From sequence record NC_048054.1: a DNA stretch of 64,000 nucleotides, one strand, 5' to 3'. A program made the position numbers and the translations under genes. Below, one piece after another: positions 1 through 64,000 of this stretch. Position 1 is the stretch's first letter, and each line of letters starts with the position of its first letter. The notes beneath the pieces are model-generated. The model searched no databases. It worked only from the letters and a program-made list of their open reading frames with translations, and had not been told where the DNA came from.

Positions 1-88
1 TCGAAGATATTTATCCTCAAGGAGGTATGGGAGTGCTGCGGATGCTGGCAACAGGAACGAAGTCATGTTAACCGGCATCCTATTCTCC

Positions 89-3000
89 TTACGCGATACC
101 AGAACCTGGGTTCGATGAACCGTAGGTCAGTTTGAACGTGTACGCCAGATTATCGAACGGGAAGTCGTTACGATAGATAACGTAATCAACACCGTTGATA
201 GTCACTTCGGCAGGACCAGCAAAGTTGAAGTCATCGAACTCCAACGCACCATCCCATGAACCAGCAAAGCCCTGTACGGACTCAACGAAGTAACCATAGC
301 CAAGAGACTTAGGCCACGCAACGTAGAAGAACACGTTGTTCGTTGATGTACTGGTATTCGCAGGACAGTTCAGGAGCTGTTCCCCGCTCGTAGTCAGCGC
401 AGTTTGCAGACCTTGCACGAATGCCGCGTCATAGCCAGCAGTAGACTTGATCTTAGAGTGAGAGCCGAAGCGAGCACCCAGGTCAGAAGACTGTTGTGGT
501 TTGAGCGTAACGTCTTTGGTCGCAGTAACCGTCTTACCGTTCTTAACGTAAGTAACGGTGATAGTCACCACAGCATCAGCAGTAACGGCGTCAGACTTCA
601 ACGAACCACCAGTGACGCTCAGACCAGTTGCCGTACCAGACTTCACGGCCACTGACCACGTCGTACCGCTATCAGTCGTAACATCAGGCGTGGTGCCATC
701 AGACAGAGTAGCAGTCGCAGTGTATGCAGTAGTCACACCACCAATGATTGAAGCTGGACCAGTGATAGTCACAGAGTCAGGAGTCGGTGGAGCTGGCGTG
801 TTCGTTACGGTCAGCGTCGCGGTCTGCGCTTGGCTGTTATACGAAGCAGTACCAGTGATAACTGCGGTCTGAGTAGTGCTCACAGTGTTACCTGTGATGG
901 TGTTGTTACCGTTGAACGTGAAGCCTGTAGTGGAACCAGAGCTACGCGTAACAACAGGCGTCAGGTCAACCGTCGTGTTATCAGAGAACGTCAGGCGGAG
1001 AATGTAGGTACCAGTCTCACCTTTGTTCACAGCAGTAGGACCAATCAGTTCACGATTAGTGATCGTTGCTGCCTGATTGATAAGCTGAATCACTTTCTCT
1101 GGTGCATACGTCTGGCCATCAACCGTGACGTTAGCAGCACGAAGCGTAGCAGTCTGGTTCTGGCTAATCGAGTTAGCAGGTACGGTCAGCTTCACACGAG
1201 TTGAAGTAGAACCGACAGACATAGTTGCATACGCAGCGCCCTGAGGCAGTGACCACGTTGGCAGTGACGGGTATTCGTTCGTCGCACCAGACAGACGAGT
1301 AACACGAACGAGATAGTCACCAGATACCGTACCCTCAGTGATAGAGTCATCCCCGATGATTTCCACTTTGCTCACATCGTCAGTTGGACCAACAACGGAG
1401 AACTGCACGTTACCAGTTTTGGTAACAGAACCAACAGTCGCAGCAACGTTAAGCTGGAAGGTCAGTGTGCCATAGAAACCTGTGAGTGGTGCTTTGGTAC
1501 GAATACGCCAGCCAGTAGTGCCACCAGCAACGATCTCAAAGTAAGTCTGAGCCGCAGATGACAGCGTGTAAGACAGTTCACCACTAGTACCTTCACGAGT
1601 AGTAGAGTCGGAGAATGTCAGGATGCTATGCAGGTCACGCGTCACACCAGCTACAGTACCGAAGTCAAACACAGGCGATGGCGCTTGTGGCTGAACGGAC
1701 AGCAGGCTGATAACGATGACGTTTTTAACCAACACGGATTTCTGTGCGCTGCGACCATCGTAGGAAGCACGAATCAGAACAGTAGTGTCCTGAGTCACTT
1801 CACCAGCAGATAGCACACCGGTCTGTGCGATGCTTGCGATAGCGCTGCCCTGAATCACAGTCCACGTTGGGTTAGTTACCTGACGCTCTGTACTGTCGGA
1901 GAGAATTTCCCACGCGGTGTATTGCGAAGTGGTATTCTCATTCATCGAGTCGTTACCACGAACTTCCAGGGAGGTCACAGTCGGTGGATTACCAACGATA
2001 GTTACCTGAAGGGTGGTGTTCTTCGAGATACCATTTTCAGTATACGCAGCGTAGATAGTAACGCTGGTATTAGCGATAGGTACTGCACCCGCAATCAGTT
2101 CAGAATTGCTGAATGTTGCGTACTGCGAAGCCGTCTGCAAACGGAACTCGTTAGGAGTAATCGTCGCAGTGTGGCCGTCAGAGTAAGTAGCCAGCACCGT
2201 GTATGGTGTAGTGGTCTTCTCTTGAACAGACGACGGGCCGATGATTTGAATCATCGTCAGGTCAACAACAGGCACAACGTTCACGATAGTGATATCGAGA
2301 GTTGCAGATTTCGTGATACCGCCTTCGGTGTATGAGGCAGACAGTTTCACAGGAATGTCAGAAGACACGGTACCTGCGTTAACAGTCTTGTTCACGATAG
2401 TCACGATATCCAGACGGTCTGCGGTGAACGTCGCTGGGTCAATCAGCTTAGTCGTACCGTCAGAGTACGTAGCAAGGAACGTGTAGTTGGCGCTTTCGCC
2501 GCTGCGAATTGTGTTCGCACCCTGAATAGCCAGAGAAGACAGTGTTACCACAGCAGTCTCTTTCAGGATAGTAACGTTCTTGTTGCCAGTGACAGTCTGG
2601 TCTGCGGTGATGTACGTCGCGGTCAGAACGATATTGCGGTCCTGAGTTGTCTCTTTACGAGCAGTCACCACGTTGCCACTGATAGTGGTGTACGTTGTTG
2701 GTGCAGCAACGAAAGAGTTCGGCGTAATCATTTCAGTGTCGCCATTCGACCACGTAATCTTAAACGTGTAGGCTTCACTTTGCTGAGAAGCAATGGTAGA
2801 AGAACCAAGCACTTCGAGCAGCGTGATTAACTGCGCTTTAACCGTGACGTTCTTCGTCGCAGTGAAGGTCAGGCCGTTGTATACGTAGGTAGCGGTCAGC
2901 TTGGCCACAGTATCAACAGGCAGTTTCTTCGCAGTGGCTTGCAGACCAACAAGAGACAGCGCGTTCGCATTATCCACCGTGAAGTTAGTCGGCATGATTG

Positions 3001-4099
3001 TTGCGACAGCACCAGACTTGTAGCGAGCAGTCACGGCGTAGGTTTCTTTCTGCTTGTAGAACAGAGAGTCTGCACCAACGATAGCGATAGACACCAGCTC
3101 GTCATCAGGAATGAAAGCATTCTTGATCAGCAGATCGTAGGTAGCTGTTACCCAATTACCGTAAACAGGATCGCGCTTACGTGCAGTAACTTTCAGCACA
3201 ACGTCAGCAGCCAGGTCAGGCGCCGTTACCGTACCGTCCTGAGTGATAGTCACACCGATAACGTTTTCTTCGATGGACCACTCAACGCCAGTAGGGTTAT
3301 GCTCAATACTGTTTGACCACTCGGCGTCGATGTTCAGTTTGACACTACTGTTATCCGACATGTAGCTTGCGTTACCAGGCAGGCTGATACGCAAGTTCAT
3401 CAGGTGAGGAGATTCCCACTCGACGTTATCGGCAGTAGGCTTAACCCACTTACCGATATACTTGTTCGGGTTAACAGGGTCCTGATCAACAATCGACAGA
3501 ACATACCCAGGCTCAGGCTGGTTAGAGCTTGCGACTTCAACGAACGCCAGAGAGTTCAGGCGAATCATTGTACGAGCATAATCAGGGTGATCATGATTCG
3601 TAGGATAACGCGCATCGCTCATACGTGGGTCGGAGCTTGACACAGCAATAGGCAGGTCAGGATTCGCAGGCTCTGTCTTAGTGACGATGCTACCCAGACG
3701 GCTTGGAGTTGCGTGTGGGATTTCCAGATCGCCAACTTCGATGCCCAGGTCAGCAGCGTTCTCTACGACGCGGCGGAAGAACTGTTTCTGGCTGAACAAC
3801 TGCGCGTAGTCAGTAACGGTCACCCAAGAACCACGGTGATTACCGTCAGACACAGCAGATGTACGACGCAGCACATACTGATACTGCGGGCTACCTGTGT
3901 TGGCATCAATCCAAATCAGGTTGTACGGCTTTTCAGAAAACGATGGCTCGGTCATTGACACAACAACCTGATGCACTTCCGTTTGATCGTTCGCGTTAGG
4001 ACGGAACAGGAAAGTGATTGGGTTACGTGGCGTCAGACCGCAAGTACGAGCCAATGCGATATACTGTTTAGCAAAGCCGTCGATCGTGGTTACGCTCAT
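89..4099 (-). CDS. Long Ig-like (Big_2-type) repeat fibre / virion decoration protein, 1336 aa
   Basis: About 9-10 tandem ~95-aa T/S/V-rich beta repeats starting L-x-x-L/I-x-I/V-x-G and containing Y-T-x-x-A-T-Y-S-D-G. N-terminal domain is shared with the two upstream ORFs; C-terminal domain is shared with 5412..6107. Lies downstream of the tail sheath gene. Confidence 0.8.
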   Translation of the reverse strand: MSVTTIDGFAKQYIALARTCGLTPRNPITFLFRPNANDQTEVHQVVVSMTEPSFSEKPYNLIWIDANTGSPQYQYVLRRTSAVSDGNHRGSWVTVTDYAQLFSQKQFFRRVVENAADLGIEVGDLEIPHATPSRLGSIVTKTEPANPDLPIAVSSSDPRMSDARYPTNHDHPDYARTMIRLNSLAFVEVASSNQPEPGYVLSIVDQDPVNPNKYIGKWVKPTADNVEWESPHLMNLRISLPGNASYMSDNSSVKLNIDAEWSNSIEHNPTGVEWSIEENVIGVTITQDGTVTAPDLAADVVLKVTARKRDPVYGNWVTATYDLLIKNAFIPDDELVSIAIVGADSLFYKQKETYAVTARYKSGAVATIMPTNFTVDNANALSLVGLQATAKKLPVDTVAKLTATYVYNGLTFTATKNVTVKAQLITLLEVLGSSTIASQQSEAYTFKITWSNGDTEMITPNSFVAAPTTYTTISGNVVTARKETTQDRNIVLTATYITADQTVTGNKNVTILKETAVVTLSSLAIQGANTIRSGESANYTFLATYSDGTTKLIDPATFTADRLDIVTIVNKTVNAGTVSSDIPVKLSASYTEGGITKSATLDITIVNVVPVVDLTMIQIIGPSSVQEKTTTPYTVLATYSDGHTATITPNEFRLQTASQYATFSNSELIAGAVPIANTSVTIYAAYTENGISKNTTLQVTIVGNPPTVTSLEVRGNDSMNENTTSQYTAWEILSDSTERQVTNPTWTVIQGSAIASIAQTGVLSAGEVTQDTTVLIRASYDGRSAQKSVLVKNVIVISLLSVQPQAPSPVFDFGTVAGVTRDLHSILTFSDSTTREGTSGELSYTLSSAAQTYFEIVAGGTTGWRIRTKAPLTGFYGTLTFQLNVAATVGSVTKTGNVQFSVVGPTDDVSKVEIIGDDSITEGTVSGDYLVRVTRLSGATNEYPSLPTWSLPQGAAYATMSVGSTSTRVKLTVPANSISQNQTATLRAANVTVDGQTYAPEKVIQLINQAATITNRELIGPTAVNKGETGTYILRLTFSDNTTVDLTPVVTRSSGSTTGFTFNGNNTITGNTVSTTQTAVITGTASYNSQAQTATLTVTNTPAPPTPDSVTITGPASIIGGVTTAYTATATLSDGTTPDVTTDSGTTWSVAVKSGTATGLSVTGGSLKSDAVTADAVVTITVTYVKNGKTVTATKDVTLKPQQSSDLGARFGSHSKIKSTAGYDAAFVQGLQTALTTSGEQLLNCPANTSTSTNNVFFYVAWPKSLGYGYFVESVQGFAGSWDGALEFDDFNFAGPAEVTINGVDYVIYRNDFPFDNLAYTFKLTYGSSNPGSGIA

Positions 4100-4728
4100 T
4101 CATTATCTCCCAGAATGTCGGTCGCAATCAGATGGCCATAAGACGCTTTCACGTTTGAATCAGCGATGAAGGTAGAACCGTTATCGCCTACGTTAGCATC
4201 CATATTCACTTTGTCCTGCACAGTCTTCACATCGACCAAAGGCTTCTCGGCGTGCATTTCATCGTGAGGCAGCGGTGTACGCTTGTCAGTGTTACGCGGG
4301 TCAGAGACAGACACGAACGTAGGACGACCGACAGTTGCTGGCTCAGTTGTCAGACGCGCAATACCGTAGGTGTCAACAGACGCATTTGGAATCTCGTCGC
4401 CACCACTGATATCAGACGGGTCATAATACTGAGGTGCCCAGAGTGAGTTGAAGTTCTTCACTTCTTCCCAGGTGTTCTGGAAGCCACCAGCAGGGGTTTT
4501 GGACTTACGTGCGAGGAACTTGCGATAGAACGCGCTATTCACATCCATGCACAACCAAACTACGTTCATCGGTAACACAACGCCGACAGGTTCTGCCGAT
4601 GCTGCAATGAACGTACAACTGATGTTGAGTGTTGGGTTAATCTGGCGAGTGATTTTGTCTTTCGACGTATCATCCATGAAACCCGTAACAGCCAACAGAG
4701 CAGCAGCGATATCATTAAGTGTAGTCAT
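4096..4728 (-). CDS. Virion protein, paralogue of the fibre N-terminal domain (~210 aa)
   Basis: Start moved to ATG 4728 (GGAG RBS, MTTLND). Shares EP..P.N.VW and SDPR..D.R.P..H motifs with 89..4099. Stop overlaps the next start. Confidence 0.65.
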   Translation of the reverse strand: MTTLNDIAAALLAVTGFMDDTSKDKITRQINPTLNISCTFIAASAEPVGVVLPMNVVWLCMDVNSAFYRKFLARKSKTPAGGFQNTWEEVKNFNSLWAPQYYDPSDISGGDEIPNASVDTYGIARLTTEPATVGRPTFVSVSDPRNTDKRTPLPHDEMHAEKPLVDVKTVQDKVNMDANVGDNGSTFIADSNVKASYGHLIATDILGDNE

Positions 4729-4738
4729 AACCGCTCCG

Positions 4739-5377
4739 TTAGTCAGTAGGTTGGCCGAGTTCAGACTCACGAACCTTACGCCATTGCAGCGTATTATCTT
4801 CGAGCACCATGACCTGATTTACAGCAGGTACAAGCTGGTCTTTGATAGGAACGTGTTCTTCGCCATAGCTACCATTAATACTAATCATGGTTGCAGGCTT
4901 CTCAGCGTGGGTGTGATCTTTTGGATCACGATTGTTCGTCAGCGTTTCATCGCCTTCCAGAATAGCACGAGACTCGGCTTCTGGATAAGACAGGTAACCC
5001 ACACCACGAGTGATTGAAGTCGCAAGCGGTGGAAGCGCTTGGTTGATGATTTGCAGATCGTTCGGGTCATACGCTTGTTCTTCCATGGCATCGTCATAGA
5101 AGTACAACGCAGTCCAAACATCTTTGTACGGGTCAGCGTTATCTTTCACAGTGCGCTTGAACGCAGTGCGGAAGGTAGGCGACTCAGGGTCGTAGTCAAT
5201 CCAAATCGCATTGATTGGAAGGACCACGAAACGCGGAACTGCATACGAGCAGTAGAACAACAGACCCAACTGCGAACCATCTTTAGGCAGACGGAACATA
5301 ATCGGGTTTTTGTTCTGCTGGTGGATATTCGTAAGCAACTCAACGTTACTGATGAACTGTTCAAGTTTCAGTTCCAT
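4739..5377 (-). CDS. Virion protein, paralogue of the fibre N-terminal domain, 212 aa
   Basis: GGAG RBS. LPINAIWIDYD and RDPKDHTHAEKP match the same domain in 89..4099 and 4096..4728. Confidence 0.65.
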   Translation of the reverse strand: MELKLEQFISNVELLTNIHQQNKNPIMFRLPKDGSQLGLLFYCSYAVPRFVVLPINAIWIDYDPESPTFRTAFKRTVKDNADPYKDVWTALYFYDDAMEEQAYDPNDLQIINQALPPLATSITRGVGYLSYPEAESRAILEGDETLTNNRDPKDHTHAEKPATMISINGSYGEEHVPIKDQLVPAVNQVMVLEDNTLQWRKVRESELGQPTD

Positions 5378-5406
5378 TGTGTTCTCCGTTTACCAGAAGC
5401 GGTGAT

Positions 5407-5414
5407 TAAAATTA
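5407..5414 (-). promoter_or_regulatory. TAATTTYA-class (putative late) promoter motif
   Basis: TAATTTTA ~30 nt upstream of start 5377. Confidence 0.5.
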
Positions 5415-6107
5415 TACAGGGTCGCCTGACTTAGGACTGGTCGAACCGTATTTAATACGGAACACGTAGTCCAGGCTATCGAACGGGAAGTCATTGCGAT
5501 AGACAACATAATCAAAGCCACCGAGACTAACTTCCGCTGCGCCTTCAAAGTTGAAGTCGTTAAACTCCATGGCGCCATCCCACGAGCCTGAGAAGCCTTG
5601 AGCAGTCTCTTGGAAATATCCATAGAGCAAGCGCTTAGGCCAAGCAACGTAGAAGAAGCGGTTGTTATCTGACGTAGATTCGTTCGGAGGACAAGTGATT
5701 AGCTGAGGACTCGACTCACCGAGAACAGTAGTCAGAGAACGGAAGAAGGTATCGTTGTAGTCTTGAAGCGACAACACTTTATCGTGTATGCCGAATCGAG
5801 GACCGTATTCACCACTGAATGGCACAGACACACGAACCGTATTCGATGTGGCGTTAAGAGTGGTGCTGGCGTTATACGCCTTAGCCACAATATCATGCTC
5901 ACCTGTATCGAACGGCAAAGTGAAGTCGAAGTATGCGCTGGTGCCAGTGGTAGGTAAATCAAGCTGCTTGAGCACCGTACCCGCTGCGTTCTGAATCTGG
6001 AGTGTACCACGTAGCGGTGGGTTATCCATACTGACCAGGAAACGCAGTTCTTTGTTACGCAGCGAGAAGCAGTATTCCAAGTTACCTTGAATGGCCAAAG
6101 TAAGCAT
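5412..6107 (-). CDS. Short virion protein: one Ig-like domain plus the fibre C-terminal domain, 231 aa
   Basis: C-terminal ~130 aa (FFYVAWPK..YGYF...QGF.GSWDGA.EF.DFNF.G.AEV...G.DYV.YRNDFPFD) closely similar to the C-terminus of 89..4099. Confidence 0.7.
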   Translation of the reverse strand: MLTLAIQGNLEYCFSLRNKELRFLVSMDNPPLRGTLQIQNAAGTVLKQLDLPTTGTSAYFDFTLPFDTGEHDIVAKAYNASTTLNATSNTVRVSVPFSGEYGPRFGIHDKVLSLQDYNDTFFRSLTTVLGESSPQLITCPPNESTSDNNRFFYVAWPKRLLYGYFQETAQGFSGSWDGAMEFNDFNFEGAAEVSLGGFDYVVYRNDFPFDSLDYVFRIKYGSTSPKSGDPV

Positions 6108-6123
6108 AGAACCTCACAATACG

Positions 6124-6147
6124 AAAAAAGGAGGACCGAAGCCCTCC
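6124..6147 (-). terminator. Rho-independent terminator with cUUCGg loop
   Basis: Minus strand GGAGGGC-TTCG-GTCCTCC followed by T6, immediately after the sheath stop codon. Confidence 0.85.
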
Positions 6148-6154
6148 TCATTGA

Positions 6155-7831
6155 TTACTGACTCAGAGTTGTGGAGGTACTGCCTGTCGGGTTGATGTTG
6201 AAACGGTAGATCAGACGCTTGGTGGTGCGCGTCGGGTCCAACACGATATCCAGAATCAGATCGCCATTAGCGATAGTCTGGTTGGTGTTGTTGTTTTCAT
6301 CACAGACAACCTGATAGCCCTGAGAACCAGAACTACCACTACGCAGACCACGAGCCAGTTTGATTTCTTCGAGGAACTTCTCGACGATACCTTTCAGATA
6401 GCCACGAAGAATGGCATCGTTCGGGTCAAACAGGCCAACGCGGCAAGTGCGCTGACAGACTTCAAGCACGTAGCCGACCATACGCTGAATCTGAATCTGC
6501 TGGAAGGCAGAGTTCTGGTTGTACTGAGTGCTTGCTTCCCACACCGCATAACCGCCACCCATGATTGAAGGCAGTTTACGGATGTAGTTCACTTGCTCGC
6601 GCGTCATCGCATCGCGGTCATCCTGATCGTACTTCTGAGCGATTTCCAGAATGTCGAGAGGTGCCGAAGCGGTGATACCAGCAGGTGCGAACCAGCTACC
6701 ACGGTTGTTATCCGTGTAAGCAAACACAGCACAGATCTGGCCGACACACGCAGTCCACAGATAGCGACCAGTGTCTTCGTCGAAGATCTTGATATCAGGC
6801 GTATACAGAGCCATGTTGGTGTCGTTGACGTTCAACGTCTGACGACGATAGCGAATCGCTTTAGACACGGACTGCTCTGCGGACGGAACACCACAGATAA
6901 CGAAGCAGTTGATATGCGCAGCGGCCGCAGCTTTCATGCCACGGTGAATGATGTAATCCTGAGTAGGACTAATCAGCAGCGTCACACGAACTTCTTCTGG
7001 GTCACCGAAGTATTCCTGATATGCTTTCGCAAAGTCATCAGAACTACAGGTGTCACCATCAGCACCACCCTGGAAGAAGATGAAGTCTGTGGTGAAGAAG
7101 TCGATATCGGTAGTGAAGTACGGGTTACGGATGAAACGGAAGTTAGAGCTTTCGTTCTCCATAACGTGATCGATACGATACTGACGATCAAATTCATCAG
7201 CATAATCATACAGGCTGCACTGGTAAGAGTTTACCGGGTTGCTGCCGTTCTGATAGTTTTCGTATTCGTCGATATAAAACAGTTTCGTGTTATACGACTT
7301 ACGGTCATCGAATGGGTCAAGACCCTTAGGCGTGGCCGGACGAATCTGCAACGCCATCTGGTTGTTCCAGTCGCCTGGGTTTTCCAGAATAACGTAACCG
7401 ATGATGTTGTCGTTCAACGGGTCAGTAGGCAGGAAGCCCAGCTGATCAGGAGAATCAACACCAACAATGTTGCCGTCTGCATCAGTGTATGGCGTAATGC
7501 GCAACACAGGCTGAACAGCAGTTGGATCATCGACAGTCAGCACACCAACAGCGTATTTGGCGTTCTTGGTGATACGGACGAATTTAAGCTGGTTTGTCTG
7601 TTTTGCAACAGGCAGAGCCAGATACAGGCCGAGGCCATACTTGGGATCTTTTGCACCGAAGATGTTTTTCAAATCATCTTTATTACGCACATCAACACGC
7701 TGGTTTACAGGACCGCGACGAGCCTGACCAACAATGCCTACTACTGCCGTAGATAAAGACGTTGCACCAACGGAGAGATCCCGAATACCTGTATAAACAC
7801 CAGCAGAGGAATGCGTTGAGTTAACGGGCAT
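6155..7831 (-). CDS. Contractile tail sheath protein, 558 aa
   Basis: N-terminal SAGVYTGIRDLS...AVVGIVGQARRGPVN. Central WFAPAG. C-terminal CDENNNTNQTIANGDLILDIVLDPTRTTKRLIYRF, typical of myovirus sheaths. Confidence 0.93.
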   Translation of the reverse strand: MPVNSTHSSAGVYTGIRDLSVGATSLSTAVVGIVGQARRGPVNQRVDVRNKDDLKNIFGAKDPKYGLGLYLALPVAKQTNQLKFVRITKNAKYAVGVLTVDDPTAVQPVLRITPYTDADGNIVGVDSPDQLGFLPTDPLNDNIIGYVILENPGDWNNQMALQIRPATPKGLDPFDDRKSYNTKLFYIDEYENYQNGSNPVNSYQCSLYDYADEFDRQYRIDHVMENESSNFRFIRNPYFTTDIDFFTTDFIFFQGGADGDTCSSDDFAKAYQEYFGDPEEVRVTLLISPTQDYIIHRGMKAAAAAHINCFVICGVPSAEQSVSKAIRYRRQTLNVNDTNMALYTPDIKIFDEDTGRYLWTACVGQICAVFAYTDNNRGSWFAPAGITASAPLDILEIAQKYDQDDRDAMTREQVNYIRKLPSIMGGGYAVWEASTQYNQNSAFQQIQIQRMVGYVLEVCQRTCRVGLFDPNDAILRGYLKGIVEKFLEEIKLARGLRSGSSGSQGYQVVCDENNNTNQTIANGDLILDIVLDPTRTTKRLIYRFNINPTGSTSTTLSQ

Positions 7832-7855
7832 GATTTGTCTCCTTATATGACTGTC

Positions 7856-7863
7856 TGAAATTA
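7856..7863 (-). promoter_or_regulatory. TAATTTYA-class (putative late) promoter motif
   Basis: TAATTTCA 25 nt upstream of the sheath start, between a terminator and the RBS. Confidence 0.55.
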
Positions 7864-7915
7864 TTGAATGGACGGCCTAGAACAAGGAGAAGGGTGTTAT
7901 TTGGGTCAGAAACGC

Positions 7916-7943
7916 AAAAGGGGCAGCCGAAGCCACCCCTTTG
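7916..7943 (-). terminator. Rho-independent terminator, repeated family GGGGTGGC-TTCG-GCTGCCCC
   Basis: Hairpin followed by TTTT after the DHH gene. Near-identical copies at 20067, 34598 and 47732. Confidence 0.85.
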
Positions 7944-7945
7944 TT

Positions 7946-9031
7946 TTAACAATCACAACCGACAGAATCGAAGTCAAGTTTCAGGCCAGGATAGAGTTCA
8001 TTAAACTCCGTCAGCGGCATATTGAAACCAGCAGCACTTACATGGCCGTCTCCACCACGAGTACGTGCAATATAACGAGCACTACCCTTATGGCCTTCAG
8101 GATATCCCTGAGAGCGGCAGCTAACGTAGACACGCTCTGGGTCACGATGGCCTTTACGCACCAGCAACACTGTTTGGAAGTGCGCATAGTTTTCGTAAAC
8201 GTAGGTGCCAGTCTCAGACGCGATGTTTTTATCGCAAGGCACAACGGCGTGTTTCACATCGATCAGATGGTTAGGTTCTGAGAAGTAACTGTTATCCTGA
8301 ATCATCTGACGAATCTTCTCGTCACGGATTTCGATGTTCTTGAAACCCTGTTCGATGATTTCTTCGATATCGCCAGCAAGGATAATCTTGTAGGCTTTGC
8401 GAACCGTAGGAGGCATTTCAGTGTAGACATGGCCACACTTCTCTACTTCCGAGAATACATCTTTCGAATAACCTTCGTAGAACGCGAACGCACGTTTGTT
8501 TGTGCGAATCCACAGGTCACGGTCTGATACCAGTTGCGCACAACGAATGATGTTATCGGTGCAGGCGTATTGGTGTTGTTGGAACTCAGACACATGCGCC
8601 ATGTAGGCAAGCAACGCGCCGCTCCCACCAGCAGCGAAAGTAAGTTGCAGAGGACTTACTTGCTTACGCACACCTTTGTCGTCGTAGGCTTCAATAGCCG
8701 CACACTCTTCGGCATACTTCTCGTGGCTGCGACAATCATGGTGGTCGAGCACCTTGAAGTTACCGCCATAGCGATGGGTGAAGATGGCCATCTGCTTTTC
8801 AGTGAAAGAGAAGTCAACTACGATAACGCGTTTATACAACGCATCCTTACCACCCTCAAGGCCAGGCAGGTCTTGAAGCAGAACACCATTAGCGTCAACG
8901 ATATCGCCTTGGTCTTGTGCGTAGACAGCAGGGAAGAAGTGAAGCGTATCATTGGGATACGCAAGTGCTGTAATGGCCGCAGCGAAACTGCCATCAGCAC
9001 ATCCTTGATGATAGACAACAAGTGTAGTCAT
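7946..9031 (-). CDS. DHH/DHHA1 family phosphoesterase, 361 aa
   Basis: YHQGCADG, IVVDFS, VLDHHD, DRDLW and GGDGHVSAAGF motifs. Confidence 0.88.
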   Translation of the reverse strand: MTTLVVYHQGCADGSFAAAITALAYPNDTLHFFPAVYAQDQGDIVDANGVLLQDLPGLEGGKDALYKRVIVVDFSFTEKQMAIFTHRYGGNFKVLDHHDCRSHEKYAEECAAIEAYDDKGVRKQVSPLQLTFAAGGSGALLAYMAHVSEFQQHQYACTDNIIRCAQLVSDRDLWIRTNKRAFAFYEGYSKDVFSEVEKCGHVYTEMPPTVRKAYKIILAGDIEEIIEQGFKNIEIRDEKIRQMIQDNSYFSEPNHLIDVKHAVVPCDKNIASETGTYVYENYAHFQTVLLVRKGHRDPERVYVSCRSQGYPEGHKGSARYIARTRGGDGHVSAAGFNMPLTEFNELYPGLKLDFDSVGCDC

Positions 9032-9033
9032 GA

Positions 9034-9900
9034 CTAAACCCAGTGGTTGTTAGAATCGTTTCCTGTTTGAGCCATGCGAGCATGTTTAACCATCTGGCGC
9101 AGGCCCTCCAGCGTTTGTTGCAGGTGATTGCTATACTGCTCGTCGGCCGCGTTGAAACCCATATGGAATGCGATGGTGAATAACTGCCATTCGTTAGATT
9201 GGCGTAGCGCTTCCATTTTGCGATAGAGTTCTTGGCGACGTTCACGAGCACGTAACAGACGCTGGATCAAATTAAGTGGATCGTGAGATTTCGAAGCAAG
9301 TTCAATGTGAATTGCATCCAAACCTTCGTAGTCCAAACGAGCTAAGGCCAGTTTGGCATTCAGGAACAATTCACGGCGACGGAGTTGTTCGTCCGCAGAC
9401 ATATGGCGACACTTATCAGGGTGCGTCATACGTGCGATTGCCTTATAGATTGCTTTGCACTTTTTCGCCAAAACTACACGCGACCAGGCTTCGTGTGCAG
9501 CCTGTTGATCCGCATCACCTTCGTTGTCACGCGTTTCGTGGTCGGTGTCTTCTTCGAAGTTGTCGTCCACCAGCTTTTGCAGATCTTCTGCATTAGCTTT
9601 GTCTTCCAGATCGTCAGACTCGGACATATTGATAATGATTGATTGCAGTTCCGCGTTCAGCCGTTCAATTTCCATAATAATCGGCTTGTTGTTCGAGTTC
9701 AGCTTATCAACCACTTTGGTTACACGCTCGCAGTCTGCTTTATATCGCAGTTCAAGCGCAGCCACTTCTTCAAGGACTTCTTCGAGAGTCTCACCGCCCT
9801 CTTCTTCGAGCTTGTTCAGTTCGTTCGCATCAACCAGTTCAGTCGATTGATGCAGAACGGCAGGGAGTTGAGGGATTACCATCAACTGAGTATTTGTCAT
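9034..9900 (-). CDS. Coiled-coil protein with J-domain (DnaJ-like co-chaperone), 288 aa
   Basis: KAIYKAIARMTHPDKC with the HPD tripeptide followed by a helical segment; acidic coiled-coil N-terminal half. Confidence 0.7.
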   Translation of the reverse strand: MTNTQLMVIPQLPAVLHQSTELVDANELNKLEEEGGETLEEVLEEVAALELRYKADCERVTKVVDKLNSNNKPIIMEIERLNAELQSIIINMSESDDLEDKANAEDLQKLVDDNFEEDTDHETRDNEGDADQQAAHEAWSRVVLAKKCKAIYKAIARMTHPDKCRHMSADEQLRRRELFLNAKLALARLDYEGLDAIHIELASKSHDPLNLIQRLLRARERRQELYRKMEALRQSNEWQLFTIAFHMGFNAADEQYSNHLQQTLEGLRQMVKHARMAQTGNDSNNHWV

Positions 9901-10091
9901 GGGCGAGTAAGCTCCGAGATAGGTTTAGCCACCAGCTCTGTAATGCGCGGAGGACACTGAGGGTTGCGCTTCAAGTTCTTGTGCAACCACTGCAAGTTAT
10001 TACCAGACGAAGACACCTCAGCACGGAAGCTGGGCAGTTTAAGTTCGTCACGGTGTTTGGCCAACAGCGCATTCAGTTCATTCAGCAACAT
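9897..10091 (-). CDS. Hypothetical protein, 64 aa
   Basis: AGGA RBS; 4-nt overlap with the downstream gene. Confidence 0.65.
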   Translation of the reverse strand: MLLNELNALLAKHRDELKLPSFRAEVSSSGNNLQWLHKNLKRNPQCPPRITELVAKPISELTRP

Positions 10092-10100
10092 TGTTTTTCC

Positions 10101-10721
10101 TTAAAGAGATGCAGTCATTAGTTCGAGTACATTCGACACTACATGCGCAGGACCGATTGAGATACCAGTATGTGCCTGTAAGTGGATTCGTTTAGTGAAC
10201 AGTTCGAGCGGGTCAGGACCACCGCCTGTTACTACGATACGTGGTATCTTTGGAAACATCTCAAGGATATCGCGCAGTCGTTCAATCTTATAGCTGGTGC
10301 TGTCCATCGTTACGTTGGTCAACACTAACAGAGATGGTCGCTTGCTTTTGAGTTGTTCATAGTCGAAGCGATCACCATACAGCGTTACCCAGCGTGGCTT
10401 GAGGGCGGTTGCTTCACTGTCCTCAACGGCGGCATTGAAGATATTCAGCGCAGCCATCTTCGCTCGATAATCATTTGGGAAACTGCTAATCACCGTAATG
10501 CGAGGGTCAGCTTCAAAAGGATTCTGAATCATCTTCGCAAGGTGAGTAAGCTGTTTGGTCTTGGACACAACGCGGCCTTTGAAGTAAGGCGATAACGGTT
10601 TATAGTCCTGCGCGGCTTCGACCACATCGAATTGCTCACGCTTACCAAACAGAAGCTGAGGGTCTACGCCCAGCGTTTGCATTTGCTTTGCTACATCAGG
10701 TTCAAAGTCGAAAGTTAACAC
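10101..10721 (-). CDS. Degenerate P-loop protein, possibly DnaC/IstB-like helicase loader, 206 aa
   Basis: GTG start with GAGG RBS. Strand-loop-helix VISSFPNDYRAKMAA at the Walker A position; PSLLVLTNV at Walker B; terminal PRIVVTG strand as in DnaC/IstB PTIITTN. Catalytic residues are not canonical. Confidence 0.35.
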   Translation of the reverse strand: MLTFDFEPDVAKQMQTLGVDPQLLFGKREQFDVVEAAQDYKPLSPYFKGRVVSKTKQLTHLAKMIQNPFEADPRITVISSFPNDYRAKMAALNIFNAAVEDSEATALKPRWVTLYGDRFDYEQLKSKRPSLLVLTNVTMDSTSYKIERLRDILEMFPKIPRIVVTGGGPDPLELFTKRIHLQAHTGISIGPAHVVSNVLELMTASL

Positions 10722-10741
10722 AATACCCTCCGTTGTTCATG

Positions 10742-11104
10742 TCAGGTATTTACAGATTCTGGAGCGCGTTGCCACACGACGAATCTGACGTTCAAGGCAT
10801 TTTCTTCGGTCTCAGCAGTAAGCCTAGGCTCGTACTTAGCTGCATACTGACGTATATGCTCAGGGCGAATTGCAAGTCGCGCGTTAATCCTGTGAATTGG
10901 GTTCGGCACAGATTCGTATGAGTAGTCTTCAATAGCGACCAGATTATCAATGCGGAGAACACCAGGAACATTAAACACTTTCGGCAGCACGCCAGGCTTG
11001 ATTGCTGATCCCAACACTGTCTCGTGATATTCGACAAGCGCTTTAACCAGCAAGCGGCCAGCAGCAGTAGACAGCGTTAGGTTATACTCAGTTCTAAAGT
11101 CCAT
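10742..11104 (-). CDS. Hypothetical protein, 120 aa
   Basis: AGGAG RBS; fills the gap in a co-oriented gene run. Confidence 0.7.
   Translation of the reverse strand: MDFRTEYNLTLSTAAGRLLVKALVEYHETVLGSAIKPGVLPKVFNVPGVLRIDNLVAIEDYSYESVPNPIHRINARLAIRPEHIRQYAAKYEPRLTAETEENALNVRFVVWQRAPESVNT
10747..10755 (-). promoter_or_regulatory. CTGTAAATA-class promoter motif
   Basis: Exact motif 26 nt upstream of start 10721, embedded in the 3' end of the upstream ORF. Confidence 0.6.
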
Positions 11105-11119
11105 GGTGTTCTCCTATTA

Positions 11120-11491
11120 TCACATCAGTGCCATTTCTGGATCGACATAGGTGTACTGAAACACAATACGCCAGCCTGATGCGGTTGTTTTATCTTCGTG
11201 GAAACGGAAGCCGTAGAACATGATGATGCCTGTGGCTTCCGGCTGTAGTGTTGGCTCGTAGATCGTAAATGCTTCTTCGAGCTTGAGCGCATCAGCAATA
11301 CTGATTGCCCAGTTATCGAGGTCAAACATACCCTCTGGAACTTCCCAGGAGATAGTATGCTTTTGCCAGTGTTCGGCTTGCATATCAGTATCTTTGGAAA
11401 TCCAGTCGAGGTGCTTGAGACCCATGTGCAGAGCAACAGCATGTGGGATGCCGTGCTCAGACATATAGCGTTGCAGTTGATCAAGACGCAT
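11120..11491 (-). CDS. Hypothetical protein, 123 aa
   Basis: AAGGA RBS; natural composition; preferred over the overlapping Cys/Ser-rich frame 11125..11496. Confidence 0.7.
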   Translation of the reverse strand: MRLDQLQRYMSEHGIPHAVALHMGLKHLDWISKDTDMQAEHWQKHTISWEVPEGMFDLDNWAISIADALKLEEAFTIYEPTLQPEATGIIMFYGFRFHEDKTTASGWRIVFQYTYVDPEMALM

Positions 11492-11804
11492 TGCATGATT
11501 CCTTAATGGTGCGTGGGAAGACTGTCACGTTAATGCGCGTGTGATCTTTGTGTTCAGGATGCGGTAGGCATTCATGAGACACAAGCCAAACATTCGTACA
11601 CTCCAGTTTGTCACGTATCACCATTAACAGGTTGGACATGACAGACACAGAATGCACAAAGTTAGAGAAATCGAGAGTGATGGTAATGACCTCACTCGTC
11701 GGCTCCTCGTCACCGTTACGCCACTGACTAACGTTCATTGACAGGCGGGATGCTTCACTCTTAATCATATCCATATCGAGAGTGTGCGGTAAACGCTCTT
11801 TCAT
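11481..11804 (-). CDS. Hypothetical protein, 107 aa
   Basis: AGGAG RBS; co-oriented. Confidence 0.7.
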   Translation of the reverse strand: MKERLPHTLDMDMIKSEASRLSMNVSQWRNGDEEPTSEVITITLDFSNFVHSVSVMSNLLMVIRDKLECTNVWLVSHECLPHPEHKDHTRINVTVFPRTIKESCNAS

Positions 11805-11841
11805 TTAAACTCCTTATAGCTTCAAAGAGACAGTCTATAAA

Positions 11842-12333
11842 TTAGAGAGCGAGACCTTTCAGGAGCAAACGCGCTGCGGCCGTGAACTGTTTCTTTTTGA
11901 GTTCAGGCAGCTTGCTGTAAAGGTCGATGATATCCGCAAGGCCGAGATCATTTTCATCTTCAACCACGTTTTCGTCATCGGCATAGCGACCTTCTTGTCC
12001 AGCAACACCATCAATGCCTCTCTGCCAATTAGCTTTAGTGGCAGTCAGGCGGAAGGTACCACGAACTTCTTCTTTGATGCGGCCCGTAACGGCCGTAGGG
12101 ATACGCACAACAGTGTGGTTGAGGTCCGCAATACGCTGCACAGCAAAGCCATCAGGGAACGCATCAAAAACAGCGGTCAGATCAATATCAGCCTGATTGT
12201 TAGGTGCAGGTGCTTTTGCAACGAACGAAACAATAAACGTTTCACCACCGTCTACATCATACTGCCCATCCATAATAATCTTTGGATTGGCACGTAACGT
12301 GTTGACGATAAGAGTATGCAATGGATCGAACAT
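11842..12333 (-). CDS. Hypothetical protein, 163 aa
   Basis: GAGG RBS; co-oriented. Confidence 0.7.
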   Translation of the reverse strand: MFDPLHTLIVNTLRANPKIIMDGQYDVDGGETFIVSFVAKAPAPNNQADIDLTAVFDAFPDGFAVQRIADLNHTVVRIPTAVTGRIKEEVRGTFRLTATKANWQRGIDGVAGQEGRYADDENVVEDENDLGLADIIDLYSKLPELKKKQFTAAARLLLKGLAL

Positions 12334-12335
12334 GA

Positions 12336-12818
12336 TTACTTCCTCAGGTAGTCTGCCAGCATAGCAATGTGATTGCTGATCATCTTCTTCTGGTCAGAGG
12401 TGAGTTTGCCGAAAGGCGGCAGGTCTGGATAGATACCGTGCATCGCCAGATAAGTTGTCTGTATATCTGCTTCTGGTCGTTTACCCACGCAGAAGATACA
12501 GCCTTTAAATAGATACGAAGGAGGGCAGCCTATTGGCGTATCGAGAACTTCAACGCTATCGCACGATAAGAACATCAGGCAATTGCCGAGAGTCTTACGC
12601 ACATCACTCATACCAACAACAGTCAGCTTCTCATAAGTAGCATCGACAAGGCTGGTTGCTGCACCCTCAATAGAAACGTTGACTCTAACATCAAGCTGGG
12701 CTGTAGCTGCACCAAGAACTGACTGGTGAACAAGTGTGATGCCCTCCTCCTTGAGGGCACGACGCAGCAATGCTTCAAACTCATTCTGCGGTTTTGGCTG
12801 TATTTCGTGAAGATTCAT
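12336..12818 (-). CDS. Hypothetical protein, 160 aa
   Basis: TAATG stop/start coupling with the helicase gene. Confidence 0.7.
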   Translation of the reverse strand: MNLHEIQPKPQNEFEALLRRALKEEGITLVHQSVLGAATAQLDVRVNVSIEGAATSLVDATYEKLTVVGMSDVRKTLGNCLMFLSCDSVEVLDTPIGCPPSYLFKGCIFCVGKRPEADIQTTYLAMHGIYPDLPPFGKLTSDQKKMISNHIAMLADYLRK

Positions 12819-14419
12819 TAGAATCGCCTCATGCCTAAGTTCGACGGCTGGCCTTTCACTTTCGCTTCTGGTTCGAAATAGTCAGGCAGTTCGCTATCAA
12901 GCGCCTCAGCCCGTGAAACAACTCCCATCCAGTCACGCAGTTTCTTCGGTGTACGCTTCGCTTTCGCGTAACCAAACTTCCAGCACATCTTGAGAACGGA
13001 ACGAGCACACTGCATCGAACGATCCATCTTCGGATCAATGAACATGCGAATAACAGGTGTGCGTTTGTTTTCCATCGGCGTCAGAATACGACACGATTCC
13101 TGCTTCCAGTTCGGCTCGTTGTTCATCGGCATGATGTAGTAAAGCGTGTCCCACTTCGGAACGTTCAGGCCGCGCTGCATCAGCTTACGCATACCGACAA
13201 CGCAACGTATCTTACCTTCACGCGCTGCATCAATAATCGGCTTACGCTTCTTCGCTTCTTTCGCACCACCAAGAAACACTGCCGCAATTTCTTCGCAGTA
13301 GTGCTCATTGATACGACGCACAAGCGCTCGCGCCTGATCGGTAAACATGATTGGGATTGCGATACTTCGACCGGCATCGAGGTCTTTGATAATCCACTCA
13401 AAGATCTTATCGTTGCGGTCTGGATGATTAGCAAGGAACTTACAGAATCGTACCCAACCACTTTTGTTGTTGTAGTTCGCTTTCGACTGCACTTTGTTCG
13501 ACGTTTTATGCAACGTGACCTTCGGCACCATTTCTTCAACGAACGCTTCGGCAATCACTGGACCAAAGATAGATTCAATCAGGTAGTGACGACCGTCTTT
13601 ACGCTTCGGCGTTGCAGTAAGACCAAAACGATACTTCATCTTGAGGCTGGCCAGTACGCGGCTGTAGCAGCTTGCGTTACCAGCGTGACATTCATCGACG
13701 AATAACGTACCGTAGTTCTCATTCAGCAACTTGAGTCGCTTTTTCGAGTTCTTACTGTCAGAGATCAGAGACTGATAGGTCACGAGGATAATCTGGAAGT
13801 TTTTATAATCGTCCAGCGTCTTCGGGAAACCATACAGCTTCTTACCGTATTTCTCTTCCAGCTGCGGAAGATTGGTCATCGCTTCGATAGTCTCTAAGAA
13901 ACCATCGAGGAAGTCTTTCTGGTCAGCCATAATGACTGTACGGAATCCAGAGTGACATGCACCAGCAGTACCGATAACCGTCTTACCAGAACGAGGCGGC
14001 GCTTTAAACACACCACACAGTTCACCGAACATCTTCTCGAACGGTTCTTCCTGATATTCACGCAGCTTGCCTGTGAACTTCACTTTATAATCAAACGGCA
14101 CACGGCTTGTACCGTTGACGAACTTCACTTCTTTCAGGCTTAACCCTGCTGTCTTTTCAAAGCGGTGCATCTCACCATACGGGATTGACACATAACGCTT
14201 ACCCTTAATCTCAGAGTATTTGGCCAGCACAGTTATATCAAGCAGACCACCCTTAGAACATTGACGACATTCTTCGGACGGCCGTATCGAACGATACTCA
14301 CAGTTCTTGCACACGGCATTTTCGAACTCGTAGTGAGTCATCTTCTTGATGATGTTGTCTGCGTCCACAACCTTAACAGGAATATGCAGACGGCTATCGA
14401 CCAATACTTTGGCAGTCAC
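12818..14419 (-). CDS. Superfamily 2 DNA helicase (UvsW-like) with N-terminal Cys4 Zn site, 533 aa
   Basis: APPRSGKT (Walker A), LFVDECH (DExH), GLTATPKR (motif III), QRGLNVP (motif V); CKNC...CRQC. Confidence 0.9.
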   Translation of the reverse strand: MTAKVLVDSRLHIPVKVVDADNIIKKMTHYEFENAVCKNCEYRSIRPSEECRQCSKGGLLDITVLAKYSEIKGKRYVSIPYGEMHRFEKTAGLSLKEVKFVNGTSRVPFDYKVKFTGKLREYQEEPFEKMFGELCGVFKAPPRSGKTVIGTAGACHSGFRTVIMADQKDFLDGFLETIEAMTNLPQLEEKYGKKLYGFPKTLDDYKNFQIILVTYQSLISDSKNSKKRLKLLNENYGTLFVDECHAGNASCYSRVLASLKMKYRFGLTATPKRKDGRHYLIESIFGPVIAEAFVEEMVPKVTLHKTSNKVQSKANYNNKSGWVRFCKFLANHPDRNDKIFEWIIKDLDAGRSIAIPIMFTDQARALVRRINEHYCEEIAAVFLGGAKEAKKRKPIIDAAREGKIRCVVGMRKLMQRGLNVPKWDTLYYIMPMNNEPNWKQESCRILTPMENKRTPVIRMFIDPKMDRSMQCARSVLKMCWKFGYAKAKRTPKKLRDWMGVVSRAEALDSELPDYFEPEAKVKGQPSNLGMRRF

Positions 14420-14421
14420 AT

Positions 14422-14967
14422 CTATTTCCTTACGTTCGGCAGACCGTACTCACGCTGGTTGATGATGTTCATCGTATCGACGAGTGCTTTAAACGCAAAG
14501 CCACATTTGTCAATATCCTTGATGTACAGGTCAAGCTCTTCCTTGAGCAGGTCAAGCGAATCAGCGTAGCGGTAGTATTCGGCCATAATATTTCTGATAC
14601 AACGCTCGCGTTCTTTCGCAGCGCCGACGGCTTTCAGATCTTTTGCATACGTGACCGTGGCGTAATCCTGAAATCGCTCCAGCATATCATTTAACAGTTT
14701 CGAGGCTGTGTGGATGTGCGTGAGAATCTCAGTCATACGGCTACGGTACGATTGATCTTGAATTATCGACTCGGCCAATTTGTTCAGAGCGGTAGGGTCG
14801 GAGATGTTGAGCGTTCTGACCTTACGCATCTTAAACAGTTTACGTGCTTCGTCTTGCAGTTCGGCGAGAGGCTGCTGGAAGATATCGTTGGTCTTATAGA
14901 TATCCCGCAGCTTCTTGTAGCGCTTGTCGTTCTTGACCTTTAATCGGATGCGCTTTAGGTCGTCCAT
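14422..14967 (-). CDS. Helical protein, UvsY-like recombination mediator candidate, 181 aa
   Basis: All-helical. C-terminal IDKCGFAFKALVD resembles the T4 UvsY C-terminal IKSRGFAIKHIQD. Adjacent to a UvsW-like helicase, as in T4. Confidence 0.45.
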   Translation of the reverse strand: MDDLKRIRLKVKNDKRYKKLRDIYKTNDIFQQPLAELQDEARKLFKMRKVRTLNISDPTALNKLAESIIQDQSYRSRMTEILTHIHTASKLLNDMLERFQDYATVTYAKDLKAVGAAKERERCIRNIMAEYYRYADSLDLLKEELDLYIKDIDKCGFAFKALVDTMNIINQREYGLPNVRK

Positions 14968-15413
14968 TAATCACCTTTATCAGTTACGAGAATCGGACTC
15001 TCAGGAGTCTTGTTCGGCATCGCAAAGAAACTGCCATGCTCGTCTCGATAAATTAGCAGACCCCCAGAAGGACCTTCAATTGGACAGGTGAAGTTGTATA
15101 GTTTTTCGAGTGGTGGCATGTAGCCAACAGACACTGCATTGAACGTACACCACTTCGCGGACACTTCAAGCAACGAGCCGACAACAGTGTCAGCCAGACG
15201 CAGATACGATTGCTTGAAGTGGTAGCTGTGTTCGATCGGTGCAACGCTATCAATATCAAGCGTATCGCCATACACAGCTTTATAGATCAGACAGAAACGA
15301 CGACGCCCACGCGGGGCATTAGGTATTTCATACAACACATCGTGTATGAGTGAAGAAACGTCCCCAACGAGGACGTTTTTCTTGACCACCAGCTGGGCCA
15401 TTTTATTTGTCAT
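14967..15413 (-). CDS. Hypothetical protein, 148 aa
   Basis: Translationally coupled on both sides. Confidence 0.7.
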   Translation of the reverse strand: MTNKMAQLVVKKNVLVGDVSSLIHDVLYEIPNAPRGRRRFCLIYKAVYGDTLDIDSVAPIEHSYHFKQSYLRLADTVVGSLLEVSAKWCTFNAVSVGYMPPLEKLYNFTCPIEGPSGGLLIYRDEHGSFFAMPNKTPESPILVTDKGD

Positions 15414-16588
15414 GCTGGCAGATAACCGAAGTACAACAGCGTGTGCGTGTCGAACTTATAGTTGAGGCTGAATGCGTTCAGGCTATTGATGTTCGCACCA
15501 TGGAAGCCCATGTTGTGTCGTTCTTCGCGGCCGATGTTACGCAGCAGCTCACGAATGATGCGCATGTCCAGAGAAGTAGTGAACTCTTTCTCAATCGGCT
15601 TCGCCAGTTTCAGGCTGTCCTGTACGCTACCGCTATCGTTACCAAACTTGAGTTTGAACTCTTGTTTCTTAACGTGGAGCTTCGCGTTCGTGTTACCTTT
15701 CTTCTCAATCAGAGTCGAGATGTTGGCGAATGGTGCAGACAGGTCACCTTTGATAACACAACCAAGCAACGGCTTACCGAGTTGCGCGATCATGTTGTCC
15801 ATGTAACGATAGTCTTCATCGCTTGCCTGAATCGGCGGCAGTGTCAGAACAAACGACTCTGCTTCGGCTGCGAACGAACTACTATCTACATGGAACGTTA
15901 CCTTTTCTTCACCGCAGAAGCGATAAATCAAATCGAACATCTCGCCAGTCAGACTGAAACGGAACGGCTTCACTTTCTTTTTCAGTGCTGCACGATAACG
16001 AGAAGACGTCCAGTGGCCAGGGCTAACGAGGCTCAGGCTTTCACCGTCACAGATAACACGACACATCACTGTCTGGCCTGTGATCGTATCTTTCAAACGA
16101 GTCAGCTTAACGCCCTGAGTCATCGCGTCGATTACTTCACGCGTCATCTCATGGCCGCCTTCGATGTGGTGATGCAGACCCTGCTCAACCATTGGAATCT
16201 GTTCGGCAGATACTGGACGCAGTTTAACTTCGGCTTTGTACTTGCCTTTCTGCTCGCTAATGTTCAGCGTCTTACCATCGAACTCGACGTTCAACTCTTT
16301 ACGCTTACTGATCAGGCCGGTCAACTGAATCGGGTCAATGTTCATGACCGTATCAGTGTCGGCAGTTGCGCCTGGGATTTGATACGCAACAAACGTATCA
16401 GGTGTACGACCCAATACGAACACGTCGGACTTATAAGTGACCAGCAAGTGAATGTGGGTCAACTTGTCGTCCGACTCAGAGAAACGCGTTACGCTATCAA
16501 CGCGTTTAAGAATATCTGACAGGAAGGTACCGTTCAGCACAAGGCTGCATTTCTTAGCGGGGTTCTTCGGTAATCGACAAGTCTTCAT
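15410..16588 (-). CDS. dnaN: DNA sliding clamp, Pol III beta-like, 392 aa
   Basis: Size and alternating beta/helix pattern consistent with three clamp domains. N-terminal FLSDILKRVDSV...LTHIHL resembles beta-clamp starts. Lies beside the DNA polymerase, and a DnaX-like loader is present. Confidence 0.6.
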   Translation of the reverse strand: MKTCRLPKNPAKKCSLVLNGTFLSDILKRVDSVTRFSESDDKLTHIHLLVTYKSDVFVLGRTPDTFVAYQIPGATADTDTVMNIDPIQLTGLISKRKELNVEFDGKTLNISEQKGKYKAEVKLRPVSAEQIPMVEQGLHHHIEGGHEMTREVIDAMTQGVKLTRLKDTITGQTVMCRVICDGESLSLVSPGHWTSSRYRAALKKKVKPFRFSLTGEMFDLIYRFCGEEKVTFHVDSSSFAAEAESFVLTLPPIQASDEDYRYMDNMIAQLGKPLLGCVIKGDLSAPFANISTLIEKKGNTNAKLHVKKQEFKLKFGNDSGSVQDSLKLAKPIEKEFTTSLDMRIIRELLRNIGREERHNMGFHGANINSLNAFSLNYKFDTHTLLYFGYLPA

Positions 16589-16847
16589 CTCTATCCTCTA
16601 AAACAAATTGTAGTGTGCCCTGGATATTTACAGCATTCAGGCGTTTACCTGTAGATGCAATCAGGCCATTCAGAACGCCGATAAAGTCAGCGCTGTAACA
16701 GTCAGGAGCGATCTGGTGAACATAGATATCATCAGGCACGTCACCAGGGTTAAGCTGCCAAGCAGTACGCAAGGCAGCACCCATGAATGCCGGACGTTCT
16801 ACCAGATGCCTGTTCAGGAACGAACATACATCTTCGGCCGTTATCAT
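16554..16847 (-). CDS. Hypothetical protein, 97 aa
   Basis: ATGA overlap with the polymerase stop. Confidence 0.6.
   Translation of the reverse strand: MITAEDVCSFLNRHLVERPAFMGAALRTAWQLNPGDVPDDIYVHQIAPDCYSADFIGVLNGLIASTGKRLNAVNIQGTLQFVLEDRDEDLSITEEPR
16625..16633 (-). promoter_or_regulatory. CTGTAAATA-class promoter motif
   Basis: Exact motif 37 nt upstream of the clamp start. Confidence 0.6.
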
Positions 16848-19800
16848 TTCTTCGCAATCCCCTTAAGTGCGGACTTGAGCATAGACCTACTGATTTTGAT
16901 TTTCTTCGGAGCACCACCGGCAGCAGCAGCTTTCTTAGCTTCCTCTTCTGCCTTGTACTTCTCAAACGTTTTGGTGTTCTTCGGAAGTTCAGCAAGCCAT
17001 TCTTCGATGTTCTTCTTGTCTTTATTGGTGAGAGGATTAACTTTGTCCATGCTACGAATTTTGATATCGTTAGCCCAAAGCTGTTTCTTCATCCAATCAG
17101 ACATGAGATGATACTGGTCTTCCATAATGCTGTCCAGTGTCTTCTCAACATCGAGGTCGGTCTCACCCAGCTCGTCACGTTTAATCTCAAGGCCGTCTTT
17201 AATGAGTTTCTTGAGTTGCGTGTAAGAGAAGTTCCAACCCTGCACGTCTTTCTCTGACGCACCGATTTCAAAGTCGATTTCAGGTACGGACGTGAACTCA
17301 AACCCTTCGTGACGCTTCTGTACTTTCTCGACCACTGCGCTGGTCATCGCACGTTCGATCATATCGAGCGCAAGGAAGATCCATTTGTAATCGCAGTCAA
17401 CGGTCAAGGAGTCGTGTACCGATACGTTCATATCGAAGTCAGGGTATTCGCCATTCGCTTTCCAGTAGTCATACTTCATGCGGTCAAGAATACGAATCGC
17501 GGACATCATCAAGTCAGAACCGAAGCCCTGAACTGGACTGTTTACCGCACGACGATCACACGCAGCATGAACCATGTTCGCTTCTTTGTGTGACTCAGGC
17601 AGCATCAAGCCCCAGAGATGACGACGACGACCAACTGGCGATTCAACAAAGAAGTTCTCGTGTGCAAACTTCTTAATCTTGTCGAACCATTTTAAGCCGA
17701 CAGGGAATCGTTTAAGGAACTTGCCTTTAATCTCAGCAATCTCCTCAACCTCACGTCCAGTTGACTTCGCAAGACCCTTATCGCCCTGCTGGTAGATCAG
17801 GCCGAAGATTACTGTCTTAACCGCGTTACGTACGGACTTGGTTACGTCCATTACGTTTGGAATACCAAAGAAGTATGCGGCGTTGATTTTGTGAACGTCA
17901 CCTTCTGCTTCGACGCGGTGTTCGATCCACGGGTCTGGTACTGTACGGAAACGATGACGCAACTTACGGCCCTGTTCGAATACGTCAGCAACACCCTGAT
18001 CCCCAGAGATGATTGACCAACCACGAACTTCGTGAGCCGAGTAGTCGACCTTGATAAGCAGTCTGTTCTTACGCGCAATCAGAATACGCTTGATCAGTTT
18101 ACCCATCTCGCTTCGACTTGGTACCTGTTGCAAGTTCGGGTCAGACGCTGAGGTACGTCCCGTTACAACTCCGAGATAACCATAAGTCGGTCGGATTGAA
18201 CGGTCGTGTTTGAAGTCCTCTGACTCTCCCCACAGTTTAAGCAGGCTGTTAACGTAGGCGTTCTTGAGCTTGTACGCTTTGCCGAGCTTTGTGTAGAGCG
18301 ACACCAACGGAATATCTGCATACGCCGCTTGGAAGTCTTTGTCGAGCTTGCCCGTCTTCTTGCCGTTCTCACGTAGCTGTTCCCCTTCTTTCAGAGGTTT
18401 GAGTTTCATCACATCGAAGAAGAGGATTTGTTTATGCTCCGACTTCGACATATCGAACTTGGTGACTTCGACTTTGCCCATAAGACCCATCTTAGGAACA
18501 TTGTCGTCTTTGCAAATCACCTTGTTCGCAGCCTTAACCTCAGGGCTGTTCATGAACTCACGCTCTACGTTTCGAATCTCCTCGTTAATAGGAGAGTTCG
18601 GCAGGTTGAGCTTAAACAGGTAGTCGATATCAGCGCCAGCACCTGTTGTTTCCAGAATGGAGAACGCATGAATCTGGTCAGAGATTTGCTCACTGACCAT
18701 CGACTCATACTTGCCATACTTAATGTCGTTCGCTCGAAGCATCTGCTTCTGTGCAATACGGAATGGAACGATAACGTCGAGGCCGGCATACTCTTGAACC
18801 GATTCGTCGAGGTCAACGTCAGCAATCGTAGCTCGCATCTCTTTACCGAACGACACTTCATGATACACCGTACAACCAAACTGCATTGTCAGGTTGGCCA
18901 AGTTGTAATAACCGTTACCAGTTACGTTCAACAACGACTTGGCGTTTTCATCGAAGGCGAACTCGCCCGCCTGAATATCCCAAACGTTTGCTGCATAACT
19001 GCGAATACCGAAGTTAGAGCGCATTACGTTCAGGTCGAACTTCGCGTTGGTATAGATTTGGTACTTGTTGTCGTTCTCCTCGAAGAAGTCCTTAAACAGT
19101 TCCTTAACCTTACGCAGTTCTTTCGGGCTGAATGGGCTGTCTCGGTGATAGACAGGTATGACATACGCTTTCTTACCGTCGTCCGATAGCTGTACCGTCA
19201 GAATCTTATTCTTAATACGGTTCAGGTTCTCGGTTTCTGTATCGACTGCAACCTTCTTGGCGCGCTTCATACGCTTCAAGATTTTCTCAAGTTGCTTGAC
19301 CTTCGTTACATACACGAGGTCCCAGTTACGGTTCTTACCACACGTAACTTCGTCGATCTTATAGCGCATCCCTTTATTCAGCCACGGCAACATCCAACGT
19401 GCCATGTAACCGAGAGTATACGACGAACCAGCGATGTGCATCGGGTTCAATACGGTGTGATAGCTAACGTTCGGCAGATGGATAAAGCTGTGTTTCTTAC
19501 CATCGTGCTTGAGCTTCGTAGGAATCTCCACACCGTACCAGTGCTCGTAGTGATCTTTCGAGAACTGAATCTTGTCGGCATTGAGCGCTTTGAATGGCGC
19601 CTTACCAAATGTTAGAACGTAGTCTGGCTTGTACTCAACAATCAAATCACGAATACGATCCGCAAACGCTTGGTCTGCGTCTTCTTTGAACTGCTCGCCC
19701 TTGTCATACGTCTTGAACATGTTGTACGAGACAACAAGGAAGTTCCAGTCGTCGAGAGTCGTCTTGGTCGGAAACGTATCTTCGAGATACTGAATCTGAT

Positions 19801-20005
19801 TCAGGAACAACTCACCTTCTGTGCTACTGAATATCTTGCCGTTACGCAAGTCTTCGGTTGGCATGTGATCGAGGACGAGTAGTGCTTTACCACCTTTAGC
19901 GCTTTTACTTACGCCTTTTAGTATTCGAACACCGTCGTATGTCTGCTGGTCGGCAAACTGCTCAGGTGGATCGAAGTCAAAAGCTATATGCTTGATTTTC
20001 ACCAT
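16844..20005 (-). CDS. polA: Family A DNA polymerase with 3'-5' exonuclease and N-terminal UDG-like domain, 1053 aa
   Basis: Exonuclease motifs AVDTET, NAKFD, YAGLD. Polymerase motifs TGRTSASDPNLQQVP, DYSAHEVR (A), RNAVKTVIFGLIY (B), NSPVQG, VHDS (C). N-terminal ~200 aa UDG-like (DHMPTEDLRNGKIFSSTEGELF, PDYVLTFGK). Confidence 0.95.
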   Translation of the reverse strand: MVKIKHIAFDFDPPEQFADQQTYDGVRILKGVSKSAKGGKALLVLDHMPTEDLRNGKIFSSTEGELFLNQIQYLEDTFPTKTTLDDWNFLVVSYNMFKTYDKGEQFKEDADQAFADRIRDLIVEYKPDYVLTFGKAPFKALNADKIQFSKDHYEHWYGVEIPTKLKHDGKKHSFIHLPNVSYHTVLNPMHIAGSSYTLGYMARWMLPWLNKGMRYKIDEVTCGKNRNWDLVYVTKVKQLEKILKRMKRAKKVAVDTETENLNRIKNKILTVQLSDDGKKAYVIPVYHRDSPFSPKELRKVKELFKDFFEENDNKYQIYTNAKFDLNVMRSNFGIRSYAANVWDIQAGEFAFDENAKSLLNVTGNGYYNLANLTMQFGCTVYHEVSFGKEMRATIADVDLDESVQEYAGLDVIVPFRIAQKQMLRANDIKYGKYESMVSEQISDQIHAFSILETTGAGADIDYLFKLNLPNSPINEEIRNVEREFMNSPEVKAANKVICKDDNVPKMGLMGKVEVTKFDMSKSEHKQILFFDVMKLKPLKEGEQLRENGKKTGKLDKDFQAAYADIPLVSLYTKLGKAYKLKNAYVNSLLKLWGESEDFKHDRSIRPTYGYLGVVTGRTSASDPNLQQVPSRSEMGKLIKRILIARKNRLLIKVDYSAHEVRGWSIISGDQGVADVFEQGRKLRHRFRTVPDPWIEHRVEAEGDVHKINAAYFFGIPNVMDVTKSVRNAVKTVIFGLIYQQGDKGLAKSTGREVEEIAEIKGKFLKRFPVGLKWFDKIKKFAHENFFVESPVGRRRHLWGLMLPESHKEANMVHAACDRRAVNSPVQGFGSDLMMSAIRILDRMKYDYWKANGEYPDFDMNVSVHDSLTVDCDYKWIFLALDMIERAMTSAVVEKVQKRHEGFEFTSVPEIDFEIGASEKDVQGWNFSYTQLKKLIKDGLEIKRDELGETDLDVEKTLDSIMEDQYHLMSDWMKKQLWANDIKIRSMDKVNPLTNKDKKNIEEWLAELPKNTKTFEKYKAEEEAKKAAAAGGAPKKIKISRSMLKSALKGIAKK

Positions 20006-20044
20006 CTAGTCCTATCAGAGTGTATAACACAAATTGATGGCTGT

Positions 20045-20053
20045 TATTTACAG
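20045..20053 (-). promoter_or_regulatory. CTGTAAATA-class promoter motif
   Basis: Exact motif 40 nt upstream of the polA start, just after a terminator. Confidence 0.65.
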
Positions 20054-20066
20054 ATTTAGAAACGAG

Positions 20067-20090
20067 AAAGGGCGGCCGAAGCCACCCTTT
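20067..20090 (-). terminator. Rho-independent terminator, cUUCGg family
   Basis: AAAGGGTGGC-TTCG-GCCGCCCTTT after the stop of 20095..21072. Confidence 0.8.
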
Positions 20091-20094
20091 TGTA

Positions 20095-21072
20095 TTAAAG
20101 TTTACGCAGACCTTTCTTGATTGCCGCGTTAGCTTCGGCAGGAGTTGGGTCTTTCTTCATCATGAGTTTGATGACGTTCTTGATAGACTCCAGTTCGCCC
20201 AGATGAATCTGAACGGTGCGTGGAGCTTTCAGATGTGGACCCGTGAACACCAGAGCCCAGCCTTTCTGCAACATCGAGACTGCAATATCAAGTTTGCCAT
20301 ACTGGAACTTGAACGTATTGCGTCCAGTCTTGCCAAGAACACCAACACCACCTTCAGGCTCAACAGCGCTGATGAAGTCTTGCGCATAGTCCTTAGCACG
20401 TTGTTTACTCAGAGTAGAGTAGTACGGCTGGAAGGGCGCAGCTTTCTTCGCTTTGCTTCCTGGTGTACCGCCAGTCTGTTTCTGATCAGGATTCTGCGTC
20501 CATGTCAGACCTTCGTCCAGACAGTTCTGGCCGGTAAGCGCTTCCTGAATGATGACACGCTTGTTCTTGCCTGTCTCAACGTTAGCTTCGGCTTCATCTT
20601 CGGTCTTGAACGGACCTTTGATGATAATGTCGTTCGCGTGGCGCGTGTGATCGATGACGTACCACTTGTTGCGTTCGATCTTACCGTTAGCATCTACAGT
20701 GTTCGAGCGCACAGGGCGAGTCGTCTTAGCAGGAGCGTTCTGCTGGATAGCGACAGGCTTCATCTTGATCGCACGAATACCGTTGATAACAGCCACCAGC
20801 GTTTTAGCCTTATACAGGTTCTTCATCGCGGTGACCAGAGACTTACCAGCAGCTTTCTTGGCGAAGGCCGCAGTAGCATCGGCATCGTTCAGCAGGTCAA
20901 GCACAGCAGACAGCTTTGAAGTGTCCAGCTCTTTAATCTTCACCAGCTCGTCAATCTTCTTGACGATCAATTTCGCGTTCTTGCCGAAGAGAATCTCGGC
21001 GTTGGCGATCTGCTTTTTATTTGCAGCAGAGACTGACACTACCGTGCCAGATGGGAGAGTGATTTCGTGCAT
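20095..21072 (-). CDS. Basic Lys/Ala-rich protein, putative internal virion protein, 325 aa
   Basis: AAGGA RBS; N-terminal VVSVSAA motif; high Lys content. Confidence 0.7.
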   Translation of the reverse strand: MHEITLPSGTVVSVSAANKKQIANAEILFGKNAKLIVKKIDELVKIKELDTSKLSAVLDLLNDADATAAFAKKAAGKSLVTAMKNLYKAKTLVAVINGIRAIKMKPVAIQQNAPAKTTRPVRSNTVDANGKIERNKWYVIDHTRHANDIIIKGPFKTEDEAEANVETGKNKRVIIQEALTGQNCLDEGLTWTQNPDQKQTGGTPGSKAKKAAPFQPYYSTLSKQRAKDYAQDFISAVEPEGGVGVLGKTGRNTFKFQYGKLDIAVSMLQKGWALVFTGPHLKAPRTVQIHLGELESIKNVIKLMMKKDPTPAEANAAIKKGLRKL

Positions 21073-21081
21073 TGCTGTTCC

Positions 21082-21633
21082 TTATCGTTTCTTAGTCCAG
21101 TTGTTCTGCTTAACTGGAGTTGGTGAAGTGTTCTCTTCCGTGACTTCTTCTGCGTCGTCTTCTTCCTCTTCCTCGACGTCATCTACTTCTGGCTCAGGCT
21201 GTGCTTCCTGGGCTGGAGTAGTGTTGAGTACAGACGCAGCTATTGGTTCCTGTGACACTGTGTTTACAGTAGCAACAGGCTCGGCTTCGGCAGCTTTACG
21301 CGCTTCTGCCACTTCACCTACAGCGTGTGCGTGAACCAAATCAGTAGTCAGCAGCGCACCCTTCTCTTTCAGGATAGCATCAGCTTTCTCTTGATCCCAC
21401 TGGTCCCAGATAATGTCCAGAGTCTTAAAGCCCCAGTTCATGCCTTTCGGCAGCTTACCGCGACCGTTGAACGGCAGACCGTTTGAAGGGGTAGCTGGCT
21501 CGAACTCGTCCATCATCTCCCACTTACGTTTCGCCTCAATACACTTAGGGCCCCAGACGCCATCACACGCACCGTCATAAAGACCGAGCATAGTCATGAT
21601 GACCTGGAGCTTCTGATAGAACTTGTTCAGCAT
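21082..21633 (-). CDS. Peptidoglycan-binding-domain protein with acidic low-complexity tail, 183 aa
   Basis: QKLQVIMTMLGLYDGACDGVWGPKCIEAKRKWE matches the PG_binding_1 pattern (LQ..L..LG...G..DG.FG..T..A); no catalytic domain seen. Confidence 0.65.
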   Translation of the reverse strand: MLNKFYQKLQVIMTMLGLYDGACDGVWGPKCIEAKRKWEMMDEFEPATPSNGLPFNGRGKLPKGMNWGFKTLDIIWDQWDQEKADAILKEKGALLTTDLVHAHAVGEVAEARKAAEAEPVATVNTVSQEPIAASVLNTTPAQEAQPEPEVDDVEEEEEDDAEEVTEENTSPTPVKQNNWTKKR

Positions 21634-21654
21634 GGTGAGTCCTCACATGAAAGG

Positions 21655-21670
21655 AGGGGCCGAAGCCCCT
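21655..21670 (-). terminator. cUUCGg hairpin (terminator or RNA stabiliser)
   Basis: AGGGGC-TTCG-GCCCCT right after the SNF2 stop; U-tract weak. Confidence 0.6.
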
Positions 21671-21676
21671 TACCTT

Positions 21677-24600
21677 TTAGACTGATTTGTTTTTCGACAT
21701 GGTCAGTTTCAACTTGTCGAGCGCCTTAGTGACCTTCGTAATGTTCGTGATGTTGTAGCCTGCTTTCACGATCTTATTGATACGTGCTTTCGCAGTAGCC
21801 ACGTTCTTCACGAAGCCAATCCACATACCAGGCGACAGGTCGAACGTACCGAACTTACGAGTGTTCGGGATTTTCGTACCGACGAAGCGTTTCATCTGTG
21901 GGTTGGTTTTCAGGTCGAACATGATGCGCAGTCGGTCTTCCATGATCATCGGGTATGCCTTGACGTGTTTCTTATCCGAGGCAGACTTGTGTTTCACGAG
22001 GAAGAACTTCGGCAGTTGCTCCTGACCTTTCGTAGCCAGTTTGACGTTGAAGCCCATACGCGGCGTAGACTCGTCGAAGAAGTCCAGTACGAACTCCAGA
22101 CGTTTCTCGGACGGCTTGTCGAATGCCAGTTTCTTCTTAACCTCGATGAAGTCAAGCATGGCCTCGAAGTCCGAGTAGTACACGCAGTCGTAATAAACGT
22201 AATCACCGAACTCCACGAAGTCGAATGCCTTGAGCGCTTCTGAATCAGGGTCAGTCGCATCTGCGTACAGCGCAACAAATCCGTTATACACTGTAGGCGT
22301 CAGAGCCATCGCCATGTCAGCACCAGTAGCTTCGGCAACAGCCTTAGCGCCAGGCTTCATGCGCGTCGTGGTGTTAGCCAGAGGAGGCAAGTCTGCAACC
22401 TTACGACGGCGAACTTTCTTGGCAGCTTCTTCAACACCTTCGTTGATTGGCTTACCAGTCTTTTTGTTCTCCACACGCTTGGCCACGCGAGCAGCTTTAC
22501 GCTCCTGCGCTTCGACTTTCTTCTCTGTCTGCTTGGTGTCAGCCGTCTGCGTTTCATCAGCAACAGTGTCTTCGACTTCAACACGGTTAGCTTCGGCATT
22601 AGCACGTTTGCGATCTTTCTCGTTCGCCCACGCTTTACGAGCCTCGAAGAAACGTTTCAGATCGTTCTTGTCTACCTTAGTAGCAATGTGAACTTTCGTC
22701 GCAGGAACTGCAACGGTTTCACCAGAGCCAGCCAGACGAACACGAACGGTACTGATAGGACTGTCACCGCGCAGCTTACCATCGACCATACGAACAGTCA
22801 CAGACACGACAACGCCGTTACCGAACTCAGTTACGACAGGTGCACGATTCAGAGAATCTTTCAGCCCTTCGCCGCTGGTGAAGTTACGGTTACGCGCCCA
22901 ATCCAGAAGACGTTCAGTGCCCCAGCCATTACGGTCTGGAATCTTCTGGTTCGCAACGAGCGGAGTCTGCTCCATCACACGGAAGTCGGTCAGAGCTGGC
23001 GTTGACGGCAGTGCTTGCATTGCAGCAATCGTCGTCTTACGCATCTCCTGGAACTCCTGCGATTCGATATCGTTAAGATCACGTTTCGCGAGGAAGTACG
23101 GAGCGAAGTCTTCCATTGTGTTGTTGTCGATCAGCAGCTTCGCACTCATTTTGATAGGGTCCAGTTTATACTGGTCGAGTGCTTCGTAGCGCTGGTTGCC
23201 TTTCTCGTCGAAGCGAGTCTTCTCCAGGGTCTTCCACATCAGACGTGCAACCTTACCAACTTCTAAGGTCTTGTTCGTCATAACCCAGTCGATGAACACA
23301 ACTTCACGAGCCATGTCGCCTGGCTTACCGTTCTCGTCCAACTTCGCAGCAGCAACGTCAGGACGGAAGATACGCGCAGTAGACTGGTCGTAAGTACCTG
23401 GTGACCACGGAGTATCGCAGCGAATAATACGGCTACCCATCTGCATGTTGTGGCCTTCGGAGATCGCTTGTTCGTTCGCAATCAGAATCTGAACGTTCGG
23501 GTCAGTTTTGAATGCGTCGAGGTTAGCGTCTTTGTTCTGGCCGAGCTTACCAACTTCACCGTGATACACCACAGCAACTTTCTTATAGTTGGCTGGCAGT
23601 GCATTGTAGATGGCGTTAGCAGCACGAACATAACGAGTGAAGACAATCAGCTTGCCTTGCACCTCAGGCTTCCAGTAATCTGGATCGTCTGGAGGTGGAA
23701 CCATTGAAGGCGGCAGCGCTTGACGCTTGAACTCTTCGGACTGCTTACGCGCCAGATACTTCTGACCGTTGTAGACAGCAATGTCCAGTTCACGCGGTTC
23801 TACGCCAGGCTTCCATTCGAAGATCTGCTGTTCACCAATCAGAGGATCACGCTCAGGCTGAACTTCGAAGTGCTTGCGAATACGGTCGATGATAGTCAAC
23901 ACTTTCGCAGAAACGAAGTTGGTAACGCCTGCGGCTTCAAACGTCAGACGGGCAACGTCATCACCCATAGGGTCAGTCAGCATCATTTCCATACGCTGGA
24001 AGTACATGTTCAGGTCAGCGTTACTCGCTAACAATGCACCCAGGTCATCGCCGTCTTCGATTTCGTCTTCGTCGATATCCGATGTGGAATCACCATCTCC
24101 GCCACCAGCTTCGTCGTCATCGTCATCGCCACCGCCACTTTTCTTCTTGGCGTTCTTGGCCGCTTCGTCCAGCTTCTCCAGAACTTCCGCGTACATTGCG
24201 TTGTACACTTCCTGGTGCAGCGCAGAGTTAGGCACTGACGGGTCATCGATCTCAACCTGAATAAAGGTATCAATCGGGTTCGGCAGCATGAACGCCCAAT
24301 GCTTACGCTTGAACGAGATGAACGCTGTATGGTTAGCCATACGTGAGTGCGCACGACGAATCATTTCGATATCATCTTTCGCGCCGTCATATGCAACGTC
24401 CAGTGAATCACCGAACATAGCAGGAGTCATCAATGCAGCCTGACCAACGATATCACGCACACGGTCAGTCACCAGCGTACCAGTAGCGATACGAGCATAG
24501 CGAACAGACGGCGCAGTGAAGACCGCTTTGGTGTTGAAGTGAACCTGAGAGCCAGCCTGACCACCAGAGAAGTTCTTCACTTTGTGAGACTCGTCGAGCA

Positions 24601-27526
24601 ACACATAGCTGAACTTGAAGCGGTTGACGAACTCAACAGCACCACGCACACGAACACGCACACCGCCGATATCAACGTTGAACGTACCAGTCTGCAAATA
24701 GCTCAGGCCGACGATAAAGATTGTGTTACGAGGTGACTGAGAGATCACATCGTACATACGTTCTTCGCCCCACGTGTTCACAGTGTCAGCAGTGATTGGT
24801 ACTGCGTTCCAGCCGTCAACGATTTTGTGGAGGTCGTCACACCAGTTCGCTACGAGGTTAGACGGACAGATGATCAGAGGACGAATGCCTTCTTCACCTA
24901 AATCGTCCAGCTCTTTGATAGTAGCCGCGATATCAGTCAGACCGATAATCGTTTTACCACCACCAGGCGCGATAAAGATTGTTGCAAAGCGCGGACGACG
25001 ACGCAGAGTTTTGTGCGCTTCGACCTGATGCGGCAGTAATGCTGCACCATCTTTCAGACCAGGAATACGAATATCATCAATGGTGATACCGCTGTCTGGT
25101 TTCAGACGTTCGATCTCAGTTTCAGCCGATTCGAAAATCTCAAGAGACTTAGGAATCACGTCGCTGTACATGGTAGCGAACGGCAGAATGATTTGTTGCA
25201 GACGGCCAGAACCTGGAGCCTGATCAGATTCAATCAGAGAGCTAAACAGTTTCTTACGGTCAGCGCGAACCAGAGACTGTGCCATTTCACGATACAACGC
25301 ACCACCGAAGTAGTTGTTGAGGCGTGCCATGTCAGACAGTTTGGACTTCTCACCCATTACGAAGTAGTGAGTGTGTGACGGCAGAGATTCGGTAGCAGCC
25401 GTAATGCTTCCCATCTCATTGAGAGAGGTTGCAATCAGGTTTGAACCACGCAGACCAGCAGCATCGTTCAGCACACGAATCATAATGCGCAGCATAGTCA
25501 GAGCAGGACGCTCGTTTGACATATCAGGCACTGAGAAGTCGTTGGCAATCAGGTTCTCATACAGGCCGTTGTCCATCGGGCTTTCGGACAGCGCAGCGTT
25601 CTCTGCATCCATGCCGATAGCTTTACGCGCATTCTCCACCAGCGTTTTCAGGTCAGGAACTTGTTTGTTCTTGAGCATGAACTCGTAGGTCTGGCAAGTC
25701 TGTGCGATGATGTTCAGCAACTCAGGCAGGTTAGAACCTTCGGTGGAGTTATACTTGATAGTGGATTCGCTCACACTCTCAATCAACTTACCGCTACCAG
25801 ATTCAACCTTAGCAGCTTCGATCATCGTGTCATACGACGGACGATACAGAGCCATGCCACCAGACGCCTGATTGTGATAGATGTTACCAATCACGTTCGA
25901 GGCAGAACGGAAGTTCGGTGCTTCACCTGGCTCTGCGAAGTCGTAGCCTAAAGCATCAGCAACGTCCAGAGAGTTTGGAGACTTCATACCGACAGTACGA
26001 GTTTCGTTAACTGCCAGACCGCCACCGTTTGAGGTGTTTACGATCAGAGAGAAGTCAGGGTCTATACCGATACACACATCACTGAAACGAGACAACGATT
26101 TGGCTTTCGCCTGTACGTCGCGGTCGAAATCCAGATTACCGTTCTGGATAGCGAACATGTTGGTGCGCAGGGTGTCGTGCTCAGTAGACAGCGGAACGCC
26201 TTTCTCGAACAGGTCTTCCAGCACACCGTTCAATGAGGTTTCGTAAGTCTTCACCATGTCGATATCAATATCTTCACGGCGAGGCAGCACCGCCATTGTA
26301 CCGTTCGGCATGATAGTCATACCGTGCTCGTCAGCCACAACATCATTCACCACGTAGCCGAACTTCTCACGCAGCTTTTTCAGTTCAGGCAGCGTGGTAG
26401 CGGAGGTAACGTAACGAGGAATACGTGCAGCACGAGTGATACCAGTACGAGTAGAACCAGCAACACGGAAGTAGTAGCTCGCCCAGCCCTGGAACCAACG
26501 ATACAGACACATGGTTTGCGTGTCAGCACCCTGAGAGATGTACTCAACCATCTCTTTCTCGAAGTTAACGATCAGGCCGCCTTCGACGCGAACGTCGGTT
26601 GCCAGCGCTACTTCGTTGAACTCGACAGGAGTGTCGTTGCTGATCTTCATCGCCTGAATCTTGCGATCAATCATCTGCTTACCTGGGATGGAGCGAATGC
26701 CGATAGTCATGAAATCACCAAGACCATCAACCACAGCTTTATCCAGATTGCGGAACAGATCGATATCAATCGTGTTCATCAGCGGATGGATAGAACGCAG
26801 AGCAGCGTTATACACAGACCAGTCTTTATCCAGAGGGATACGAACCATCTTGGTGTCGAACGCATTGCTGTTACTGCGGTCAACGCCGAAGATATCTTTG
26901 TAGATGGTCTTCGCCACACGAATAGCAGACTGCGCTACTTCGGAGCTGTAGGTACGCAGGTTGGCGCTTTCGAAGTTCGCGTCTTTATCAACACGGGGAC
27001 GGTCGCTACCCTGATTGTTCAGAACGTTGAAGTTACCGTTCGAGGCCAGCGGGCTAGTCGGGCACGGAGTACCAGACATGATGATATCTTTACCGCCAGG
27101 GAAACGCGTACTGTTTTCGATGATCGCACCAGATGATGCAGACAGGTGTTCGGCCAGAGCAGTTTTAATCTCACGGCTCAGCTTGTCACCGTTCAACATC
27201 ATATTGATTTTCAGCGAGGACGCTTCGATGTTGTTCTTGATACGCTTAACGAAGTCATCAGGAGAGACTTCGATCATATCTTCGAACTCTGCACCGTTAA
27301 TAACGATGTAGTTGATCAGGTCGAATGCCGCATAGATGCGAGCAACGGTAGAAGCCGTGAACACTGCGAGAGTTTCGTAGTTACGGCGCGACTTCCCTGT
27401 GGCGTACATCTTCGCCGTTTTGGCGTCGAACTCGGGCGGCAACGGACGAACAGAAAGTGCCTGATTGAACGTATCGGCAATTTGCTGTGTCGCGGTTGCT
27501 GACCTACTAATAATCTGATTCATCAT
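21677..27526 (-). CDS. Giant SNF2-family (SF2) helicase/translocase, 1949 aa
   Basis: APGGGKT, LIICPSNLVANW, LLDESHK, IATGT, LIVFTRY, SEGHNMQ and DQSTARIFR motifs; ~830-aa uncharacterised N-terminal region. Confidence 0.9.
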   Translation of the reverse strand: MMNQIISRSATATQQIADTFNQALSVRPLPPEFDAKTAKMYATGKSRRNYETLAVFTASTVARIYAAFDLINYIVINGAEFEDMIEVSPDDFVKRIKNNIEASSLKINMMLNGDKLSREIKTALAEHLSASSGAIIENSTRFPGGKDIIMSGTPCPTSPLASNGNFNVLNNQGSDRPRVDKDANFESANLRTYSSEVAQSAIRVAKTIYKDIFGVDRSNSNAFDTKMVRIPLDKDWSVYNAALRSIHPLMNTIDIDLFRNLDKAVVDGLGDFMTIGIRSIPGKQMIDRKIQAMKISNDTPVEFNEVALATDVRVEGGLIVNFEKEMVEYISQGADTQTMCLYRWFQGWASYYFRVAGSTRTGITRAARIPRYVTSATTLPELKKLREKFGYVVNDVVADEHGMTIMPNGTMAVLPRREDIDIDMVKTYETSLNGVLEDLFEKGVPLSTEHDTLRTNMFAIQNGNLDFDRDVQAKAKSLSRFSDVCIGIDPDFSLIVNTSNGGGLAVNETRTVGMKSPNSLDVADALGYDFAEPGEAPNFRSASNVIGNIYHNQASGGMALYRPSYDTMIEAAKVESGSGKLIESVSESTIKYNSTEGSNLPELLNIIAQTCQTYEFMLKNKQVPDLKTLVENARKAIGMDAENAALSESPMDNGLYENLIANDFSVPDMSNERPALTMLRIMIRVLNDAAGLRGSNLIATSLNEMGSITAATESLPSHTHYFVMGEKSKLSDMARLNNYFGGALYREMAQSLVRADRKKLFSSLIESDQAPGSGRLQQIILPFATMYSDVIPKSLEIFESAETEIERLKPDSGITIDDIRIPGLKDGAALLPHQVEAHKTLRRRPRFATIFIAPGGGKTIIGLTDIAATIKELDDLGEEGIRPLIICPSNLVANWCDDLHKIVDGWNAVPITADTVNTWGEERMYDVISQSPRNTIFIVGLSYLQTGTFNVDIGGVRVRVRGAVEFVNRFKFSYVLLDESHKVKNFSGGQAGSQVHFNTKAVFTAPSVRYARIATGTLVTDRVRDIVGQAALMTPAMFGDSLDVAYDGAKDDIEMIRRAHSRMANHTAFISFKRKHWAFMLPNPIDTFIQVEIDDPSVPNSALHQEVYNAMYAEVLEKLDEAAKNAKKKSGGGDDDDDEAGGGDGDSTSDIDEDEIEDGDDLGALLASNADLNMYFQRMEMMLTDPMGDDVARLTFEAAGVTNFVSAKVLTIIDRIRKHFEVQPERDPLIGEQQIFEWKPGVEPRELDIAVYNGQKYLARKQSEEFKRQALPPSMVPPPDDPDYWKPEVQGKLIVFTRYVRAANAIYNALPANYKKVAVVYHGEVGKLGQNKDANLDAFKTDPNVQILIANEQAISEGHNMQMGSRIIRCDTPWSPGTYDQSTARIFRPDVAAAKLDENGKPGDMAREVVFIDWVMTNKTLEVGKVARLMWKTLEKTRFDEKGNQRYEALDQYKLDPIKMSAKLLIDNNTMEDFAPYFLAKRDLNDIESQEFQEMRKTTIAAMQALPSTPALTDFRVMEQTPLVANQKIPDRNGWGTERLLDWARNRNFTSGEGLKDSLNRAPVVTEFGNGVVVSVTVRMVDGKLRGDSPISTVRVRLAGSGETVAVPATKVHIATKVDKNDLKRFFEARKAWANEKDRKRANAEANRVEVEDTVADETQTADTKQTEKKVEAQERKAARVAKRVENKKTGKPINEGVEEAAKKVRRRKVADLPPLANTTTRMKPGAKAVAEATGADMAMALTPTVYNGFVALYADATDPDSEALKAFDFVEFGDYVYYDCVYYSDFEAMLDFIEVKKKLAFDKPSEKRLEFVLDFFDESTPRMGFNVKLATKGQEQLPKFFLVKHKSASDKKHVKAYPMIMEDRLRIMFDLKTNPQMKRFVGTKIPNTRKFGTFDLSPGMWIGFVKNVATAKARINKIVKAGYNITNITKVTKALDKLKLTMSKNKSV

Positions 27527-28017
27527 TCACCCAGTTTAGTATAGTTGTCAATCACAGACTGCCACACGCTTGGAACAGGCAAGCGACGGTCGGCGGCGAT
27601 ATCTGATAGCACTACGGCCAGAGCATATGCACGAAGGGGATTGAGTCCTTCGAACTTGTCGCGTGTAAACACAGACGTGAGTTGTTCATTGGTCAGTGTC
27701 TGATATTGATTGCGATACTCTGCAACGTAAGCGCGATACTTACCGTCATCAACAGGCATGGTATCAGGGATACTCTGAATGGACAGCAACGCTTTTGCAA
27801 GAGCGTCCATGAGCAGAAGCAGGTCTTCCTGATCATACGGAGTGATATCAGGCACATTAGAACGGCCTAGCAGTTCGAGAACTGACCCAGGCAATTCAAT
27901 AGGCGTTCTCGCCTCTGAGATGGACTTCATGATTCCATCGGCAGCACTTGCGTATCGCTTATCGCTACTCGCAATGCCTGCCAACAAAGTATGAAGCCGC
28001 GAGTTTACGTCAATCAC
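27523..28017 (-). CDS. Hypothetical protein (~164 aa)
   Basis: Start moved to GTG 28017, preceded by AGGAG; the longer track ORF overlaps the upstream gene. Confidence 0.65.
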   Translation of the reverse strand: MIDVNSRLHTLLAGIASSDKRYASAADGIMKSISEARTPIELPGSVLELLGRSNVPDITPYDQEDLLLLMDALAKALLSIQSIPDTMPVDDGKYRAYVAEYRNQYQTLTNEQLTSVFTRDKFEGLNPLRAYALAVVLSDIAADRRLPVPSVWQSVIDNYTKLGE

Positions 28018-28027
28018 GGTTCTTCTC

Positions 28028-28810
28028 CTAAATAAAAATGCTCTTGACCAAAGTGTTGAGCCTTTTCTCCACAGCATGACGTTTGTACGAGGACAGGAAG
28101 CAACACAGTCTGCGTGATTGAAGATGCAGCGCGATAGCGTTACCCTTAACTCGCATACAGTCAACCCCCAAATCAATATTCCAAGGATGCCAAGCGCGGG
28201 GCGAGAGCATCGCTTGTTGAATTGGTGGATAGGTGTCCGGCACAACAGGCAGGGGAGACTTTGCCAGTTTCATGGTCAAATTATCAGTTTTGAACAAAGC
28301 CTTTGGCTGTTTGTTCGAAAACCAGTACGGAACCTGCTTGTGGAGTATCTCTCCGACTTTCGGAATACCACCGCGAGTTGTCTGAGGCACATACACCAGA
28401 TAGATATCGATCGTGGTGTTGATGCAGTTTGCTACACGGTTATAATCGCTGTTAGTGCGACTATACACGTCGGCCAGACGAAACTTGTTGCTGAACTCAA
28501 TGCGTTGCAGCCACTGTTTCAGATCACGGTGTTGGAGCTTGAGTAGAGCTTTCGCCTGTTCGAGAGAATGCTTAGTGACAGGCGGCACTGGACGCAGCAG
28601 GAACTGCGTACTGGTCTTAGCGAGAGAAGACAAGAAGCCTTCTACCACACGCTGCATACCAAGAGGCTGAGGCAGAGAATGGAACAGGTCAACCGCCGTT
28701 TGCGTTGTGATATACGCACCCCAAGCCTCGATGTACTCAGGCTCTACGCAGTCAGGGAAGTTGCGTAAGTCCAAGCCAACATCTGAGCCATATGATTTCA
28801 AACGACTCAC
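28028..28810 (-). CDS. Hypothetical protein, 260 aa
   Basis: 4-nt overlap with the HNH gene stop; natural composition. Confidence 0.7.
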   Translation of the reverse strand: MSRLKSYGSDVGLDLRNFPDCVEPEYIEAWGAYITTQTAVDLFHSLPQPLGMQRVVEGFLSSLAKTSTQFLLRPVPPVTKHSLEQAKALLKLQHRDLKQWLQRIEFSNKFRLADVYSRTNSDYNRVANCINTTIDIYLVYVPQTTRGGIPKVGEILHKQVPYWFSNKQPKALFKTDNLTMKLAKSPLPVVPDTYPPIQQAMLSPRAWHPWNIDLGVDCMRVKGNAIALHLQSRRLCCFLSSYKRHAVEKRLNTLVKSIFI

Positions 28811-29172
28811 CGTCTACCTCCATGCAGCAGTCTCGAACCGCGTCGGTTGTTACTGCCGATCTGATTATTGTCGCAGTCATAGCAGAGTAGCTCAAGGTTA
28901 TGCTTCATGTTTGAGCCTCCCTGTGCATGACCAACTTTGTGGTTGAGAATAAGCTGACTGGTAGGCTTGCCACAGCGTTCACACTGGTTGCCGCGTTCGT
29001 CAATGATGCTCATTTTGAGGCGAGTCCAGTCACCTCGGTCCATACGAACGTGAGTACCAGCGCGAGCACGTTCGAATCCAGTAACACCAGCAAGGCGCTG
29101 AGAGGTTGACAGGCTTCTGCCTCGTCCACCCATCGTTCTTGCTGCAATACCACCCTTCGGTCTGTATGCCAT
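28807..29172 (-). CDS. HNH endonuclease, 121 aa
   Basis: CERCG...LNHK..HAQGGSN..HNLELLCYDCD (Zn-bound HNH pattern); AGGAG RBS. Confidence 0.85.
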   Translation of the reverse strand: MAYRPKGGIAARTMGGRGRSLSTSQRLAGVTGFERARAGTHVRMDRGDWTRLKMSIIDERGNQCERCGKPTSQLILNHKVGHAQGGSNMKHNLELLCYDCDNNQIGSNNRRGSRLLHGGRR

Positions 29173-29194
29173 ATTGATCTCCTAAATACAGTTC

Positions 29195-29203
29195 TATTTA
29201 CAG
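29195..29203 (-). promoter_or_regulatory. CTGTAAATA-class promoter motif
   Basis: Exact motif 23 nt upstream of the HNH start. Confidence 0.6.
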
Positions 29204-29205
29204 AC

Positions 29206-30024
29206 TTAGGCGCTCGCACTAAAGATCTGAACTGTCTTCGATAGGCCCGCCTGATAGGCTTGCTCGATATCTTTCGCAGCATTACGAATGATTGTCTCAG
29301 TCTGATTATTGGCGCCGGCAATCATTTCAACAGGCAGGTTCTTTTTATTCCATGCGTTAATCTGGTGGAACACGCCAACCAGAATGGTACCAGCAGACTC
29401 AGCGAAAGGTCCCATGACTTCTGCGTTAAGAATCTCGGCCAGTTGCGATACATCACGCAGCGCACGGAGGTCAGCGATAATCTCACGCATCTGGTTATAC
29501 AGTTGCATGAGCGCATAAATATCACGGCTCTGTTTGGACTTCTTATATTGTTCCTCGCAGATACGTGCCATTGACTGACACTGCTTGAACATCGTCATGT
29601 ATTCGGCAATCTGATCGTTCTCTTGTCGAATAACATCAGGCACTTCTGCCATGGCCTCAAGAAATTGACCTTCAAGCGCGGCCACGTCAGTGCTCAAACT
29701 CTTTTTCTCTTTCTTCTTCTTTTTCTTTTTGATTACTTCGACTGCATTCTCTTTCTTCTTCACCTTTTTAGGCTTAGGTTCTTCAAGAGACTTCATTGCC
29801 TTTTGAGATGCTGCAATATCCGAATAGAAGTCATCGGGATCAATATGCTTAGGCAGCACGTCTTTCGATGGGTCGGACTTCTTTTTCTTTTTGACCTTCA
29901 CGCCTTTGCTAACTGTCTTAGCTTTCTTGACGGTGGTCTTAGCTTTAACTTTCGCTTTGCTCTTTTTGCCTGTCTTTGCAGGTTGTGCGAAAGAGCCAAT
30001 GTCATCCAAGCTTATGGCCGCCAT
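29206..30024 (-). CDS. Hypothetical protein with Lys-rich N-terminal half and helical C-terminal half, 272 aa
   Basis: GAGG RBS; poly-Lys tracts. Confidence 0.75.
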   Translation of the reverse strand: MAAISLDDIGSFAQPAKTGKKSKAKVKAKTTVKKAKTVSKGVKVKKKKKSDPSKDVLPKHIDPDDFYSDIAASQKAMKSLEEPKPKKVKKKENAVEVIKKKKKKKEKKSLSTDVAALEGQFLEAMAEVPDVIRQENDQIAEYMTMFKQCQSMARICEEQYKKSKQSRDIYALMQLYNQMREIIADLRALRDVSQLAEILNAEVMGPFAESAGTILVGVFHQINAWNKKNLPVEMIAGANNQTETIIRNAAKDIEQAYQAGLSKTVQIFSASA

Positions 30025-30047
30025 GTTGAAATCCTCAGTGGAAACGA

Positions 30048-30074
30048 AAAAGGGAACCCCGTGAGGCTCCCTTT
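30048..30074 (-). terminator. Probable rho-independent terminator
   Basis: AAAGGGAGCC...GGTTCCCTTTTT on the minus strand, after the stop at 30084. Confidence 0.65.
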
Positions 30075-30083
30075 AGGGTTTGT

Positions 30084-30890
30084 TTAGAAGCTGTGACCTT
30101 TGATGATACCAGCAATCTTCGCGTAGTAGTCAGGGCTGTAGCGGAACACTTGAGCGTAGTAGCTCAACAGTTTCGGCACGTCAACACCAGCAGCGGCAGA
30201 CACGCTATCAACCTGTGGGAAGTGTTTCTCGTCCAGCTCGTCGCCAGACAGAACGGCTACCATGCTCATGGAGCTGATCTGTTCTTCGTTACCCTGCTCG
30301 TCAACAACGAGGAAGGTATTGTCATCGGTAACGTTAGCAGCAACGAAACCAACTTTCAGATCGCCAGAGTTAGACACGAAGCTAACCATGTCGCCACCAG
30401 TAGCACCAGCCAGCACCAGGTTGTGACGCGCAATCGCCTGAGCCAGAGTAGGCATGGACGAAGCCAGGTTAACGTTAGCCGCACCAGACACAGAACGAAT
30501 CATATCGATCAGTTCAGAGTTGTCATTGGCGTCGCTTTCACGTACCAGCACGTCTTCACCGCTTTCGCTACGGCGTACTGCCCACATGCGCTCGGACTTG
30601 TCCATGTACATGTTCTTGGACAGCGCCTGGAACTCGTCACCCATCTGAGACACAGGAATGATATCCTGCATACGGTTCAGAATGGTGCGCACGAAGCTGG
30701 TGGTTTTGCCTGGCTCGATCACAGTAGTTGCACCAGCGACCGGAGCATACTCACGGTTGCAGGAAGCACTGACGATAGCGCCGAAGTTGTCAGCGATGTT
30801 TTCACCGACGTTATGAGTCACTTGCACGATGGCCACGCTCTGGTTGTCGTTGAGCTGGTCAATCTGTTTGATGAAAGCCTTCATTGTCAT
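30084..30890 (-). CDS. Putative virion protein, 268 aa
   Basis: AGGAG RBS; TAATTTCA motif upstream; internal SVSGA and SVSAA motifs. Confidence 0.6.
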   Translation of the reverse strand: MTMKAFIKQIDQLNDNQSVAIVQVTHNVGENIADNFGAIVSASCNREYAPVAGATTVIEPGKTTSFVRTILNRMQDIIPVSQMGDEFQALSKNMYMDKSERMWAVRRSESGEDVLVRESDANDNSELIDMIRSVSGAANVNLASSMPTLAQAIARHNLVLAGATGGDMVSFVSNSGDLKVGFVAANVTDDNTFLVVDEQGNEEQISSMSMVAVLSGDELDEKHFPQVDSVSAAAGVDVPKLLSYYAQVFRYSPDYYAKIAGIIKGHSF

Positions 30891-30910
30891 CTCCTGAATG
30901 TTTCGACAAT

Positions 30911-30918
30911 TGAAATTA
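30911..30918 (-). promoter_or_regulatory. TAATTTYA-class promoter motif
   Basis: TAATTTCA 21 nt upstream of start 30890. Confidence 0.55.
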
Positions 30919-30930
30919 GTAAACTTAGGG

Positions 30931-32127
30931 TTAGCCTGTTACGCGATATCGCGCATTGACCCAGATACTGCGGTTACCAACAGTAGCCCATTTGGTGGTT
31001 GGGCTGTTTGTGATGCCGAGCTTGCCAAGTGCGCGAGCACCGTCAATCGCACCAGAACCCTGAGAACCATCACCGTCGTTGATTCCGGCCTTAGACAGTT
31101 TGTTCTTCAAGTTCGTAACAGGACCTTGAATCTGCGTTTCGAGTCTACCAAGAGCAGCCTCTATCGAAGGTGTTCGGTCCATGTTTAAGTTAACGACTTG
31201 CCCTGTGAAGTCGAAAGCCATTTGCCCTTCTGCCTGTAACTGAGCAGCGAGCGCATAGTAACAACTACAGGTAATCCAGCCGTCAAGGATTGTGCCTTGC
31301 ATGTTCGTGCCGTTGAAGCCAGTAACACGCGGACCAATCATGTTGAACAGCGCCAGACCACGGTACAGATAACCAATCAGGTCAGCTTGCGTATACTCCA
31401 GTTCAGGAATAACGTTGTACTGACGCGCTTTGTTGATGTGGTCTTCTACCATAGACGCGGCGATAAGAATCTGCGGCGTTACTGCCCACAGCTTATACGT
31501 CAGCATCTTGGTTGTCTTGCGTGAGGCAGAAGTGTACTGCGCGATTAAACTAATCGGCTCTAAGCGACGAGTAGCAACCCACACAGGCACTTGGAACACG
31601 CAGGTCTTGGCGCGGTTCACAATCATCTTCACACCCGCATCGCCGGAGTCGATATCAGATGCAACGATTTGGTTGTTTAACGCAAGCTGGAATTTCAGCT
31701 TATCGCCACGCGTATCGAAGTGAAACGGCAACGTCATCTCAAACGTTTCGTTGTCACCAAAAAGCGTAACGATATCCGTAACACGGTTCTCAGTCAGCGG
31801 CTCGACAATGAGTTCCTGACTCGACTGCATGATCCCTTCTTCGGAATCATAGCGCCATTTGACTGTCAGACGTTTATCGTCCACCAGCCCCATGTTAGGA
31901 ATCGCAACATCAGCAGTCCAGTAGCCAGGAACTTCGCCCGGCGTTGCGACCACTTGAGCCAGCACTGATTTATCGTCAGGGTCAATGAGGCTTACGACAG
32001 GCCCCATATCATCTGACTGTGGATAAACAGGCTGGTCTAGATCATCAAAGAAACTTTCTTCGAGGACCAGTACGTTACCTTCTGTTGTGCGCATATCAGT
32101 CTGCCTTAGTGAGTCCCAGGTACTCAA
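30931..32127 (-). CDS. Putative neck / head-tail adaptor protein, 398 aa
   Basis: N-terminal Ig-like beta region. C-terminal YTQADLIGYLYRGLALFN...AFDFTGQVVNLNMDRT resembles myovirus neck adaptors by recollection only. Confidence 0.4.
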   Translation of the reverse strand: MSTWDSLRQTDMRTTEGNVLVLEESFFDDLDQPVYPQSDDMGPVVSLIDPDDKSVLAQVVATPGEVPGYWTADVAIPNMGLVDDKRLTVKWRYDSEEGIMQSSQELIVEPLTENRVTDIVTLFGDNETFEMTLPFHFDTRGDKLKFQLALNNQIVASDIDSGDAGVKMIVNRAKTCVFQVPVWVATRRLEPISLIAQYTSASRKTTKMLTYKLWAVTPQILIAASMVEDHINKARQYNVIPELEYTQADLIGYLYRGLALFNMIGPRVTGFNGTNMQGTILDGWITCSCYYALAAQLQAEGQMAFDFTGQVVNLNMDRTPSIEAALGRLETQIQGPVTNLKNKLSKAGINDGDGSQGSGAIDGARALGKLGITNSPTTKWATVGNRSIWVNARYRVTG

Positions 32128-33202
32128 TCAAATTGCGTAGCTGGTCGTTATACCCACCTTCGATTAGCGCTCTCGCCATTGCAACGTGGTTGGAGTTCGC
32201 AGTACGCACCACCTTAGCCTGATACTCAGGAACGTTTTGCATGTTCTGGCTCAGGTTGTAGAAGTAGCTGCGCACGAAGTTCGTTCGTTCCACGTTACTC
32301 GCTTCCATATCGCTCGTGTCCTGCGTAGGAGTCAGAAGGAGATAGAGTGCAGCAAGCAACTCAGGACTCTGATCAACAATCGGCGAAGCCAGAGAAGCAG
32401 CAATCTTCATCAGACCTTTCGCAACAAAGTCAACCACAGTCTTCTCGATGAACTCCGTACCAGCTTTACCTACGTTAGGCAGATACAAGCCAGGCAAGAT
32501 GAAGATACAGAAGTAAAGCGGAAAGTCTTTACGCATCACGTCGGGGATAAGCATCTCCGAGTAGTCTTTCCAGATGTTGATATTGAAGTGCCATTCGTCG
32601 TAAGGCACTGTGCGCATCAGGTTCGATACAGTCAGGTCCTTCACCTGATTCGCCTGCGATGCAAGATCGCGAGCGCTCTGCGAAGGAGCAAGGTTCGAAC
32701 TCGATACAAGCTGGACGTAGTTGCGCGTGACAGCACCGATAGTGTTGTACACCACATTCAGCATCTCAACACCATTGCCGTTCAGACCAAAGATGACCGA
32801 ACGTGGAAGACCAATAGTGATGTATTCGTTATTATTGTCAACGCCCCACAAGCGCCAGTAACGCCCGCGACCAAGCTGAGTCATCGGCTGCGGGAGAATA
32901 CGGTTAGCGCGAGGTTTCAGGCAGAACGTGAAGCAGATACCGCTGTCAATCATGATCACTGAATCATCAGGACGATTCGAGTAACCCATCGACATATCGT
33001 TATCCGTCGAGTACACGTTCACCAGAGTGAAGTTCAGCGACTTGGTGAAAGGCATCTGAGCTTCAATCAAATAGGCGAGGACTTGACGAATGATAGTATC
33101 AAGCACGTAAGGAGTTGCGCTACGCATTTGTTGCGGACGATATTGCCCGCTATACGTATTCTCCTTGAACGTGCGATCTACCTTGAAATGCGTTAACGCC
33201 AT
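32096..33202 (-). CDS. Hypothetical protein (probably virion-associated), 368 aa
   Basis: Long ORF coupled to its neighbours in a late-motif-driven run. Confidence 0.7.
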   Translation of the reverse strand: MALTHFKVDRTFKENTYSGQYRPQQMRSATPYVLDTIIRQVLAYLIEAQMPFTKSLNFTLVNVYSTDNDMSMGYSNRPDDSVIMIDSGICFTFCLKPRANRILPQPMTQLGRGRYWRLWGVDNNNEYITIGLPRSVIFGLNGNGVEMLNVVYNTIGAVTRNYVQLVSSSNLAPSQSARDLASQANQVKDLTVSNLMRTVPYDEWHFNINIWKDYSEMLIPDVMRKDFPLYFCIFILPGLYLPNVGKAGTEFIEKTVVDFVAKGLMKIAASLASPIVDQSPELLAALYLLLTPTQDTSDMEASNVERTNFVRSYFYNLSQNMQNVPEYQAKVVRTANSNHVAMARALIEGGYNDQLRNLIEYLGLTKAD

Positions 33203-34491
33203 TACTTGACCGATTGTTTCAGCAGACGTTTCTGTTGTGGGTTCAGGCCCATGACGTCGGCGATTTCATCAATCTTACGCAGAGTCAGAACGCCTTTCGC
33301 AGTACCACCAGAACCTGTCAGAGAGATCTTAACGAACTCACGACCGTTACGGCCAGTTACCATCTGGTGAACAACGCTGTTCTTACCGCCACGTCCCGCA
33401 CGAAGCGCGGTAGACGCCATGCCCAGGATTTCAGTAACCGCTTCTTTCTTCTCGGTCGGGCTGAGACCAGGAACGAGGCGCACATACAGGCTGTCGTTCT
33501 GGACACGCACGTTGTCGAAGATTTCTTTCTTACGACCGCGAATGGTATGCTGTTGCAGACCAAGCGTAGTAGTATCACGCAGGTTCTGAGTAGAACGGTT
33601 GATTGGCTTACGCTCGCTGTAGTTCAAGAATCCGTCGAGAGCCATCAGGTGGTTGATGGTACGCTTCATCTCAGGAGCAGTAGCGATCTGACGTCCCATA
33701 GGGAACGAGCCAGGAACTTTCTCGTCAACGAGTGACGTCAGGAAGTTTTCACTGATACCGCTTGCTACTGCGATTGTGGTAGACAGCACCAGAGCATAGT
33801 TCGGGTAGTGCATACCGTCAGAGTTCACGAAGTTGTCGATGAACACATAAGTCTGGAAACAGATCGGGTCAGTGCCAGACGCGATGAAAGTACGAGTACG
33901 AATCTTCGAATAGTCTTCTTTATTCAGAATCTTCGACAGGTAGTTGGCGATGGTTGCCGCCAGCTTGGTGTGTTCTTTTGGCGCACCGTTCTTAACGTCA
34001 ATGCTCATGAGCTTAACCAGTTTTTGTTGCTGGTCTTTCGCCTGAGTGATAACGTTCAGCAAAGACTTAGCGGCTGCGTTCTGATCTTTGAATGCGCTGA
34101 AAGTCTTACTGTTCAGAATCTGGTACGCAACCGACAGTTCACCAATTGCCTGAGACAGTTGGCTTACTTGCTGGTTGTATTGCGCCTTGCTCTTAACATC
34201 AGAGATATCAATCTTGGACAGATCGATAACTTGGTTAAGGTCGATAGCCTTGGCCTGTTTGCCTTTGATTGAGCCTTCGATATCAGACAGTTCGATGGCC
34301 TTAGCGCTGACGGACAGGAGTTTCTGTGGGATGACTACTGAGGTGGCGGTGGCGATAACTTTATCGAGTACGTTACGGAACTCTTTCGCTGTACGCGCAC
34401 CGCGTAATGCAGTCATATTCCCAGAGCTATAGTCAACAGATGCGCTGATACTGCTAACTTCATTGTTTTTGGCAGTCTTAGCCATGATCAT
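33202..34491 (-). CDS. Hypothetical (probable virion) protein, 429 aa
   Basis: GAGG RBS; late motif upstream; N-terminal SSISAS and SVSAK motifs. Confidence 0.7.
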   Translation of the reverse strand: MIMAKTAKNNEVSSISASVDYSSGNMTALRGARTAKEFRNVLDKVIATATSVVIPQKLLSVSAKAIELSDIEGSIKGKQAKAIDLNQVIDLSKIDISDVKSKAQYNQQVSQLSQAIGELSVAYQILNSKTFSAFKDQNAAAKSLLNVITQAKDQQQKLVKLMSIDVKNGAPKEHTKLAATIANYLSKILNKEDYSKIRTRTFIASGTDPICFQTYVFIDNFVNSDGMHYPNYALVLSTTIAVASGISENFLTSLVDEKVPGSFPMGRQIATAPEMKRTINHLMALDGFLNYSERKPINRSTQNLRDTTTLGLQQHTIRGRKKEIFDNVRVQNDSLYVRLVPGLSPTEKKEAVTEILGMASTALRAGRGGKNSVVHQMVTGRNGREFVKISLTGSGGTAKGVLTLRKIDEIADVMGLNPQQKRLLKQSVK

Positions 34492-34521
34492 CCTCTACTG
34501 GGTCTAGTAATCATATCGAAT

Positions 34522-34529
34522 AAAAATTA
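34522..34529 (-). promoter_or_regulatory. TAATTT-class promoter motif
   Basis: CTAATTTTT ~30 nt upstream of start 34491. Confidence 0.45.
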
Positions 34530-34597
34530 GCGACTAAGGGCTGTTTTGTCCGATATAGTCTTCGCACAGACTTTACAATTTTTGGGCACAAGAATGC

Positions 34598-34627
34598 AAA
34601 AAGGGGCAGCCGAAGCCACCCCTTTTT
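34598..34627 (-). terminator. Rho-independent terminator, repeated cUUCGg family
   Basis: AAAAAGGGGTGGC-TTCG-GCTGCCCCTTTTT; core identical to 7916..7943. Confidence 0.85.
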
Positions 34628-34657
34628 GTTTGCAGTAATGTCTATCGACCAGGCCGA

Positions 34658-35347
34658 TTAAACAGTTACTTTACCTTTTGCTTTGGTCTTCGCCGCTTTC
34701 TTAGCGCCAGCTTTCTGCGCTGCGGTACCAGTGTGCTTCACAGCTTTCTGGGTAGTCTCTTTACCTTTTTTCAGGCGCGGCAGTGGTTTCAGCTTAGGCT
34801 TAACCAGAGTTACCGCTTTCGGAGCTACTTTCGGAGTGACCAGCTTGCCGTCTTTGATCATTGGCTTGCGAGCTTTGCGCGCGGCCAGACGGGCTTTCTG
34901 CTTGGCGATCAGGTTACGATAACCAGCTTTCTGTTTCGCTTTCAGGTTGCCCAGAGCGATGGTCTGACGTTTCAGCAGCAGCTTACGAACTTTGCCTTGA
35001 GAAACGGCAGTCGCTTTCAGACCAGCCTGGTATTTAGCCAGACGCTCTTTCAGACGCTGTTCGATGCTCTTACCTTTAGCTTTCTTAGCCTGCTTACGCA
35101 GGTGAGCAGCACGTTCGTTGTCGTATTTCTTCTCAGAAGCTGTACGCTTAGGTGCGGCTTTCTTTGCAGCGCCTGGCAGGTTACGTGCACCAGCAGCTTT
35201 TTTCGCTTTAGGTGCTTTAGCAGCCTTAGGAGCTTTTGCTTTTTTCGCAGCAGGTTTCTTTGCAGCTTTAGCGGCTTTCGCAGCTTTAGCTTTGGAACCG
35301 CCTTTAACCGGATCGGTTGGAGAAGTAGTTTTGCGTTTTACGGCCAT
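34658..35347 (-). CDS. Histone H1-like (Hc1/AlgP-type) basic DNA-binding protein, 229 aa
   Basis: Very high K/A content with KAAK and KAPKAAKAPK repeats; almost no acidic residues; GAGG RBS. Confidence 0.75.
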   Translation of the reverse strand: MAVKRKTTSPTDPVKGGSKAKAAKAAKAAKKPAAKKAKAPKAAKAPKAKKAAGARNLPGAAKKAAPKRTASEKKYDNERAAHLRKQAKKAKGKSIEQRLKERLAKYQAGLKATAVSQGKVRKLLLKRQTIALGNLKAKQKAGYRNLIAKQKARLAARKARKPMIKDGKLVTPKVAPKAVTLVKPKLKPLPRLKKGKETTQKAVKHTGTAAQKAGAKKAAKTKAKGKVTV

Positions 35348-35413
35348 GGTTATTTCCTCAAGTTACAATTGAACTTTCGTCCTTAGGACATTAAGTTTTT
35401 GAAATCAGCATGT

Positions 35414-35421
35414 AAAAATTA
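35414..35421 (-). promoter_or_regulatory. TAATTT-class promoter motif
   Basis: CTAATTTTT 67 nt upstream of the histone-like gene. Confidence 0.4.
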
Positions 35422-35465
35422 GTATATTCCCTGAGAGTTTCTCAAGGAATTTTCCTAAATTCTTT

Positions 35466-36539
35466 TTACATAGCAGCATACCCTATTTCAGATAACACCG
35501 CGTCAAGTTCCTTGCGAGCACGAACCCGCAAAGACTTTTTAATTCCCGAAGCCTTCAGGTAATCCTTTAGGCCATCACGTGGGTCAATATCCGCAAGCGC
35601 CAGCTCGCTAACATCAACTGTATCTATATTATCGAGATCGACACGTTTATTCGTGGAATTTATTTGGGAAATATTTGGGACGCGTGTACGAATATCTGCT
35701 GGGATTGACACCGTATCTTTAACAACAAGTCGGTAGCGAATCGCAGGGTTTACCTCAAGGCGTGACCAGTCTTTCTGATTTTCAATTGCAACTGTTTCCA
35801 GTCTAAACCCAGGCTTGCTGTCGATAAACTTCTGTTGAACCACCAGCTCGCCTTTCTTATACTTGGCACGAATGTGAATGAATCCCTTCGGTAATGCCTC
35901 ACCAAATGTTTTCTGATACGGTGACCCACAATAAGTGAATCGTTTCTTTTCCAGAACCTGATGCAGGTGAATGTGCCCGCTTATCGTGTAGTCACGAGGG
36001 TCAACTTTAATATCGTGCTTCGCTTTAAGCGGACGACCATTATCACCAAGCGCACCTACTGCCTCGACGTGACAGAAGTTAAGACACGGCTTCTTGTGCT
36101 TAATGCTTTCTTTCGCAGGGTGCGGCAGGAAGTTAACGACAACGCCGTCAATCTCAACCTGTTCTGGTCGGAGATAGATATGCAGTGACTGTAAGAAATC
36201 CCATTCGCAGAACGTCTTGATCAAGTCCATGCTGGTGCTCGACATATCAGCCCAGTCATGGTTGCCGCCACTGTACCAAGTATCAATGATGCCTTCGTAC
36301 TTCAAGAAGAACTGGAGCAGCTTGCGCTTAGTCTCGTCGTCCATCTTAAACTTATCTGTGATATCCCCTGGAACAAAGATGTGACGAATGCCGTGCTCAA
36401 CTGCATACTGATAGATGCGGTCGATCGTTTCAAGTTGACGGTCAACGTGGTCAGTAGGGAAATGATTAGCAAGCCCTTCGAAGTGCCAGTCAGATGTGAC
36501 AAGAGCCTCTAACATCTCAGATACTTTTTTCTTTTTCAT
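35466..36539 (-). CDS. sbcD: SbcD/Mre11 (gp47-like) metallophosphoesterase nuclease (~357 aa)
   Basis: SDWH, GDITD, GNHD, FCH and GHIH motifs; start moved to ATG 36539, downstream of the promoter motif. Confidence 0.9.
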   Translation of the reverse strand: MKKKKVSEMLEALVTSDWHFEGLANHFPTDHVDRQLETIDRIYQYAVEHGIRHIFVPGDITDKFKMDDETKRKLLQFFLKYEGIIDTWYSGGNHDWADMSSTSMDLIKTFCEWDFLQSLHIYLRPEQVEIDGVVVNFLPHPAKESIKHKKPCLNFCHVEAVGALGDNGRPLKAKHDIKVDPRDYTISGHIHLHQVLEKKRFTYCGSPYQKTFGEALPKGFIHIRAKYKKGELVVQQKFIDSKPGFRLETVAIENQKDWSRLEVNPAIRYRLVVKDTVSIPADIRTRVPNISQINSTNKRVDLDNIDTVDVSELALADIDPRDGLKDYLKASGIKKSLRVRARKELDAVLSEIGYAAM

Positions 36540-36568
36540 CACTACAATCCATAGGTTTCTTTGACTGC

Positions 36569-36577
36569 TATTTACAG
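36569..36577 (-). promoter_or_regulatory. CTGTAAATA-class promoter motif
   Basis: Exact motif 30 nt upstream of the sbcD start. Confidence 0.6.
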
Positions 36578-36579
36578 AA

Positions 36580-37335
36580 TCAAAGGTCAAACTTGGCGGT
36601 CAGGAAGGCCTGAACCTTAGGTCGTGTGCCTGGTACAAGTTGGCCGAAGTTGAGTTCTTCGGGCTTGAAGCGGAACAGCTTGCCGTTCTGAATGCACTCG
36701 TATTTATCGACAGGCACAACAACATCTGCCTCAGTCGTATCAGCGAACATACGCATATCAGAGGAACCGTTGATGATGGAATAACTATACGAACTGGCAT
36801 CGACGGCTGTTGATGTACCACGAATGTATTTAAATTGCGCAGCAGTGTGGACAAGGTAGGAGTTGAAACTAACACGTCCGGTACGAGTAACGTTGTAGCC
36901 TGTACCTACTTCATTTCGCAGCAGTATAGTAGCGGTCAGCGAGGGCGATTGAGATCCCGTAGTCACATAGCATGTGCCATAAGACCAAGACTTGTTGCCT
37001 GTACTATCCGAGATGAACATAGTGTTGTTCGCAGACCAGTCAAGATTGTTTGCAGAGTTACCGCGAGAACATCCAGAACTGACCGTAGTGCCGATATGGA
37101 ACTGGTCATCAGTTGTCGGCATCGCACTGTATGCCCACTTAAGGTTAGATGCGTAGCGCTTACCTGACAGCACACCCGATACAGTATTAGCTTGACCGTT
37201 AAGGCCTAACGTGAACAGCGCTTTATATACGGTATTAACAGCAGAAGCTGCTTGCAGTGATGTGTTCTGGTCGAATGCGTACACCTGAGCGCACTGTAGG
37301 CTAAACACACCGTAATTGGAAACATGATATTGCAT
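36580..37335 (-). CDS. Ser/Thr/Gly-rich putative fibre/virion protein, paralogue of 41318..42172, 251 aa
   Basis: Shares LG.NG..N...G..S.K.....LK[WY] near the N-terminus and PGTRPK near the C-terminus with 41318..42172. Confidence 0.55.
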   Translation of the reverse strand: MQYHVSNYGVFSLQCAQVYAFDQNTSLQAASAVNTVYKALFTLGLNGQANTVSGVLSGKRYASNLKWAYSAMPTTDDQFHIGTTVSSGCSRGNSANNLDWSANNTMFISDSTGNKSWSYGTCYVTTGSQSPSLTATILLRNEVGTGYNVTRTGRVSFNSYLVHTAAQFKYIRGTSTAVDASSYSYSIINGSSDMRMFADTTEADVVVPVDKYECIQNGKLFRFKPEELNFGQLVPGTRPKVQAFLTAKFDL

Positions 37336-37338
37336 AGG

Positions 37339-37845
37339 CTACTTCCTGTTGAAGCGCAGCCAGTCCTTCCACCAGTATGTTACAGGCTTGTTCTGCCTGA
37401 GCGCATAGTCGATACAGTTCTGCGTACCTGATGGAGCACCGCAGCATAATGATATGAGTCGATCAGTTTCGTCGACCATATAGTGATTGCGTTTGTTCAA
37501 CGCAAATCCCGCCTGACCGTCCATGTGCAGCCAATCTTCTTTTGATGTGACTATTCTTACTTCGTGACTTTTATTAAGAAGGCCGTCAAGCTCAAACACG
37601 CTACTAATAGGCCAGCGTGAATTGAATCCAGGATAAGGCAGACAGGAAATAACTTTGTGACCTAGCTCTATTGCAGCAGTAGCTATGGCCATATCGAAAC
37701 CGAGAGCACAACCAACATAGATGATTGCATCGTCTTCGACTGTGAGCATTTTACGGTGCGCGAATTTATACAGGCGATGCTTTGCCTTAGGGCTGAATCC
37801 ACCCAGCGATTGCGGGCGATGGCCAGTAAAGGAGATCTTTTCCAT
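37339..37845 (-). CDS. SLOG superfamily, YspA/DUF1273-like protein, 168 aa
   Basis: ISFTGHRPQSL, VGCALGFD, RNHYMVD and SGTQNCIDYA motifs. Confidence 0.85.
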   Translation of the reverse strand: MEKISFTGHRPQSLGGFSPKAKHRLYKFAHRKMLTVEDDAIIYVGCALGFDMAIATAAIELGHKVISCLPYPGFNSRWPISSVFELDGLLNKSHEVRIVTSKEDWLHMDGQAGFALNKRNHYMVDETDRLISLCCGAPSGTQNCIDYALRQNKPVTYWWKDWLRFNRK

Positions 37846-37851
37846 TCACGT

Positions 37852-37860
37852 TATTTACAG
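37852..37860 (-). promoter_or_regulatory. CTGTAAATA-class promoter motif
   Basis: Exact motif only 6 nt before the ATG at 37845; no Shine-Dalgarno in between. Confidence 0.55.
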
Positions 37861-37884
37861 AAGCACATCCTTGTGCCTACAGAT

Positions 37885-38250
37885 TTAGGCTACGACTTGA
37901 ATGCCGTGATCACCTGAGTTCCATACAAGTTCACGAATGTTGCGTGGCATGATGATACAACCAGAAGAGGCAGTACCTGGTGCCTTGATGCTATCGCCGT
38001 GCATCTGGAACGCAGAGCGACCGAACATCACATTGTCAGAGCTTGGCGTCAAGTCCATTGCGTATGGACCTGTCTTCTGACTGGTGCGTGGCTTGTTGAT
38101 CGTGTACACACCAACAGGTAGAGGACCCATACCAACAACGCTCTGAGACTCATGCTTATTCTTGTGTTCACCTTTACCAGCATAGCCAGTGGCAACCAAT
38201 TTACCAGCAGCGTTATACAGACGGCCAGTTGTCTGTTCATATTTCCACAT
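37885..38250 (-). CDS. Tlde1/DUF2778-family L,D-transpeptidase-fold protein, 121 aa
   Basis: W.YEQ.TG.L, GYAGKG, GPLP.G.YTI, GRSAFQMHGD and ASSGCII (His...Cys catalytic pair); AGGAG RBS. Confidence 0.85.
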   Translation of the reverse strand: MWKYEQTTGRLYNAAGKLVATGYAGKGEHKNKHESQSVVGMGPLPVGVYTINKPRTSQKTGPYAMDLTPSSDNVMFGRSAFQMHGDSIKAPGTASSGCIIMPRNIRELVWNSGDHGIQVVA

Positions 38251-38331
38251 AGATGCTCCTTACATTTTGATGTGGTTTTCGACTAAAGTAAAAATGGGCC
38301 CACACCTTTCGATGTAAGCCCAAGATCACGA

Positions 38332-38841
38332 TCATTCCTTAATCATTTTGACACGCGTGTGGTCGAAGATACCGAACGTAGGCACATCATGATGCTCACC
38401 TTCGTTACCTTTGATCGAGTCGTACCCAGCAAGTTTGAGTATCTTGCTGATCTCGGTATACTCGTCCCACCACATATAGACTCGCTTATACTGCGATGCA
38501 GGTATAAGTTTGTTCAGCGCGTCTAACCTTTTAACGAGAGTCATCGCCTCATCTTTGCCAACCAGATGTAACTGGAAGGCTTCCATGATAAGTTGTTTCA
38601 CTCGTCTATGAATCTCAGCGAACTTTACTTCCGTCCACAGAGAACGGAACTTCAAGCTGGCATACCGGCCTGGGTCCGCATGAAATTTGTAGAGGCGCCC
38701 ACCTTCCGCATACTTCTCAGCATACGCACGATCTGGAGTTACCCAAGTCATGTGTTGCTTCTTCGCATGATCATCAGACCAATCTTCTGCAAGACCGCGA
38801 TAGTAGATTGTGGGCGCACTCAAACTGACAAAGATCTGCAA
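38332..38841 (-). CDS. ADP-ribosyltransferase-like protein with N-terminal MQIFVSLS peptide, 169 aa
   Basis: YYRG (strand 1), TWVTPDRAYAEKYA (S/T-x-T plus helix), GYDSI.GNE and FGIFD..RVK, the layout of phage/PolyVal-type ART domains; TTG start adjoining the upstream stop. Confidence 0.6.
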   Translation of the reverse strand: MQIFVSLSAPTIYYRGLAEDWSDDHAKKQHMTWVTPDRAYAEKYAEGGRLYKFHADPGRYASLKFRSLWTEVKFAEIHRRVKQLIMEAFQLHLVGKDEAMTLVKRLDALNKLIPASQYKRVYMWWDEYTEISKILKLAGYDSIKGNEGEHHDVPTFGIFDHTRVKMIKE

Positions 38842-39753
38842 TTAATGTTTGTCCGTATCGTGGATATCAGCTTCACCGAGAGCACGCTGGAACGAAGCAG
38901 GCGTTAGGCCGTACTTAGCCATGTCTGACTTCTTGACAGTGATCTTCTTACCGCTCTTATTGGTGAATACGCCTTTGCCGTTTTTAACGGAACCAGACCA
39001 GCCAGCTTTGGCAGTAATAGATTTACCGCCATTGAGTTCTTTCATCATGCGTTTAACCATGCGCGTGTCTTTGTCCCACTGCTTTGATTGATCTTGCAAG
39101 TGTTGACGCGCTGCATCGTTTTTCTGACCGATGGTTTTGTACTGAGTACCACCAGTAGTGCCTTTAGTTTTCTTCGCAGGCGCTTTCTCGGTCTTCGCAG
39201 CTTTTGTAGTGGTCTTGCTGCCGAGAGCTTCAAACTTAGAAGCTGCCAGGAATTTAGGCTTGATGTAACCCTTCTGACCTTTAACTACCAAAGAGTCAGT
39301 CTGTGCCGCTTTAACGGTACGCGCAGATCGACCAGGCTCACTAGTCAATGAAATGTCACTTACTTTCAGCGGAGAAGACAATGCACTCAGACCAGCAGCC
39401 TTCATAGCGGCAGTACCTTCGCGCAGTAGCTGTTTGGCGGTCTTCACGTCAGCAGAGGCTTTAGTCTTCATTGCCTTGACACGCTGGCGTAGTTTGGTTT
39501 TACGCGCAGGGTTTTCTTCACGCGGAACACGCACAGCCGCAATAGTGTTTGCTTCAATACGGTTCTTCAACGCAGACAATGCCAGCTTCTGAGCTTTACG
39601 CGCATTGGAGATGCACTTCGATACAGCAGGTTTATGTTCGCTGCTAATAACAAGCGCAGTCGCACCACCGACTTTGGCCATTTTGTAGCCCGGCTTCTTC
39701 GCTGCCGACTCAGACAGCAGAGAATCCGCAATATTGATTTTGATAAGTGCCAT
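38842..39753 (-). CDS. Basic Lys/Ala-rich protein, putative internal virion DNA-binding protein, 303 aa
   Basis: AAGGA RBS; N-terminal LLSESAA motif; high K/A content. Confidence 0.7.
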   Translation of the reverse strand: MALIKINIADSLLSESAAKKPGYKMAKVGGATALVISSEHKPAVSKCISNARKAQKLALSALKNRIEANTIAAVRVPREENPARKTKLRQRVKAMKTKASADVKTAKQLLREGTAAMKAAGLSALSSPLKVSDISLTSEPGRSARTVKAAQTDSLVVKGQKGYIKPKFLAASKFEALGSKTTTKAAKTEKAPAKKTKGTTGGTQYKTIGQKNDAARQHLQDQSKQWDKDTRMVKRMMKELNGGKSITAKAGWSGSVKNGKGVFTNKSGKKITVKKSDMAKYGLTPASFQRALGEADIHDTDKH

Positions 39754-39771
39754 TTGATTGTTCCTTATACC

Positions 39772-40371
39772 TTAGGGTCGCCCAGGTACGTCAAAGTTTT
39801 TTCCCGCCGAGTAATCACCCAGCGCCTGATAAAGAGAGTCACGCAGCATACGCTGAATGATATCCGAGTTGTGCGCAGAGGCATCTTTGAATGCAACCTC
39901 GATCGCTTCTGTTCTCGGATTCAGTACAGCATAACGCAGCGGGCAGATCACTTGCGCTTTACACCACGCGTCGATTTTGATCTGCAAATCAGGCGTGATT
40001 GGAATGCGGAAGTCTGCGAGTTGGAACACAACGCTCTGGATAGGAGGCGGCGATGATAGCGATATGAACTTACCGTTCGGGTTCAATCGCTCCATAGCGT
40101 TTGCGGCTTCATAGATCGTTTGATAACCTTCACTAACGGTCGTGATGTTAGTCAACTTGAAGCTATGCGTTGTCAATCCTTTACGAATCAACTTGGCGAT
40201 ATTGAGTTCATAATCACCAGAGTCATCGCGCATGAAAGTGACGAACGCGTAGAAGGCGAAACCATCCTCTTCGCGTAAAAGTCTGTGGTCTAATACGCGA
40301 AAGCCCACGACACTTTGCAGTGCCTGGGCTGTGATTTGCGTCGCCTTAGACAGGGAGACGTAGATTTCCAT
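39772..40371 (-). CDS. Hypothetical protein with N-terminal MEIYVSLS peptide, 199 aa
   Basis: TAATG coupling with the upstream gene. Confidence 0.75.
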   Translation of the reverse strand: MEIYVSLSKATQITAQALQSVVGFRVLDHRLLREEDGFAFYAFVTFMRDDSGDYELNIAKLIRKGLTTHSFKLTNITTVSEGYQTIYEAANAMERLNPNGKFISLSSPPPIQSVVFQLADFRIPITPDLQIKIDAWCKAQVICPLRYAVLNPRTEAIEVAFKDASAHNSDIIQRMLRDSLYQALGDYSAGKNFDVPGRP

Positions 40372-40706
40372 TAACGCAGACGGGCCAGCGCCTTTTTAGC
40401 AGCGGCCAGAGTTGGCTGAATGTCGCCTTCATCGTCGAACTCGCCTTCGAAGCGAATGTCGAGGCCAGTCACGTTAAAGCCTTCATCTTCGTCTTTGGTG
40501 ATAATACCGAAACGAGCGGTGTCACCAGTAGCGCTGATGAAACGCAGATCGAGGATATCGTTAGGACCAGACAGGTCAGACGGCATACCGTCGTCGATAA
40601 TCTCGAACAGCGCTTTCTTGTCCAGGCCTTTGAAGAACGCAGACAGAGCGGCGGCAGCAGATTCGGATTTAACAGCTTCTTTCAGATTCAGTTTGATCAG
40701 GGACAT
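40371..40706 (-). CDS. Hypothetical protein with N-terminal KSESAA motif, 111 aa
   Basis: GGAG RBS; co-oriented. Confidence 0.7.
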   Translation of the reverse strand: MSLIKLNLKEAVKSESAAAALSAFFKGLDKKALFEIIDDGMPSDLSGPNDILDLRFISATGDTARFGIITKDEDEGFNVTGLDIRFEGEFDDEGDIQPTLAAAKKALARLR

Positions 40707-40708
40707 GG

Positions 40709-41281
40709 TTAGTTTACTCCAACTTGTTTAGTGATTGTGATAACACGCTGGTACCAACCATAAATGTTATCTTCCTGGGTTTCATCTGCCTTAGCGATGT
40801 TTTTCAACTTCGCAATACGGCAGCCGTTGTAGGCATAAGCCAATACTTTGATATCGCGCACTTTGCAGTACGCGTCCAGCGCAGCGATAGTCTTAGGACC
40901 AATATTCGCAGCAGGTGCAAAGTCTGGATAGAGCTTGCCTCGCTGATTCAGAATATTTAACTGGTCCTGTAGCTCCGCAATTGCGGCTGGTGGGCCTGAG
41001 TTAACTGCGTAGTCGAATACCCACAGCGCCAGCTCCTGACTATACTTCGCAAGCTGATCGCATTTGCAGAAGTCCCAGAAGTTAGCACTGTAGATCGCAT
41101 ACGCAATCTCATAAGGCAGGTCTTGCATAGCGCCTTTGTAGCCATAGGCGCGAGCATTCTTTTCCGTGACACCCCAACGTGTAGGACCGCCACGGTCAGC
41201 AGAGCGGTTAGTGTATTTCTCGCCACCTTCACGATCAATAACTTCCGCAATAGCTTTCTTTCGAAACGTCAAAGCGTCCAT
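40709..41281 (-). CDS. Glycoside hydrolase family 108 lysozyme with C-terminal PG-binding domain (endolysin or virion lysin), 190 aa
   Basis: IDREGG.Y.N...DRGGPTRWGVT catalytic motif, FDYAVNSG, IGPKT, YGWYQR. Confidence 0.92.
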   Translation of the reverse strand: MDALTFRKKAIAEVIDREGGEKYTNRSADRGGPTRWGVTEKNARAYGYKGAMQDLPYEIAYAIYSANFWDFCKCDQLAKYSQELALWVFDYAVNSGPPAAIAELQDQLNILNQRGKLYPDFAPAANIGPKTIAALDAYCKVRDIKVLAYAYNGCRIAKLKNIAKADETQEDNIYGWYQRVITITKQVGVN

Positions 41282-41306
41282 AATACAGGTCCTCTTTTAG
41301 ACGAAT

Positions 41307-41314
41307 TGAAATTA
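41307..41314 (-). promoter_or_regulatory. TAATTTYA-class promoter motif
   Basis: TAATTTCA 26 nt upstream of the lysozyme start. Confidence 0.55.
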
Positions 41315-41317
41315 TCG

Positions 41318-42172
41318 TTAGATGGCTAAGTTCGATTGTTTGAATCGCATCTTAGGACGAGTACCGGGATCTGACGTGACTGCATCAAAGTCATTCGCAT
41401 CGAGCTTGCAGAATGCACGAAGGACTGAGCTATAGAAAAACGCCTTATTCAATATCGGTGCTTCGTCTACACCAGACTGTGTTTGAGCAAATTGTCCATT
41501 GTAGTTAGCACCGGCAGAAATACCAGGCGTACCGTTAGTACCTGTAGCATAGAAAGATGTTGGTAAACCCATCATCGTACATGCGTAGGCAGGAGTTTCG
41601 TTCGCCGTGACAGTTGTGTACGTACAAATGCCAGTAGCCCCACCAGCACTACAGGTACCAGTTGCAGTTACGCCCGTGTCTCTGACGTATCGACTGCCAA
41701 TGAATCCCGTAGCGATCTGACCGTACGGGCAGTTACCATCATGCAGATTCATTGGTGGCATCGTTATCGGCTGACCAGCAATCATCCCTGTGGTCAGAAA
41801 TACCGTTGTATTGCCGGAAGTATTTAGAAACGAGTAAGACTGCGAGGCAGCGATACTACAGTTACCACTAAGACCTTTTGCCGGGTCCTGTTGAACAATA
41901 TCATAGGAGTTATCGAGTGTGATCGAACTCGGCTGTTGGTACTTCAAACAGGTGAAGTGATATTTGTTGGACTTGCGCCCTCTGATTGGATTGAGATACC
42001 CATTGAAGCCCAAAACAGCACGGGCTTTTCGAGCAAGGACGTTTGCCTTGGTCATATCCGTCAGCGTAGAGAAGTCAGAGTCTTCCCGACTGTCGTATAG
42101 GAATACGTTCGGGTTCGTGGGTGATGGTCCACCCAACCCGAAAAAAGATGATATGTACTGCATGGTTTCCAC
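41318..42172 (-). CDS. Gly/Thr/Cys-rich putative fibre/virion protein, paralogue of 36580..37335, 284 aa
   Basis: GAGG RBS; shared N- and C-terminal motifs with 36580..37335. Confidence 0.6.
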   Translation of the reverse strand: METMQYISSFFGLGGPSPTNPNVFLYDSREDSDFSTLTDMTKANVLARKARAVLGFNGYLNPIRGRKSNKYHFTCLKYQQPSSITLDNSYDIVQQDPAKGLSGNCSIAASQSYSFLNTSGNTTVFLTTGMIAGQPITMPPMNLHDGNCPYGQIATGFIGSRYVRDTGVTATGTCSAGGATGICTYTTVTANETPAYACTMMGLPTSFYATGTNGTPGISAGANYNGQFAQTQSGVDEAPILNKAFFYSSVLRAFCKLDANDFDAVTSDPGTRPKMRFKQSNLAI

Positions 42173-42209
42173 CTCAAGTAGATTAAGGATAATGTGCTAC
42201 GCCTTAGGC

Positions 42210-42217
42210 TAAAATTA
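42210..42217 (-). promoter_or_regulatory. TAATTTYA-class promoter motif
   Basis: TAATTTTA 38 nt upstream of 42172, right after a terminator. Confidence 0.55.
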
Positions 42218-42231
42218 GCTGCAAGATCGAC

Positions 42232-42251
42232 AAAAGGGGCCGAAGCCCCTT
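42232..42251 (-). terminator. Rho-independent terminator, cUUCGg loop
   Basis: AAGGGGC-TTCG-GCCCCTTTT. Confidence 0.8.
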
Positions 42252-42591
42252 AGAATGTCCAACGTGTTGCCCAAGCGATTAAGCCTGAGATAATACCGAT
42301 GTGCGCCAGATAACCGAACTGCAATACATGGCCTCGGACATAATGTTTCAGTCCACCAGCGTATGCACCATCATACATGGCAGCGATTATCATGAAGGAC
42401 ATGATGTAGGTGAACACATGCCACCGAGTCATCTCCATCGCTTCGTTGCAGAACACTATCAGAAATAATGCAACGGCCATGATGTACGCAGTGCGCTTCA
42501 TCTCAGTCAGATTGATACCAAGCACGACAGGTCGCATGGCGAACGCCGCTAGTATCGACACCAACATCAACGCCTGATAGTCGGCTGACAT
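42250..42591 (-). CDS. Small integral membrane protein (3-4 TM), holin candidate, 113 aa
   Basis: Several uninterrupted hydrophobic stretches; about 1 kb from the GH108 gene. Function unproven. Confidence 0.5.
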   Translation of the reverse strand: MSADYQALMLVSILAAFAMRPVVLGINLTEMKRTAYIMAVALFLIVFCNEAMEMTRWHVFTYIMSFMIIAAMYDGAYAGGLKHYVRGHVLQFGYLAHIGIISGLIAWATRWTF

Positions 42592-42884
42592 GCTTCTTCC
42601 ACCTCTTCCGTGCTTATCGGTTTGTTGCGACGCATATCAAGTGCGAGTTGTGCCTTGCGACCTATGCGAGCCATAGACTCCAGATCTTCATCCGAATAGG
42701 CGCTCATGCTGTCTTTGACAACAGAGAGTTCTCGGAGGTGGCTTGGTGCTAGTTCGTAATCACCAGCCGAACCAAACATCGCAGCAGACAGGCCTGGGAT
42801 ATTTACGTTAGCGATGCTTGGCACGTCATCTCTGACTTTCACAAGCAGCTTACCGCTTTTACTTACATCGTGTGGAATTGCCAT
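42567..42884 (-). CDS. Hypothetical protein (~105 aa)
   Basis: Start moved to ATG 42884 (AAGG RBS, MAIPHD). Confidence 0.6.
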   Translation of the reverse strand: MAIPHDVSKSGKLLVKVRDDVPSIANVNIPGLSAAMFGSAGDYELAPSHLRELSVVKDSMSAYSDEDLESMARIGRKAQLALDMRRNKPISTEEVEEACQPTIRR

Positions 42885-42885
42885 A

Positions 42886-43599
42886 CTACACACCTTGATT
42901 AGCGAGATAAGTATCGGTGATGTTTGAGGTCTTCTCCACGTTACCGCGAATGTAACCAATCTCAAACACCTGCACGTTATGTTTGACAACCGCCTCACCA
43001 ACTGTCTCACATGCACCGCTATTCAGATCGAGGAAAGCCTGACACAAACGTTCGGCAACAGGCTTGGCCAGAATCTTCATCAGCGTGTGCTTCTGCATCG
43101 CAGTCAGCTTGATAGGCAGTGCGTCGATCTCACGTTCGATGTTCTTACGTCCACCGTGATAAATCCAACGACAGATGGTTGCAGTCAAAGGCTTCTGGTG
43201 AGTCTTCGACGGCAAGGTGTAGATGTAAGTCATCAGGCGATAGAACAGGCTACCGTCGATTGCGCGTTTCTTCAAATCGTCCAGATACTTACCAACAGGA
43301 CTGAGCTTGCCTTTCTGCGGTTGCATCTCGTCGAGTTTAAGATCAACGTCAAGGCCATAGCGCTTCAACGTTTCAGGATGACCGAACACGAAGACAATAT
43401 GGTCAGGCATATCACGAATAGCAACCGCGTTTCGGCTATATTCTTTCTCGCCGATAACGAACAGGTACTTACGATATTTCTTGGCAGGGTCAAGTACACC
43501 ACCAAGTGGAACGAAGGTCACACGATCAGCATGACCTTTCTTTCTCAGCCAGCCCAGCACTTGCTCTGGGCTTTGGCGTGTTACCGCAATTACAGGCAT
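42886..43599 (-). CDS. Hypothetical protein, 237 aa
   Basis: GGAG RBS; co-oriented. Confidence 0.75.
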   Translation of the reverse strand: MPVIAVTRQSPEQVLGWLRKKGHADRVTFVPLGGVLDPAKKYRKYLFVIGEKEYSRNAVAIRDMPDHIVFVFGHPETLKRYGLDVDLKLDEMQPQKGKLSPVGKYLDDLKKRAIDGSLFYRLMTYIYTLPSKTHQKPLTATICRWIYHGGRKNIEREIDALPIKLTAMQKHTLMKILAKPVAERLCQAFLDLNSGACETVGEAVVKHNVQVFEIGYIRGNVEKTSNITDTYLANQGV

Positions 43600-43601
43600 T
43601 G

Positions 43602-43925
43602 TTACTCCACTGTGTTGAGAGCTTGTGCCGTGTACTCACGCAGAGTACGCTCAATGTTCTTTGCCAGAGTTGGGTGGCAGATAAGCTGGTGGTCTTTCAT
43701 GTACACACGCAGCGAAGGACGCATCACCTTACGCACTTGAGGATAGAGGCCGAAGATTTTATGCAGAGGTGTCTTGTAGTAAAACTCCTCATGCTCGTCC
43801 ATGCAGTTGATGTTTGCCACAACTTCGTACTTGGCAAAGATGGCTGGATTGCGATTGATGTACGCTGGTTCAATCGGCACACTGCCTTTCTCGTGGTCGC
43901 TACTGAACTTACCGAAGATCATCAC
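43602..43925 (-). CDS. Hypothetical protein, 107 aa
   Basis: Overlaps the sbcC stop by 4 nt. Confidence 0.7.
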   Translation of the reverse strand: MMIFGKFSSDHEKGSVPIEPAYINRNPAIFAKYEVVANINCMDEHEEFYYKTPLHKIFGLYPQVRKVMRPSLRVYMKDHQLICHPTLAKNIERTLREYTAQALNTVE

Positions 43926-46252
43926 ATCACCTTACGCGTTAACTTAGACACACCACCTTGCTTGGTGATAGTCCATTGATTGTCAGAGAAGTGCTCAACG
44001 TCCAGAGGAGTAATCCAGTAAACGTTAGGAATGATTTGCTTGAGAATCGGGAGGAAGTTCTTCACGATATGATCGCGTGTCGCGTCACTACAGGAGTTCT
44101 CAGGTTCATCCAGCACAATAAAGTTTGTACGGCGATTAGCAGGAATGAATGGCATGATCGCAACAGCAAACAGCAGACGGAAACAGTTTGTCTCTGCACC
44201 ACTCATGATTGCAATATCAGTCGTCTTCTTCGACACCAGACGAGTAACGGTTGCACCAATACCCTGCTTGGTAGTGAACAGTTCGAAGTGCATAGGCTCA
44301 GGGAACACCAGACCAGAGTATTCGTTCAGCTTCTTCTCAATCTGTTTGATACGGCCTTCGACCGCTTTCAGTTTGAGCGCGTTATTGCTGTATGCCTTAT
44401 ACAGGACCTCGAATACTTTGCGCTTATCAATCAGAGGTTGCAGGTCTGCGAGTTTACTACGGAGTTCACGCAACGTTTCTTCGTAGTGTTCGTGTTCCTG
44501 AATACGCATCTGAATGTTTTGCGCTTTGCGCTCCTTCTTCTCGATATCGGTAATCAGCTTCTCAACTTCGGCGCTTACCTTTTTGTATCGTCCATCGAGC
44601 AGGTAGAACGGATCTTCTGGTTCACCTACAGCTTTGAGTGCAGCACGAAGGTCTTTCAGAATCTCAAGGTCCTTGATTCGGTTCTTGATTGTCTTACGGG
44701 CTTTCTTAGGCTGCTTCACCGCTTTAGGTTTCTTGAGCGCGTCACGCTTGGCCACCAGCTTCTCATACTTCTTGGCTGTTTCGAATTGTTCTTCGATTGC
44801 GTCCAGTGCTGCGCCTACGGCTTTGAGTTTCTTCTCAAGGTCCTTGCGCTTGTGCTTAGGCTTCTTAACTTTCTCGGCTTTCAACTCTGTTAGTTGATCG
44901 TTGAGTTTGTGGTAGTCGATAGCCTCGATACACTCGTCAATGATTGCCTGAGCTTTCGTTGCAGCGCGAGCCATAGCTTTCAGGTCAACGTCTTGGCCGC
45001 AGGTAGGACAAGAGTTACCGTCGTGATCATGTTCTTCAAAAGCACGATACGCCTGAACTATCGCTTTGGCCTCTGCTCTGGAATCTTGTGCCTCTTCCTG
45101 AGTTCGCTTAGGAGCCTTGAGCTTAGACAGCTTTTTACTGAGCTTGTCCAGGGCTTCTCGCCATTCGTCGTATTCTTCTTGTTGTTCATCGACTTTCTCC
45201 AGCAACGCTTCGAGGCTCTCTTCCTCTTTAACTAAGCGTCCATGTTCTTTGCGCAGCTTTTTGTTATCAAGGTCGGTGACGTCCCCAAGCGCTTTGATTT
45301 TCTTTTTAACGTCGGCGAGTTCCTGTTGGTATTCTTCCAACGCTTCCACGTAATCGTCGTAACGGTCGTGTTCGATCAATTCACCACGCAACGCATTCAG
45401 TTCACCTTTCAGGTCAGAGCACTCAATGCCTAACGTGTCGAGTTGATGCTTGAGCTTCTCGTACTTCCGCGCGTTCGAGCGCTGGGTACCGAGTTCTATC
45501 AATTGCTCAGACAGTTCGTTACGTCTGGCTTTCATCTTATCTGACTGCTTGATGATTTTAGCCAGCGTGTTCTTTTCTTCGGCATGAATCGACAGCGCGT
45601 TCTGCTTACGCTGTGTAACGTCCAGCATATCAGCCAGACCTTTAGATTCTGTCTCGGCATCTTTCGCCAAGTCCAGTTTCTTCTTCAACGCCATACGAAT
45701 GTTGTCAAACACGTCGAGGTTGAATAACGAGGTCAGGTACTTGAGGCGATCAGCAGGCTGGGCACGTTGGAACGGATGCGGTATCTGCGATTGAATGTAG
45801 GCATAACTGTAGAACTCGTCTTTCGATAGCGGCCAATGCTTTGCAATCCATGAACGCGCTACGTCCTGACGTCCAACCTTCTGGTCCTCACCGTTGTAGT
45901 AAACAGTGTAGCTCTTGGCTGTTTGCTCGATACGAACAATACCGCCTAACGGAGATTCCCAGGACAGATCGATAACGCTGCCCTTACTGAGCATGTTACC
46001 CTTGTCTTTCTTTTTCAGAGCGAGAGGGTCAGCTTCGTAGAGCAGCGTAGGTATTGCACCGAACAGCAGACTTTTGCCTACGCCGTTCGTATTGTCTTTA
46101 ACGTTCGGACTATCGAGGTTCTTACCACAAATGGTTGCGAAGCCTTCACTGTCCAGTGTGTCGATATCAAGCTCTTTGTACACGCCAACATCGCGGAGAT
46201 GAATCTCTTTCAATCCAATGCCGTGGTTCTGTTTCTGCTTCGCTTTGCCCAT
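43922..46252 (-). CDS. sbcC: SbcC/Rad50 (gp46-like) SMC ATPase, 776 aa
   Basis: Walker A GKN...NGVGKS, long coiled coil with CPTCG zinc hook, MSGAE signature, IVLDEP Walker B. Confidence 0.93.
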   Translation of the reverse strand: MGKAKQKQNHGIGLKEIHLRDVGVYKELDIDTLDSEGFATICGKNLDSPNVKDNTNGVGKSLLFGAIPTLLYEADPLALKKKDKGNMLSKGSVIDLSWESPLGGIVRIEQTAKSYTVYYNGEDQKVGRQDVARSWIAKHWPLSKDEFYSYAYIQSQIPHPFQRAQPADRLKYLTSLFNLDVFDNIRMALKKKLDLAKDAETESKGLADMLDVTQRKQNALSIHAEEKNTLAKIIKQSDKMKARRNELSEQLIELGTQRSNARKYEKLKHQLDTLGIECSDLKGELNALRGELIEHDRYDDYVEALEEYQQELADVKKKIKALGDVTDLDNKKLRKEHGRLVKEEESLEALLEKVDEQQEEYDEWREALDKLSKKLSKLKAPKRTQEEAQDSRAEAKAIVQAYRAFEEHDHDGNSCPTCGQDVDLKAMARAATKAQAIIDECIEAIDYHKLNDQLTELKAEKVKKPKHKRKDLEKKLKAVGAALDAIEEQFETAKKYEKLVAKRDALKKPKAVKQPKKARKTIKNRIKDLEILKDLRAALKAVGEPEDPFYLLDGRYKKVSAEVEKLITDIEKKERKAQNIQMRIQEHEHYEETLRELRSKLADLQPLIDKRKVFEVLYKAYSNNALKLKAVEGRIKQIEKKLNEYSGLVFPEPMHFELFTTKQGIGATVTRLVSKKTTDIAIMSGAETNCFRLLFAVAIMPFIPANRRTNFIVLDEPENSCSDATRDHIVKNFLPILKQIIPNVYWITPLDVEHFSDNQWTITKQGGVSKLTRKVM

Positions 46253-46452
46253 TAGACGTACTCGACTGTTTCTTCCTGGATAAGACCTTTACCGTGAATC
46301 TGTTCGAATACTTCGATTTCATCAGCGGTGTACGGCTCGGCAGATTCTGCGATCACATCATACGCATATGATTCGTCGCGGGTATCGCTTGCGATTGGTT
46401 TTAAAACACGCCAGAGTGGCAGAGCGATCGGTTCACGTTGGATAGCAGGCAT
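46252..46452 (-). CDS. Hypothetical protein, 66 aa
   Basis: TAATG coupling at both ends. Confidence 0.65.
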   Translation of the reverse strand: MPAIQREPIALPLWRVLKPIASDTRDESYAYDVIAESAEPYTADEIEVFEQIHGKGLIQEETVEYV

Positions 46453-46664
46453 TAGTGGAATACTCCCTGACGTTCAACCCACAGGTCAGCAGCACGATAC
46501 ACCTGACGCAGCTCATTCAGTTTTTCTTCTGGTACAGGAGTAGCAGACGAGAAGATGCACTGTGGTGTCTTCTCCTCTTTGCCTGTTACAGGATTGATAT
46601 CGGTATCGTGACGCATTACGTTCCAGCGGCTGTTCGAGCCACGGATATTGATAGTCTGGTTCAT
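46452..46664 (-). CDS. Hypothetical protein, 70 aa
   Basis: Coupled to the downstream gene; promoter motif upstream. Confidence 0.65.
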   Translation of the reverse strand: MNQTINIRGSNSRWNVMRHDTDINPVTGKEEKTPQCIFSSATPVPEEKLNELRQVYRAADLWVERQGVFH

Positions 46665-46700
46665 GGTTAAAGCCCAAGTATTGGTGTTAATGATACTCGT

Positions 46701-46709
46701 TATTTACAG
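46701..46709 (-). promoter_or_regulatory. CTGTAAATA-class promoter motif
   Basis: Exact motif 37 nt upstream of 46664, heading the sbcC operon. Confidence 0.6.
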
Positions 46710-46743
46710 TTTTGGTCAGTATAGACAAAAAGAAGGGCCACCG

Positions 46744-47265
46744 TTAGGCAGCCCCTGCGAATACTTTGCGCTTGCCGTTATCAATGTAATGATCCGCATA
46801 GAACGGACCACTAACACCTTTCAGGCCGAGTTTATTTTTGAGGCTGTTCTTACGAGCAAACACATATTTCAGATGCTCATTGCGTTTTCTTTTACGCTCA
46901 GGAGACCAGCCCTTCATTTCTTTTTCGATCTTACGAACGGATGCGTCAAGATCAACAAGGTTTTGATAATCATTGGTCGCTTTACTGCACGAGGAAAATA
47001 CTTTACGCACCCCGTTCTCCAGGTAATGGTCTTCATAGAACGGACCATCAACATTTTCAAGACCAATACGCCGACGTAGCTGTCTGTGCAAGCGCTTAGA
47101 CCATACCAGTTCATCATCTATCAGATGAATAACAGCAGGCATTGCTTCACGTTGGTCCATCATCAGACCACGAATCTTCGCGTCAATCTTACAAAGTTCG
47201 GCGTAGTCCTGTTCTGGAGTTGGTACGTTGCACACAGGCTTAGAAAGATCTACGGTGAGTTCCAT
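46744..47265 (-). CDS. Hypothetical protein with internal duplication, 173 aa
   Basis: Two copies of a helix followed by GL..V.GPFY.DHY..NG.RKVF; N-terminus MELTVDLSK. Confidence 0.75.
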   Translation of the reverse strand: MELTVDLSKPVCNVPTPEQDYAELCKIDAKIRGLMMDQREAMPAVIHLIDDELVWSKRLHRQLRRRIGLENVDGPFYEDHYLENGVRKVFSSCSKATNDYQNLVDLDASVRKIEKEMKGWSPERKRKRNEHLKYVFARKNSLKNKLGLKGVSGPFYADHYIDNGKRKVFAGAA

Positions 47266-47714
47266 CAGTATCTCCGTGGCTTCTTAGGCTTTTTAGGCCT
47301 TGTGGATTTAGGACGCTTGATACGCTGTAACGCTTTACGCGCTTCGGCGATCTGACCAGACAGTGCTGCGCGTTGTTTCTTCGTCGCGTCAGTATCTTGG
47401 TCTGTGCCTTTCAGCTTCTCAAGACGGTTCCATTCTTTCACCAAACGATCAACAACAGCAGCACGGCTCACTCGTTGTTGGTTGGTGCGAACGATATCCT
47501 GCTGGGTCTTCACCGAGCGTTGAGTGTCTTGCACTTTCTTACGTGCTGCCTCAACACCTTTCGTGTCACCTTCGGATTGTTTGTCGTTCAGTTCTTTACG
47601 CGCCGCATTACTTCTGCGCTGCGCACCTTTGAGATCGTCACGCGAGTTTTCTAAACTCACTTTGGTATCTTCGAGTGGGCTAGAGCGCACACTCAAACTG
47701 ACCATGATTTCCAT
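47265..47714 (-). CDS. Basic coiled-coil protein with N-terminal MEIMVSLS peptide (~149 aa)
   Basis: Start moved to ATG 47714 (GGAG RBS; the longer track start would run through a terminator). Confidence 0.75.
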   Translation of the reverse strand: MEIMVSLSVRSSPLEDTKVSLENSRDDLKGAQRRSNAARKELNDKQSEGDTKGVEAARKKVQDTQRSVKTQQDIVRTNQQRVSRAAVVDRLVKEWNRLEKLKGTDQDTDATKKQRAALSGQIAEARKALQRIKRPKSTRPKKPKKPRRY

Positions 47715-47731
47715 AACGGCTCCAGAAATGA

Positions 47732-47757
47732 AAAAGGGCAGCCGAAGCCACCCTTTT
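47732..47757 (-). terminator. Rho-independent terminator, repeated cUUCGg family
   Basis: AAAAGGGTGGC-TTCG-GCTGCCCTTTTT. Confidence 0.8.
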
Positions 47758-47844
47758 GTAGATGGCGCGCTATGCACCCGACTGTTAAGTCTACTACGAT
47801 TATTTTACCTCGCAGTAGTCAGCGAGGAGATTGGGATCACCTCC

Positions 47845-48381
47845 TCATGCTGATTGAAGGTCGAGAATTTCCTCGTCTTCGATATCAGCGGCAGACCACG
47901 AACGAATCACGGACGCATTACCGCGGTTGCCTGTCAGCATCATCTTAACAGATGGCTTGGCATTGCGCTCTGCGTAGTGGTCGATAAGAGCTTTCTCATT
48001 ACCGAACCACATAATGGAGTGACCACCTTTAGGGCAGATCAAGAATTGGGCAGGACGCTGCGGTACGTTGAGCGTCATGTACAGATCACCGACGCCGTTA
48101 GGACCTAACATAGGCATCGGCTTCATGATTTGGGCAAAGTCATTAGCATCTTTAAGACGCTTATCGCCTAACAACCAGAGCGCACCTTCCTCACCCTCAC
48201 GCACAGCAGATAGTGTGCCCTTACGAGTAGTGATAGAGCCGAAGGTGTCTTGATCGAAGCGGGCCAGACCGAAAATGAGAGATGCGAGCTTTTTCAGGTC
48301 AGGGGTCGTGCATGGGCTATCAATCTGTGCCATGCCCTCAGACCCAAGTGTAATCTTCGAGAGTGATACAAAGATTTCCAT
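47845..48381 (-). CDS. Hypothetical protein with N-terminal MEIFVSLS peptide, 178 aa
   Basis: Purine-rich RBS; late motif upstream. Confidence 0.75.
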   Translation of the reverse strand: MEIFVSLSKITLGSEGMAQIDSPCTTPDLKKLASLIFGLARFDQDTFGSITTRKGTLSAVREGEEGALWLLGDKRLKDANDFAQIMKPMPMLGPNGVGDLYMTLNVPQRPAQFLICPKGGHSIMWFGNEKALIDHYAERNAKPSVKMMLTGNRGNASVIRSWSAADIEDEEILDLQSA

Positions 48382-48414
48382 TATTGTCTTCCAGCGCTAT
48401 TGTGAATTGTGGAT

Positions 48415-48422
48415 TAAAATTA
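48415..48422 (-). promoter_or_regulatory. TAATTTYA-class promoter motif
   Basis: TAATTTTA 34 nt upstream of 48381. Confidence 0.55.
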
Positions 48423-48447
48423 GCGTCGAGTCAGACATTTCTGAAAT

Positions 48448-48479
48448 AAAAATGGGCAGCACTTTGGCCACCCATTTTT
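48448..48479 (-). terminator. Rho-independent terminator
   Basis: AAAAATGGG...CCCATTTTT inverted repeat after the clamp-loader stop. Confidence 0.7.
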
Positions 48480-48486
48480 CACTTAT

Positions 48487-49776
48487 TTACTTCTTCTTTT
48501 TCTTTTTCTTCTTCTCTTTGGGTTCGTCGTCTTCGTCGTCGTTACCCAAATCAACCACCAGCTTGCCGCTGTAGATATCAGACATGGTTCTGGTGACAAC
48601 TGTTTCCAGCATAATGTCTGCTGGTACCGAAGTAGAGTTGAATGCTACTTCGGCATCGGCCAACGCTGATTGCAGATAGACCAAACTGACCAGATTGACT
48701 TTGATATTGTCTTTCTTGATCATGTTCATGAACATCTTGAGGCCAGCAGACTGCCACTTGTTCGTTTCGGCGTAATGCCCCAACACGCCGTGAATAATCC
48801 AACGACCTTTCGCAACGATTGCACGTGGGTTATTCGCTTCGCGCAGGAACTGGATAACACCAATCAAGTCCATGCTGAGATAAGCACCGATCATCTGAAC
48901 TGCTTTCGCTTCCATGTCGATTTCTGGATCAGCAGCAGCCAGCTCGGCAACGAGGTTCTTATCGAAGTCCTCACCACCTTTAACCGAAGCGTAGATGTTT
49001 TGCAGCATGGTGATTGCACCACGCATCTGACCACCAGCATACTCGGCAACCTGATGGAGCGCTGCGTCTGCTTTATCACGCGCTTTATCTTTCTTCGGTA
49101 GGATGCCCAGCTCGTCACTGATCTCCAGCAGACGTTTATGAATCACGTCGGTCGGAATAGGTCTGATAGGCAGTTGCGTCATACGGCTGATCATCGTGTT
49201 CTTCATCTTCTCTGGGTTCGTTGTTACGAAGATGAATACAACGTGAGCTGGTGGTTGCTCGGTGATCTTAAGGAACTTCGATTCAGCGGCACCTGACATG
49301 AGGTGTGATTCGTCGAAGATGAATACGCGACGCTTGAACATCGGACTAAGCGGTGCGCTGTCTACGATCTTCTGGCTACCCTCAACCTTACCATGATCGC
49401 CACCCATATCGAACTCTTGCTCGTCAGGATGTGCGCCACGGTCGTGCATCTCACACGAACGACATTTGCCACAGGCCGAGAACGTATCACAGTTGATGTA
49501 CTTCGCTACCAGACGTGCAAACGTTGTTTTACCTGAACCGAGATGGCCAGTAATGATCATCGTTGATGGAATCGTTTTCGACTTCTGCCAACCTTTCATG
49601 ATCTTAACGATATGGTCTTGACCCACATAGTCTTCAATCTTCTTCGGTCGGAATTGATCTGCAAAGTTAATCGTGGTTAACTCTACAGACTCAGAAGAAC
49701 CGCCTTTCTTTTTCGGTGGCTTATCGTCACCGAAAGAACGCGACTTCTTCTTCTTTTTCTTTTCTTCTTTCGCCAT
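48487..49776 (-). CDS. dnaX: Clamp loader, DNA Pol III gamma/tau-like AAA+ ATPase, 429 aa
   Basis: ADQFRPKKIEDYVGQ, GHLGSGKTTFAR, C...CGKCRSC Zn site, FIFDESH, TMISRM; poly-Lys at both ends. Confidence 0.92.
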   Translation of the reverse strand: MAKEEKKKKKKSRSFGDDKPPKKKGGSSESVELTTINFADQFRPKKIEDYVGQDHIVKIMKGWQKSKTIPSTMIITGHLGSGKTTFARLVAKYINCDTFSACGKCRSCEMHDRGAHPDEQEFDMGGDHGKVEGSQKIVDSAPLSPMFKRRVFIFDESHLMSGAAESKFLKITEQPPAHVVFIFVTTNPEKMKNTMISRMTQLPIRPIPTDVIHKRLLEISDELGILPKKDKARDKADAALHQVAEYAGGQMRGAITMLQNIYASVKGGEDFDKNLVAELAAADPEIDMEAKAVQMIGAYLSMDLIGVIQFLREANNPRAIVAKGRWIIHGVLGHYAETNKWQSAGLKMFMNMIKKDNIKVNLVSLVYLQSALADAEVAFNSTSVPADIMLETVVTRTMSDIYSGKLVVDLGNDDEDDEPKEKKKKKKKK

Positions 49777-49813
49777 TTTACTTCGCCCTATAGTTTTGAT
49801 GCGTTACACCTGA

Positions 49814-49822
49814 TATTTACAG
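49814..49822 (-). promoter_or_regulatory. CTGTAAATA-class promoter motif
   Basis: Exact motif 38 nt upstream of the clamp-loader start. Confidence 0.6.
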
Positions 49823-49838
49823 ATTTTAGACAAAAAGA

Positions 49839-49867
49839 AAGGACCACATCCAAAATGGAGGGTCCTT
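49839..49867 (-). terminator. Probable terminator
   Basis: AAGGACC...GGTCCTT stem followed by T-rich sequence on the minus strand. Confidence 0.5.
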
Positions 49868-49918
49868 ATGGTGTTACAAAGTTTGGGATGATAACACATC
49901 GGCAGTGGGCGCTGACGA

Positions 49919-50116
49919 TTAGGCAAAGCTCATTTCCCAGCGTGGCACCACGCGGAAGAATTGCTTAAAGTGGGACGGTGGATTCTGCTTGATGGATTCA
50001 AGTTTTTGCTCCACAACGTCGTAATCTTTTATGCCACTCTCAACGCAGTGAGTGGTGAATGTACCGTCAGCCTGAATCAAGTCGGCGACAACACGGTAGC
50101 TTGGTTTACGAAGCAT
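49919..50116 (-). CDS. Hypothetical protein, 65 aa
   Basis: AGGAG RBS; CTGTAAACA variant motif at 50157..50165. Confidence 0.7.
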   Translation of the reverse strand: MLRKPSYRVVADLIQADGTFTTHCVESGIKDYDVVEQKLESIKQNPPSHFKQFFRVVPRWEMSFA

Positions 50117-50204
50117 CTATTCTCCTGTGCTAAAAATTTCTCGTTCTTCTGAATTATGTTTACAGTTTACTGCGAGTAGTCACACAAGAATAAAGTCAGA
50201 AAAG

Positions 50205-50552
50205 TCTTAAACTCCAATAGGCTCTCCGTGAAAAACCTATTGGAGTCCACCCTCGCCAGATGACGGTCCAGCCAGGGCTTTCTCCCCGTGTCTTTCAAAT
50301 GCACCGACACGGTAGCGCTCGCGGTCTTACGCTCTTTGTGGCAGCGAACGTTTCGGCAGGTAGCGTGGTTCGCAGCCTAGAGCAGCCGCATTCGGCCATA
50401 GCGATAACGCGGTGTTACGCTACTTGGCCTAGGGTGACTCAGGGCCGAGTCTGTACAAAAAAAAAAAGAGTTCGGCCTATCCCCAAATTCGGCAAAAGAA
50501 ACAGGCCGAACTAAACAGTCAGCGCAAACTCCGTATGCACTGTTTTGTACTG
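50205..50552 (-). ncRNA. Candidate structured non-coding RNA (~340 nt), family unknown
   Basis: Gene-free interval with at least 8 inverted repeats, an upstream sigma70-like promoter and a terminal perfect 11-bp hairpin followed by T-rich sequence. Transcription not demonstrated. Confidence 0.5.
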
Positions 50553-50558
50553 TTACAA

Positions 50559-50587
50559 ATTAGAAACATTCCAAAATATTCAGACAA
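50559..50587 (-). promoter_or_regulatory. Sigma70-like promoter TTGTCT-N17-TCTAAT
   Basis: -35 box at 50582..50587, -10 box at 50559..50564, 17-nt spacer, pointing into the structured interval. Confidence 0.5.
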
Positions 50588-50590
50588 TTC

Positions 50591-51178
50591 TTAACCCAAC
50601 ATCGGGAGAAGATTTTGCAAGAAATGTTGCTTGTCGAATGAACTAATTCGGTGAGGATGATCAATGTGCGCGTTCCATCCTTTGGTGAACAGCATCACAT
50701 TGCGAGGTAGCACTAACGGCGTACCGACGCGAGTGAACTTGTCGCGTACCGCAGTAACAGGATTGTCGTCGACCAGAATCCAAGTACCTTCGCCGTACTT
50801 CTCATTCAGGTAAGCAATCTTGTCAGGGTGCTGGCGACTGTCCAGAACGTCGATGTGGTCAAACAACGACAGATGTTTTTCCAGAGCTTTGCGTGTGTTG
50901 CGTTCGCCTTTCGCGTGATAACCACGATGCGTACAGATGCCAACACTAAATCCGTCGCGCACCAACATCGACACGGTCTGGATGAAGTAATCACGCATGT
51001 TGGCTTCGAGCATGAAGCGACCATCTTCCAACATCTCGACGAAAGGCTCATGGCCATTCTCTGGAGTGATATACGTGTCGGTACCTGGGTAGATACCGAA
51101 GTTCATCAGATAGCACAACATGAAGTTATGCGTATCAAACGCAGTATCATCCATGTCGAAGAAAATATGTTTGATCAT
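50591..51178 (-). CDS. HAD-superfamily hydrolase, 5'(3')-deoxyribonucleotidase-like, 195 aa
   Basis: FFDMDDT (motif I), ICTHRG (II), K, LVDDNP (IV). Confidence 0.82.
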   Translation of the reverse strand: MIKHIFFDMDDTAFDTHNFMLCYLMNFGIYPGTDTYITPENGHEPFVEMLEDGRFMLEANMRDYFIQTVSMLVRDGFSVGICTHRGYHAKGERNTRKALEKHLSLFDHIDVLDSRQHPDKIAYLNEKYGEGTWILVDDNPVTAVRDKFTRVGTPLVLPRNVMLFTKGWNAHIDHPHRISSFDKQHFLQNLLPMLG

Positions 51179-51522
51179 TAATGCCTCGTGCTTTTAACTA
51201 CCAAAGGAATATCGTTAATGAAAGCCAGAGTAAGCAACTCGCCGTTATGGCGCAATCGCATTTCATCGGCGTTCATCACAATAGCAATATCGGCGAGAGG
51301 ATCTACTTTGAAGACTGGGACCTCGATAAGCGTAGCAGCATCAGGGTCTTCTTCGTCATCAACAACGTAGTAGCCTCCGTACATTAATACAGTGTCGCCC
51401 GAATCAATCAGATGACCAAGTATACGTTCATCGCCATCCACAATCATGTGAAGTGGTTGGTCGATGTAGTAACCGCTGTCATCGTCTGCGCCGAACTCAA
51501 AGTCGAAGTCCTCGTCGCCCAT
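51178..51522 (-). CDS. Acidic hypothetical protein, 114 aa
   Basis: TAATG coupling; D/E-rich. Confidence 0.7.
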   Translation of the reverse strand: MGDEDFDFEFGADDDSGYYIDQPLHMIVDGDERILGHLIDSGDTVLMYGGYYVVDDEEDPDAATLIEVPVFKVDPLADIAIVMNADEMRLRHNGELLTLAFINDIPLVVKSTRH

Positions 51523-51526
51523 AAAT

Positions 51527-52102
51527 CTAAGCCCTCAAATCAACCAAGATAGATGCAGACAAATCTCTGAGCATGTCACGGCCTAGAGGTGTGTACATCA
51601 CTTGCGAAACAACAATGCGTTCGAGAAAGAGGCGTGAACTGATAACGTCCTGTCCTGTCTTCTGCCGAACAAATTCGATGATGGCTGATGGTGGTTGAAT
51701 GAGGAACGTTAAGATCTCCGCGTCGTGCAAGACGCTTCCCATCTCTGTAACAGGTTTCATTTCTGTTTCCTGATCGAGAATGTAAGAGATCACACGGTCC
51801 TCATTACCGATGTTGCGGTGCAGTTTAAAGAACTTACGAGCAGCACTCACGGTGTGCATAAAGTCGTAGTCCGAAGAAGTCGGCATACGGAGAAAGAGTG
51901 AAGCGAGCAGCAGGTTTATTTCTAACTGCGGACCTTGCTCGATGTTCAACATGGCGTGTGAGGTTAACACCACATTCAACGAGAAGTCACGAGTGTAGAG
52001 CGGGTGAGAGTTAGCTGTCTGATCAAAGTAGTCAAGGGCCTGACGTAACCCTTGACGTTTCAACAGGTGCTCTGCCTTAATACGCGTCAGGCGGAACATC
52101 AC
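51527..52102 (-). CDS. Hypothetical protein, possibly a degenerate HD-domain fold, 191 aa
   Basis: Helical. NSHPLY...SLNV, LLLASLF (HD position lost) and LHDAEIL recall the HD layout without the HD dyad. Confidence 0.5.
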   Translation of the reverse strand: MMFRLTRIKAEHLLKRQGLRQALDYFDQTANSHPLYTRDFSLNVVLTSHAMLNIEQGPQLEINLLLASLFLRMPTSSDYDFMHTVSAARKFFKLHRNIGNEDRVISYILDQETEMKPVTEMGSVLHDAEILTFLIQPPSAIIEFVRQKTGQDVISSRLFLERIVVSQVMYTPLGRDMLRDLSASILVDLRA

Positions 52103-53073
52103 TCAGCGCCACGAATCTCTTTGAGCGAGTTCTTGATCGCTTTACGCAACGTCTTGCCTGTGTCGATACCATCGAGGTGACGAGCGAACACGTTAGCAAA
52201 CAGCGTTGTCGGATTCTTCATGATCGCTTTATCAAGGTCAGGTCGACCTTCTGCGATTTGAATCTCACCCGGCCAGAGTTCGGCAACTGCCTGGCTATCG
52301 TTAGCGGCAATCAGTTCCAGCTCTCGGACCGAGATAGAGTTCTGACGCGCAATCGTGCGGAAGATCATGTCAACGAAAGGCAAGAGGTCTTCGGACACAA
52401 CGTTCTTCACGTCTTTCGCATCACCAGCTCGCTGGAAATCTTCCAGCAGACCTTCGAGGTGAGTCTGCGTGATCTTCTGGACGTTACGCAGTTTCTTAAA
52501 CAGCATCATCCATTTGACCTTGCGCTTAGAACTCAGCAGATGCGTCCACACCGATTCGCCGAGAGCGATGATCAGTTTGTTGTAGACGTCAACGCTAACG
52601 CAATCACGGTCAACGAAGATCGTAATCTCGTCCTGCCACTCGTCCTTCTTAAACTTAGAGCGGAACGAGTGTGTCTTCGAACCAGACTGCTGGACGAAAT
52701 TGATTTGCTTGCAGCGACGAACCGCTTCATTCAGGCCGTACTTCTCAATGACCTTAGGAAGTTTCTTCACTGCCATGCGACAGGCTTTGGCTACTTCGGC
52801 CTCACGCCCATAAAGAGCAAGACGAGGCAGACCACCATAGACAGGCATCGAAGCATATGGTCTGACAGTCACACCGCAGACGGACATACCTGGCTCAGGG
52901 TCTGGACCGAGAACAGCAAGTACATCGCCAGCCTTAGGACTGAACTTAATTGTTTCTGGTTCAGGCGAACCAAGCGTATTAGCCAGAAGGCCAACAGTTT
53001 TGCCGGTTGCCAGAACAAGATGATTTTTATTACCCTGTCTTACGACAACGTAATCTCTTTCACTATGTTTCAT
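52099..53073 (-). CDS. Hypothetical protein, 324 aa
   Basis: Long ORF; 4-nt overlap with the downstream gene. Confidence 0.75.
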   Translation of the reverse strand: MKHSERDYVVVRQGNKNHLVLATGKTVGLLANTLGSPEPETIKFSPKAGDVLAVLGPDPEPGMSVCGVTVRPYASMPVYGGLPRLALYGREAEVAKACRMAVKKLPKVIEKYGLNEAVRRCKQINFVQQSGSKTHSFRSKFKKDEWQDEITIFVDRDCVSVDVYNKLIIALGESVWTHLLSSKRKVKWMMLFKKLRNVQKITQTHLEGLLEDFQRAGDAKDVKNVVSEDLLPFVDMIFRTIARQNSISVRELELIAANDSQAVAELWPGEIQIAEGRPDLDKAIMKNPTTLFANVFARHLDGIDTGKTLRKAIKNSLKEIRGAE

Positions 53074-53084
53074 AACGGCCTTTA

Positions 53085-53603
53085 TTAATAGAGTGAGTCA
53101 ACGATGTGGTTGACGTGAACCTGCGCTGTGTGACCGCGACAGGCGCGTCCTTCGGTTTGTTCGAACGTTGCTGGCTGCCAGTGTTCTGTCGGCTCAACGG
53201 AAACGATAACCTGTTCGTCCCACATATCTCCGTCTTCAAGAACACCTGCGATCATGCGAAATGCCGCTGGGCAATCTTTACCTAGATGCGATAGTTGCGC
53301 AATGATGACATGAGGCTTGGTTCGATCTTCGAGTTCATCGAGCGCCCAGCCAAGTTCGGACAGAGAACGAATTTGGAATGATTCTACTTGAGAATTTCCA
53401 CGATACTCGTCTGGTCCGAAATAAACAATTTCAAAATCGTTGACGTCGGTTTGACTAACAAAAAAGTGAGGCGCGTCCACCAAAATAGAAGGTGCGGCGC
53501 GCATCTGGAGAAAGCCCATATATGGGTATGGAACATCACGGACTTCTACCGAACAGGACTTCCCAGCAAAATTTTGGATTATGCTGTGTGCGAGATTATT
53601 CAT
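53085..53603 (-). CDS. Hypothetical protein (~172 aa)
   Basis: Start moved to ATG 53603 (GAGG RBS, MNNLAH). Confidence 0.7.
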   Translation of the reverse strand: MNNLAHSIIQNFAGKSCSVEVRDVPYPYMGFLQMRAAPSILVDAPHFFVSQTDVNDFEIVYFGPDEYRGNSQVESFQIRSLSELGWALDELEDRTKPHVIIAQLSHLGKDCPAAFRMIAGVLEDGDMWDEQVIVSVEPTEHWQPATFEQTEGRACRGHTAQVHVNHIVDSLY

Positions 53604-53610
53604 AGTAACC

Positions 53611-53805
53611 TCATTTCTCAGGAGTTGGTGAGAGGTGAGAGGACGAGTAGTGATAACCAAACGCGACTTGGTTATAGGACTGACGCGCCTGCTTCTGTTT
53701 GCGCTTGGCTTCGGCCTCACGTTTGTCCAGCTCGTCAAAAATACCTACGCGACGGGCATAACGAAACTTCGGGTGTACGGAGATATGTTTGACGATAGCT
53801 GTCAT
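53611..53805 (-). CDS. Hypothetical protein, 64 aa
   Basis: GAGGA RBS; CTGTAAACT variant motif at 53834..53842. Confidence 0.65.
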   Translation of the reverse strand: MTAIVKHISVHPKFRYARRVGIFDELDKREAEAKRKQKQARQSYNQVAFGYHYSSSHLSPTPEK

Positions 53806-53844
53806 ATATTAATCCTCTATGTTGATTGCTGTTAGTTTACAGTA

Positions 53845-54369
53845 TCAATCACTCTTACCTAATTGACGCTCAAGCTCGTAGGCGAAGTAATCATCCCACG
53901 TGGCGAAACCGTCTTTGGCCAGCATACGATCAAACTCACGGTCGGATTTAGATCCCTTAGGAAAGCGAATCTTGTTGGACAGACGTTGGAGTCGGTCGTA
54001 CATAAACCGAGACTGCTTGACGATCGGATTCTTTTCAGGCAGATGATTCTGCAACAGCTTGTAGCTGAACACCAATGGAAAATCTTTGTTCGGCACAGTG
54101 TCGCCCAACAAACGATGGACGGTATTCAGGTACTGCTCGATTTGAGCATGACATTCAGAATGAGCATAGTACCAGTCATCCAGTGAAGCCAGACCTTGAG
54201 TTTCCTCATAGACCAAGGCATCATACATGACCATGAGAATTGGCTTCTCTTCCTTCTTTTCTTTGTACGCCTGAAACAGCTTGGCACAAGTGCCGTACTT
54301 GTTTTGCAGAATCGTTTCCAAGATTGCTGCGTAGCGCACAACTTCATATTCGGTAAGTACCTTACTCAT
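53845..54369 (-). CDS. Hypothetical protein, 174 aa
   Basis: GGAG RBS; starts 3 nt after the stop of the polymerase-like gene. Confidence 0.7.
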   Translation of the reverse strand: MSKVLTEYEVVRYAAILETILQNKYGTCAKLFQAYKEKKEEKPILMVMYDALVYEETQGLASLDDWYYAHSECHAQIEQYLNTVHRLLGDTVPNKDFPLVFSYKLLQNHLPEKNPIVKQSRFMYDRLQRLSNKIRFPKGSKSDREFDRMLAKDGFATWDDYFAYELERQLGKSD

Positions 54370-54372
54370 ACT

Positions 54373-55989
54373 TTACTCCGAGAATATCTTTTTGTCAGAA
54401 AACTTCTTGAGCACAAACTCGGCATAATCGCTCGTCACGCTGTCTCCTTCAACGCAGAGCAATGCACCATCGTGCTCAAGAGAATACACACCCTTGACGT
54501 TAGGGCAGTTAAGAATCGCATCGAAAAGAAAATAACTCTCCCACCCAGAAAGCATGTGGTTGAGAACGCGCTTCTTAATCTTCTTGTCCGTATCGTCAGG
54601 ATCAGGATCATAGTTCGATCCCGTTGCACACTGGAGAACGCCGTACTCTGGCCTCCGTGCATTTTTATTTTTTCGGAATTTGGAACGATACACACCAAGC
54701 AGATCAGTGATGGCGAAATACAGAGGCGTCATCCTCGTATTCCAATCCAATATCTCCTCTTTCACTTTCGAGACAGGCATGAAGCGAGCAAGTTCCTTAA
54801 AGACATTGCTATACTTCGTTGTTTCAAGTTGGCCCGCCGAGAAGATCGTTCCGTATAAACAAACTTTTGCTGCGCGTCTGTCCAATTTCATTATGCGGCT
54901 GATATCGTCAACGGAGCTTACCGTATCAAACATCGCACACTCAATACCGTAAGCGCCGAACTCTTTACGCAACACGTTGAACTGGCTGGACTTCATATCC
55001 CAGTTAGTGCCAATCGTGTAACATTGTTCTTTCAGGTCTGACGGCAAGTTCTGGAACCCACCACCAACTTCGAACAGTCGTCCGCCAATTTGCGACAGCC
55101 TGTATTTAGGCCAATAACGAATGACAAGAGGTTTTTCGCTAACGATCTGAACAGGCCCCGACACAATAGTATCGAGCAACGTCTTAACCTGCAGGTACTG
55201 CTTCTTCGCCTTGTGATTAGCAATCAAGGACCTGTCTTCTAAATAAGCAAGGATAGGTTCAATGTTCACTTCATTAGGCATCAGCTTGTCGAGTACCTTA
55301 CGATAAAGAGCACGGCCTTTAAGTTCCTTACCGTTCCCCCTGTCTCGGTTACGATCAAGCGAACTAAGATCGTGGACAGGTCGTTTGAACGGCAGTTTAG
55401 AATTTTTCTGAATCTGCGACCACACCGTTACCCCGTAATCCTCCCTTAAAATTTTAAGAGGACTATAGAATCGAATGCGGTACAAAATATCGTAATGAGA
55501 CTGCGGCTTAAAATGCCCGTACATCCCGTCTAAGATTTCAGGACGCATCCTAAACTCTCGACTAAGGCCCTTTTTCTTATCGTACGGTTTCGTTTCAAAC
55601 ACGTTAGCCATCAACCAATCAAGGGATCTACTAAACGTGCCTTTCTTCGACTTGGCATATCGCCCTACAGCAACATTATCACCGCCCCTTTGATGACCGA
55701 ACACCATTGGTAGCTTTTCTTTGCCTAATGAGCTTGGAAACGGCACCCAGACCCGTCCAAACTTCTTCTTTTTGTGTTTACGTGCAGGATAAAGGCTGCA
55801 TTGAAGAATGTGCCAGAAGAATAAGTTCAATTGAGCACGGAACTCACGTTGTTCAGCATCAGGCCCCTCGTACGGGCAAGCGTTTATAACGTTGTCACGC
55901 ACCCAAATAACGACTTCCTTCTCCTGGTACGAGGGATTCGTGACGAGCACGGGCCCCTGACCGGAAACGATTCGTTTTTTCATGTTCAC
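54373..55989 (-). CDS. Divergent family-A / T7-RNAP-like nucleotidyltransferase lacking an exonuclease domain, 538 aa
   Basis: In order: GGRLF..GGFQNLP, NWDMKSSQF (motif A Asp), RRAAKVCLYGTIF (motif B Lys), NHMLSGWES, SLEHDG (motif C HD). Basic N-terminal half with a possible winged helix. Confidence 0.6.
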   Translation of the reverse strand: MNMKKRIVSGQGPVLVTNPSYQEKEVVIWVRDNVINACPYEGPDAEQREFRAQLNLFFWHILQCSLYPARKHKKKKFGRVWVPFPSSLGKEKLPMVFGHQRGGDNVAVGRYAKSKKGTFSRSLDWLMANVFETKPYDKKKGLSREFRMRPEILDGMYGHFKPQSHYDILYRIRFYSPLKILREDYGVTVWSQIQKNSKLPFKRPVHDLSSLDRNRDRGNGKELKGRALYRKVLDKLMPNEVNIEPILAYLEDRSLIANHKAKKQYLQVKTLLDTIVSGPVQIVSEKPLVIRYWPKYRLSQIGGRLFEVGGGFQNLPSDLKEQCYTIGTNWDMKSSQFNVLRKEFGAYGIECAMFDTVSSVDDISRIMKLDRRAAKVCLYGTIFSAGQLETTKYSNVFKELARFMPVSKVKEEILDWNTRMTPLYFAITDLLGVYRSKFRKNKNARRPEYGVLQCATGSNYDPDPDDTDKKIKKRVLNHMLSGWESYFLFDAILNCPNVKGVYSLEHDGALLCVEGDSVTSDYAEFVLKKFSDKKIFSE

Positions 55990-56050
55990 ATCATGATTAC
56001 CTGATTTTTTCTATCGTTTCTTTACAGAATCAGACAACTCTTAACCCGAA

Positions 56051-56152
56051 TGCTACAGCTGGAAGCTACAACAGCTAGACATGGAAGGCATGGGCTACAG
56101 CGGGCTAGCTACAACGCTCGTGGTACGCTTGAACATTACAACTACAGGTACA
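56051..56152. repeat. Cluster of short GCTACA-like direct repeats (iteron-like)
   Basis: GCTACA at 56052, 56065, 56094 and 56108; variants GCTAGA 56074, GCTAGC 56104, ATTACA 56135, ACTACA 56141, GGTACA 56147. Confidence 0.6.
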
Positions 56153-56392
56153 TCTTTAGGCGGCACGTTTCGGGGACATAGAAAATAAAGAAACCATGCT
56201 CCGAGCAGCCAAGATTGCACCCTCTACGCACCCTGGGTAGCGATCTAGCGGAAAACCCTAGGTCGTCTAAACCGTGTAAATTTTTCCAAAAAAGTAGTAC
56301 ATTTTTTGACCAAATGCCCCTTTTCAGACTAAAAATGAGGAAAATCCGAGAAAAATCAAGGACTTTCCCCAATTTTGAAACGAAAAATCAGA

Positions 56393-57052
56393 TCATTTTT
56401 TCTGTGAAACGCGTTTTCCGAGCTTAACACCGATTTGCGTCAGTATTCGCTTGACCGTTTCACCGTCGTGTTCAGCCATTGCAGCAGCTAAACGCTCGCC
56501 CTGTTCACGCGATAGCTCAGGCATGACCATTTTAAGCATCTGCGAGCGCATTTTAGCTGATTTAGACTTGCCTTTCGACACCGATACGCCTTCGTTAGCT
56601 GTGAGCGCACTGCTAATCGCTTTCTGCACACGACGATCACCGAAGATATCGCCGAATACGTCACCGAACAGGTCTTTGAACGATAGACCACCGCTCATAA
56701 TGTCGTTTTTCGTGAAACGAACAGGCTGTCCGAGCGCATTCACTTTATTGCAATGCACAGATTCAACCTGATTCGTGGTACGTCCACCAGCACGGAAGTT
56801 CTCGTCAGGGCGTGACGCTTTACCCTCTGCGCCCGGCTTTGTGTTGCCGTTGCGCAAATCAGGGTTACCTTCGACAGCTTTATCAGGGTCGAACATGTCG
56901 TCGGCTGTTTCGCTCTGATTCGCGTCAAACGGAATCTTACCTGTCAGCTTGTTGGGATCTGGCCAGCTATCTGGAATGTCAGAAGCAGGCTGTGGTTTAT
57001 TCGTCATATCCCCATTTGCTTCACCGCTCAAGCTGATCTTAATACGTGCCAT
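56393..57052 (-). CDS. Hypothetical protein with N-terminal KISLSG motif, 219 aa
   Basis: AGGAG RBS; low-complexity N-terminal half. Confidence 0.75.
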   Translation of the reverse strand: MARIKISLSGEANGDMTNKPQPASDIPDSWPDPNKLTGKIPFDANQSETADDMFDPDKAVEGNPDLRNGNTKPGAEGKASRPDENFRAGGRTTNQVESVHCNKVNALGQPVRFTKNDIMSGGLSFKDLFGDVFGDIFGDRRVQKAISSALTANEGVSVSKGKSKSAKMRSQMLKMVMPELSREQGERLAAAMAEHDGETVKRILTQIGVKLGKRVSQKK

Positions 57053-57061
57053 GTTAATCTC

Positions 57062-58183
57062 CTATCGGATTTTGAAGCCTTTGAAAATGTTATACGCAAT
57101 CTCTTTGCGCTGAATAGGACGAGTGGTACACACCCATTCCCACTGATCGTTCTTCGCTGTGCGTTTCTTCGGTGCCTCCATAACTTTCAGCACGTAGTTT
57201 TTGAAAGGCAGAACGAGAATGTCTTCTGGCTCAATCGCACCGCTACGCGCAGGCAGAACTACCGTAATGTTACCGACAGTCAGTTCCTGATCGTAGTTCA
57301 GCACGTTTGCTTCTTCGCTAATGTTGCCTTTAACAGGCGGAACACCTAAATCGAAGATCATCGTGACGTGTGAGAATGCCTCAATGCCTCTCACACGAAT
57401 CGTCACATGCTTACCACGCCAGCGTTCCAGATTGGCTGCCGTCAGTTCAACTTCAACGCCGTTAACCAACAACATAGGGCGTGGGAAAGCAGGTAACATG
57501 GTTTCATTCAGACGCACCGAATAAGTCGCCTGCGTAAAGTATTTTGGGATAAGCTGATCGAAATCCGCGTAACCGTCTTTACGTACCTGCCTGAATGTCG
57601 CTGGGCTGGTGGACTGATCGAGTGTATAACCCTCCAGTTCCTTGACGTGATAGTGCGTGGCGATGTTGTAGATGAAGCCCGTACTGACAAAGCCTGGCAC
57701 AACACCTTGACGATAGCAGATGCCACAGTTCGCAACGTTACCGCCATCCCATTTGACGTCGAACTCCTCACCTGTGTCGATACCCATCAGGTCAGCAGCA
57801 TCCATCGCAGCGTTCATCGCAGCGTTCATGCCATCGTCGATATCATCAAGGGAAACAGCTTGGCGCCCGCCGCCGAACATACCCTTGGAGACAGTATCGA
57901 TCTTAATGCCAGCCGACATTGCATCGGATTCACGGCCAAGTGATTTCAGGCCACCAGCCATGTTATCCAGAACATCGTTTTCGGTTTTGTTGCAACTACA
58001 GGTGAGGCCCATCTTCGCTTTCTTGAAGATGACGATATCGGTGGCGTCTACCTGTAGCGCCTGTTCGACTTTGGACTGCACAACCTTTTGCACACTGTCC
58101 AGTCGGCGCTGTACGCGTTCCGTTTCGTAGGTCTTGTGCCGGTCGTATGTGTTGCGGGGTTTCCCGCGTTCAATCCAGCTCAT
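57062..58183 (-). CDS. Putative virion structural protein (head-closure/neck-like) with Cys motifs, 373 aa
   Basis: GAGGAG RBS; late motif upstream; CSC...CGICYRQG and a C-terminal beta-rich domain. Functional call tentative. Confidence 0.45.
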   Translation of the reverse strand: MSWIERGKPRNTYDRHKTYETERVQRRLDSVQKVVQSKVEQALQVDATDIVIFKKAKMGLTCSCNKTENDVLDNMAGGLKSLGRESDAMSAGIKIDTVSKGMFGGGRQAVSLDDIDDGMNAAMNAAMDAADLMGIDTGEEFDVKWDGGNVANCGICYRQGVVPGFVSTGFIYNIATHYHVKELEGYTLDQSTSPATFRQVRKDGYADFDQLIPKYFTQATYSVRLNETMLPAFPRPMLLVNGVEVELTAANLERWRGKHVTIRVRGIEAFSHVTMIFDLGVPPVKGNISEEANVLNYDQELTVGNITVVLPARSGAIEPEDILVLPFKNYVLKVMEAPKKRTAKNDQWEWVCTTRPIQRKEIAYNIFKGFKIR

Positions 58184-58204
58184 AAAAGTTCTCCTCTGTG
58201 TGCT

Positions 58205-58212
58205 TGAAATTA
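58205..58212 (-). promoter_or_regulatory. TAATTTYA-class promoter motif
   Basis: TAATTTCA 22 nt upstream of 58183. Confidence 0.55.
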
Positions 58213-58282
58213 GTGACTAAGAATTTTGGACCTTTGCCCTGACAAATACTTATTTAGTGTATGTTAAAACGAGGAGCCTAAC

Positions 58283-58831
58283 ATGCGTATTCTTTCAGGC
58301 GACCCGGGAAAGGTTAACTTCGCGTTGTCTGTCACTGAATTTAAGGACAAGCGCATAGAGATTCTCGGGACGCGGATGTTCCAACATCCAATCCAAAACC
58401 TACATCACGACATGCGCCAACCAGTCAAAGAGTTCATGAAAGAGCTTGATGACATATGGAAGCGCTATGGACCGTTTGATGCGATGTGCTTCGAGCGATT
58501 CCAGTCGCGTGGACTTGGCGGCAACACTATTGAGGCTATCAGTTTGATGCTCGGTGTGCTGTCCATGTTCGCACTGAAAAAGAATTGCCCGATCGATTTG
58601 ATCACGGCAAGCCAGTGGAAGAACGCGTTCAACCGTACTATGGACCTTAAAGGTTATTACGCGCATTACAACCTGACTTCCAAAAAGAGTCGCAAAGCGA
58701 TTCACGAATTTGATGCCAGCCTTATTGGCATGTATACCTTCTATCGACATACGAACCGGAAACCATTCGCAGGCTTCGACCGCATTGTTGACGTCTACGT
58801 TCCGAAGTTCTTGTCATCTCCTGTACTGTGA
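58283..58831 (+). CDS. ruvC: RuvC-like Holliday junction resolvase, 182 aa
   Basis: MRILSGDPG (catalytic Asp), CFERFQ (Glu), ASQWKN, HEFDASLIG; GAGGAG RBS. Confidence 0.85.
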   Translation: MRILSGDPGKVNFALSVTEFKDKRIEILGTRMFQHPIQNLHHDMRQPVKEFMKELDDIWKRYGPFDAMCFERFQSRGLGGNTIEAISLMLGVLSMFALKKNCPIDLITASQWKNAFNRTMDLKGYYAHYNLTSKKSRKAIHEFDASLIGMYTFYRHTNRKPFAGFDRIVDVYVPKFLSSPVL

Positions 58832-58838
58832 GGCAAAC

Positions 58839-59204
58839 ATGGAACATGAACAACTGATCGCTCTCGTTAAAGACGTAGTTTCTGAATTTGGTGAACCTGT
58901 GTACCTCGATCGTGGTCAGGTTGGAGAGAACAGCCAGACGTATTCCACAATGGAAACGCTGATTAGCGTTCGTTCTGACGAGCAAGGCACAACGCTGCTG
59001 CAAGATCTGAAAGCAAAGATCGCAGACTATATCGAGTTGCTGCGTACCGATGGTGCGACACGTACTATCGACGGTGAGATTCAGCTTCTTGCGCCAGTCA
59101 CGGAAAAACCTAAGTTTACCTATCGTGACCCAATGGTAAACGAAATCCCTAACGGTTTTCTGTACTCGGTCTCCATTGGTTTTCCCATGGTTGTGGCCGA
59201 TTAA
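58839..59204 (+). CDS. Hypothetical protein (~121 aa)
   Basis: Start moved to ATG 58839 (GAGG RBS, MEHEQ). Confidence 0.7.
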   Translation: MEHEQLIALVKDVVSEFGEPVYLDRGQVGENSQTYSTMETLISVRSDEQGTTLLQDLKAKIADYIELLRTDGATRTIDGEIQLLAPVTEKPKFTYRDPMVNEIPNGFLYSVSIGFPMVVAD

Positions 59205-59205
59205 T

Positions 59206-59214
59206 CTGTAAATA
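59206..59214 (+). promoter_or_regulatory. CTGTAAATA-class promoter motif
   Basis: Exact motif on the plus strand, 37 nt upstream of ATG 59251. Confidence 0.6.
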
Positions 59215-59250
59215 TCCTTACTTGGTTAACACGGCTTGTGGGATATAGAA

Positions 59251-59943
59251 ATGGCGAAGTTAAAGAAAGAACAAAAGGCAGTTGCGGCAAAGAAACCTGT
59301 TAAGGTGAAGAAGTCAGTAGCTACCAAAACAAATAAAGGAAAAGCAGTTCCGATTCATGTTGTGCAGGACAACCGTCCAATCATTGTTTGCCCTGAAATG
59401 GAAGACAAGCCACAACAGTTTCGTTTTCGTGGTCAGTGTCCGATCACAACGTGCCAGTATTGCACACGCGAAACGCCTACAGGCTGTATGGCGTTGGACC
59501 GCAAAGAAGCTGCCGACCGTTCAATCTCTAACAAGGAGATCGCCTATTACAAACGTGGCCTCTTCCCAGAACTCAAAGAGATGGATCAAAAGCAGTTGGA
59601 TAATACGATTCGACGCGCACAAAATCGTACCCGTACTGCTATCTGTCTTACTATGTTTATTGCCGGGATTGATGATTCTGATTGCGATCGGTCTTTTGAG
59701 TACGTAGAAGGCCGCAGCCGCATTGTCGATCAGGTTCATAACTATCTGGTTCAAACGTTCAACGACTATCGCCCATGGATGCTTGCCTACCTGGACGATG
59801 AAGAACGATTTACTCAGATGGTCGGCAAGATAACCAATTCTGAATTTAATTTAGGCACAGCGCTGCGGTTAACGCCTCGTAAGTATCAGACGTTCTGCCA
59901 GTCGCTACAGAACCTTAAACAATCTGGAGACTCCAATGAGTAA
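59251..59943 (+). CDS. Hypothetical protein with Lys-rich N-terminus and Cys cluster (~230 aa)
   Basis: CP...CP..TCQYC....GC possible Zn site. Confidence 0.7.
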   Translation: MAKLKKEQKAVAAKKPVKVKKSVATKTNKGKAVPIHVVQDNRPIIVCPEMEDKPQQFRFRGQCPITTCQYCTRETPTGCMALDRKEAADRSISNKEIAYYKRGLFPELKEMDQKQLDNTIRRAQNRTRTAICLTMFIAGIDDSDCDRSFEYVEGRSRIVDQVHNYLVQTFNDYRPWMLAYLDDEERFTQMVGKITNSEFNLGTALRLTPRKYQTFCQSLQNLKQSGDSNE

Positions 59944-61705
59944 CTTTATTTCTCTCGATCAGTATCGCGCTTTTATTCAGCGCAACATTCTGAGCGAGCC
60001 TCAGATGCTGGTCAGCAACCAGACTCAGCCGCTGGGTCAAATCTCTTTCCAGTGCCCAGGTGACAACTTCCAGATGAAGGACGTTATCATCCCTGCGACG
60101 CGCAATGCCGTTGACCTGACTCAGCAAGCGCCTCTGGAAAACCTGCTGGCCTGTAGCCAACTGAAATCTCTGATTCAGTTGCAGCGCATTGCCCTGCTGA
60201 ACCCTGACGATATGCCTCAGCCTGGTGAAGGTATCCCACAACCTTCTCTGTCACAAACTCCAGTTGCTGGTGCAGTGTCTGTTGATGGTACCACAATCCC
60301 TAACGCCGTTGTGATCGTTGAACAGAACGGTAACGTGTGGACTGGTACTTCGAATGGCAGTGGCGTGTTCACTGTTGATGTGTCTGGTCTGGAAGAAGGT
60401 CCGTTCTCGATCACTGTAACTGCAAACGGTTATACCCCAGCGCGTTACGACTTCGAAGCAGGCCCGCAGCCGCTGCAACCAATGCCTGAGCCTGTTGTTC
60501 ATGCAGTCTTCAAAGAAACTACGGTTTCGGGAACCACTGTTGCGAATGCTAATATCGTGGTATCGGTACAAAGCAAACAGTTCACTGGACAGGCTGATGA
60601 CACTGGCGCGTTCTCTATCAACGTCGATCCACTGCCTGCCGACACTATCCATCTGACCTTCACTGCTGACGGTTATCTGGATAAAACAGTTGACCACGTT
60701 GTCGATACTGTAGCTGGTCTGGCGCAGATTAACAGCGCTGCTTTCCTGTCTACCTCTCTGGCTGGTAAAGCAAACCCTAACGGTGAAGTCGAAATCCTGA
60801 TCGACGGCCAGGCTAACCAGTTCGCTACTGCTGATGCGCAAGGCGACTGGACTGCTACTGTTGGTGCAGTTAAAGGCGCTGTGTCTATTCGTGCTCTGGC
60901 TGTTGATGGGTATGATGAAGCAACCGCGACAATGCAGCCGACTAAACTCCAGTTCGGCGCAATCGCAGTTGATGACGCTGATGCGTTCGGCGAAACTCGC
61001 ACTGTGGTCTCTGGTACCATTGCTGGCCTGAATGCCGAAGCGAATGATATCGCTGTTACCGTAACAGTTCAGGCTGGTGTGTACGAAGGTACTGTCAATC
61101 TGGCTGCTGGTACATTCAACATTACTGGTGTTGATGCGAAAGCTGGTGTGGGTTCTACTGGTGTGGTCAACGTTACCTCTGCGTTCTACGAAGATGGTTC
61201 AACGTCGTTCACTATTCTGGAAGAGTTCGCTGCGCCTACGCTGCAACAAGCCCAGGATGGTCAGACTGCTGTAGTAGGTGACACTGTTGCGAGCACCACC
61301 GTTAAGATCACCATGAACGGCGAAACCAAAACTGCGTCTTCAAACGCGCAGGGTGCGTTCAGTGTTGACGGCTTCACGAACGTTGTGCCTGGTCCGATCA
61401 CTATCGAACTGTCACGCGCTCAATACCTGCCAGCCTCCTTCCAGGTTACTCTGGTAGTTGAAGCACTTGGTCAGCTTGATGCTGATCTGAAAGCTGGCGA
61501 AGATACCGTTGCAGGACAAGCAACGCCTGGCTCTACTGTCACTCTGACGCAGGGTAGCGTTACTGGTGATGCTGTAGCTGATTCGTCCACTGGTGAGTTC
61601 ATTATTACGCTGTCCGGCCCTCTGGTTGAAGGTCAGGCTCAGCTTGTGGTGCAACATGCTGGCTATGTTGACTTCACCGACACTTTAGCTGTCGCGGCAG
61701 CTTAA
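59936..61705 (+). CDS. Ig-like repeat virion decoration protein, 589 aa
   Basis: About 5-6 ~80-aa beta repeats (VSGTT...A.V.V...G....AD..G.F.I); N-terminal ~95-aa domain shared with 61759..62409; GGAG RBS. Confidence 0.75.
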   Translation: MSNFISLDQYRAFIQRNILSEPQMLVSNQTQPLGQISFQCPGDNFQMKDVIIPATRNAVDLTQQAPLENLLACSQLKSLIQLQRIALLNPDDMPQPGEGIPQPSLSQTPVAGAVSVDGTTIPNAVVIVEQNGNVWTGTSNGSGVFTVDVSGLEEGPFSITVTANGYTPARYDFEAGPQPLQPMPEPVVHAVFKETTVSGTTVANANIVVSVQSKQFTGQADDTGAFSINVDPLPADTIHLTFTADGYLDKTVDHVVDTVAGLAQINSAAFLSTSLAGKANPNGEVEILIDGQANQFATADAQGDWTATVGAVKGAVSIRALAVDGYDEATATMQPTKLQFGAIAVDDADAFGETRTVVSGTIAGLNAEANDIAVTVTVQAGVYEGTVNLAAGTFNITGVDAKAGVGSTGVVNVTSAFYEDGSTSFTILEEFAAPTLQQAQDGQTAVVGDTVASTTVKITMNGETKTASSNAQGAFSVDGFTNVVPGPITIELSRAQYLPASFQVTLVVEALGQLDADLKAGEDTVAGQATPGSTVTLTQGSVTGDAVADSSTGEFIITLSGPLVEGQAQLVVQHAGYVDFTDTLAVAAA

Positions 61706-61713
61706 TCCTTTAC

Positions 61714-61729
61714 AGGGGCTTCGGCCCCT
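61714..61729 (+). terminator. cUUCGg hairpin without U-tract (stabiliser or weak terminator)
   Basis: AGGGGC-TTCG-GCCCCT followed by AATAG. Confidence 0.5.
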
Positions 61730-61758
61730 AATAGAACTGAAAATTCGGAGATTTACCA

Positions 61759-62409
61759 ATGAGCAATAAAGTCCTTGTACAGCCTATCACTCTGACTACC
61801 TACAACGAGCGTTACGGCCGAGATGCCGTTGCACCTATGTACGTCGCTAACCGTACTGAGCCTCGCGGCAACGTAATGTTCAGCGCGAAAGACGACATGG
61901 GCCAGCCAGTTCCTGTTCTGGTTCCTGCAACCTTCATCCCGATCGACCTGACCCAGCAGGCTACTAAAGAAAGCCTGATGCAGTCTACTCACCTGCGCCG
62001 CGCACTGCGTATGGGCCACTTGGTTATCATTGATACCGAGAGCGCCGAAGAGTACATGCGTAGCAGCAAACTGGCGCAGAAAGAAATGCGCAACCTGAAC
62101 AAAATGAACGCGGCTATCTCGGCTGAGCTGGGCGAAGAAAGCGGTGAACTGCAAGCTATCGATCTGGGTGGCGGTGCTCGCAAGAAAGAAATCATCTTTG
62201 AAGGCGGCGAAGAGTTCTCCAAAAACCAGTTCGTTAACGCATTCATCATGCGAGCGCAGGAAGACAGCGAAGAATCTGATGACAATCTGGAACGTGAATT
62301 CCTGTCTCGCGGTCTCGGTCTGCCTGTATCTGAACTCAACATTCTGCGTGAGCACATCACTCGCCCAGCAATCGTTGAACTGATCGTTCAGGCTCTTGAC
62401 GACGCGTAA
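61759..62409 (+). CDS. Putative virion protein, paralogue of the 59936..61705 N-terminal domain, 216 aa
   Basis: V.N.T.P.G...F.......V..PAT....DLTQQA..E.L shared with 59936; GGAG RBS. Confidence 0.7.
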   Translation: MSNKVLVQPITLTTYNERYGRDAVAPMYVANRTEPRGNVMFSAKDDMGQPVPVLVPATFIPIDLTQQATKESLMQSTHLRRALRMGHLVIIDTESAEEYMRSSKLAQKEMRNLNKMNAAISAELGEESGELQAIDLGGGARKKEIIFEGGEEFSKNQFVNAFIMRAQEDSEESDDNLEREFLSRGLGLPVSELNILREHITRPAIVELIVQALDDA

Positions 62410-62425
62410 TCGACAAGCCATAGAC

Positions 62426-62464
62426 AAAAAAAATGGGAGGCCCCGAAAGGAGTCTCCCATTTTT
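62426..62464. terminator. Bidirectional terminator between convergent genes
   Basis: A8-TGGGAG...CTCCCA-T5 hairpin with GAAA loop. Confidence 0.85.
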
Positions 62465-62465
62465 A

Positions 62466-62645
62466 TTACTGCTGCTGTTCTGTTTGCTTGCGTAAACGAT
62501 CAAGAAGTCCTGACGATTCGCCTGGCTTAATCAAACGCGGTTCAACTTTGATGCGATTGATTAGGCGTTGCATACGACGAATGCTACGACTGCGTAATGC
62601 TTCTACTGAGTGCTGCTTAAACTGCTTTCTGAATTTCAAAGCCAT
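62466..62645 (-). CDS. Small basic protein, 59 aa (below the ORF-track cut-off)
   Basis: Hand translation MALKFRKQFKQHSVEALRSRSIRRMQRLINRIKVEPRLIKPGESSGLLDRLRKQTEQQQ*; AGGA RBS; starts 1 nt after the primase stop. Confidence 0.7.
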   Translation of the reverse strand: MALKFRKQFKQHSVEALRSRSIRRMQRLINRIKVEPRLIKPGESSGLLDRLRKQTEQQQ

Positions 62646-62646
62646 T

Positions 62647-63705
62647 CTACTTTCCTTTCTTCTCTATTGCCTTAGGTCTATTCCATCCAAGTGCTTTAGC
62701 TGGCATGATACACTTCTTACCGTGAATGTCACGTAGCGTCATGCGAACTTCTTTGATCAACTTGAATGGTGCGTTGTCTGGGTCGAGTTTAATCAGCTTA
62801 CCATCTTCGTCAAACTCACGAGGCAGTTTAAAGTGTTTGACTGGTACTGGTGAGTTCTTCGCAAATTCATCCTTGATCTTGGTGCGCAACAACTTCCCGC
62901 CGCCGTCGTTATCCGTCATGGTGTACACGACACTCACGCCAAGCATCTCAATCGTTCTGCGTTTTGTTTCACCGAACTGCTCTGCGCCAAGAACTGCCAA
63001 AGCAGGTATGCCATACGATAACAGTGCGAGCGCATCACGAGGACCTTCCACCAATACAACGTAACGCAGCTTGTATTTCTTCAAACACTCTTTGACTAAT
63101 GGGAGTGGGAACAGGCCTTTGTCTTTTGCCCAATCACCTTGCGAGTTCACATAGCTGGTGCCGTTCATTTGCTTACGCAGATATGCAGCGATACCGCCTA
63201 TGTATTTCGTTCCGTGTTTGCATGGGAAGAAACAAACGTTGGTTCCTGTGTGCTGTGCGTTAAGCAAACCACCAGCAGCACGAACAAGTGCTCCAGGATA
63301 ACCGCGCCACTCAACATCAAGCGGCCACTCCATGTAGCTCTTACGCCCAAGCGCTTTCATCAACAGGCCGACAGATGGATAAGTACCAATCTTTGAACCA
63401 ATCTGGTCATACGTTTTGAGCAACGCGCTGAGAGAGTTGGTGCCAGCGTCTTTTAATGCCCAGCCCTTAATCTCTTGCAGCTTCGCGTGTGCGGCGAGTT
63501 TGTTCCAGCCGCCCTTCTCACCGCATCCAAAGCAGTGAAAGAATCCAAGCGGTATCTCCATCCCTACAGATGTGTAAATACCACAACTAGGAGTCTTATC
63601 GCTGTGGAACGGACAGCACACCATAACAGTGTCACCGTTGTATTTCTTCTCGCCTGGCAGTTTGCCAATTTCTTCGAGAATTATCTGATGGACATCTTCT
63701 GCCAT
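62647..63705 (-). CDS. dnaG: DNA primase, DnaG-type (CHC2 Zn finger + TOPRIM), 352 aa
   Basis: CCPFHSDKTPSC...FHCFGCGEKG; VVLVEGPRDAL; TDNDGGG. Confidence 0.92.
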   Translation of the reverse strand: MAEDVHQIILEEIGKLPGEKKYNGDTVMVCCPFHSDKTPSCGIYTSVGMEIPLGFFHCFGCGEKGGWNKLAAHAKLQEIKGWALKDAGTNSLSALLKTYDQIGSKIGTYPSVGLLMKALGRKSYMEWPLDVEWRGYPGALVRAAGGLLNAQHTGTNVCFFPCKHGTKYIGGIAAYLRKQMNGTSYVNSQGDWAKDKGLFPLPLVKECLKKYKLRYVVLVEGPRDALALLSYGIPALAVLGAEQFGETKRRTIEMLGVSVVYTMTDNDGGGKLLRTKIKDEFAKNSPVPVKHFKLPREFDEDGKLIKLDPDNAPFKLIKEVRMTLRDIHGKKCIMPAKALGWNRPKAIEKKGK

Positions 63706-63744
63706 ACCATCCTCTATTCGTTTCGTAATTTACGCATATAAGCA

Positions 63745-63753
63745 TATTTACAG
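63745..63753 (-). promoter_or_regulatory. CTGTAAATA-class promoter motif
   Basis: Exact motif 40 nt upstream of the primase start. Confidence 0.6.
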
Positions 63754-63769
63754 ATAAAGGACGTTAAGA

Positions 63770-64000
63770 ATGGGTAATCCACATCGCTACGTGCATTCTG
63801 CTGTTCGCCGCTTTTATGATCGGCACTGGCTACAGTTTTGTGATCTACTCAAAGTCGAACCTCAAACATTAGGCGCGTTCAACAATCAGGGTGATATGAT
63901 AGGCCTTTCTTTGCCTGCCGATTCTGATATTGAAGCAATGACCAAGAGTCTGCGTTTGATGTACTCCGTCAAGGAAGAAGGTGTTGAAGTACGCTGTTAC
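63770..64000 (+). CDS. Hypothetical protein, truncated by the window end
   Basis: AAGGA RBS; open to the end (MGNPHRYVHSAVRRFYDRHW...VEVRCY); TAATTTA motif at 63726..63732 upstream. Confidence 0.6.
   Translation, partial: MGNPHRYVHSAVRRFYDRHWLQFCDLLKVEPQTLGAFNNQGDMIGLSLPADSDIEAMTKSLRLMYSVKEEGVEVRCY

Follow-up and report, generated by a model that had tools for sequence, protein, structure and literature searches.

Several genes on one strand of the jumbo Dickeya phage vB_DsoM_AD1 encode proteins that begin almost identically and then diverge, which raises the question of what such a short shared N-terminus is for. It had been predicted to be a signal that sends cargo into the capsid and is cleaved there. 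We examined this in a window of 64,000 nucleotides, corresponding to positions 124001-188000 of record NC_048054.1, and in related phages.

A recurrent peptide at protein starts

The near-identical starts of four proteins were confirmed on the minus strand at 38841 (MQIFVSLSA), 40371 (MEIYVSLSK), 47714 (MEIMVSLSV) and 48381 (MEIFVSLSK), as was a fifth variant, MELTVDLSK, at 47265. The bodies are unrelated, BLASTP similarity among the tagged proteins being limited to the first 8-19 residues. The pattern [EQ]I.VSLS has four matches in the six-frame translation of the window, with 0.026 expected; at gene starts, 4.5e-5 are expected in the whole AD1 genome. The fifth gene with this pattern is gp227 (record position 189568), just beyond the window. 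As the six frames of the whole genome hold five matches against 0.12 expected, each directly 3' of a start codon, a chance origin of these starts is excluded.

In a set of 32 tags drawn from six genomes, AGY as well as TCN codons encode Ser6 and Ser8, and each of the six leucine codons occurs at Leu7. In line with the original proposal, conservation therefore lies at the protein level and does not reflect a DNA repeat. The peptide itself is thus under protein-level selection. As a consensus it reads M-[E/K/Q]-I-x-[V/I]-S-L-S, with A, K or S as the usual next residue, and there is a looser sister form, M-x-L-I-K-[I/L]-N-[I/L]. A wider S-x-S motif near the N-termini of other genes had also been put forward as part of the signal. 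The instances exist (KISLSG at 57052, LLSESAA at 39753, VKSESAA at 40706, VVSVSAA at 21072, SSISAS at 34491 and IISRSA at 27523/27526), but the N-terminal enrichment of S-x-S (1.68x) is barely above that of SS (1.47x) or S..S (1.45x), and is equal in early-type plus-strand genes. The loose motif mostly reflects the composition of Ser-rich N-termini.

Tagged genes and their transcription units

Table 1. Genes of the tag family and signals of their transcription units (window coordinates)
Feature	Positions	Strand	N-terminus or motif	Description
gp173	20095..21072	-	MHEITLPSGTVVSVSAA	325 aa; leader, then conserved body
gp175	21677..27523	-	MNQIISRSA	giant SNF2-type helicase, 1948 aa; short tag form
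Terminator hairpin	38295..38322	-		3' of gp189; 12-bp stem
gp189	38332..38841	-	MQIFVSLSA	169 aa; TTG start abuts gp190 stop
gp190	38842..39753	-	MALIKINIADSLLSESAA	303 aa, pI 10.4, Lys-rich; second form of tag
gp191, long form	39772..40371	-	MEIYVSLSK	199 aa
gp192	40371..40706	-	MSLIKLNLKEAVKSESAA	111 aa, acidic; second form of tag
gp193	40709..41281	-		endolysin by annotation; first gene of late-type unit gp193>gp192>gp191>gp190>gp189
Promoter-like motif	41307..41314	-	TAATTTCA	33 nt upstream of the endolysin gp193 operon
Terminator hairpin	46733..46756	-		end of gp202
gp202	46744..47265	-	MELTVDLSK	173 aa, pI 9.3; internal duplication; variant tag
gp203	47265..47714	-	MEIMVSLSV	149 aa, pI 10.7; coiled-coil-like, basic C-terminal tail
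Terminator hairpin	47732..47757	-		between gp204 and gp203
gp204	47845..48381	-	MEIFVSLSK	178 aa; tag encoded at 48358-48381
Late-promoter-like octamer	48415..48422	-	TAATTTTA	41 nt upstream of gp204
gp215	56393..57052	-	MARIKISLSG	219 aa; tag longer by one residue

The tagged units are framed by late-type promoter motifs and terminators (Table 1). Of the 14 genomic sites of the motif TAATTTYA, 11 are intergenic and lie 12-48 nt upstream of a gene; gp204, the endolysin gene, scaffold-like gp140 and both tail sheath genes are among the genes preceded in this way. Judged by these positions, the motif behaves like a late promoter. The exact octamer of gp204 also precedes tail sheath genes gp134 and gp157, gp140, the endolysin and gp216, and gp215 is the second gene of a unit with TAATTTCA at its head (58205-58212). 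The original prediction that most tagged genes belong to operons headed by this motif holds for the units with gp204, gp192-gp189 and gp215, but not for gp203/gp202, which have no motif of their own, nor for gp227, which lies in an early-type block.

At the level of translation, gp189 and gp191 have no Shine-Dalgarno sequence and are initiated by coupling to the upstream stop, gp203 is preceded by GGAG, and the gp203 stop and the gp202 start have one base in common. RefSeq places the gp191 start at 40233, giving a shorter protein; the tagged start at 40371 is retained in orthologs from Yersinia phage and Y3 (MRISISLSAIQMSAQALTKIVGFRVL in Yen9-02, MKIFVSLAATQMNAQALTKVVGFRVL in Y3_195), which indicates that the public annotation needs correcting to 40371.

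The proposed identity of gp189 as an ADP-ribosyltransferase is not supported, with no match in PHROGs, NCBIfam, PADLOC, Pfam or PDB and a model at pLDDT 52. The sole profile match of gp202 is weak, sub-threshold and MvaT-like, the gp204 family is confined to this phage group, and gp175 is identified by SNF2-like matches in its C-terminal part. In the AF2 model of gp204 the stretch 1-7 is unstructured, at pLDDT below 50, and folded structure begins at residue 10. The Yoloswag ortholog of gp204 naturally lacks the tag and starts exactly where the tag ends. The tag is dispensable for the fold.

The tag in relatives and the motif in head proteins

Four related phage genera carry tags on a wide variety of genes, each genus with 4-9 tagged genes of different families, and the tags persist in orthologs whose bodies are only about 33-40% identical. 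The tag shows little or no variation among 14 orthologs of gp204 (whole-protein identity 69-96%), and eight gp189 homologs keep it, with variants such as MKIVISLST and MQIRISLSA. Orthologs of gp203 begin with MEIVISLSM (Yen9-02), MEILISLSQ (Yoloswag), MQVLISLSK (JA11) and MKILISLSA (Y3), those of gp192 with MTAIKLNLGKNVKSESS (Yen9-02) and MTVIKLNLKDAVPSESS (Y3), and those of gp215 with MKLKINLSE (Yoloswag), MKISISLND (Yen9-02) and MRVMISLNS (Y3). Between their gp204 and gp203 orthologs, JA11 and Y3 carry tagged genes that differ from one another, and AD1 has none at this position. In JA11, moreover, a domain that elsewhere forms part of giant phage proteins exists as a separate tagged protein, gp190. 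Taken together, these comparisons indicate that the tag is modular, attached to unrelated, lineage-variable proteins across several genera.

More distant relatives place the tag next to the head genes. Among 54 loci of metagenomic relatives whose major capsid protein (MCP) is 46-54% identical, 20 strict tags were found; each begins at an ATG, and all lie on the strand that encodes the MCP, the opposite strand having none. One locus (L095) has a run of six consecutive tagged genes immediately 5' of the scaffold and MCP genes, and two others (L014 and L056) have tagged genes after the protease and MCP genes. In these distant relatives, tagged genes thus lie within the head gene module, beside protease, scaffold and MCP. 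The gp173 homolog on L095 has a different leader, MKINLNIRSESAT, and retains S-x-S-A directly before the conserved KKQ.ANAEILFGK. One relative with the MCP site ALDQKT nonetheless carries ISLS tags, so the tag does not co-vary with that site.

That the SNF2 protein is virion cargo, as had been proposed, is borne out in the relative PaBG, where gel and MALDI identification of proteins from purified virions lists the gp175 ortholog, the giant helicase gp202 (band 1), together with gp83 (PMC7412058, Table 1). Both have N-termini of the tag family. PaBG gp202 begins with MGSLFTLNSLSAA, in line with MQIFSTSA in JA11 and MLISTSK in Yoloswag and Yen9-02; PaBG gp83 begins with MLIKINLLEAV, sharing the LIKINL start of AD1 gp190.

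A serine-based motif is also tied to head assembly, in agreement with the original prediction. The acidic, scaffold-like gp140, which contains LVSLS-R and KVSLS-K segments, has 17 S.S[AGSKTRN] matches versus 3.1 expected (z 8.0), and its JA11 ortholog 23 versus 5.0 (z 8.6); for S.S alone the counts are 21 versus 7.5 (z 5.5) and 28 versus 11.5. In the gp140 analysis the spacings SS, S..S and S...S showed no enrichment, and [SAG].E is depleted. Between the AD1 and JA11 scaffolds 80% of motif serines are conserved, against 47% of other serines (p 0.005), and the middle residue varies; about 15 conserved sites have S-x-S followed by a small or basic residue, like the end of the tag. Such sites also occur in the portal, in the MCP N-terminal region and at the N-terminus of the prohead protease gp142 (SIRSES-FD in AD1, SVESKS-FD in JA11). 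S.S is weakly enriched in the L014 scaffold and not enriched in that of PaBG. Beside S-x-S in the MCP, the most invariant residues are G37-E38, so that cleavage of this protein may instead occur after Glu.

Head loading, its alternatives and known systems

We consider it somewhat probable, on this evidence, that the eight-residue N-terminus is a portable tag recruiting accessory proteins into the prohead, for carriage in the virion and delivery with the DNA. The earlier reading of head loading and cleavage is thus partly supported, by indirect evidence. According to this model, the alternating hydrophobic residues of the tag would form a short beta-strand that docks with a component of the prohead, for which gp140 is the best candidate. 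The prohead protease would probably clip the tag after packaging, behind the second Ser, because the tag end matches the S-x-S motif that is enriched and conserved in gp140 and also found in gp142, portal and MCP. MEIxVSLS proteins would then be physically present in virions. Counting against loading, the tagged genes of AD1 are separated from the head module by 55-85 kb, and gp227 lies in an early-type block.

Alternatively, though we regard this as unlikely, the tag could be a permanent, uncleaved docking strand for virion incorporation. Encapsulin cargo-loading peptides are such signals: short and conserved on unrelated cargo, they direct it inside an HK97-fold shell, and they are usually C-terminal and not removed. 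The tag shares their brevity, conservation and unrelated carriers, binding to the AD1 MCP being hypothetical. In that case the scaffold S-x-S enrichment would need a different explanation, such as cleavage elsewhere, strand pairing or a modification site, and a glycosyltransferase gene conserved within the head module makes Ser modification conceivable. PaBG gp83 has the tag but lacks S-x-S, and it migrates close to its full predicted size; the M-E/K-I-x-V/I residues upstream of S-x-S are conserved to the same degree as the serines; and cleavage by those giant-phage prohead proteases that have been characterised (T4; SPN3US, with its A-X-E motif) occurs after Glu (PMC10052503). A permanent strand is, however, at odds with the S-x-S plus small or basic residue common to the tag end and the scaffold sites, with the S-x-S-A that the gp173 family retains exactly at the leader/body junction, and with the start of the Yoloswag gp204 ortholog at the predicted cut.

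Rather improbable, in our view, is that the tag serves a partner other than the capsid in the infected cell: a chaperone, mutual assembly of the tagged proteins, or an unfoldase or degradation system, for instance through ClpXP-type N-motifs or the separate, conserved phage Zn-peptidase gp210 encoded nearby. The position of the AD1 genes outside the head module, one of them in an early-type block, and the charge of the tagged proteins, from very acidic to very basic, would fit such a role, but the tagged genes in head modules of distant relatives, the two PaBG virion proteins and the enrichment of the tag-end motif in the scaffold-like protein argue against it. That the peptide has no function, and reflects either a feature of the mRNA or of translation initiation or a neutral remnant of the recombination joints at which accessory genes were inserted, is very unlikely and largely refuted by the codon analysis: gp189 and gp191 do depend on coupling and terminators do bound cassette-like units, but all six Ser and all six Leu codons at the conserved positions leave no conserved RNA sequence, and the peptide is retained across genera and in metagenomic relatives despite the divergence of bodies and MCP.

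Among known systems, the head-loading model is closest in kind to the capsid targeting sequence (CTS) of T4 internal proteins (Mullaney and Black 1996, as cited in PMC9024508 and PMC10052503). As described there, this is likewise a peptide of ~10 residues at the N-terminus of unrelated, lineage-variable, often basic proteins; it ends in a prohead protease consensus site, and its cargo is packed in the head and injected. The AD1 tag differs in its unrelated sequence, its Ser-x-Ser rather than Glu end and its predicted beta-strand; its genes are scattered or inside the head module rather than at one IP locus, and targeting and cleavage are here predicted. In the jumbo phages phiKZ and SPN3US, many head and ejection proteins have N-terminal propeptides cut by the prohead protease at A/S/G-X-E, a three-residue motif that, like S-x-S, is repeated many times in abundant inner proteins (PMC10052503). 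Those propeptides are long and mutually dissimilar, and their motif ends in Glu, a pattern ([SAG].E) that is depleted in gp140; AD1, an Alexandravirus of the 'Lupandier' group, also differs in using a sigma factor and having no annotated virion RNA polymerase. P1 DarB is a helicase-domain protein of ~220-250 kDa carried in the head, its first 30 residues or fewer directing packaging (PMC9024508). The giant SNF2 helicases AD1 gp175 and PaBG gp202, the latter found in virions, are its counterparts, but P1 Dar proteins have no common N-terminal consensus (PMC9024508), whereas here many proteins share one, and DarB has no sequence similarity to the AD1 tag system. The tag of this phage group would thus be a new, serine-based sequence for a kind of signal known from the T4 CTS.

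A shared N-terminal peptide on unrelated proteins

The region 38000-48500 matches Dickeya phage vB_DsoM_AD1 (NC_048054.1, 261,658 bp, genus Alexandravirus) at 100% identity. AD1 is not phiKZ-like; its group, the PaBG, Lu11, Erwinia and Dickeya jumbo phages, has been named the 'Lupandier group' (PMC7412058). The N-termini quoted in the original prediction were all found in place on the minus strand. Matches to [EQ]I.VSLS number four in the window and five in a six-frame translation of the whole AD1 genome, against an expectation of about 0.12 for the six frames and of 4.5e-5 for gene starts, and a start codon lies directly 5' of all five (gp189, gp191, gp203, gp204 and gp227). Among these five tagged proteins and gp202, which carries the variant MELTVDLSK, BLASTP finds no similarity beyond the tag. 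The tag is thus, as in the T4 type of signal, a short N-terminal peptide common to proteins with unrelated bodies. No description of it was found in our literature search.

Drawn from six genomes, 32 tags give the consensus M-[E/K/Q]-I-x-[V/I]-S-L-S-[A/K/S]. AGY and TCN codons both occur at the two Ser positions, and each of the six Leu codons at the Leu position. This variety bears out the earlier claim that conservation is at the protein level and does not reflect a DNA repeat. For gp191, the tagged start lies upstream of the RefSeq start and is the one retained by the Yersinia-phage and Y3 orthologs.

The motif TAATTTYA, a candidate late promoter element, has 14 sites in the genome. Of these, 11 fall in intergenic DNA, 12-48 nt ahead of minus-strand genes, among them gp140, gp204, gp216, the endolysin gene and the two tail sheath genes. 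Strong terminators lie downstream of gp204, gp202 and gp189. Given these sites and terminators, gp204, the endolysin unit (gp193>192>191>190>189) and gp216>gp215 look like late units. The proposal that TAATTTYA heads most of the operons concerned agrees with these three units; gp227 lies in an early-type block with no such motif upstream. A second upstream motif, CTGTAAATA, may mark a different promoter class. The annotation of AD1 gains from these comparisons a moved gp191 start, a scaffold-like description of gp140 and a candidate late promoter motif.

Features of AD1 and its relatives (window coordinates unless marked; record coordinate = window coordinate + 124000; L004 and L005 are AD1 sequence pieces)
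Feature	Coordinates	Strand	Remarks
CTGTAAATA upstream of gp187	about 37860		gp187 is SLOG-like
gp191, tagged start	40371 (ORF 39772-40371)	-	RefSeq start 40233; 1-base overlap with gp192 stop
CTGTAAATA upstream of gp201	about 46690
gp202	46744-47265	-	internal duplication, DGPFYEDHYLENGVRKVF and SGPFYADHYIDNGKRKVF
gp205, clamp loader	48487-49776	-	Lys runs at both ends, from long A-rich tracts
CTGTAAATA upstream of gp205	about 49800
gp214	54373-55989	-	annotated 350 aa; ORF extends to GTG at 55989 (538 aa)
TAATTTYA sites in window	41307-41314, 48415-48422, 58205-58212		eleven others in genome
gp140	record 105682-107676 (L004 7682-9676)		outside window; between protease and MCP genes; annotated 'ATPase'
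gp141	record 107753-108880 (L004 9753-10880)		directly downstream of prohead protease; HELAH zinc-protease-like motif
GT2 glycosyltransferase gene	record 110818-112026		within head morphogenesis module
gp227	record 189568-190032 (L005 2568-3032)		fifth [EQ]I.VSLS match, at record 189568
Yoloswag gp201 (gp204 ortholog)	L008 20007		starts MSGLIVKN
Tagged 519-aa protein, metagenomic relative	L014 14513-16072		MIKIWISLSK; PcfJ domain and leucine-rich repeats

Spread and modularity of the tag

Four to nine genes per 40-kb region are tagged in fHe-Yen9-02 (Yersinia), Yoloswag and Y3 (Erwinia) and JA11 (Dickeya), among them AD1 orthologs and non-orthologous genes. The tag is almost invariant in gp204 orthologs, and the set of tagged genes varies between genera. 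Between the gp204 and gp203 orthologs, for instance, JA11 has a tagged 225-aa protein akin to a domain that lies inside giant phage proteins (phrog_21376), Y3 has an unrelated one of 256 aa, and in AD1 the slot is empty. The gp204 ortholog of Yoloswag begins directly after the tag position of its Yersinia-phage counterpart (MRIFVSMS-GLTVQNK), its start Met corresponding to a Met within that tag, and by this alignment it is a natural tag-less version. The AlphaFold model of gp204 (mean pLDDT 66, core 72-89) shows residues 1-7 at low confidence and without structure. The variable gene slot, the tag-less ortholog and the unstructured residues together indicate that the tag is a separable add-on. 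A fold search with this model gave no match in the PDB at E below 0.1, and relatives of gp204 form only four clusters among 1.8 billion representatives.

A looser sister form of the N-terminus is common to gp190 (MALIKINIADSLLSESAA) and gp192 (MSLIKLNLKEAVKSESAA), and gp215 (MARIKISLSG) with its orthologs (MKLKINLSE, MKISISLND, MRVMISLNS) bridges the two. The giant SNF2-type helicase gp175 begins MNQIISRSA, and its orthologs begin MQIFSTSA, MLISTSK and, in PaBG, MGSLFTLNSLSAA.

Some of these genes have features of their own. With a pI of 4.1 and 50 Asp+Glu among its 154 residues, the tagged gp227 is extremely acidic, which is compatible with a putative DNA-mimic type of protein, and gp202 has a weak, sub-threshold MvaT-like match. 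Since the gp214 ORF extends upstream and the Y3, Yoloswag and Yen9-02 orthologs span 531-552 aa, the apparent 970-bp unannotated gap there is probably coding.

Tagged genes and the phage head

Tagged genes are found less than 10 kb from the gene for the major capsid protein (MCP) in metagenomic and IMG/VR relatives with an MCP of only 46-54% identity. Strict tags at ATG starts number 20 in the 54 loci of these relatives, all of them on the strand of the MCP gene. In one locus (L095) the scaffold and MCP genes are directly preceded by six consecutive tagged genes, and in two others (L014 and L056) tagged genes follow the protease and MCP genes.

The sole virion protein data in the group are those for PaBG, where SDS-PAGE and MALDI of 14 bands identified, among others, a 221-kDa helicase, gp202, and a 35-kDa protein, gp83 (PMC7412058, Table 1). 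Both N-termini belong to the tag family. Only the first ten residues of PaBG gp83 match AD1, in gp192, and the protein otherwise has no AD1 homolog. In the literature searched we found no report of virion mass spectrometry for AD1, Y3, Alexandra, Yoloswag, JA11 or fHe-Yen9-02. A candidate homology between the basic AD1 protein gp190 and the PaBG virion protein gp191 (O152_gp295) was rejected, as none was found. PaBG gp83 occupies the slot of AD1 gp141, to which it is unrelated. The GT2 glycosyltransferase gene is conserved within the head module in AD1, JA11, PaBG and L014; Ser-rich motifs could alternatively serve in virion glycosylation.

The original prediction counted an ART, basic proteins and the SNF2 helicase among the cargo of a Ser-based sorting and cleavage code. 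The label 'ART' for gp189 found no match, by sequence or profile, in PHROGs, NCBIfam, PADLOC, precomputed Pfam or the PDB, and the second Glu of its putative E-x-E is not conserved. With a pLDDT of 52, the AF2 model of gp189 is of too low quality to show whether the protein has an ART fold or how its tag packs.

Candidate processing motifs and the proposed role of the tag

Taken together, it is moderately probable that the tag directs virion incorporation; it would then be a capsid (prohead) targeting signal comparable to the T4 CTS but new in sequence. Such signals have reportedly been established by experiment mainly in T4 and in P1 DarB, both of which the tag would resemble in its mode of action. 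The T4 signal has Glu at P1 and is removed by the prohead protease, whereas the tag lacks a terminal Glu and is dissimilar in sequence, so that by sequence it is not a member of the T4 or phiKZ families. Unlike the cargo-loading peptide of encapsulins, which is usually C-terminal, attaches inside an HK97-fold shell and is kept on the cargo, the tag is N-terminal.

At its end the tag has S-x-S and then A, K or S, a motif also enriched in gp140. This protein has about 21 S-x-S sites, pairs of Cys-x-x-Cys and a long low-complexity stretch rich in Asp/Glu, features that suggest a scaffold or core protein rather than an 'ATPase'. S-x-S occurs there 21 times against 7.5 expected (z 5.5), and 28 times against 11.5 in the JA11 ortholog, while SS, S..S and S...S in gp140 are at expectation; with a small or basic residue following, the excess reaches z 8.0 and 8.6, respectively. 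About 15 of the gp140 sites are at the same position in AD1 and JA11 (51% identity), their middle residue being variable, and Ser is conserved at 80% inside the motif against 47% elsewhere (p 0.005). LVSLS-R and KVSLS-K are present in gp140, the protease N-terminus contains SIRSES-FD in AD1 and SVESKS-FD in JA11, portal segments read AIRSESS and FVSQSAG, and the gp173 family retains S-x-S-A exactly at the junction of variable leader and conserved body. Processing of the phiKZ/SPN3US type uses repeated A/S/G-X-E in abundant inner head proteins; gp140 instead has fewer [SAG].E than expected (12 against 19.5, z -2.1), as does JA11_129 (z -3.1). In the PaBG scaffold S-x-S is not in excess.

These patterns suggest that the tag probably ends in a cleavage motif of the predicted prohead protease, gp142. 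This protein, a 'prohead core protein protease' in GenBank, matches the 'head maturation protease' family phrog_18299 (E 1.7e-126), has relatives including mycobacteriophage cluster C and phage G gp19, and gave no sequence match in the PDB. Within tag-directed incorporation, we lean towards predicted cleavage after the second Ser. The wider claim that S-x-S-[AG] marks N-termini is weak. With a strand-block-aware caller taking the most upstream starts, which makes the figures approximate, S-x-S is enriched 1.68-fold in the first 30 residues (8.6 against 5.1 per 1000 genome-wide, p 3.5e-6). SS and S..S also rise, 1.45-1.47-fold, and the proteome scan found the S-x-S rise in early-type plus-strand genes as well, and we therefore do not count this enrichment as evidence.

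Residues 32-41 of the MCP, L-S-x-S-T-G-E-x-N-A, are conserved throughout the family, and in near relatives residues 65-69 are HSHS-G. Since Gly-Glu is invariant beside the S-x-S motif and characterised giant-phage proteases cleave after Glu (PMC10052503), a cut after E38 instead is a real alternative. Co-variation of L-S-x-S-T with the tag was considered and rejected: a relative whose MCP reads ALDQKT retains ISLS tags, so the MCP segment and the tag may be separate signals.

One rival to a cleaved signal is a docking peptide that stays on the protein, against which the conserved gp140 sites stand. The tag might also address a non-capsid partner, a reading to be set beside the early-type location of gp227 on the one hand and the clustering of tags near MCP genes on the other. 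An RNA-level or neutral feature is largely excluded by the codon data.

Returning to tag-directed incorporation, one may speculate further, as a possibility we hold to be rather doubtful, that a large environmental jumbo-phage clade (AD1, Alexandra, Y3, Yoloswag, JA11, the PaBG group and many metagenomic relatives) shares a single universal beta-strand cargo tag of ~8 residues together with a protease switched from Glu-P1 to Ser-x-Ser. If this is true, the full set of injected proteins of each phage could be read directly from its genome, and eight added residues would load any protein into these heads. To our knowledge, capsid-targeting signals have been worked out in few phages only, and we know of no selection rules for the dozens of proteins that giant phages package or eject. 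A short, recognisable, widely conserved tag would indicate a prohead protease with a new specificity and offer a simple handle for packaging foreign proteins in large capsids. It would also allow sequence-based prediction, for a whole jumbo-phage clade, of the injected repertoire, likely anti-defence and host-takeover factors.

Follow-up and report, generated by a model that had tools for sequence, protein, structure and literature searches.

The put RNA of phage HK022, which is ~70 nt long and consists of two stem-loops, brings about processive antitermination by RNA alone, and the leader of T4 gene 32 carries a short pseudoknotted operator directly before the start codon that it regulates. 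Another group is that of the large orphan structured RNAs linked to phages or prophages, such as GOLLD, ROOL, OLE and raiA. GOLLD, ROOL and OLE are ornate RNAs that form RNA-only assemblies (PMC12286853).

Jumbo phages are annotated almost wholly as protein genes. Here we analysed a stretch of 64,000 nt (NC_048054.1; hereafter the window) from the genome of Dickeya phage vB_DsoM_AD1 (jumbo phage AD1), in which two minus-strand genes, AD1_206 (65 aa) and AD1_207 (HAD-like), enclose a gap of 474 nt (50117-50590). The window's other gaps of comparable size are occupied by small ORFs. The gap is left without annotation in all 46 matching phage records, and no ncRNA is annotated at the locus in any phage record examined. 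A previous reading of the DNA letters, made without comparison (the sequence-only reading), had proposed an unannotated and highly structured non-coding element of ~340 nt on the minus strand; fold statistics and compensatory changes in relatives now support this proposal, and the conserved unit proves to be longer. The AD1 RNA belongs to a previously undescribed family of RNAs carried by the 'hairy' jumbo myoviruses of Enterobacterales; the members of this new family of structured phage RNAs probably work in trans, as folded molecules.

Fold, covariation and strand of the element

The minus strand of 50190-50560 folds at -146.4 kcal/mol (z = -5.1), a value equalled by none of 100 shuffles, and the plus strand gave z = -2.8. 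The minus-strand structure comprises 15 helices, including an H-type pseudoknot that the sequence-only reading had overlooked. We scored 94 pairs on a structure-blind MAFFT alignment (A1), with slid pairings and shuffles as controls. The cells of these pairs were paired in 93.5% of cases, compared with 29-44% in the slid controls, and compensatory changes were found in 32 of the 94 pairs. For four of five measures the observed value was reached by none of 500 shuffles; the fifth, the count of further pair types, showed no excess over shuffles. Alifold gave 25 compensatory pairs, and a model-based alignment of 30 sequences gave 35 compensatory pairs out of 55. The element thus has what is generally expected of a structured ncRNA, namely compensatory substitutions beyond those of controls, and the conservation and covariation of helices for which the sequence-only reading had proposed to look are present. 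Within the pairs, G-U cells outnumber A-C cells by 186 to 15, and this excess together with the pseudoknot points to a folded RNA of single polarity. Judged from these comparisons, purifying selection maintains the sequence as a single strand of minus polarity in its folded form. In most of the 11 relatives compared, identity in the gap is as high as in the flanking CDS or higher, and in all of them but S22 it exceeds that of the HAD gene; for example, it is 96.2% in SNUABM_32 (flanking CDS, 84-90%) and 76.2% in SNUABM_45 (64-66%).

At the gathering threshold, Rfam 15 gave no match in the whole window and none in seven relatives, a permissive search of 49700-51000 (E up to 10) gave chance-level hits only, and ARAGORN found no tRNA or tmRNA. 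The Rfam families covered included riboswitches, self-cleaving ribozymes, group I and II introns, GOLLD, ROOL, OLE, HEARO and raiA, and the earlier statement that the element is not a tRNA, tmRNA, RNase P, SRP or 6S RNA or an intron stands. The only Rfam model with any score was ctRNA_pT181 (RF00242; 25.6 bits against a gathering threshold of 56, E = 0.88), which resembles the AD1 RNA in having two hairpins followed by a U run (50455-50556), but this score is a generic match to a hairpin with a U run. A CsrA sponge of the CsrB/RsmB type was rejected by direct count, as the ~360 nt contain seven GGA motifs where ~6 are expected; the lone CsrA-site-like spot among them is the loop of helix P2 (A-N-GGA-G-U). 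A type III antitoxin RNA (ToxI-like) was rejected because the gap has no tandem repeat, only weak two-copy direct repeats; the 7-nt GCUACCU resembles a part of ToxI, and nothing else matches. A literature search found no description of an AD1-type RNA.

Architecture of the predicted RNA

Directly after the HAD stop codon lies a promoter-like element (50557..50590, minus strand), in which TTGTCT (50582-50587) and TCTAAT (50559-50564) are separated by 17 nt and TAATTT (50557-50562) is an alternative -10. GAATTGTCTGA and C-TAATTT are invariant or nearly so across 23 relatives, and the core C-TAATT is kept in five lineages, including Yoloswag and SNUABM_5; fHe-Yen9-02 has a different TAAT-containing stretch in this position. 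The promoter-like element of the sequence-only reading is therefore conserved in sequence, although a simple sigma-70 scan did not call it because TCTAAT is without the usual A at position 2. From this putative host-type promoter of its own, the AD1 RNA would be read leftwards from ~50552 to 50195 (minus strand, ~358 nt), its 5' end being placed by the promoter and its 3' end by the last hairpin and tail. Transcription would end at or past this last hairpin (P13), the only terminator-like call of a simple scan, and before the phage middle/late-type promoter of the next gene; the ends and the stability of the RNA are thus predicted ones, and the searchable literature yielded no transcript data for these phages. 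The phage-type promoter-like motif ACTGTAAACATAATTCAG (50149..50166, minus strand) precedes the RBS (CAGGAGA, 50121-50127, minus strand) of the 65-aa gene and marks the end of the RNA unit. The motif TCTGTAAAYAT occurs 11 times in the window where two copies are expected, the copies checked lie ~6-40 nt upstream of start codons, and in the record of Lu11, AACTGTAAATAGTAGG, which stands before the clamp-loader gene, bears the annotation 'putative middle/late promoter'. A further terminator-like site lies beyond the RNA, at 49830-49860.

All inverted repeats, the T11 run and the promoter-like hexamers listed in the sequence-only reading were found at the coordinates given there, and most recur in the helices described below (all on the minus strand). 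The 5' module (50453..50550) is a predicted three-way junction. Its closing helix P1 (50543-50550 with 50453-50460, the repeat GTACAAAA/TTTTGTAC) shows no variation among 23 sequences and, in Yoloswag, compensation at two positions. P2 (50536-50542 with 50520-50526) is 100% paired with three compensatory pairs, and its loop (50527-50535) contains an invariant GGAGU. P3 (50502-50511 with 50470-50479, plus an upper stem) overlaps the repeat AGTTCGGCCT/AGGCCGAACT (50469-50478/50503-50512); it is 100% paired, has five compensatory pairs and a free energy of -22.2 kcal/mol, and is followed by a U11 tract (50457-50467; A11 on the plus strand). The module is present in six lineages, including Yoloswag, SNUABM_5 and fHe-Yen9-02, and absent from Salmondvirus (JA29-type phages). 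The terminator-like hairpin of the sequence-only reading holds up well, as P3 followed by C or UC and 5-13 U is kept in the six lineages despite a wholly replaced stem sequence; its large loop explains why the simple terminator scan passed it over. An attenuator has such a terminator hairpin with a U tract and also a conserved, mutually exclusive antiterminator pairing. The pairing proposed for this 'switch', GGCCGA/UCGGCC, shows no compensatory pair, and 8 of 23 relatives (6 + 2 sequences) break it at precisely the place where the P3 partner is compensated. Nor is the recurring TTCGGC (50352, 50391, 50471 and 50488), which had also been pointed out, conserved outside Alexandravirus. The suggested pairing between 5' leader and U tract does exist, as P1, but the invariance of P1 and its compensated positions in Yoloswag favour a three-way junction in a read-through RNA over a simple attenuator. 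P1-P3 would then fold with the U tract used in the closing helix, so that P3 with its U tract would terminate transcription leakily at best. The U tract of fHe-Yen9-02 is part of an internal loop, which belongs to a longer stem (GCGUUU with AAACGC).

The middle hairpins (50394..50451; helices 4-7) are mostly invariant with one compensatory pair, and the region varies between lineages. They include P4 (50447-50451 with 50436-50440) and P5 (50418-50429 with 50394-50403), the loop of which, GUAACACCGCGU (50404-50417), is invariant in 23 sequences. A 9/10 complementarity between the 5' strand of P5 and the loop of P8 is confined to AD1 and its closest relatives and lost in Alexandra-type phages; we treated it as chance.

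The 3' core comprises ~190 nt (50195-50391), made up of the P6-P8 stack with its GUAAGAC joiner, the pseudoknot, a GGGGAG linker, P11/P12 and the long P13. In the first domain (50321..50389), P6 (50386-50389 with 50321-50324) is lengthened in Snuvirus-like phages by matched insertions (GCGAGG with CCUCGC), P7 (50379-50384 with 50330-50335) has compensatory changes in 5 of 6 pairs, and P8 (50368-50377 with 50340-50349), which includes the repeat GCGAAC/GTTCGC (50344-50349/50368-50373) and carries GCUACCU in its loop, has them in 10 of 10; the joining strand GUAAGAC occupies 50324-50330. In the H-type pseudoknot (50286..50318), S1 (GCGC 50315-50318 with GUGC 50301-50304) is 100% paired with two compensatory pairs, and S2 (CCGUGUC 50306-50312 with GACACGG 50286-50292), given earlier as the repeat CCGTGTC/GACACGG (50286-50292/50306-50312), has five. 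A script found this topology in 10 lineages with at least seven different combinations of stem sequences and with loops of 1-6, 1-3 and 7-10 nt. After the pseudoknot come the G-rich linker GGAGAAA (50279-50285) and P11 (50274-50278 with 50249-50253), which encloses P12 (50267-50272 with 50255-50260) with its invariant hexaloop CCGUCA (50261-50266). P11 and P12 have compensatory changes in 6 of 11 pairs, and P11 is swapped for other complementary sequences in Yoloswag, SNUABM_5 and fHe-Yen9-02; JA29 has a CCGACA loop at the place of the hexaloop. The terminal hairpin P13 (50236-50248 with 50209-50221; 13 bp, -23.2 kcal/mol) contains the repeat ACTCCAATAGG/CCTATTGGAGT (50211-50221/50236-50246); ACUCCAAU/AUUGGAGU is invariant and the apical pairs covary. 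The tail UUUAAGA..UCU.ACUUUA that follows (to 50191) is conserved in the close group only. The oldest part of the RNA is its 3' half and not the 'attenuator' domain to which the sequence-only reading had drawn attention.

Distribution and rival readings

The 3' core is shared by Yoloswagvirus, Rivsvirus, Salmondvirus, Yersinia phage fHe-Yen9-02 and metagenomic jumbo phages, and its place is constant: it comes directly after the HAD-phosphatase gene and ahead of the clamp-loader gene. The core is retained in this slot in at least seven lineages of genus level, with hosts in Erwinia, Dickeya and Yersinia. A covariance model (R1) found a single copy in the window (223 bits) and, among the pattern-fetched loci that its search covered, hits in SNUABM_5 (55 bits), Yoloswag (50), UViG 3300031414_21 (44.5), JA11 (34.5), JA29 (32.3), fHe-Yen9-02 (26.4) and UViG 3300014590 (23.5); Lu11, Afa-NA1 and UViG 3300030339_3 gave no hit for the RNA. 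Viral contigs were scanned with patterns three times, metagenomes and genomes once each, and a further scan was guided by protein. None of 44 pattern hits in bacterial genomes was true, only phage-like contigs passed among 80 pattern hits in metagenomes, and true hits were confined to jumbo-phage contigs. An RNA that surpasses most of its flanking protein genes in conservation and stays in a single slot in at least seven lineages is likely to be important in infection.

We consider it rather probable that the gap is the gene for a structured ncRNA of ~350 nt that is stable and acts in trans by binding a protein or small ligand, as an RNP scaffold or decoy. Such binding would take place during infection, and the RNA would not be a leader that switches the downstream gene. 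Invariant loops and joiners combined with freely covarying stems are typical of RNAs with an active three-dimensional fold, so that the fold itself may act. Against this reading are the -10 hexamer without the usual A, the Salmondvirus-type phages, which have no promoter-like element before the core, the hairpin and U tract inside the AD1 RNA, which could terminate most transcripts at ~100 nt, and the constant site upstream of the clamp-loader gene, which suits a cis role equally. The 65-aa neighbour, the gene for which co-occurs with the RNA in six lineages, was rejected as its protein partner: the model of this protein is confident, yet it has no significant PDB match, no match to an RNA-binding fold and no family hit, and the gene is missing from JA29, which carries the RNA. 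The product of the HAD gene matches PHROG 16292 and, more weakly, the phosphatase part of 'polynucleotide kinase'; a search for a solved relative found none, and a functional tie between this gene and the RNA is pure speculation.

As a bolder and tentative proposal, the deeply conserved 190-nt core could constitute a new class of functional RNA in giant phages and be active in its own right, as a protein-free processive antiterminator, an aptamer or a ribozyme. The antiterminator would serve the replication genes, and the aptamer might soak up a host signalling or defence molecule. The core, with its three-helix stack and GUAAGAC joiner, H-type pseudoknot, GGGGAG linker and sequence-invariant P13 helix, would have been kept since before the split between Alexandra/Y3/Yoloswag and JA (Salmondvirus).

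It is possible, but rather doubtful, that the nascent RNA acts in cis as a leader that sets how far RNA polymerase proceeds into the gene for the 65-aa protein and that for the clamp loader. As such it could be an attenuator, a riboswitch or a put-like processive antiterminator, the last of these taking polymerase past the terminators downstream of it. In favour is that the clamp-loader gene always lies downstream of the RNA and on its strand, no matter what intervenes. Terminator-like hairpins are found inside the RNA or beyond it, namely P3 and its U tract, P13, the strong terminator of JA29 and the one at 49830-49860, and the position of the RNA relative to them is compatible with a put-type antiterminator. 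Invariant joiners with covarying stems would also suit a riboswitch aptamer. However, the proposed terminator/antiterminator alternative does not covary, and no known riboswitch or leader family matches. In JA29 and UViG 3300014590 a strong terminator comes after the core, ahead of the CTGTAAAT promoter of the clamp-loader gene, and the same promoter motif lies between the RNA and the next gene in AD1 and fHe-Yen9-02, so that the next gene has a separate promoter motif in all four. No alternative helix was seen between P13 and the JA29-type terminator, and no expression platform is visible, because this spacer is A/U-rich and differs between the two available relatives.

Two RNAs, namely an sRNA of ~100 nt (P2, P3 and U tail) that ends at the internal terminator and a separate, older core of ~250 nt made by read-through or from the upstream operon, are an unlikely alternative to one long RNA. 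In its favour, P3 (-22 kcal/mol) with its U run persists in six lineages while its stem sequence is replaced. The invariant GGAGU of the P2 loop is seed-like, and Salmondvirus-type phages have the core without the 5' module. The bases just 3' of the U tract, however, pair with the 5' end in P1, which matters only in a read-through transcript, and the U tract of fHe-Yen9-02 is placed in an internal loop.

A ribozyme, for example one excising itself from the HAD transcript, is very improbable. The compact pseudoknotted core with invariant unpaired bases would be in keeping with it, as would Salmondvirus-type phages, which have no promoter-like element before the core, so that the RNA would form the 3' part of the HAD transcript with which it is apparently co-transcribed; but no self-cleaving family of Rfam matches and no cleavage-site signature was found. 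No more credible is an element acting as DNA next to the replication genes, that is, a replication origin, a primer RNA or a structured single-strand origin, which the sequence-only reading had offered as an alternative. The gap adjoins the clamp-loader gene, and the gap upstream of that gene in Alcaligenes phage Afa-NA1 has ~8 direct repeats of CAACTGATACATGAG-like units, but the AD1 gap contains no iterons or tandem repeats, the GC skew does not turn at 50 kb, Afa-NA1 and Lu11 are without the RNA, and the G-U/A-C excess and the pseudoknot speak for a folded RNA of one polarity. The Afa-NA1 repeats look like iterons or repeated promoters. Finally, a small protein gene is almost inconceivable and the element is not translated: a plus-strand 84-aa ORF (50260-50514) exists in AD1 and annotators placed small ORFs over the homologous RNA in three relatives, but no ORF, the 84-aa one included, is conserved among 23 relatives (the longest open frames differ in strand, frame, position and length), indels are not multiples of three and break the frame, and substitutions are pairwise-compensatory.

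The probable false ORF calls in at least three published genomes can thus be corrected, and a defined object is gained, with exact helices, invariant loops and natural variants without the 5' module. As several of these phages are biocontrol candidates for fire blight and soft rot (PMC9686651, PMC6143709), there is practical value in knowing their essential non-protein genes.

Comparison with known systems

The T4 gene 32 leader and the AD1 RNA have in common an H-type pseudoknot in non-coding RNA in the replication-gene region of a large lytic phage. The AD1 pseudoknot, in contrast, sits deep within a large fold, with a hairpin and a promoter motif between it and the next gene. Like put, the AD1 RNA would be a promoter-proximal, stem-loop-rich nascent RNA of a phage operon ahead of intrinsic terminators, with no obvious need for a nearby protein partner; it is, however, five times larger, contains a pseudoknot, shows no sequence resemblance to put and has an internal hairpin and U tract upstream of the conserved core. 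The 5' module, with a promoter, a conserved GGAGU loop and a GC-rich hairpin followed by at least 5 U, resembles bacterial sRNAs with a Rho-independent terminator, but in AD1 the 5' end is paired, in P1, with the U tract and the bases that follow, and the conserved RNA runs 250 nt further.

The likeness to GOLLD, ROOL, OLE and raiA extends to a length of several hundred nt, many covarying helices with pseudoknots, invariant unpaired bases, carriage by phage genomes and a function that is not known. The AD1 RNA matches none of these RNAs in sequence or structure (Rfam gathering and E-value searches) and is smaller, at ~350 nt with a 190-nt core. It differs from them as well in belonging to lytic jumbo phages of Gram-negative Enterobacterales, in which it keeps a fixed gene neighbourhood.

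Conservation of the gap between the HAD and 65-aa genes

The 1.4 kb around the element is 100% identical to Dickeya phage vB_DsoM_AD1 (AD1), a jumbo myovirus (261.7 kb) in the genus Alexandravirus (record coordinate = window coordinate + 124000). The local genes all lie on the minus strand, in the order AD1_207 (50591-51178; HAD-like), the 474-nt gap (50117-50590), AD1_206 (49919-50116; 65 aa) and the clamp-loader gene AD1_205 (48487-49776). The product of the HAD gene shows similarity to phosphatases, among them the phosphatase portion of polynucleotide kinase. The clamp-loader protein begins with MAKEEKKKKKK and ends with KEKKKKKKKK, both ends being coded by long A/T-rich homopolymer-like runs (TRF: CTT x9 at 49744-49769), and tblastn matches to relatives begin only at residue 12-32; these lysine tails are possibly slippage-prone.

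The gap was matched by blastn in 46 phage records, with 80-96% identity in Alexandravirus and ~71% in Sasquatchvirus Y3 and Ep52 and in the Snuvirus-like SNUABM_7/13/14/21/25/34/45/46 group; none of these records carries an annotation for it. In most comparisons it is conserved as much as the flanking coding sequences or more, as in SNUABM_32 (96.2%, against 90.4% for the 65-aa gene and 84.4% for HAD) and SNUABM_45 (76.2%, against 65.7% and 63.8%). No open frame is shared among the relatives, the longest frames differing in strand, frame and place, and indels in the gap alignment do not come in threes (for example, a T run of 6-13). Protein-level conservation of a plus-strand 84-aa ORF, which the sequence-only reading had named as the outcome that would speak against an RNA, is absent for these reasons; the lack of a shared frame therefore favours an RNA. 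The T run at 50457-50467 varies from 6 to 13 T at the same place among near-identical phages, which looks like homopolymer slippage.

Fold and covariation of the minus-strand RNA

The inverted repeats, T11 run, two hexamers, TTCGGC copies and plus-strand ORF described earlier were all confirmed in position. The minus strand of 50190-50560 folds with an energy of -146.4 kcal/mol (z = -5.1) and the plus strand with z = -2.8. Fifteen helices were read by hand from A1, a structure-blind MAFFT alignment of the gap on the minus strand in AD1 and 22 fetched relatives; almost all of them are already present in the minimum-free-energy fold of the single sequence. From 5' to 3' (~50552 to 50195), P1-P3 make up a three-way junction, hairpins P4 and P5 come next, the latter with the invariant loop GUAACACCGCGU, and P6 closes a stack of P7 and P8, with GCUACCU in the P8 loop and GUAAGAC on the return strand of the stack. 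An H-type pseudoknot (S1 GCGC/GUGC, S2 CCGUGUC/GACACGG) is followed directly by the linker GGGGAGAAA, P11 encloses P12 with its invariant hexaloop CCGUCA, and P13 is a terminal hairpin of 13 bp.

In A1, standard pairs fill 93.5% of 2138 cells, against 29-44% in slid controls with partners moved by 1-3 columns; 32 of the 94 pairs show both-sided changes, RNAalifold reports compensatory changes in 25 pairs, and none of 500 shuffles reaches the observed values on four of five measures. Because G-U pairs outnumber A-C pairs (186 versus 15), the folded strand is the minus strand. A model-fitted alignment of 30 sequences gives compensatory changes in 35 of 55 pairs; as it leans towards the model, the structure-blind alignment is counted as the independent test. 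The pseudoknot was located by script in 10 lineages, with a constant S1a-S2a-S1b-S2b order, loops of 1-6, 1-3 and 7-10 nt, at least seven different stem-sequence combinations, and constant flanks, (G/A)UAAG before and a G run after.

A 19-nt internal direct repeat (AG.GCGUAA(G/C)ACCGCG; 84% identical) occurs at 50320-50338 and 50408-50426, in the P5 loop region and the P7/P6 return strand, both copies being invariant in the close group of 23 AD1-type sequences; it may represent two copies of one binding site or an old duplication. In Ep52, a 10-nt duplication (GTAACACCGC) lies within the otherwise invariant P5 loop.

Distribution and modular build

The gene order recurs in Yoloswag, pEa_SNUABM_5 (Rivsvirus) and Yersinia phage fHe-Yen9-02, and an AD1-type RNA profile matched the 3' half in SNUABM_5 and Yoloswag. 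From 50195-50391 and relatives we built R1, a covariance model of this 3' half (198 positions, 51 pairs), which finds exactly one copy in the window (223 bits). Full-length matches were obtained in SNUABM_5 (55 bits), Yoloswag (50), a 72-kb metagenomic contig (44.5) and fHe-Yen9-02 (26.4; E = 1.5e-5), and R1 also matched Salmondvirus JA11 (34.5) and JA29 (32.3) and a 257-kb metagenomic phage (23.5). The small annotated ORFs fHeYen902_106c, HOR66_gp203 and MPK73_gp214 overlap the RNA homologue (L039 1582-1788, L040 2152-2316 and L041 2164-2289 in the fetched relative loci) and are probably false gene calls.

In IMG/VR, three scans with degenerate patterns placed the RNA in members of this phage clade alone, jumbo-type metagenomic contigs among them. 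Metagenome contigs and 185,579 genomes were each scanned once, and after filtering by the profile the true matches were in phage-like contigs only; none of 44 pattern matches in bacterial genomes was real. Two phages with related clamp loaders, Lu11 and Alcaligenes phage Afa-NA1, lack the RNA. The equivalent gap upstream of the Afa-NA1 clamp-loader gene (L192 2260-2640) has no RNA homologue and carries ~8 CAACTGATACATGAG-like units, repeated directly at intervals of 35-60 nt, with AAATCTGTAAAAGG between them and the gene; this array may consist of iterons or repeated promoters.

Six lineages have the 5' module, made up of a promoter-like element, P2 with its invariant loop GGAGU, and the P3 hairpin, after which come C and five or more U; the stems of the module are wholly resubstituted from lineage to lineage. 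The Salmondvirus type has the core without this module, which makes the ~190-nt core (50195-50391) the oldest unit; there the core starts ~45 nt past the HAD stop codon, the 65-aa gene is absent, and a strong intrinsic terminator, the motif AAATCTGTAAAT and the clamp-loader gene come after the core in that order. The constant neighbour of the core is therefore the HAD gene upstream.

Transcription signals and possible roles

Without an A at position 2 of its second hexamer, the TTGTCT-17-TCTAAT pair went uncalled in a simple promoter scan, whose only terminator-like call was the last hairpin. The close group shows little or no variation in the element GAATTGTCTGA...C-TAATTT, whose CTAATT core is also found in Yoloswag and SNUABM_5. 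For a second motif, TCTGTAAAYAT, the window has 11 copies where 2 would be expected, most of them on the coding strand (copies at 10746, 16624, 20044, 29194, 36568, 37851, 49813, 50156, 59205 and 63744), and those that were checked precede a start codon by ~6-40 nt. One copy (50149-50166) separates the RNA from the 65-aa gene and another precedes the clamp-loader gene. The motif resembles the T4 late promoter TATAAATA, and the Lu11 record labels the same motif (CTGTAAATA) a putative middle/late promoter. PaBG, which belongs to the wider group, has a gene for a sigma-70-like factor of its own (PMC7412058). With a host-type promoter before it and the phage-type promoter of the next gene after it, the AD1 RNA is bracketed, a predicted layout that would be that of a separate unit. 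Between the 65-aa and clamp-loader genes, 57 nt on the minus strand (49812-49868) are 100% identical in the Snuvirus-like phages, against only 64-82% identity to AD1 for the flanking genes; they contain a terminator hairpin (AAGGACC...GGTCCTT plus TTTCTTTTT), TTGTCT and the TCTGTAAATAT promoter motif, and make up an ultra-conserved terminator-promoter cassette.

Our results show that this is an element at the RNA level, with a complex conserved fold, and the earlier proposal of an unannotated structured ncRNA holds. We infer a stable RNA that would act through its own fold. Its covarying stems contrast with fixed loops and joiners (GUAAGAC, GCUACCU, CCGUCA, GGGGAG and GUAACACCGCGU), and ACUCCAAU/AUUGGAGU is base-paired yet sequence-invariant; such a pattern is typical of RNAs with a binding partner or a tertiary core, and not of base-pairing small RNAs or simple terminators. 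The 65-aa protein was considered as the partner and rejected: its confidently predicted fold (pLDDT 91.6; beta-beta-alpha-alpha-beta, with two long strands, two helices and one strand) has no significant PDB match, and its gene, confined to phages with the long form of the RNA, is absent from JA29, which has the core. No PHROG or NCBIfam family was found for this protein.

The main rival to such a stable RNA is a role in cis, in read-through towards the replication genes. Two RNAs may also be made, the hairpin and U tract ending some transcripts to give a ~100-nt small RNA. The proposed attenuator-like first domain with switch-like pairings mostly fails, as the alternative GGCCGA/UCGGCC helix shows no compensatory change and is broken in eight sequences in which the P3 partner changed and P3 compensated. 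The U tract pairs with the 5' end in P1, a pairing invariant in 23 sequences and changed on both sides at two positions in Yoloswag (GUACAAAA/UUUUGUAC to CGUAACAAG/CUUUUUACG, one mismatch). In fHe-Yen9-02, the U tract lies within an internal loop of a longer stem. Together, the P1 pairing, the broken switch helix and this stem argue that the full-length read-through RNA is the product under selection. A primer RNA or single-stranded DNA replication origin at the gap, also suggested by the sequence-only reading, finds no iterons, tandem repeats or GC-skew turn there.

Rfam 15 gave no match at any threshold for eight lineages, and the RNA is not mentioned in papers on AD1 or PaBG or in phage-ncRNA literature searches. 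The AD1-type RNA is a new family of a known general kind, that of the orphan structured RNAs borne by phages.

What the first reader, a model, noticed from the sequence alone, without database searches (positions are those of the whole stretch)
54373..55989. Second, minimal family-A/T7-RNAP-like polymerase with intact catalytic residues
Seen: besides the full PolA, this 538-aa ORF has the ordered motifs GRL..QNLP, D (NWDMKSSQ), R..AK...Y (RRAAKVCLYGTIF), N....G.ES and HD (SLEHDG). It has no exonuclease motifs and carries a basic N-terminal half. Established: these are the palm and finger motifs shared by PolA and T7-type RNA polymerases; small divergent members (TV-Pol type) are known from mobile elements and viruses. 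Inference: it may be an origin-specific primase/initiator (it adjoins an iteron-like, AT-rich region), a single-subunit RNA polymerase reading one of the phage promoter motifs, or an enzyme acting on the structured element at 50.2-50.55 kb.
Basis: partly seen in the sequence, partly recalled or inferred. Interest (0 to 1): 0.75.

Follow-up and report, generated by a model that had tools for sequence, protein, structure and literature searches.

The report
Minimal TV-Pol polymerase in jumbo phage
This unannotated 538-residue gene of the Dickeya jumbo phage AD1 encodes a stripped-down relative of DNA polymerase I, belonging to the little-studied TV-Pol family, with its catalytic residues intact; it most likely makes or primes DNA alongside the phage's normal replication machinery and is unlikely to be an RNA polymerase.

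Summary
Window 54373-55989 (minus strand) is a real 538-aa gene of Dickeya phage vB_DsoM_AD1. It is under strong purifying selection (dN/dS 0.03-0.07). GenBank calls only its C-terminal 351 aa, as a hypothetical protein.

No Pfam, NCBIfam or PADLOC model matches. An AlphaFold model (pLDDT 79) matches family-A DNA polymerases in the PDB (46 hits at E<=1e-3). Profile-profile alignment to Pol I gives E 1.6e-7 and lines up every motif.

R304, D331, K375 and E484 are invariant in 98 distant homologues, and D507 is present in 97. The family profile matches Microcystis phage Ma-LMM01 gp030 over both domains (hhalign E 1e-27). I take gp030 to be the TV-Pol of Iyer et al. 2008, so this is a TV-Pol with the N-terminal domain.

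AD1 already has a true PolA, a DnaG primase, a DnaB helicase and a sigma factor. The gene carries the same TCTGTAAA(T/G)A promoter-like motif as the replication genes. It sits in a hypervariable two-gene island between conserved flanks, about 2 kb from the main strand switch.

Best reading: an accessory primase-polymerase, unproven. The RNA polymerase reading is disfavoured. Verdict: new member of a known kind, of moderate interest.

The parts
54373..55989 (-). Full gene for the TV-Pol-type minimal family-A polymerase (538 aa; AD1 gp214, which GenBank calls only from 54373 to 55425)
   Evidence: ORF. Homologues align over the full length. dN/dS 0.03-0.07. AlphaFold pLDDT 79.2. Family-A fold.
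55330..55989 (-). N-terminal basic domain (residues 1-220, pI about 10). It is homologous to the N-terminal domain of Ma-LMM01 gp030. Its fold is unassigned.
   Evidence: The hhalign alignment spans query residues 13-535. pI. The stand-alone model has pLDDT 61 and gave no significant Foldseek hit (best E 0.22); the list leans to winged-helix proteins.
55069..55320 (-). Thumb helices (H224-234, H243-254, H259-277) and a beta-hairpin carrying the invariant Arg304 (codon 55078-55080) in GGRLFE.GGGFQ..P. This corresponds to Pol I TGR668LSS..PNLQNIP.
   Evidence: Secondary structure of the model. R304 in 98/98 sequences. hhalign pairs it with Klenow R668.
54451..55008 (-). Palm and fingers. Motif A is Asp331 (54997-54999). 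Motif B is Lys375 (54865-54867), Tyr379 and Phe383. The motif-6-like stretch is G482.E484. Motif C is His506-Asp507-Gly508 (54466-54474).
   Evidence: D331, K375 and E484 in 98/98 and D507 in 97/98. Mapped to Klenow D705, K758, F762, Y766, G850 and H881-D882-E883. D331 lies at the end of strand 328-332 and HDG at the turn of hairpin 498-504/508-513.
56019..56028 (-). Promoter-like motif TCTGTAAAGA, 31-40 nt upstream of the start codon. It is a one-base variant of TCTGTAAATA, which precedes PolA, the DnaG primase, the clamp loader and other replication or recombination genes.
   Evidence: 9 exact TCTGTAAA sites against 2.25 expected, each 15-50 nt before a start codon. CTGT is invariant in all 10 relatives aligned, and 8 of them keep CTGTAAA; the two Alexandra-type sequences read CTGTTTT.
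56052..56114 (-). Iteron-like cluster: four YTGTAGC copies in 63 nt, arranged as two units about 42 nt apart, directly upstream of the promoter-like motif
   Evidence: Conserved in close relatives. The window-wide count of the heptamer is not enriched (23 against 15.8). Function unknown.
56259..56280 (-). Conserved intergenic box TTTACACGGTTTAGACGACCTA, unique in the window
   Evidence: It contains most of the invariant columns of the upstream alignment. Single occurrence. Function unknown.
56346..56372 (-). Terminator-like hairpin followed by a T-run after the upstream gene gp215. It separates the TV-Pol gene into its own transcription unit.
   Evidence: Conserved in relatives.
53845..54369 (-). 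gp213, a 174-aa ORF starting 3 nt after the TV-Pol stop codon, and a candidate partner subunit. Relatives have an ORF of 156-174 aa in the same slot, in three sequence types with no detectable mutual similarity.
   Evidence: No Pfam, PHROG, NCBIfam or PADLOC hit.

Best explanation
The gene encodes a catalytically competent, exonuclease-free nucleotide polymerase of the TV-Pol family, the minimal branch of the family-A (Pol I / T7) superfamily. It belongs to the subset that carries an extra N-terminal domain.

Shown: the right-hand polymerase fold, the conserved template-contacting Arg, the two metal-binding Asp residues and the O-helix Lys, strong purifying selection, and homology over both domains to the TV-Pol-type protein of cyanophage Ma-LMM01.

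Inferred mechanism: the enzyme is made together with the phage replication proteins from a TCTGTAAA(T/G)A-type promoter. Its basic N-terminal domain, possibly helped by the small protein encoded immediately downstream (gp213), holds single-stranded or origin-proximal DNA. The polymerase core then starts and extends short DNA strands without a pre-existing primer. This is how CcPol-MP of SCCmec works, the only biochemically studied relative. On this reading it is an accessory primase-polymerase used for initiation near the strand-switch region or for re-priming or repair. It acts beside the phage's own PolA, DnaG primase and DnaB helicase and does not replace them.

I put the identity part (an active TV-Pol-type polymerase) at about 0.85-0.9. 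The primase-polymerase role is the weaker part, and the confidence given is for the whole statement.
For: Fold: Foldseek against the PDB gives 46 hits at E<=1e-3, all family-A DNA polymerases (Pol I 8oo6 at 1.5e-5, KlenTaq, Pol theta, apicoplast Pol, T7 DNAP). Virophage and giant-virus replication proteins also appear in BFVD.

Profiles: hhalign of the family core against a Pol I alignment gives Prob 93.9 and E 1.6e-7. With a larger template it gives Prob 62 and E 7.5e-5, and the reversed control gives E 0.41. All motifs pair up.

Conservation: R304, D331, K375 and E484 are invariant, and H506-D507-G508 is in at least 92 of 98 sequences. dN/dS is 0.03-0.07.

TV-Pol membership: hhalign against Ma-LMM01 gp030 gives Prob 99.8 and E 1.1e-27 over 407 columns, and plain hmmsearch gives 1.4e-41. 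gp030 is the only such ORF in that genome, whose true PolA is gp178. gp030 lies beside two transposase genes, as PMC2579912 describes for TV-Pol elements.

Primase precedent: CcPol-MP is a dNTP-using primase built on an A-family polymerase plus a small partner (PMC7581432, PMC10061031).

Context: the gene shares its promoter-like motif with PolA, the primase and the clamp loader. A small ORF abuts the gene in every relative. A distant family member sits between an integrase and a ParA-like gene, as a replicon's own replication protein would. The gene lies about 2 kb from the main divergent strand switch, and the cumulative GC-skew minimum falls at 182-188 kb of the record.
Against: No biochemistry exists for any TV-Pol that has the N-terminal domain.

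The phage already has a DnaG-type primase and a DnaB helicase, so a second primase is not obviously needed.

The gene has none of the neighbours used to infer priming in TV-Pols: no D5-like helicase, resolvase, integrase or transposase.

The downstream ORF is not shown to be an OB-fold or ssDNA-binding protein, and its three sequence types share no detectable similarity.

The Arg of the RxxxK motif is not conserved family-wide.

The Glu steric gate and the Glu of motif C (HDE) that typify DNA Pol I, and that CcPol keeps at E710, are replaced here by Q336 or N338 and by G508. Sugar choice is therefore open.

The GC-skew and strand-switch signal is confounded by transcription direction. The repeat cluster is short.

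That gp030 is the Ma-LMM01 protein meant by Iyer et al. is my inference, because the paper's text gives no gene number.
Confidence: 0.5

Rival explanations
1. It is a primer-dependent accessory DNA polymerase for gap filling, lesion bypass or recombination-associated synthesis. It would work like Pol theta or Pol nu or a second phage PolA, with no priming activity of its own.
For: The best structural matches are DNA polymerases, including Pol theta. There is no proofreading domain, which is typical of bypass enzymes. The promoter-like motif is shared with recombination and repair genes such as the recombination endonuclease and an HNH endonuclease. CcPol alone, without its partner, only extends primers (PMC7581432).
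Against: TV-Pols occur as the sole replication protein of small elements and virophages, which requires priming (PMC2579912). The conserved extra N-terminal basic domain and the tightly linked small ORF are not explained by this reading. The hypervariability of the locus is unusual for a housekeeping repair enzyme.
Confidence: 0.2
2. It is the polymerase of a fast-swapping two-gene cassette (TV-Pol plus a variable small ORF) that serves conflict rather than bulk replication. Possibilities are a selfish element resident in the phage, an allele-specific origin/initiator pair that biases inheritance in mixed infections, or a counter-defence device that makes a decoy nucleic acid.
For: Between AD1 and Alexandra-type phages the flanking genes are 83-93% identical. 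The TV-Pol is only 41-46% identical, the adjoining ORF is replaced by unrelated sequence, and the next two ORFs are 50-60% identical. The true PolA is 83-85% identical to that of Yoloswag and JA13, where the TV-Pol is 17-36% identical. TV-Pols are typically carried by mobile elements (PMC2579912). Short direct repeats differ between lineages at the same upstream position.
Against: The gene sits at the same syntenic position in every member of the group, with no integrase, transposase or flanking repeats. Within lineages it is under strong purifying selection. There is no match to known defence or anti-defence models. The lineage-specific repeats are two- to four-copy families that could be chance.
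Confidence: 0.15
3. It is a miniature single-subunit DNA-dependent RNA polymerase of the T7 type that transcribes a subset of phage genes from a phage-specific promoter.
For: It belongs to the same superfamily as T7 RNAP. Motif C is HDG, like the HDS of T7 RNAP and unlike the HDE of DNA Pol I. No Glu steric gate is present. T7 RNAP does appear in the fold search at E 1.5e-3. A comparative review lists no RNAP of their own for these jumbo phages (PMC7824862).
Against: The phage encodes a sigma factor and a DksA/TraR-like protein, which implies host RNAP is used. No Pfam model matched, so the RNA-polymerase models did not match. hhalign against T7 RNAP is not significant (Prob 1.7). The position of T7 Tyr639, which selects ribose, is Phe383 here and Met or Phe across the family. 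At 538 aa it has no room for the promoter-recognition elements of T7-type enzymes. DNA polymerases outrank RNAP by 49 places. The CTGTAAATA motif precedes this gene itself, as expected if another enzyme reads it.
Confidence: 0.07
4. It is a catalytically dead polymerase fold that has been re-used as a DNA-binding or scaffolding protein.
For: The motif C Glu and the steric-gate Glu are lost, and the Arg of RxxxK varies.
Against: Both metal-binding Asp residues, the O-helix Lys and the template Arg are invariant or nearly so across 98 sequences at 16-25% identity. That pattern is expected only if catalysis is selected.
Confidence: 0.03

Closest known systems
TV-Pol family (Iyer, Abhiman & Aravind 2008, PMC2579912), the subset with an N-terminal globular domain; example: Microcystis phage Ma-LMM01 gp030
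   Same: Minimal family-A core: thumb helices, a beta-hairpin with an invariant Arg, a palm with two Asp residues, and fingers with a conserved Lys. There is no nuclease domain and there is an extra N-terminal domain. Size is 500-600 aa. It co-exists with a normal replicative polymerase in the same genome. Homology is direct (hhalign E 1.1e-27, hmmsearch 1.4e-41).
   Different: It is not next to a D5-like helicase, resolvase, integrase or transposase. It is a fixed, syntenic gene of a whole jumbo-phage lineage rather than an obvious inserted element. The Arg of RxxxK is only K/R in this clade and is variable family-wide. The N-terminal domain is predicted as alpha+beta rather than all-helical.
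CcPol-MP primase of staphylococcal SCCmec elements, and the PolA-SSB primases (PMC7581432, PMC10061031)
   Same: An A-family polymerase domain without proofreading, followed directly by a small ORF. It is the only relative with biochemistry: primer-independent, dNTP-using DNA synthesis that needs the small partner.
   Different: CcPol lacks the TV-Pol N-terminal domain. It keeps Klenow E710 and F762, whereas here these positions are Q336 or N338 and Y379. Its partner MP is an OB-fold SSB, whereas gp213 is untested and unrelated in sequence. Its operon also has a helicase and serine recombinases, which are absent here.
Bacterial and phage DNA polymerase I (Pfam PF00476), including the phage's own PolA at window 16844-20005
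   Same: The same fold and the same order and spacing of the TGR..Q..P motif and motifs A, B, 6 and C.
   Different: It is below the detection limit of the Pfam model. It has no 3'-5' or 5'-3' exonuclease. Motif C reads HDG rather than HDE, there is no Glu steric gate, and Phe replaces Tyr766. It is about half the size and evolves far faster than the co-resident PolA.
T7-type single-subunit RNA polymerases
   Same: The same superfamily. Motif C has a small residue after the Asp (HDS in T7, HDG here), and there is no Glu at the steric gate.
   Different: There is no significant sequence or profile match. Phe stands in place of the ribose-sensing Tyr639. The N-terminal promoter-binding domain and specificity loop are absent at this size. 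The phage has a sigma factor.

Membership tests
TV-Pol family (Iyer et al. 2008) | Detectable homology to a named member | tested here: met
   The family profile A2 against Ma-LMM01 gp030 gives hhalign Prob 99.8 and E 1.1e-27 over 407 columns, and hmmsearch gives 1.4e-41. It is the only hit in that genome. Caveat: that gp030 is the protein meant in the paper is inferred from its transposase neighbours, because the text gives no gene number.
TV-Pol family (Iyer et al. 2008) | [quoted passage not shown] | tested here: met
   R304 is in 98/98 sequences. It lies in strand 305-307 after hairpin 280-298 of the model.
TV-Pol family (Iyer et al. 2008) | RRM-like palm with two conserved metal-binding Asp residues | tested here: met
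   D331 in 98/98 and D507 in 97/98. They lie at the strand end and the hairpin turn of the model.
TV-Pol family (Iyer et al. 2008) | Fingers with an RxxxK motif | tested here: inconclusive
   K375 is in 98/98. Position -4 is R or K in 16 of the 17 jumbo-phage clade sequences, with P0009 having Val, and is V/K/R/E family-wide. The alignment in that loop may be imprecise.
TV-Pol family (Iyer et al. 2008) | Thumb built on two antiparallel helices; no fused or linked nuclease | tested here: met
   Helices 243-254 and 259-277 precede the hairpin. There is no nuclease domain in the protein or its immediate neighbours.
TV-Pol family (Iyer et al. 2008) | Linkage to a D5-like helicase, or to a resolvase, integrase or transposase (mobile-element context) | tested here: not met
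   None lies within about 10 kb in AD1. The position is syntenic in all relatives. A distant family member does sit between an integrase and a ParA-like gene. This is a contextual trait of the family and not a structural requirement for membership.
TV-Pol family (Iyer et al. 2008) | Primase and DNA polymerase activity (predicted for the family) | not testable with these tools
   This needs enzyme assays. Only CcPol-MP has been assayed (PMC7581432).
Family-A DNA polymerase (Pol I type, Pfam PF00476) | Match to the curated family model | tested here: not met
   No Pfam hit at E<=1 for the protein and no DNA_pol_A hit at E<=10 for any of its 16 close relatives. The PDB sequence search with profiles found no polymerase.
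Family-A DNA polymerase (Pol I type, Pfam PF00476) | Right-hand fold with the Pol I palm, fingers and thumb topology | tested here: met
   Foldseek gives 46 PDB hits at E<=1e-3, all family-A DNA polymerases, with probability 1.00. TM-scores are only 0.3-0.37, so the match covers the core and not the whole chain.
Family-A DNA polymerase (Pol I type, Pfam PF00476) | Motif C His-Asp-Glu and the Glu steric gate five residues after the motif A Asp | tested here: not met
   Motif C is HDG, with G508 in 97/98. The gate position is Q336 in the ungapped alignment or N338 when anchored on the Ser-Gln pair, and is never a conserved Glu.
T7-type single-subunit RNA polymerase | Match to the RNA polymerase family models or profile | tested here: not met
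   No Pfam hit. hhalign against T7 RNAP gives Prob 1.7. T7 RNAP is rank 50 in the fold search.
T7-type single-subunit RNA polymerase | Tyr at the Tyr639 position, which selects ribonucleotides | tested here: not met
   It is F383 here. Family-wide the position is M 42, F 39 and Y 10 of 98.
PolA-SSB (CcPol-MP type) primase | Small OB-fold ssDNA-binding partner encoded next to the polymerase, plus a helicase and recombinase in the operon | tested here: inconclusive
   A 156-174 aa ORF abuts the gene in all relatives. No helicase or recombinase is in the operon.

The most novel reading that the evidence does not exclude
The TV-Pol gene, the variable small ORF behind it and the lineage-specific short repeats in front of it may form a self-contained, allele-specific initiator-origin module near the jumbo phage's main strand switch. 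On this reading the basic N-terminal domain recognises its own repeats and the polymerase core lays down the first DNA primer there. Swapping the cassette between related phages would then change which genome is replicated preferentially in mixed infections. That would be a phage counterpart of plasmid incompatibility groups, built on a family-A polymerase that primes.
Probability: 0.12. Interest if true: 0.75.

Novelty: new member of a known kind. Interest (0 to 1): 0.45.

Why it matters
TV-Pols are thought to resemble the ancestor of both Pol I-type DNA polymerases and T7-type RNA polymerases. Only one relative, CcPol-MP, has ever been assayed, and it lacks the N-terminal domain.

This work assigns a function class to PHROG 30690 and links it to PHROG 34692. 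Both are listed as 'unknown function', and no Pfam, NCBIfam or PADLOC model covers them. It corrects a truncated gene model in a RefSeq phage.

The family has at least 338 representative clusters in metagenomes, many on large phage contigs. A cultivable phage-host pair (Dickeya or Erwinia phages with laboratory strains) that carries a stable, expressed, strongly constrained copy is a practical system. It could be used to ask what a second, primer-independent family-A polymerase does beside a complete replisome, and how family-A enzymes choose between ribo- and deoxyribonucleotides without the usual Glu and Tyr gates.

Tried and rejected
- **Direct family scans:** Pfam, NCBIfam and PADLOC scans of the protein, its relatives and its neighbours found nothing. 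PHROGs gave only unnamed families.
- **PDB sequence searches:** sequence and profile searches found no polymerase. The one hit at E 5e-5 was a designed repeat protein matching a short helical stretch, which I treat as spurious.
- **hhalign against single sequences:** comparison with the phage's own PolA as a single sequence was not significant. Significance appeared only with a small Pol I alignment. hhalign against T7 RNAP was not significant.
- **N-terminal domain:** the stand-alone model has pLDDT 61. Foldseek gave no hit below E 0.2. The list is rich in winged-helix proteins, which I treat only as a lead.
- **Upstream 400 nt as a structured RNA:** the tool gave z -4.5. In my own controls, coding segments scored z -1.0 and -3.6 and the upstream regions of relatives -0.5 to -4.7, so there is no distinctive signal (an earlier run timed out). 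Rfam and tRNA scans of the window were empty. Sigma-70 promoter and terminator scans were at chance level.
- **The three downstream ORF types:** no detectable homology between them.
- **Plasmid collection:** it held only a 175-aa fragment in two Proteus records.
Full report
**What the sequence is.** The window is 100% identical to Dickeya phage vB_DsoM_AD1 (NC_048054, 261,658 bp, genus Alexandravirus). Window position = record position minus 124,000. The deposited annotation calls only the C-terminal 351 codons, as a hypothetical protein (gp214). Relatives in 55 Erwinia, Dickeya and Yersinia jumbo-phage records align from residue 1-15 onward, so the long ORF is the gene. Between close relatives dN/dS is 0.03-0.07, which shows a functional protein under strong constraint. 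The N-terminal 235 residues have pI 10.1.

**Checking the motifs.**
- An exhaustive HMMER search of 1.8 billion representative proteins found 338 at E<=1e-3. Most are 450-700 aa proteins from metagenomes that match the C-terminal core.
- In an alignment of 98 of these (16-25% identity to the query), R304, D331, K375 and E484 are invariant. Y296, G303, Q313, K320, N329, G482, H506, D507 and G508 are at 90% or more.

**Is it a family-A polymerase?** Direct searches fail. There is no Pfam, NCBIfam or PADLOC hit, and PHROG 30690 is listed as 'unknown function'. PDB sequence searches found no polymerase. Structure and profile comparison succeed.

- An AlphaFold model built on the 17-sequence alignment has mean pLDDT 79.2, and about 90 in the C-terminal half.
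- Foldseek against the PDB gave 46 hits at E<=1e-3, all family-A DNA polymerases: Pol I, KlenTaq, Pol theta, apicoplast Pol and T7 DNAP. T7 RNA polymerase came only at rank 50. TM-scores are 0.3-0.37, so the similarity covers the core.
- I fetched E. coli polA and T7 genes 1 and 5 as landmarks and verified the classical residue numbers.
- hhalign of the family core against a small Pol I alignment gave Prob 93.9 and E 1.6e-7. A larger template gave Prob 62 and E 7.5e-5. A reversed-sequence control gave E 0.41.

The alignment pairs the residues as follows:

| This protein | Klenow | T7 enzymes |
|---|---|---|
| R304 | R668 | |
| D331 | D705 | |
| K375 | K758 | |
| Y379 | F762 | T7 DNAP Y526 |
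| F383 | Y766 | T7 RNAP Y639 |
| G482 | G850 | |
| H506-D507-G508 | H881-D882-E883 | |

In the model, D331 ends strand 328-332 and HDG sits at the turn of hairpin 498-513. This is the geometry expected of a palm.

Differences from Pol I:
- There is no exonuclease domain.
- Motif C reads HDG and not HDE.
- Phe stands at the Tyr766 position.
- No Glu stands at the steric gate. The equivalent residue is Q336 or N338, depending on the alignment register, which I could not resolve without coordinates.

**Which branch of the superfamily?** Iyer, Abhiman and Aravind (2008, PMC2579912) defined the TV-Pol family. These are minimal family-A-like polymerases of transposons and viruses, including cyanophage Ma-LMM01, and some carry an extra N-terminal domain.

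- In Ma-LMM01, the 506-aa gp030 lies beside two transposase genes.
- The family profile matches gp030 with hhalign Prob 99.8 and E 1.1e-27 over 407 columns, spanning query residues 13-535. The N-terminal domain is therefore shared too.
- Plain hmmsearch gives 1.4e-41. It is the only such ORF in that genome, whose ordinary PolA is gp178.
- gp030 is PHROG 34692, and some metagenomic relatives hit both PHROGs.

I therefore file the protein as a TV-Pol with the N-terminal domain. One caveat applies: the paper's text does not give the Ma-LMM01 gene number. BFVD hits to a virophage 'DNA replication protein' and a giant-virus 'origin-binding' protein fit this assignment. As far as the papers I could search show, no TV-Pol with this domain has been assayed. 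The only studied relative is CcPol-MP of SCCmec, a primer-independent, dNTP-using DNA primase that needs a small partner protein (PMC7581432, PMC10061031). The jumbo-phage reviews and genome papers I read do not mention this gene.

**Context in the phage.**
- AD1 has one TV-Pol and one true PolA. The PolA is 1053 aa with exonuclease and polymerase domains.
- It also has a DnaG-type primase, a DnaB-like helicase, an SSB, a RecA-like protein, ligases, a clamp loader, a sigma factor and a DksA/TraR-like protein. Both the replisome and the host-RNAP-plus-sigma route for transcription therefore appear complete.
- TCTGTAAA occurs 9 times against 2.25 expected. Each copy lies 15-50 nt upstream of a start codon. 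The genes are gp161, PolA, an HNH endonuclease, a recombination endonuclease, gp187, the clamp loader, the TV-Pol (as TCTGTAAAGA), gp219 and the DnaG primase. The gene thus appears to be co-regulated with replication and recombination genes.
- A conserved terminator-like hairpin after gp215 sets the gene apart as its own transcription unit.

**The upstream spacer.** The 400-nt spacer holds a conserved unique box (56259-56280) and four YTGTAGC copies within 63 nt (56052-56114). Relatives have different short repeats at the same place, but these are two- or three-copy families and could be chance. The spacer's predicted RNA structure is not distinguishable from coding controls.

**A hypervariable island.**
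- Between AD1 and Alexandra-type phages the flanking genes (gp215, gp216, gp217, gp209, gp210) are 83-93% identical.
- The TV-Pol is 41-46% identical, and the next ORFs gp212 and gp211 are 50-60% identical.
- The ORF that abuts the TV-Pol stop codon (gp213, 174 aa) is replaced by ORFs of 156-172 aa in three sequence types with no detectable similarity.
- The true PolA is 83-85% identical to that of Yoloswag and JA13, where the TV-Pol is only 17-36% identical.
- Together with the low dN/dS within lineages, this points to cassette exchange or episodic divergence rather than decay.
- Distant family members sit on large phage-like contigs near helicase, nuclease and nucleotide-metabolism genes. 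One sits between an integrase and a ParA-like gene.

**Position in the genome.** Genes run leftward up to window 58.2 kb and rightward after it. The cumulative GC skew of the whole record has its minimum at 182-188 kb (window 58-64 kb) and its maximum near 60 kb. The TV-Pol gene is about 2 kb from the switch. This fits an origin-proximal location, but transcription direction confounds the signal.

**Interpretation.** I rate it at about 0.85-0.9 that this is an active TV-Pol-type polymerase. The most likely role is an accessory primase-polymerase expressed with the replication genes. Its basic N-terminal domain, and perhaps gp213, would hold the template. This rests on analogy with CcPol-MP and on context, so I give the whole statement 0.5. 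The rivals are:
- a primer-dependent repair or bypass polymerase (0.2);
- a conflict-related or selfish cassette (0.15);
- a miniature RNA polymerase (0.07), disfavoured by the sigma factor, the Phe at the Tyr639 position, the lack of any RNAP profile match and the small size;
- a dead fold (0.03).

Nothing connects the protein with the structured region at 50.2-50.55 kb. That region is real (z -6.6) but is a separate matter.

**Verdict.** This is a new, previously unannotated member of a known but almost unstudied family, of moderate interest.

Noticed in passing
window 10749-10756, 20047-20054, 29197-29204, 36571-36578, 37854-37861, 49816-49823, 56021-56028, 63747-63754 (minus strand) and 59205-59212 (plus strand): The promoter-like motif TCTGTAAATA lies 15-50 nt upstream of the start codons of replication and recombination genes: gp161, PolA, an HNH endonuclease, a recombination endonuclease, gp187, the clamp loader, the TV-Pol, gp219 and the DnaG primase. 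There are 9 exact TCTGTAAA sites against 2.25 expected. Looser CTGTAAA sites precede gp170, gp201, gp206 and gp212. The only sites near the tail genes are two looser CTGTAAA matches lying inside ORFs (7710 and 4824), and none lies near the head genes in the window. It is probably the promoter class of a phage sigma factor.
   Followed up: partly
window 53085-55989, against flanks 51527-53073 and 56393-58831: This is a hypervariable island. The TV-Pol, the ORF behind it (gp213) and gp212/gp211 diverge sharply, or are replaced, between AD1 and Alexandra-type phages. The genes on both sides are 83-93% identical.
   Followed up: partly
window 54373-55989 (record 178373-179989): The RefSeq/GenBank gene model gp214 is truncated to the C-terminal 351 codons (record 178373-179425). 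This leaves a false 970-nt 'intergenic' gap. Homologues support the 538-codon ORF.
   Followed up: yes
window 50150-50590 (minus strand), between gp206 and gp207: This is a 440-nt non-coding stretch with very strong predicted RNA structure (-163 kcal/mol, z -6.6, 0 of 100 shuffles as stable). It includes long perfect hairpins. There is no Rfam match. I did not examine it in relatives.
   Followed up: partly
window 58183-58283 and whole record: The main divergent strand switch of the genome lies at window 58.2 kb (record 182.2 kb). The cumulative GC-skew minimum is at record 182-188 kb and the maximum near 60 kb. This suggests an origin region within or just beyond the right end of the window.
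   Followed up: partly
L025 10040-10567 (Proteus mirabilis NZ_OL790811, a 4.08-Mb record filed as a plasmid): An unannotated 175-aa ORF is 33% identical to residues 288-441 of the TV-Pol (E 2e-15). It is apparently a fragment of a related polymerase gene in a bacterial chromosome-sized record.
   Followed up: partly
window 16844-20005 (minus strand): In the phage's true PolA (1053 aa), Pfam finds the exonuclease domain at residues 231-420 and the polymerase domain at 520-891. About 230 N-terminal residues are left unassigned. A paper on the related phage PaBG reports a uracil-DNA glycosylase domain fused at that position. I did not test this here.
   Followed up: no
window 21677-27526 (minus strand): This is a giant 1949-aa protein annotated as a DNA helicase. 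Its only recognisable part is an SNF2-type helicase core at residues 854-1388. More than 1,300 residues have no domain assignment.
   Followed up: no
window 53845-54369; L011 7599-8069; L013 7563-8081; L014 7596-8072: Two of the three unrelated ORF types behind the TV-Pol gene end in a similar short acidic tail, roughly (E/D)R.L.K(S/P)D at the C-terminus. This recalls the partner-binding tails of SSB proteins. The similarity is weak (hhalign E 0.03).
   Followed up: no
L024 22746-24266 and L033 7270-8232 (Microcystis phage Ma-LMM01): Like AD1, this cyanophage carries both an ordinary PolA-type polymerase (gp178, next to a separate 3'-5' exonuclease gene) and one TV-Pol-type gene (gp030, beside transposases). 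gp030 is PHROG 34692, 'unknown function'.
   Followed up: yes
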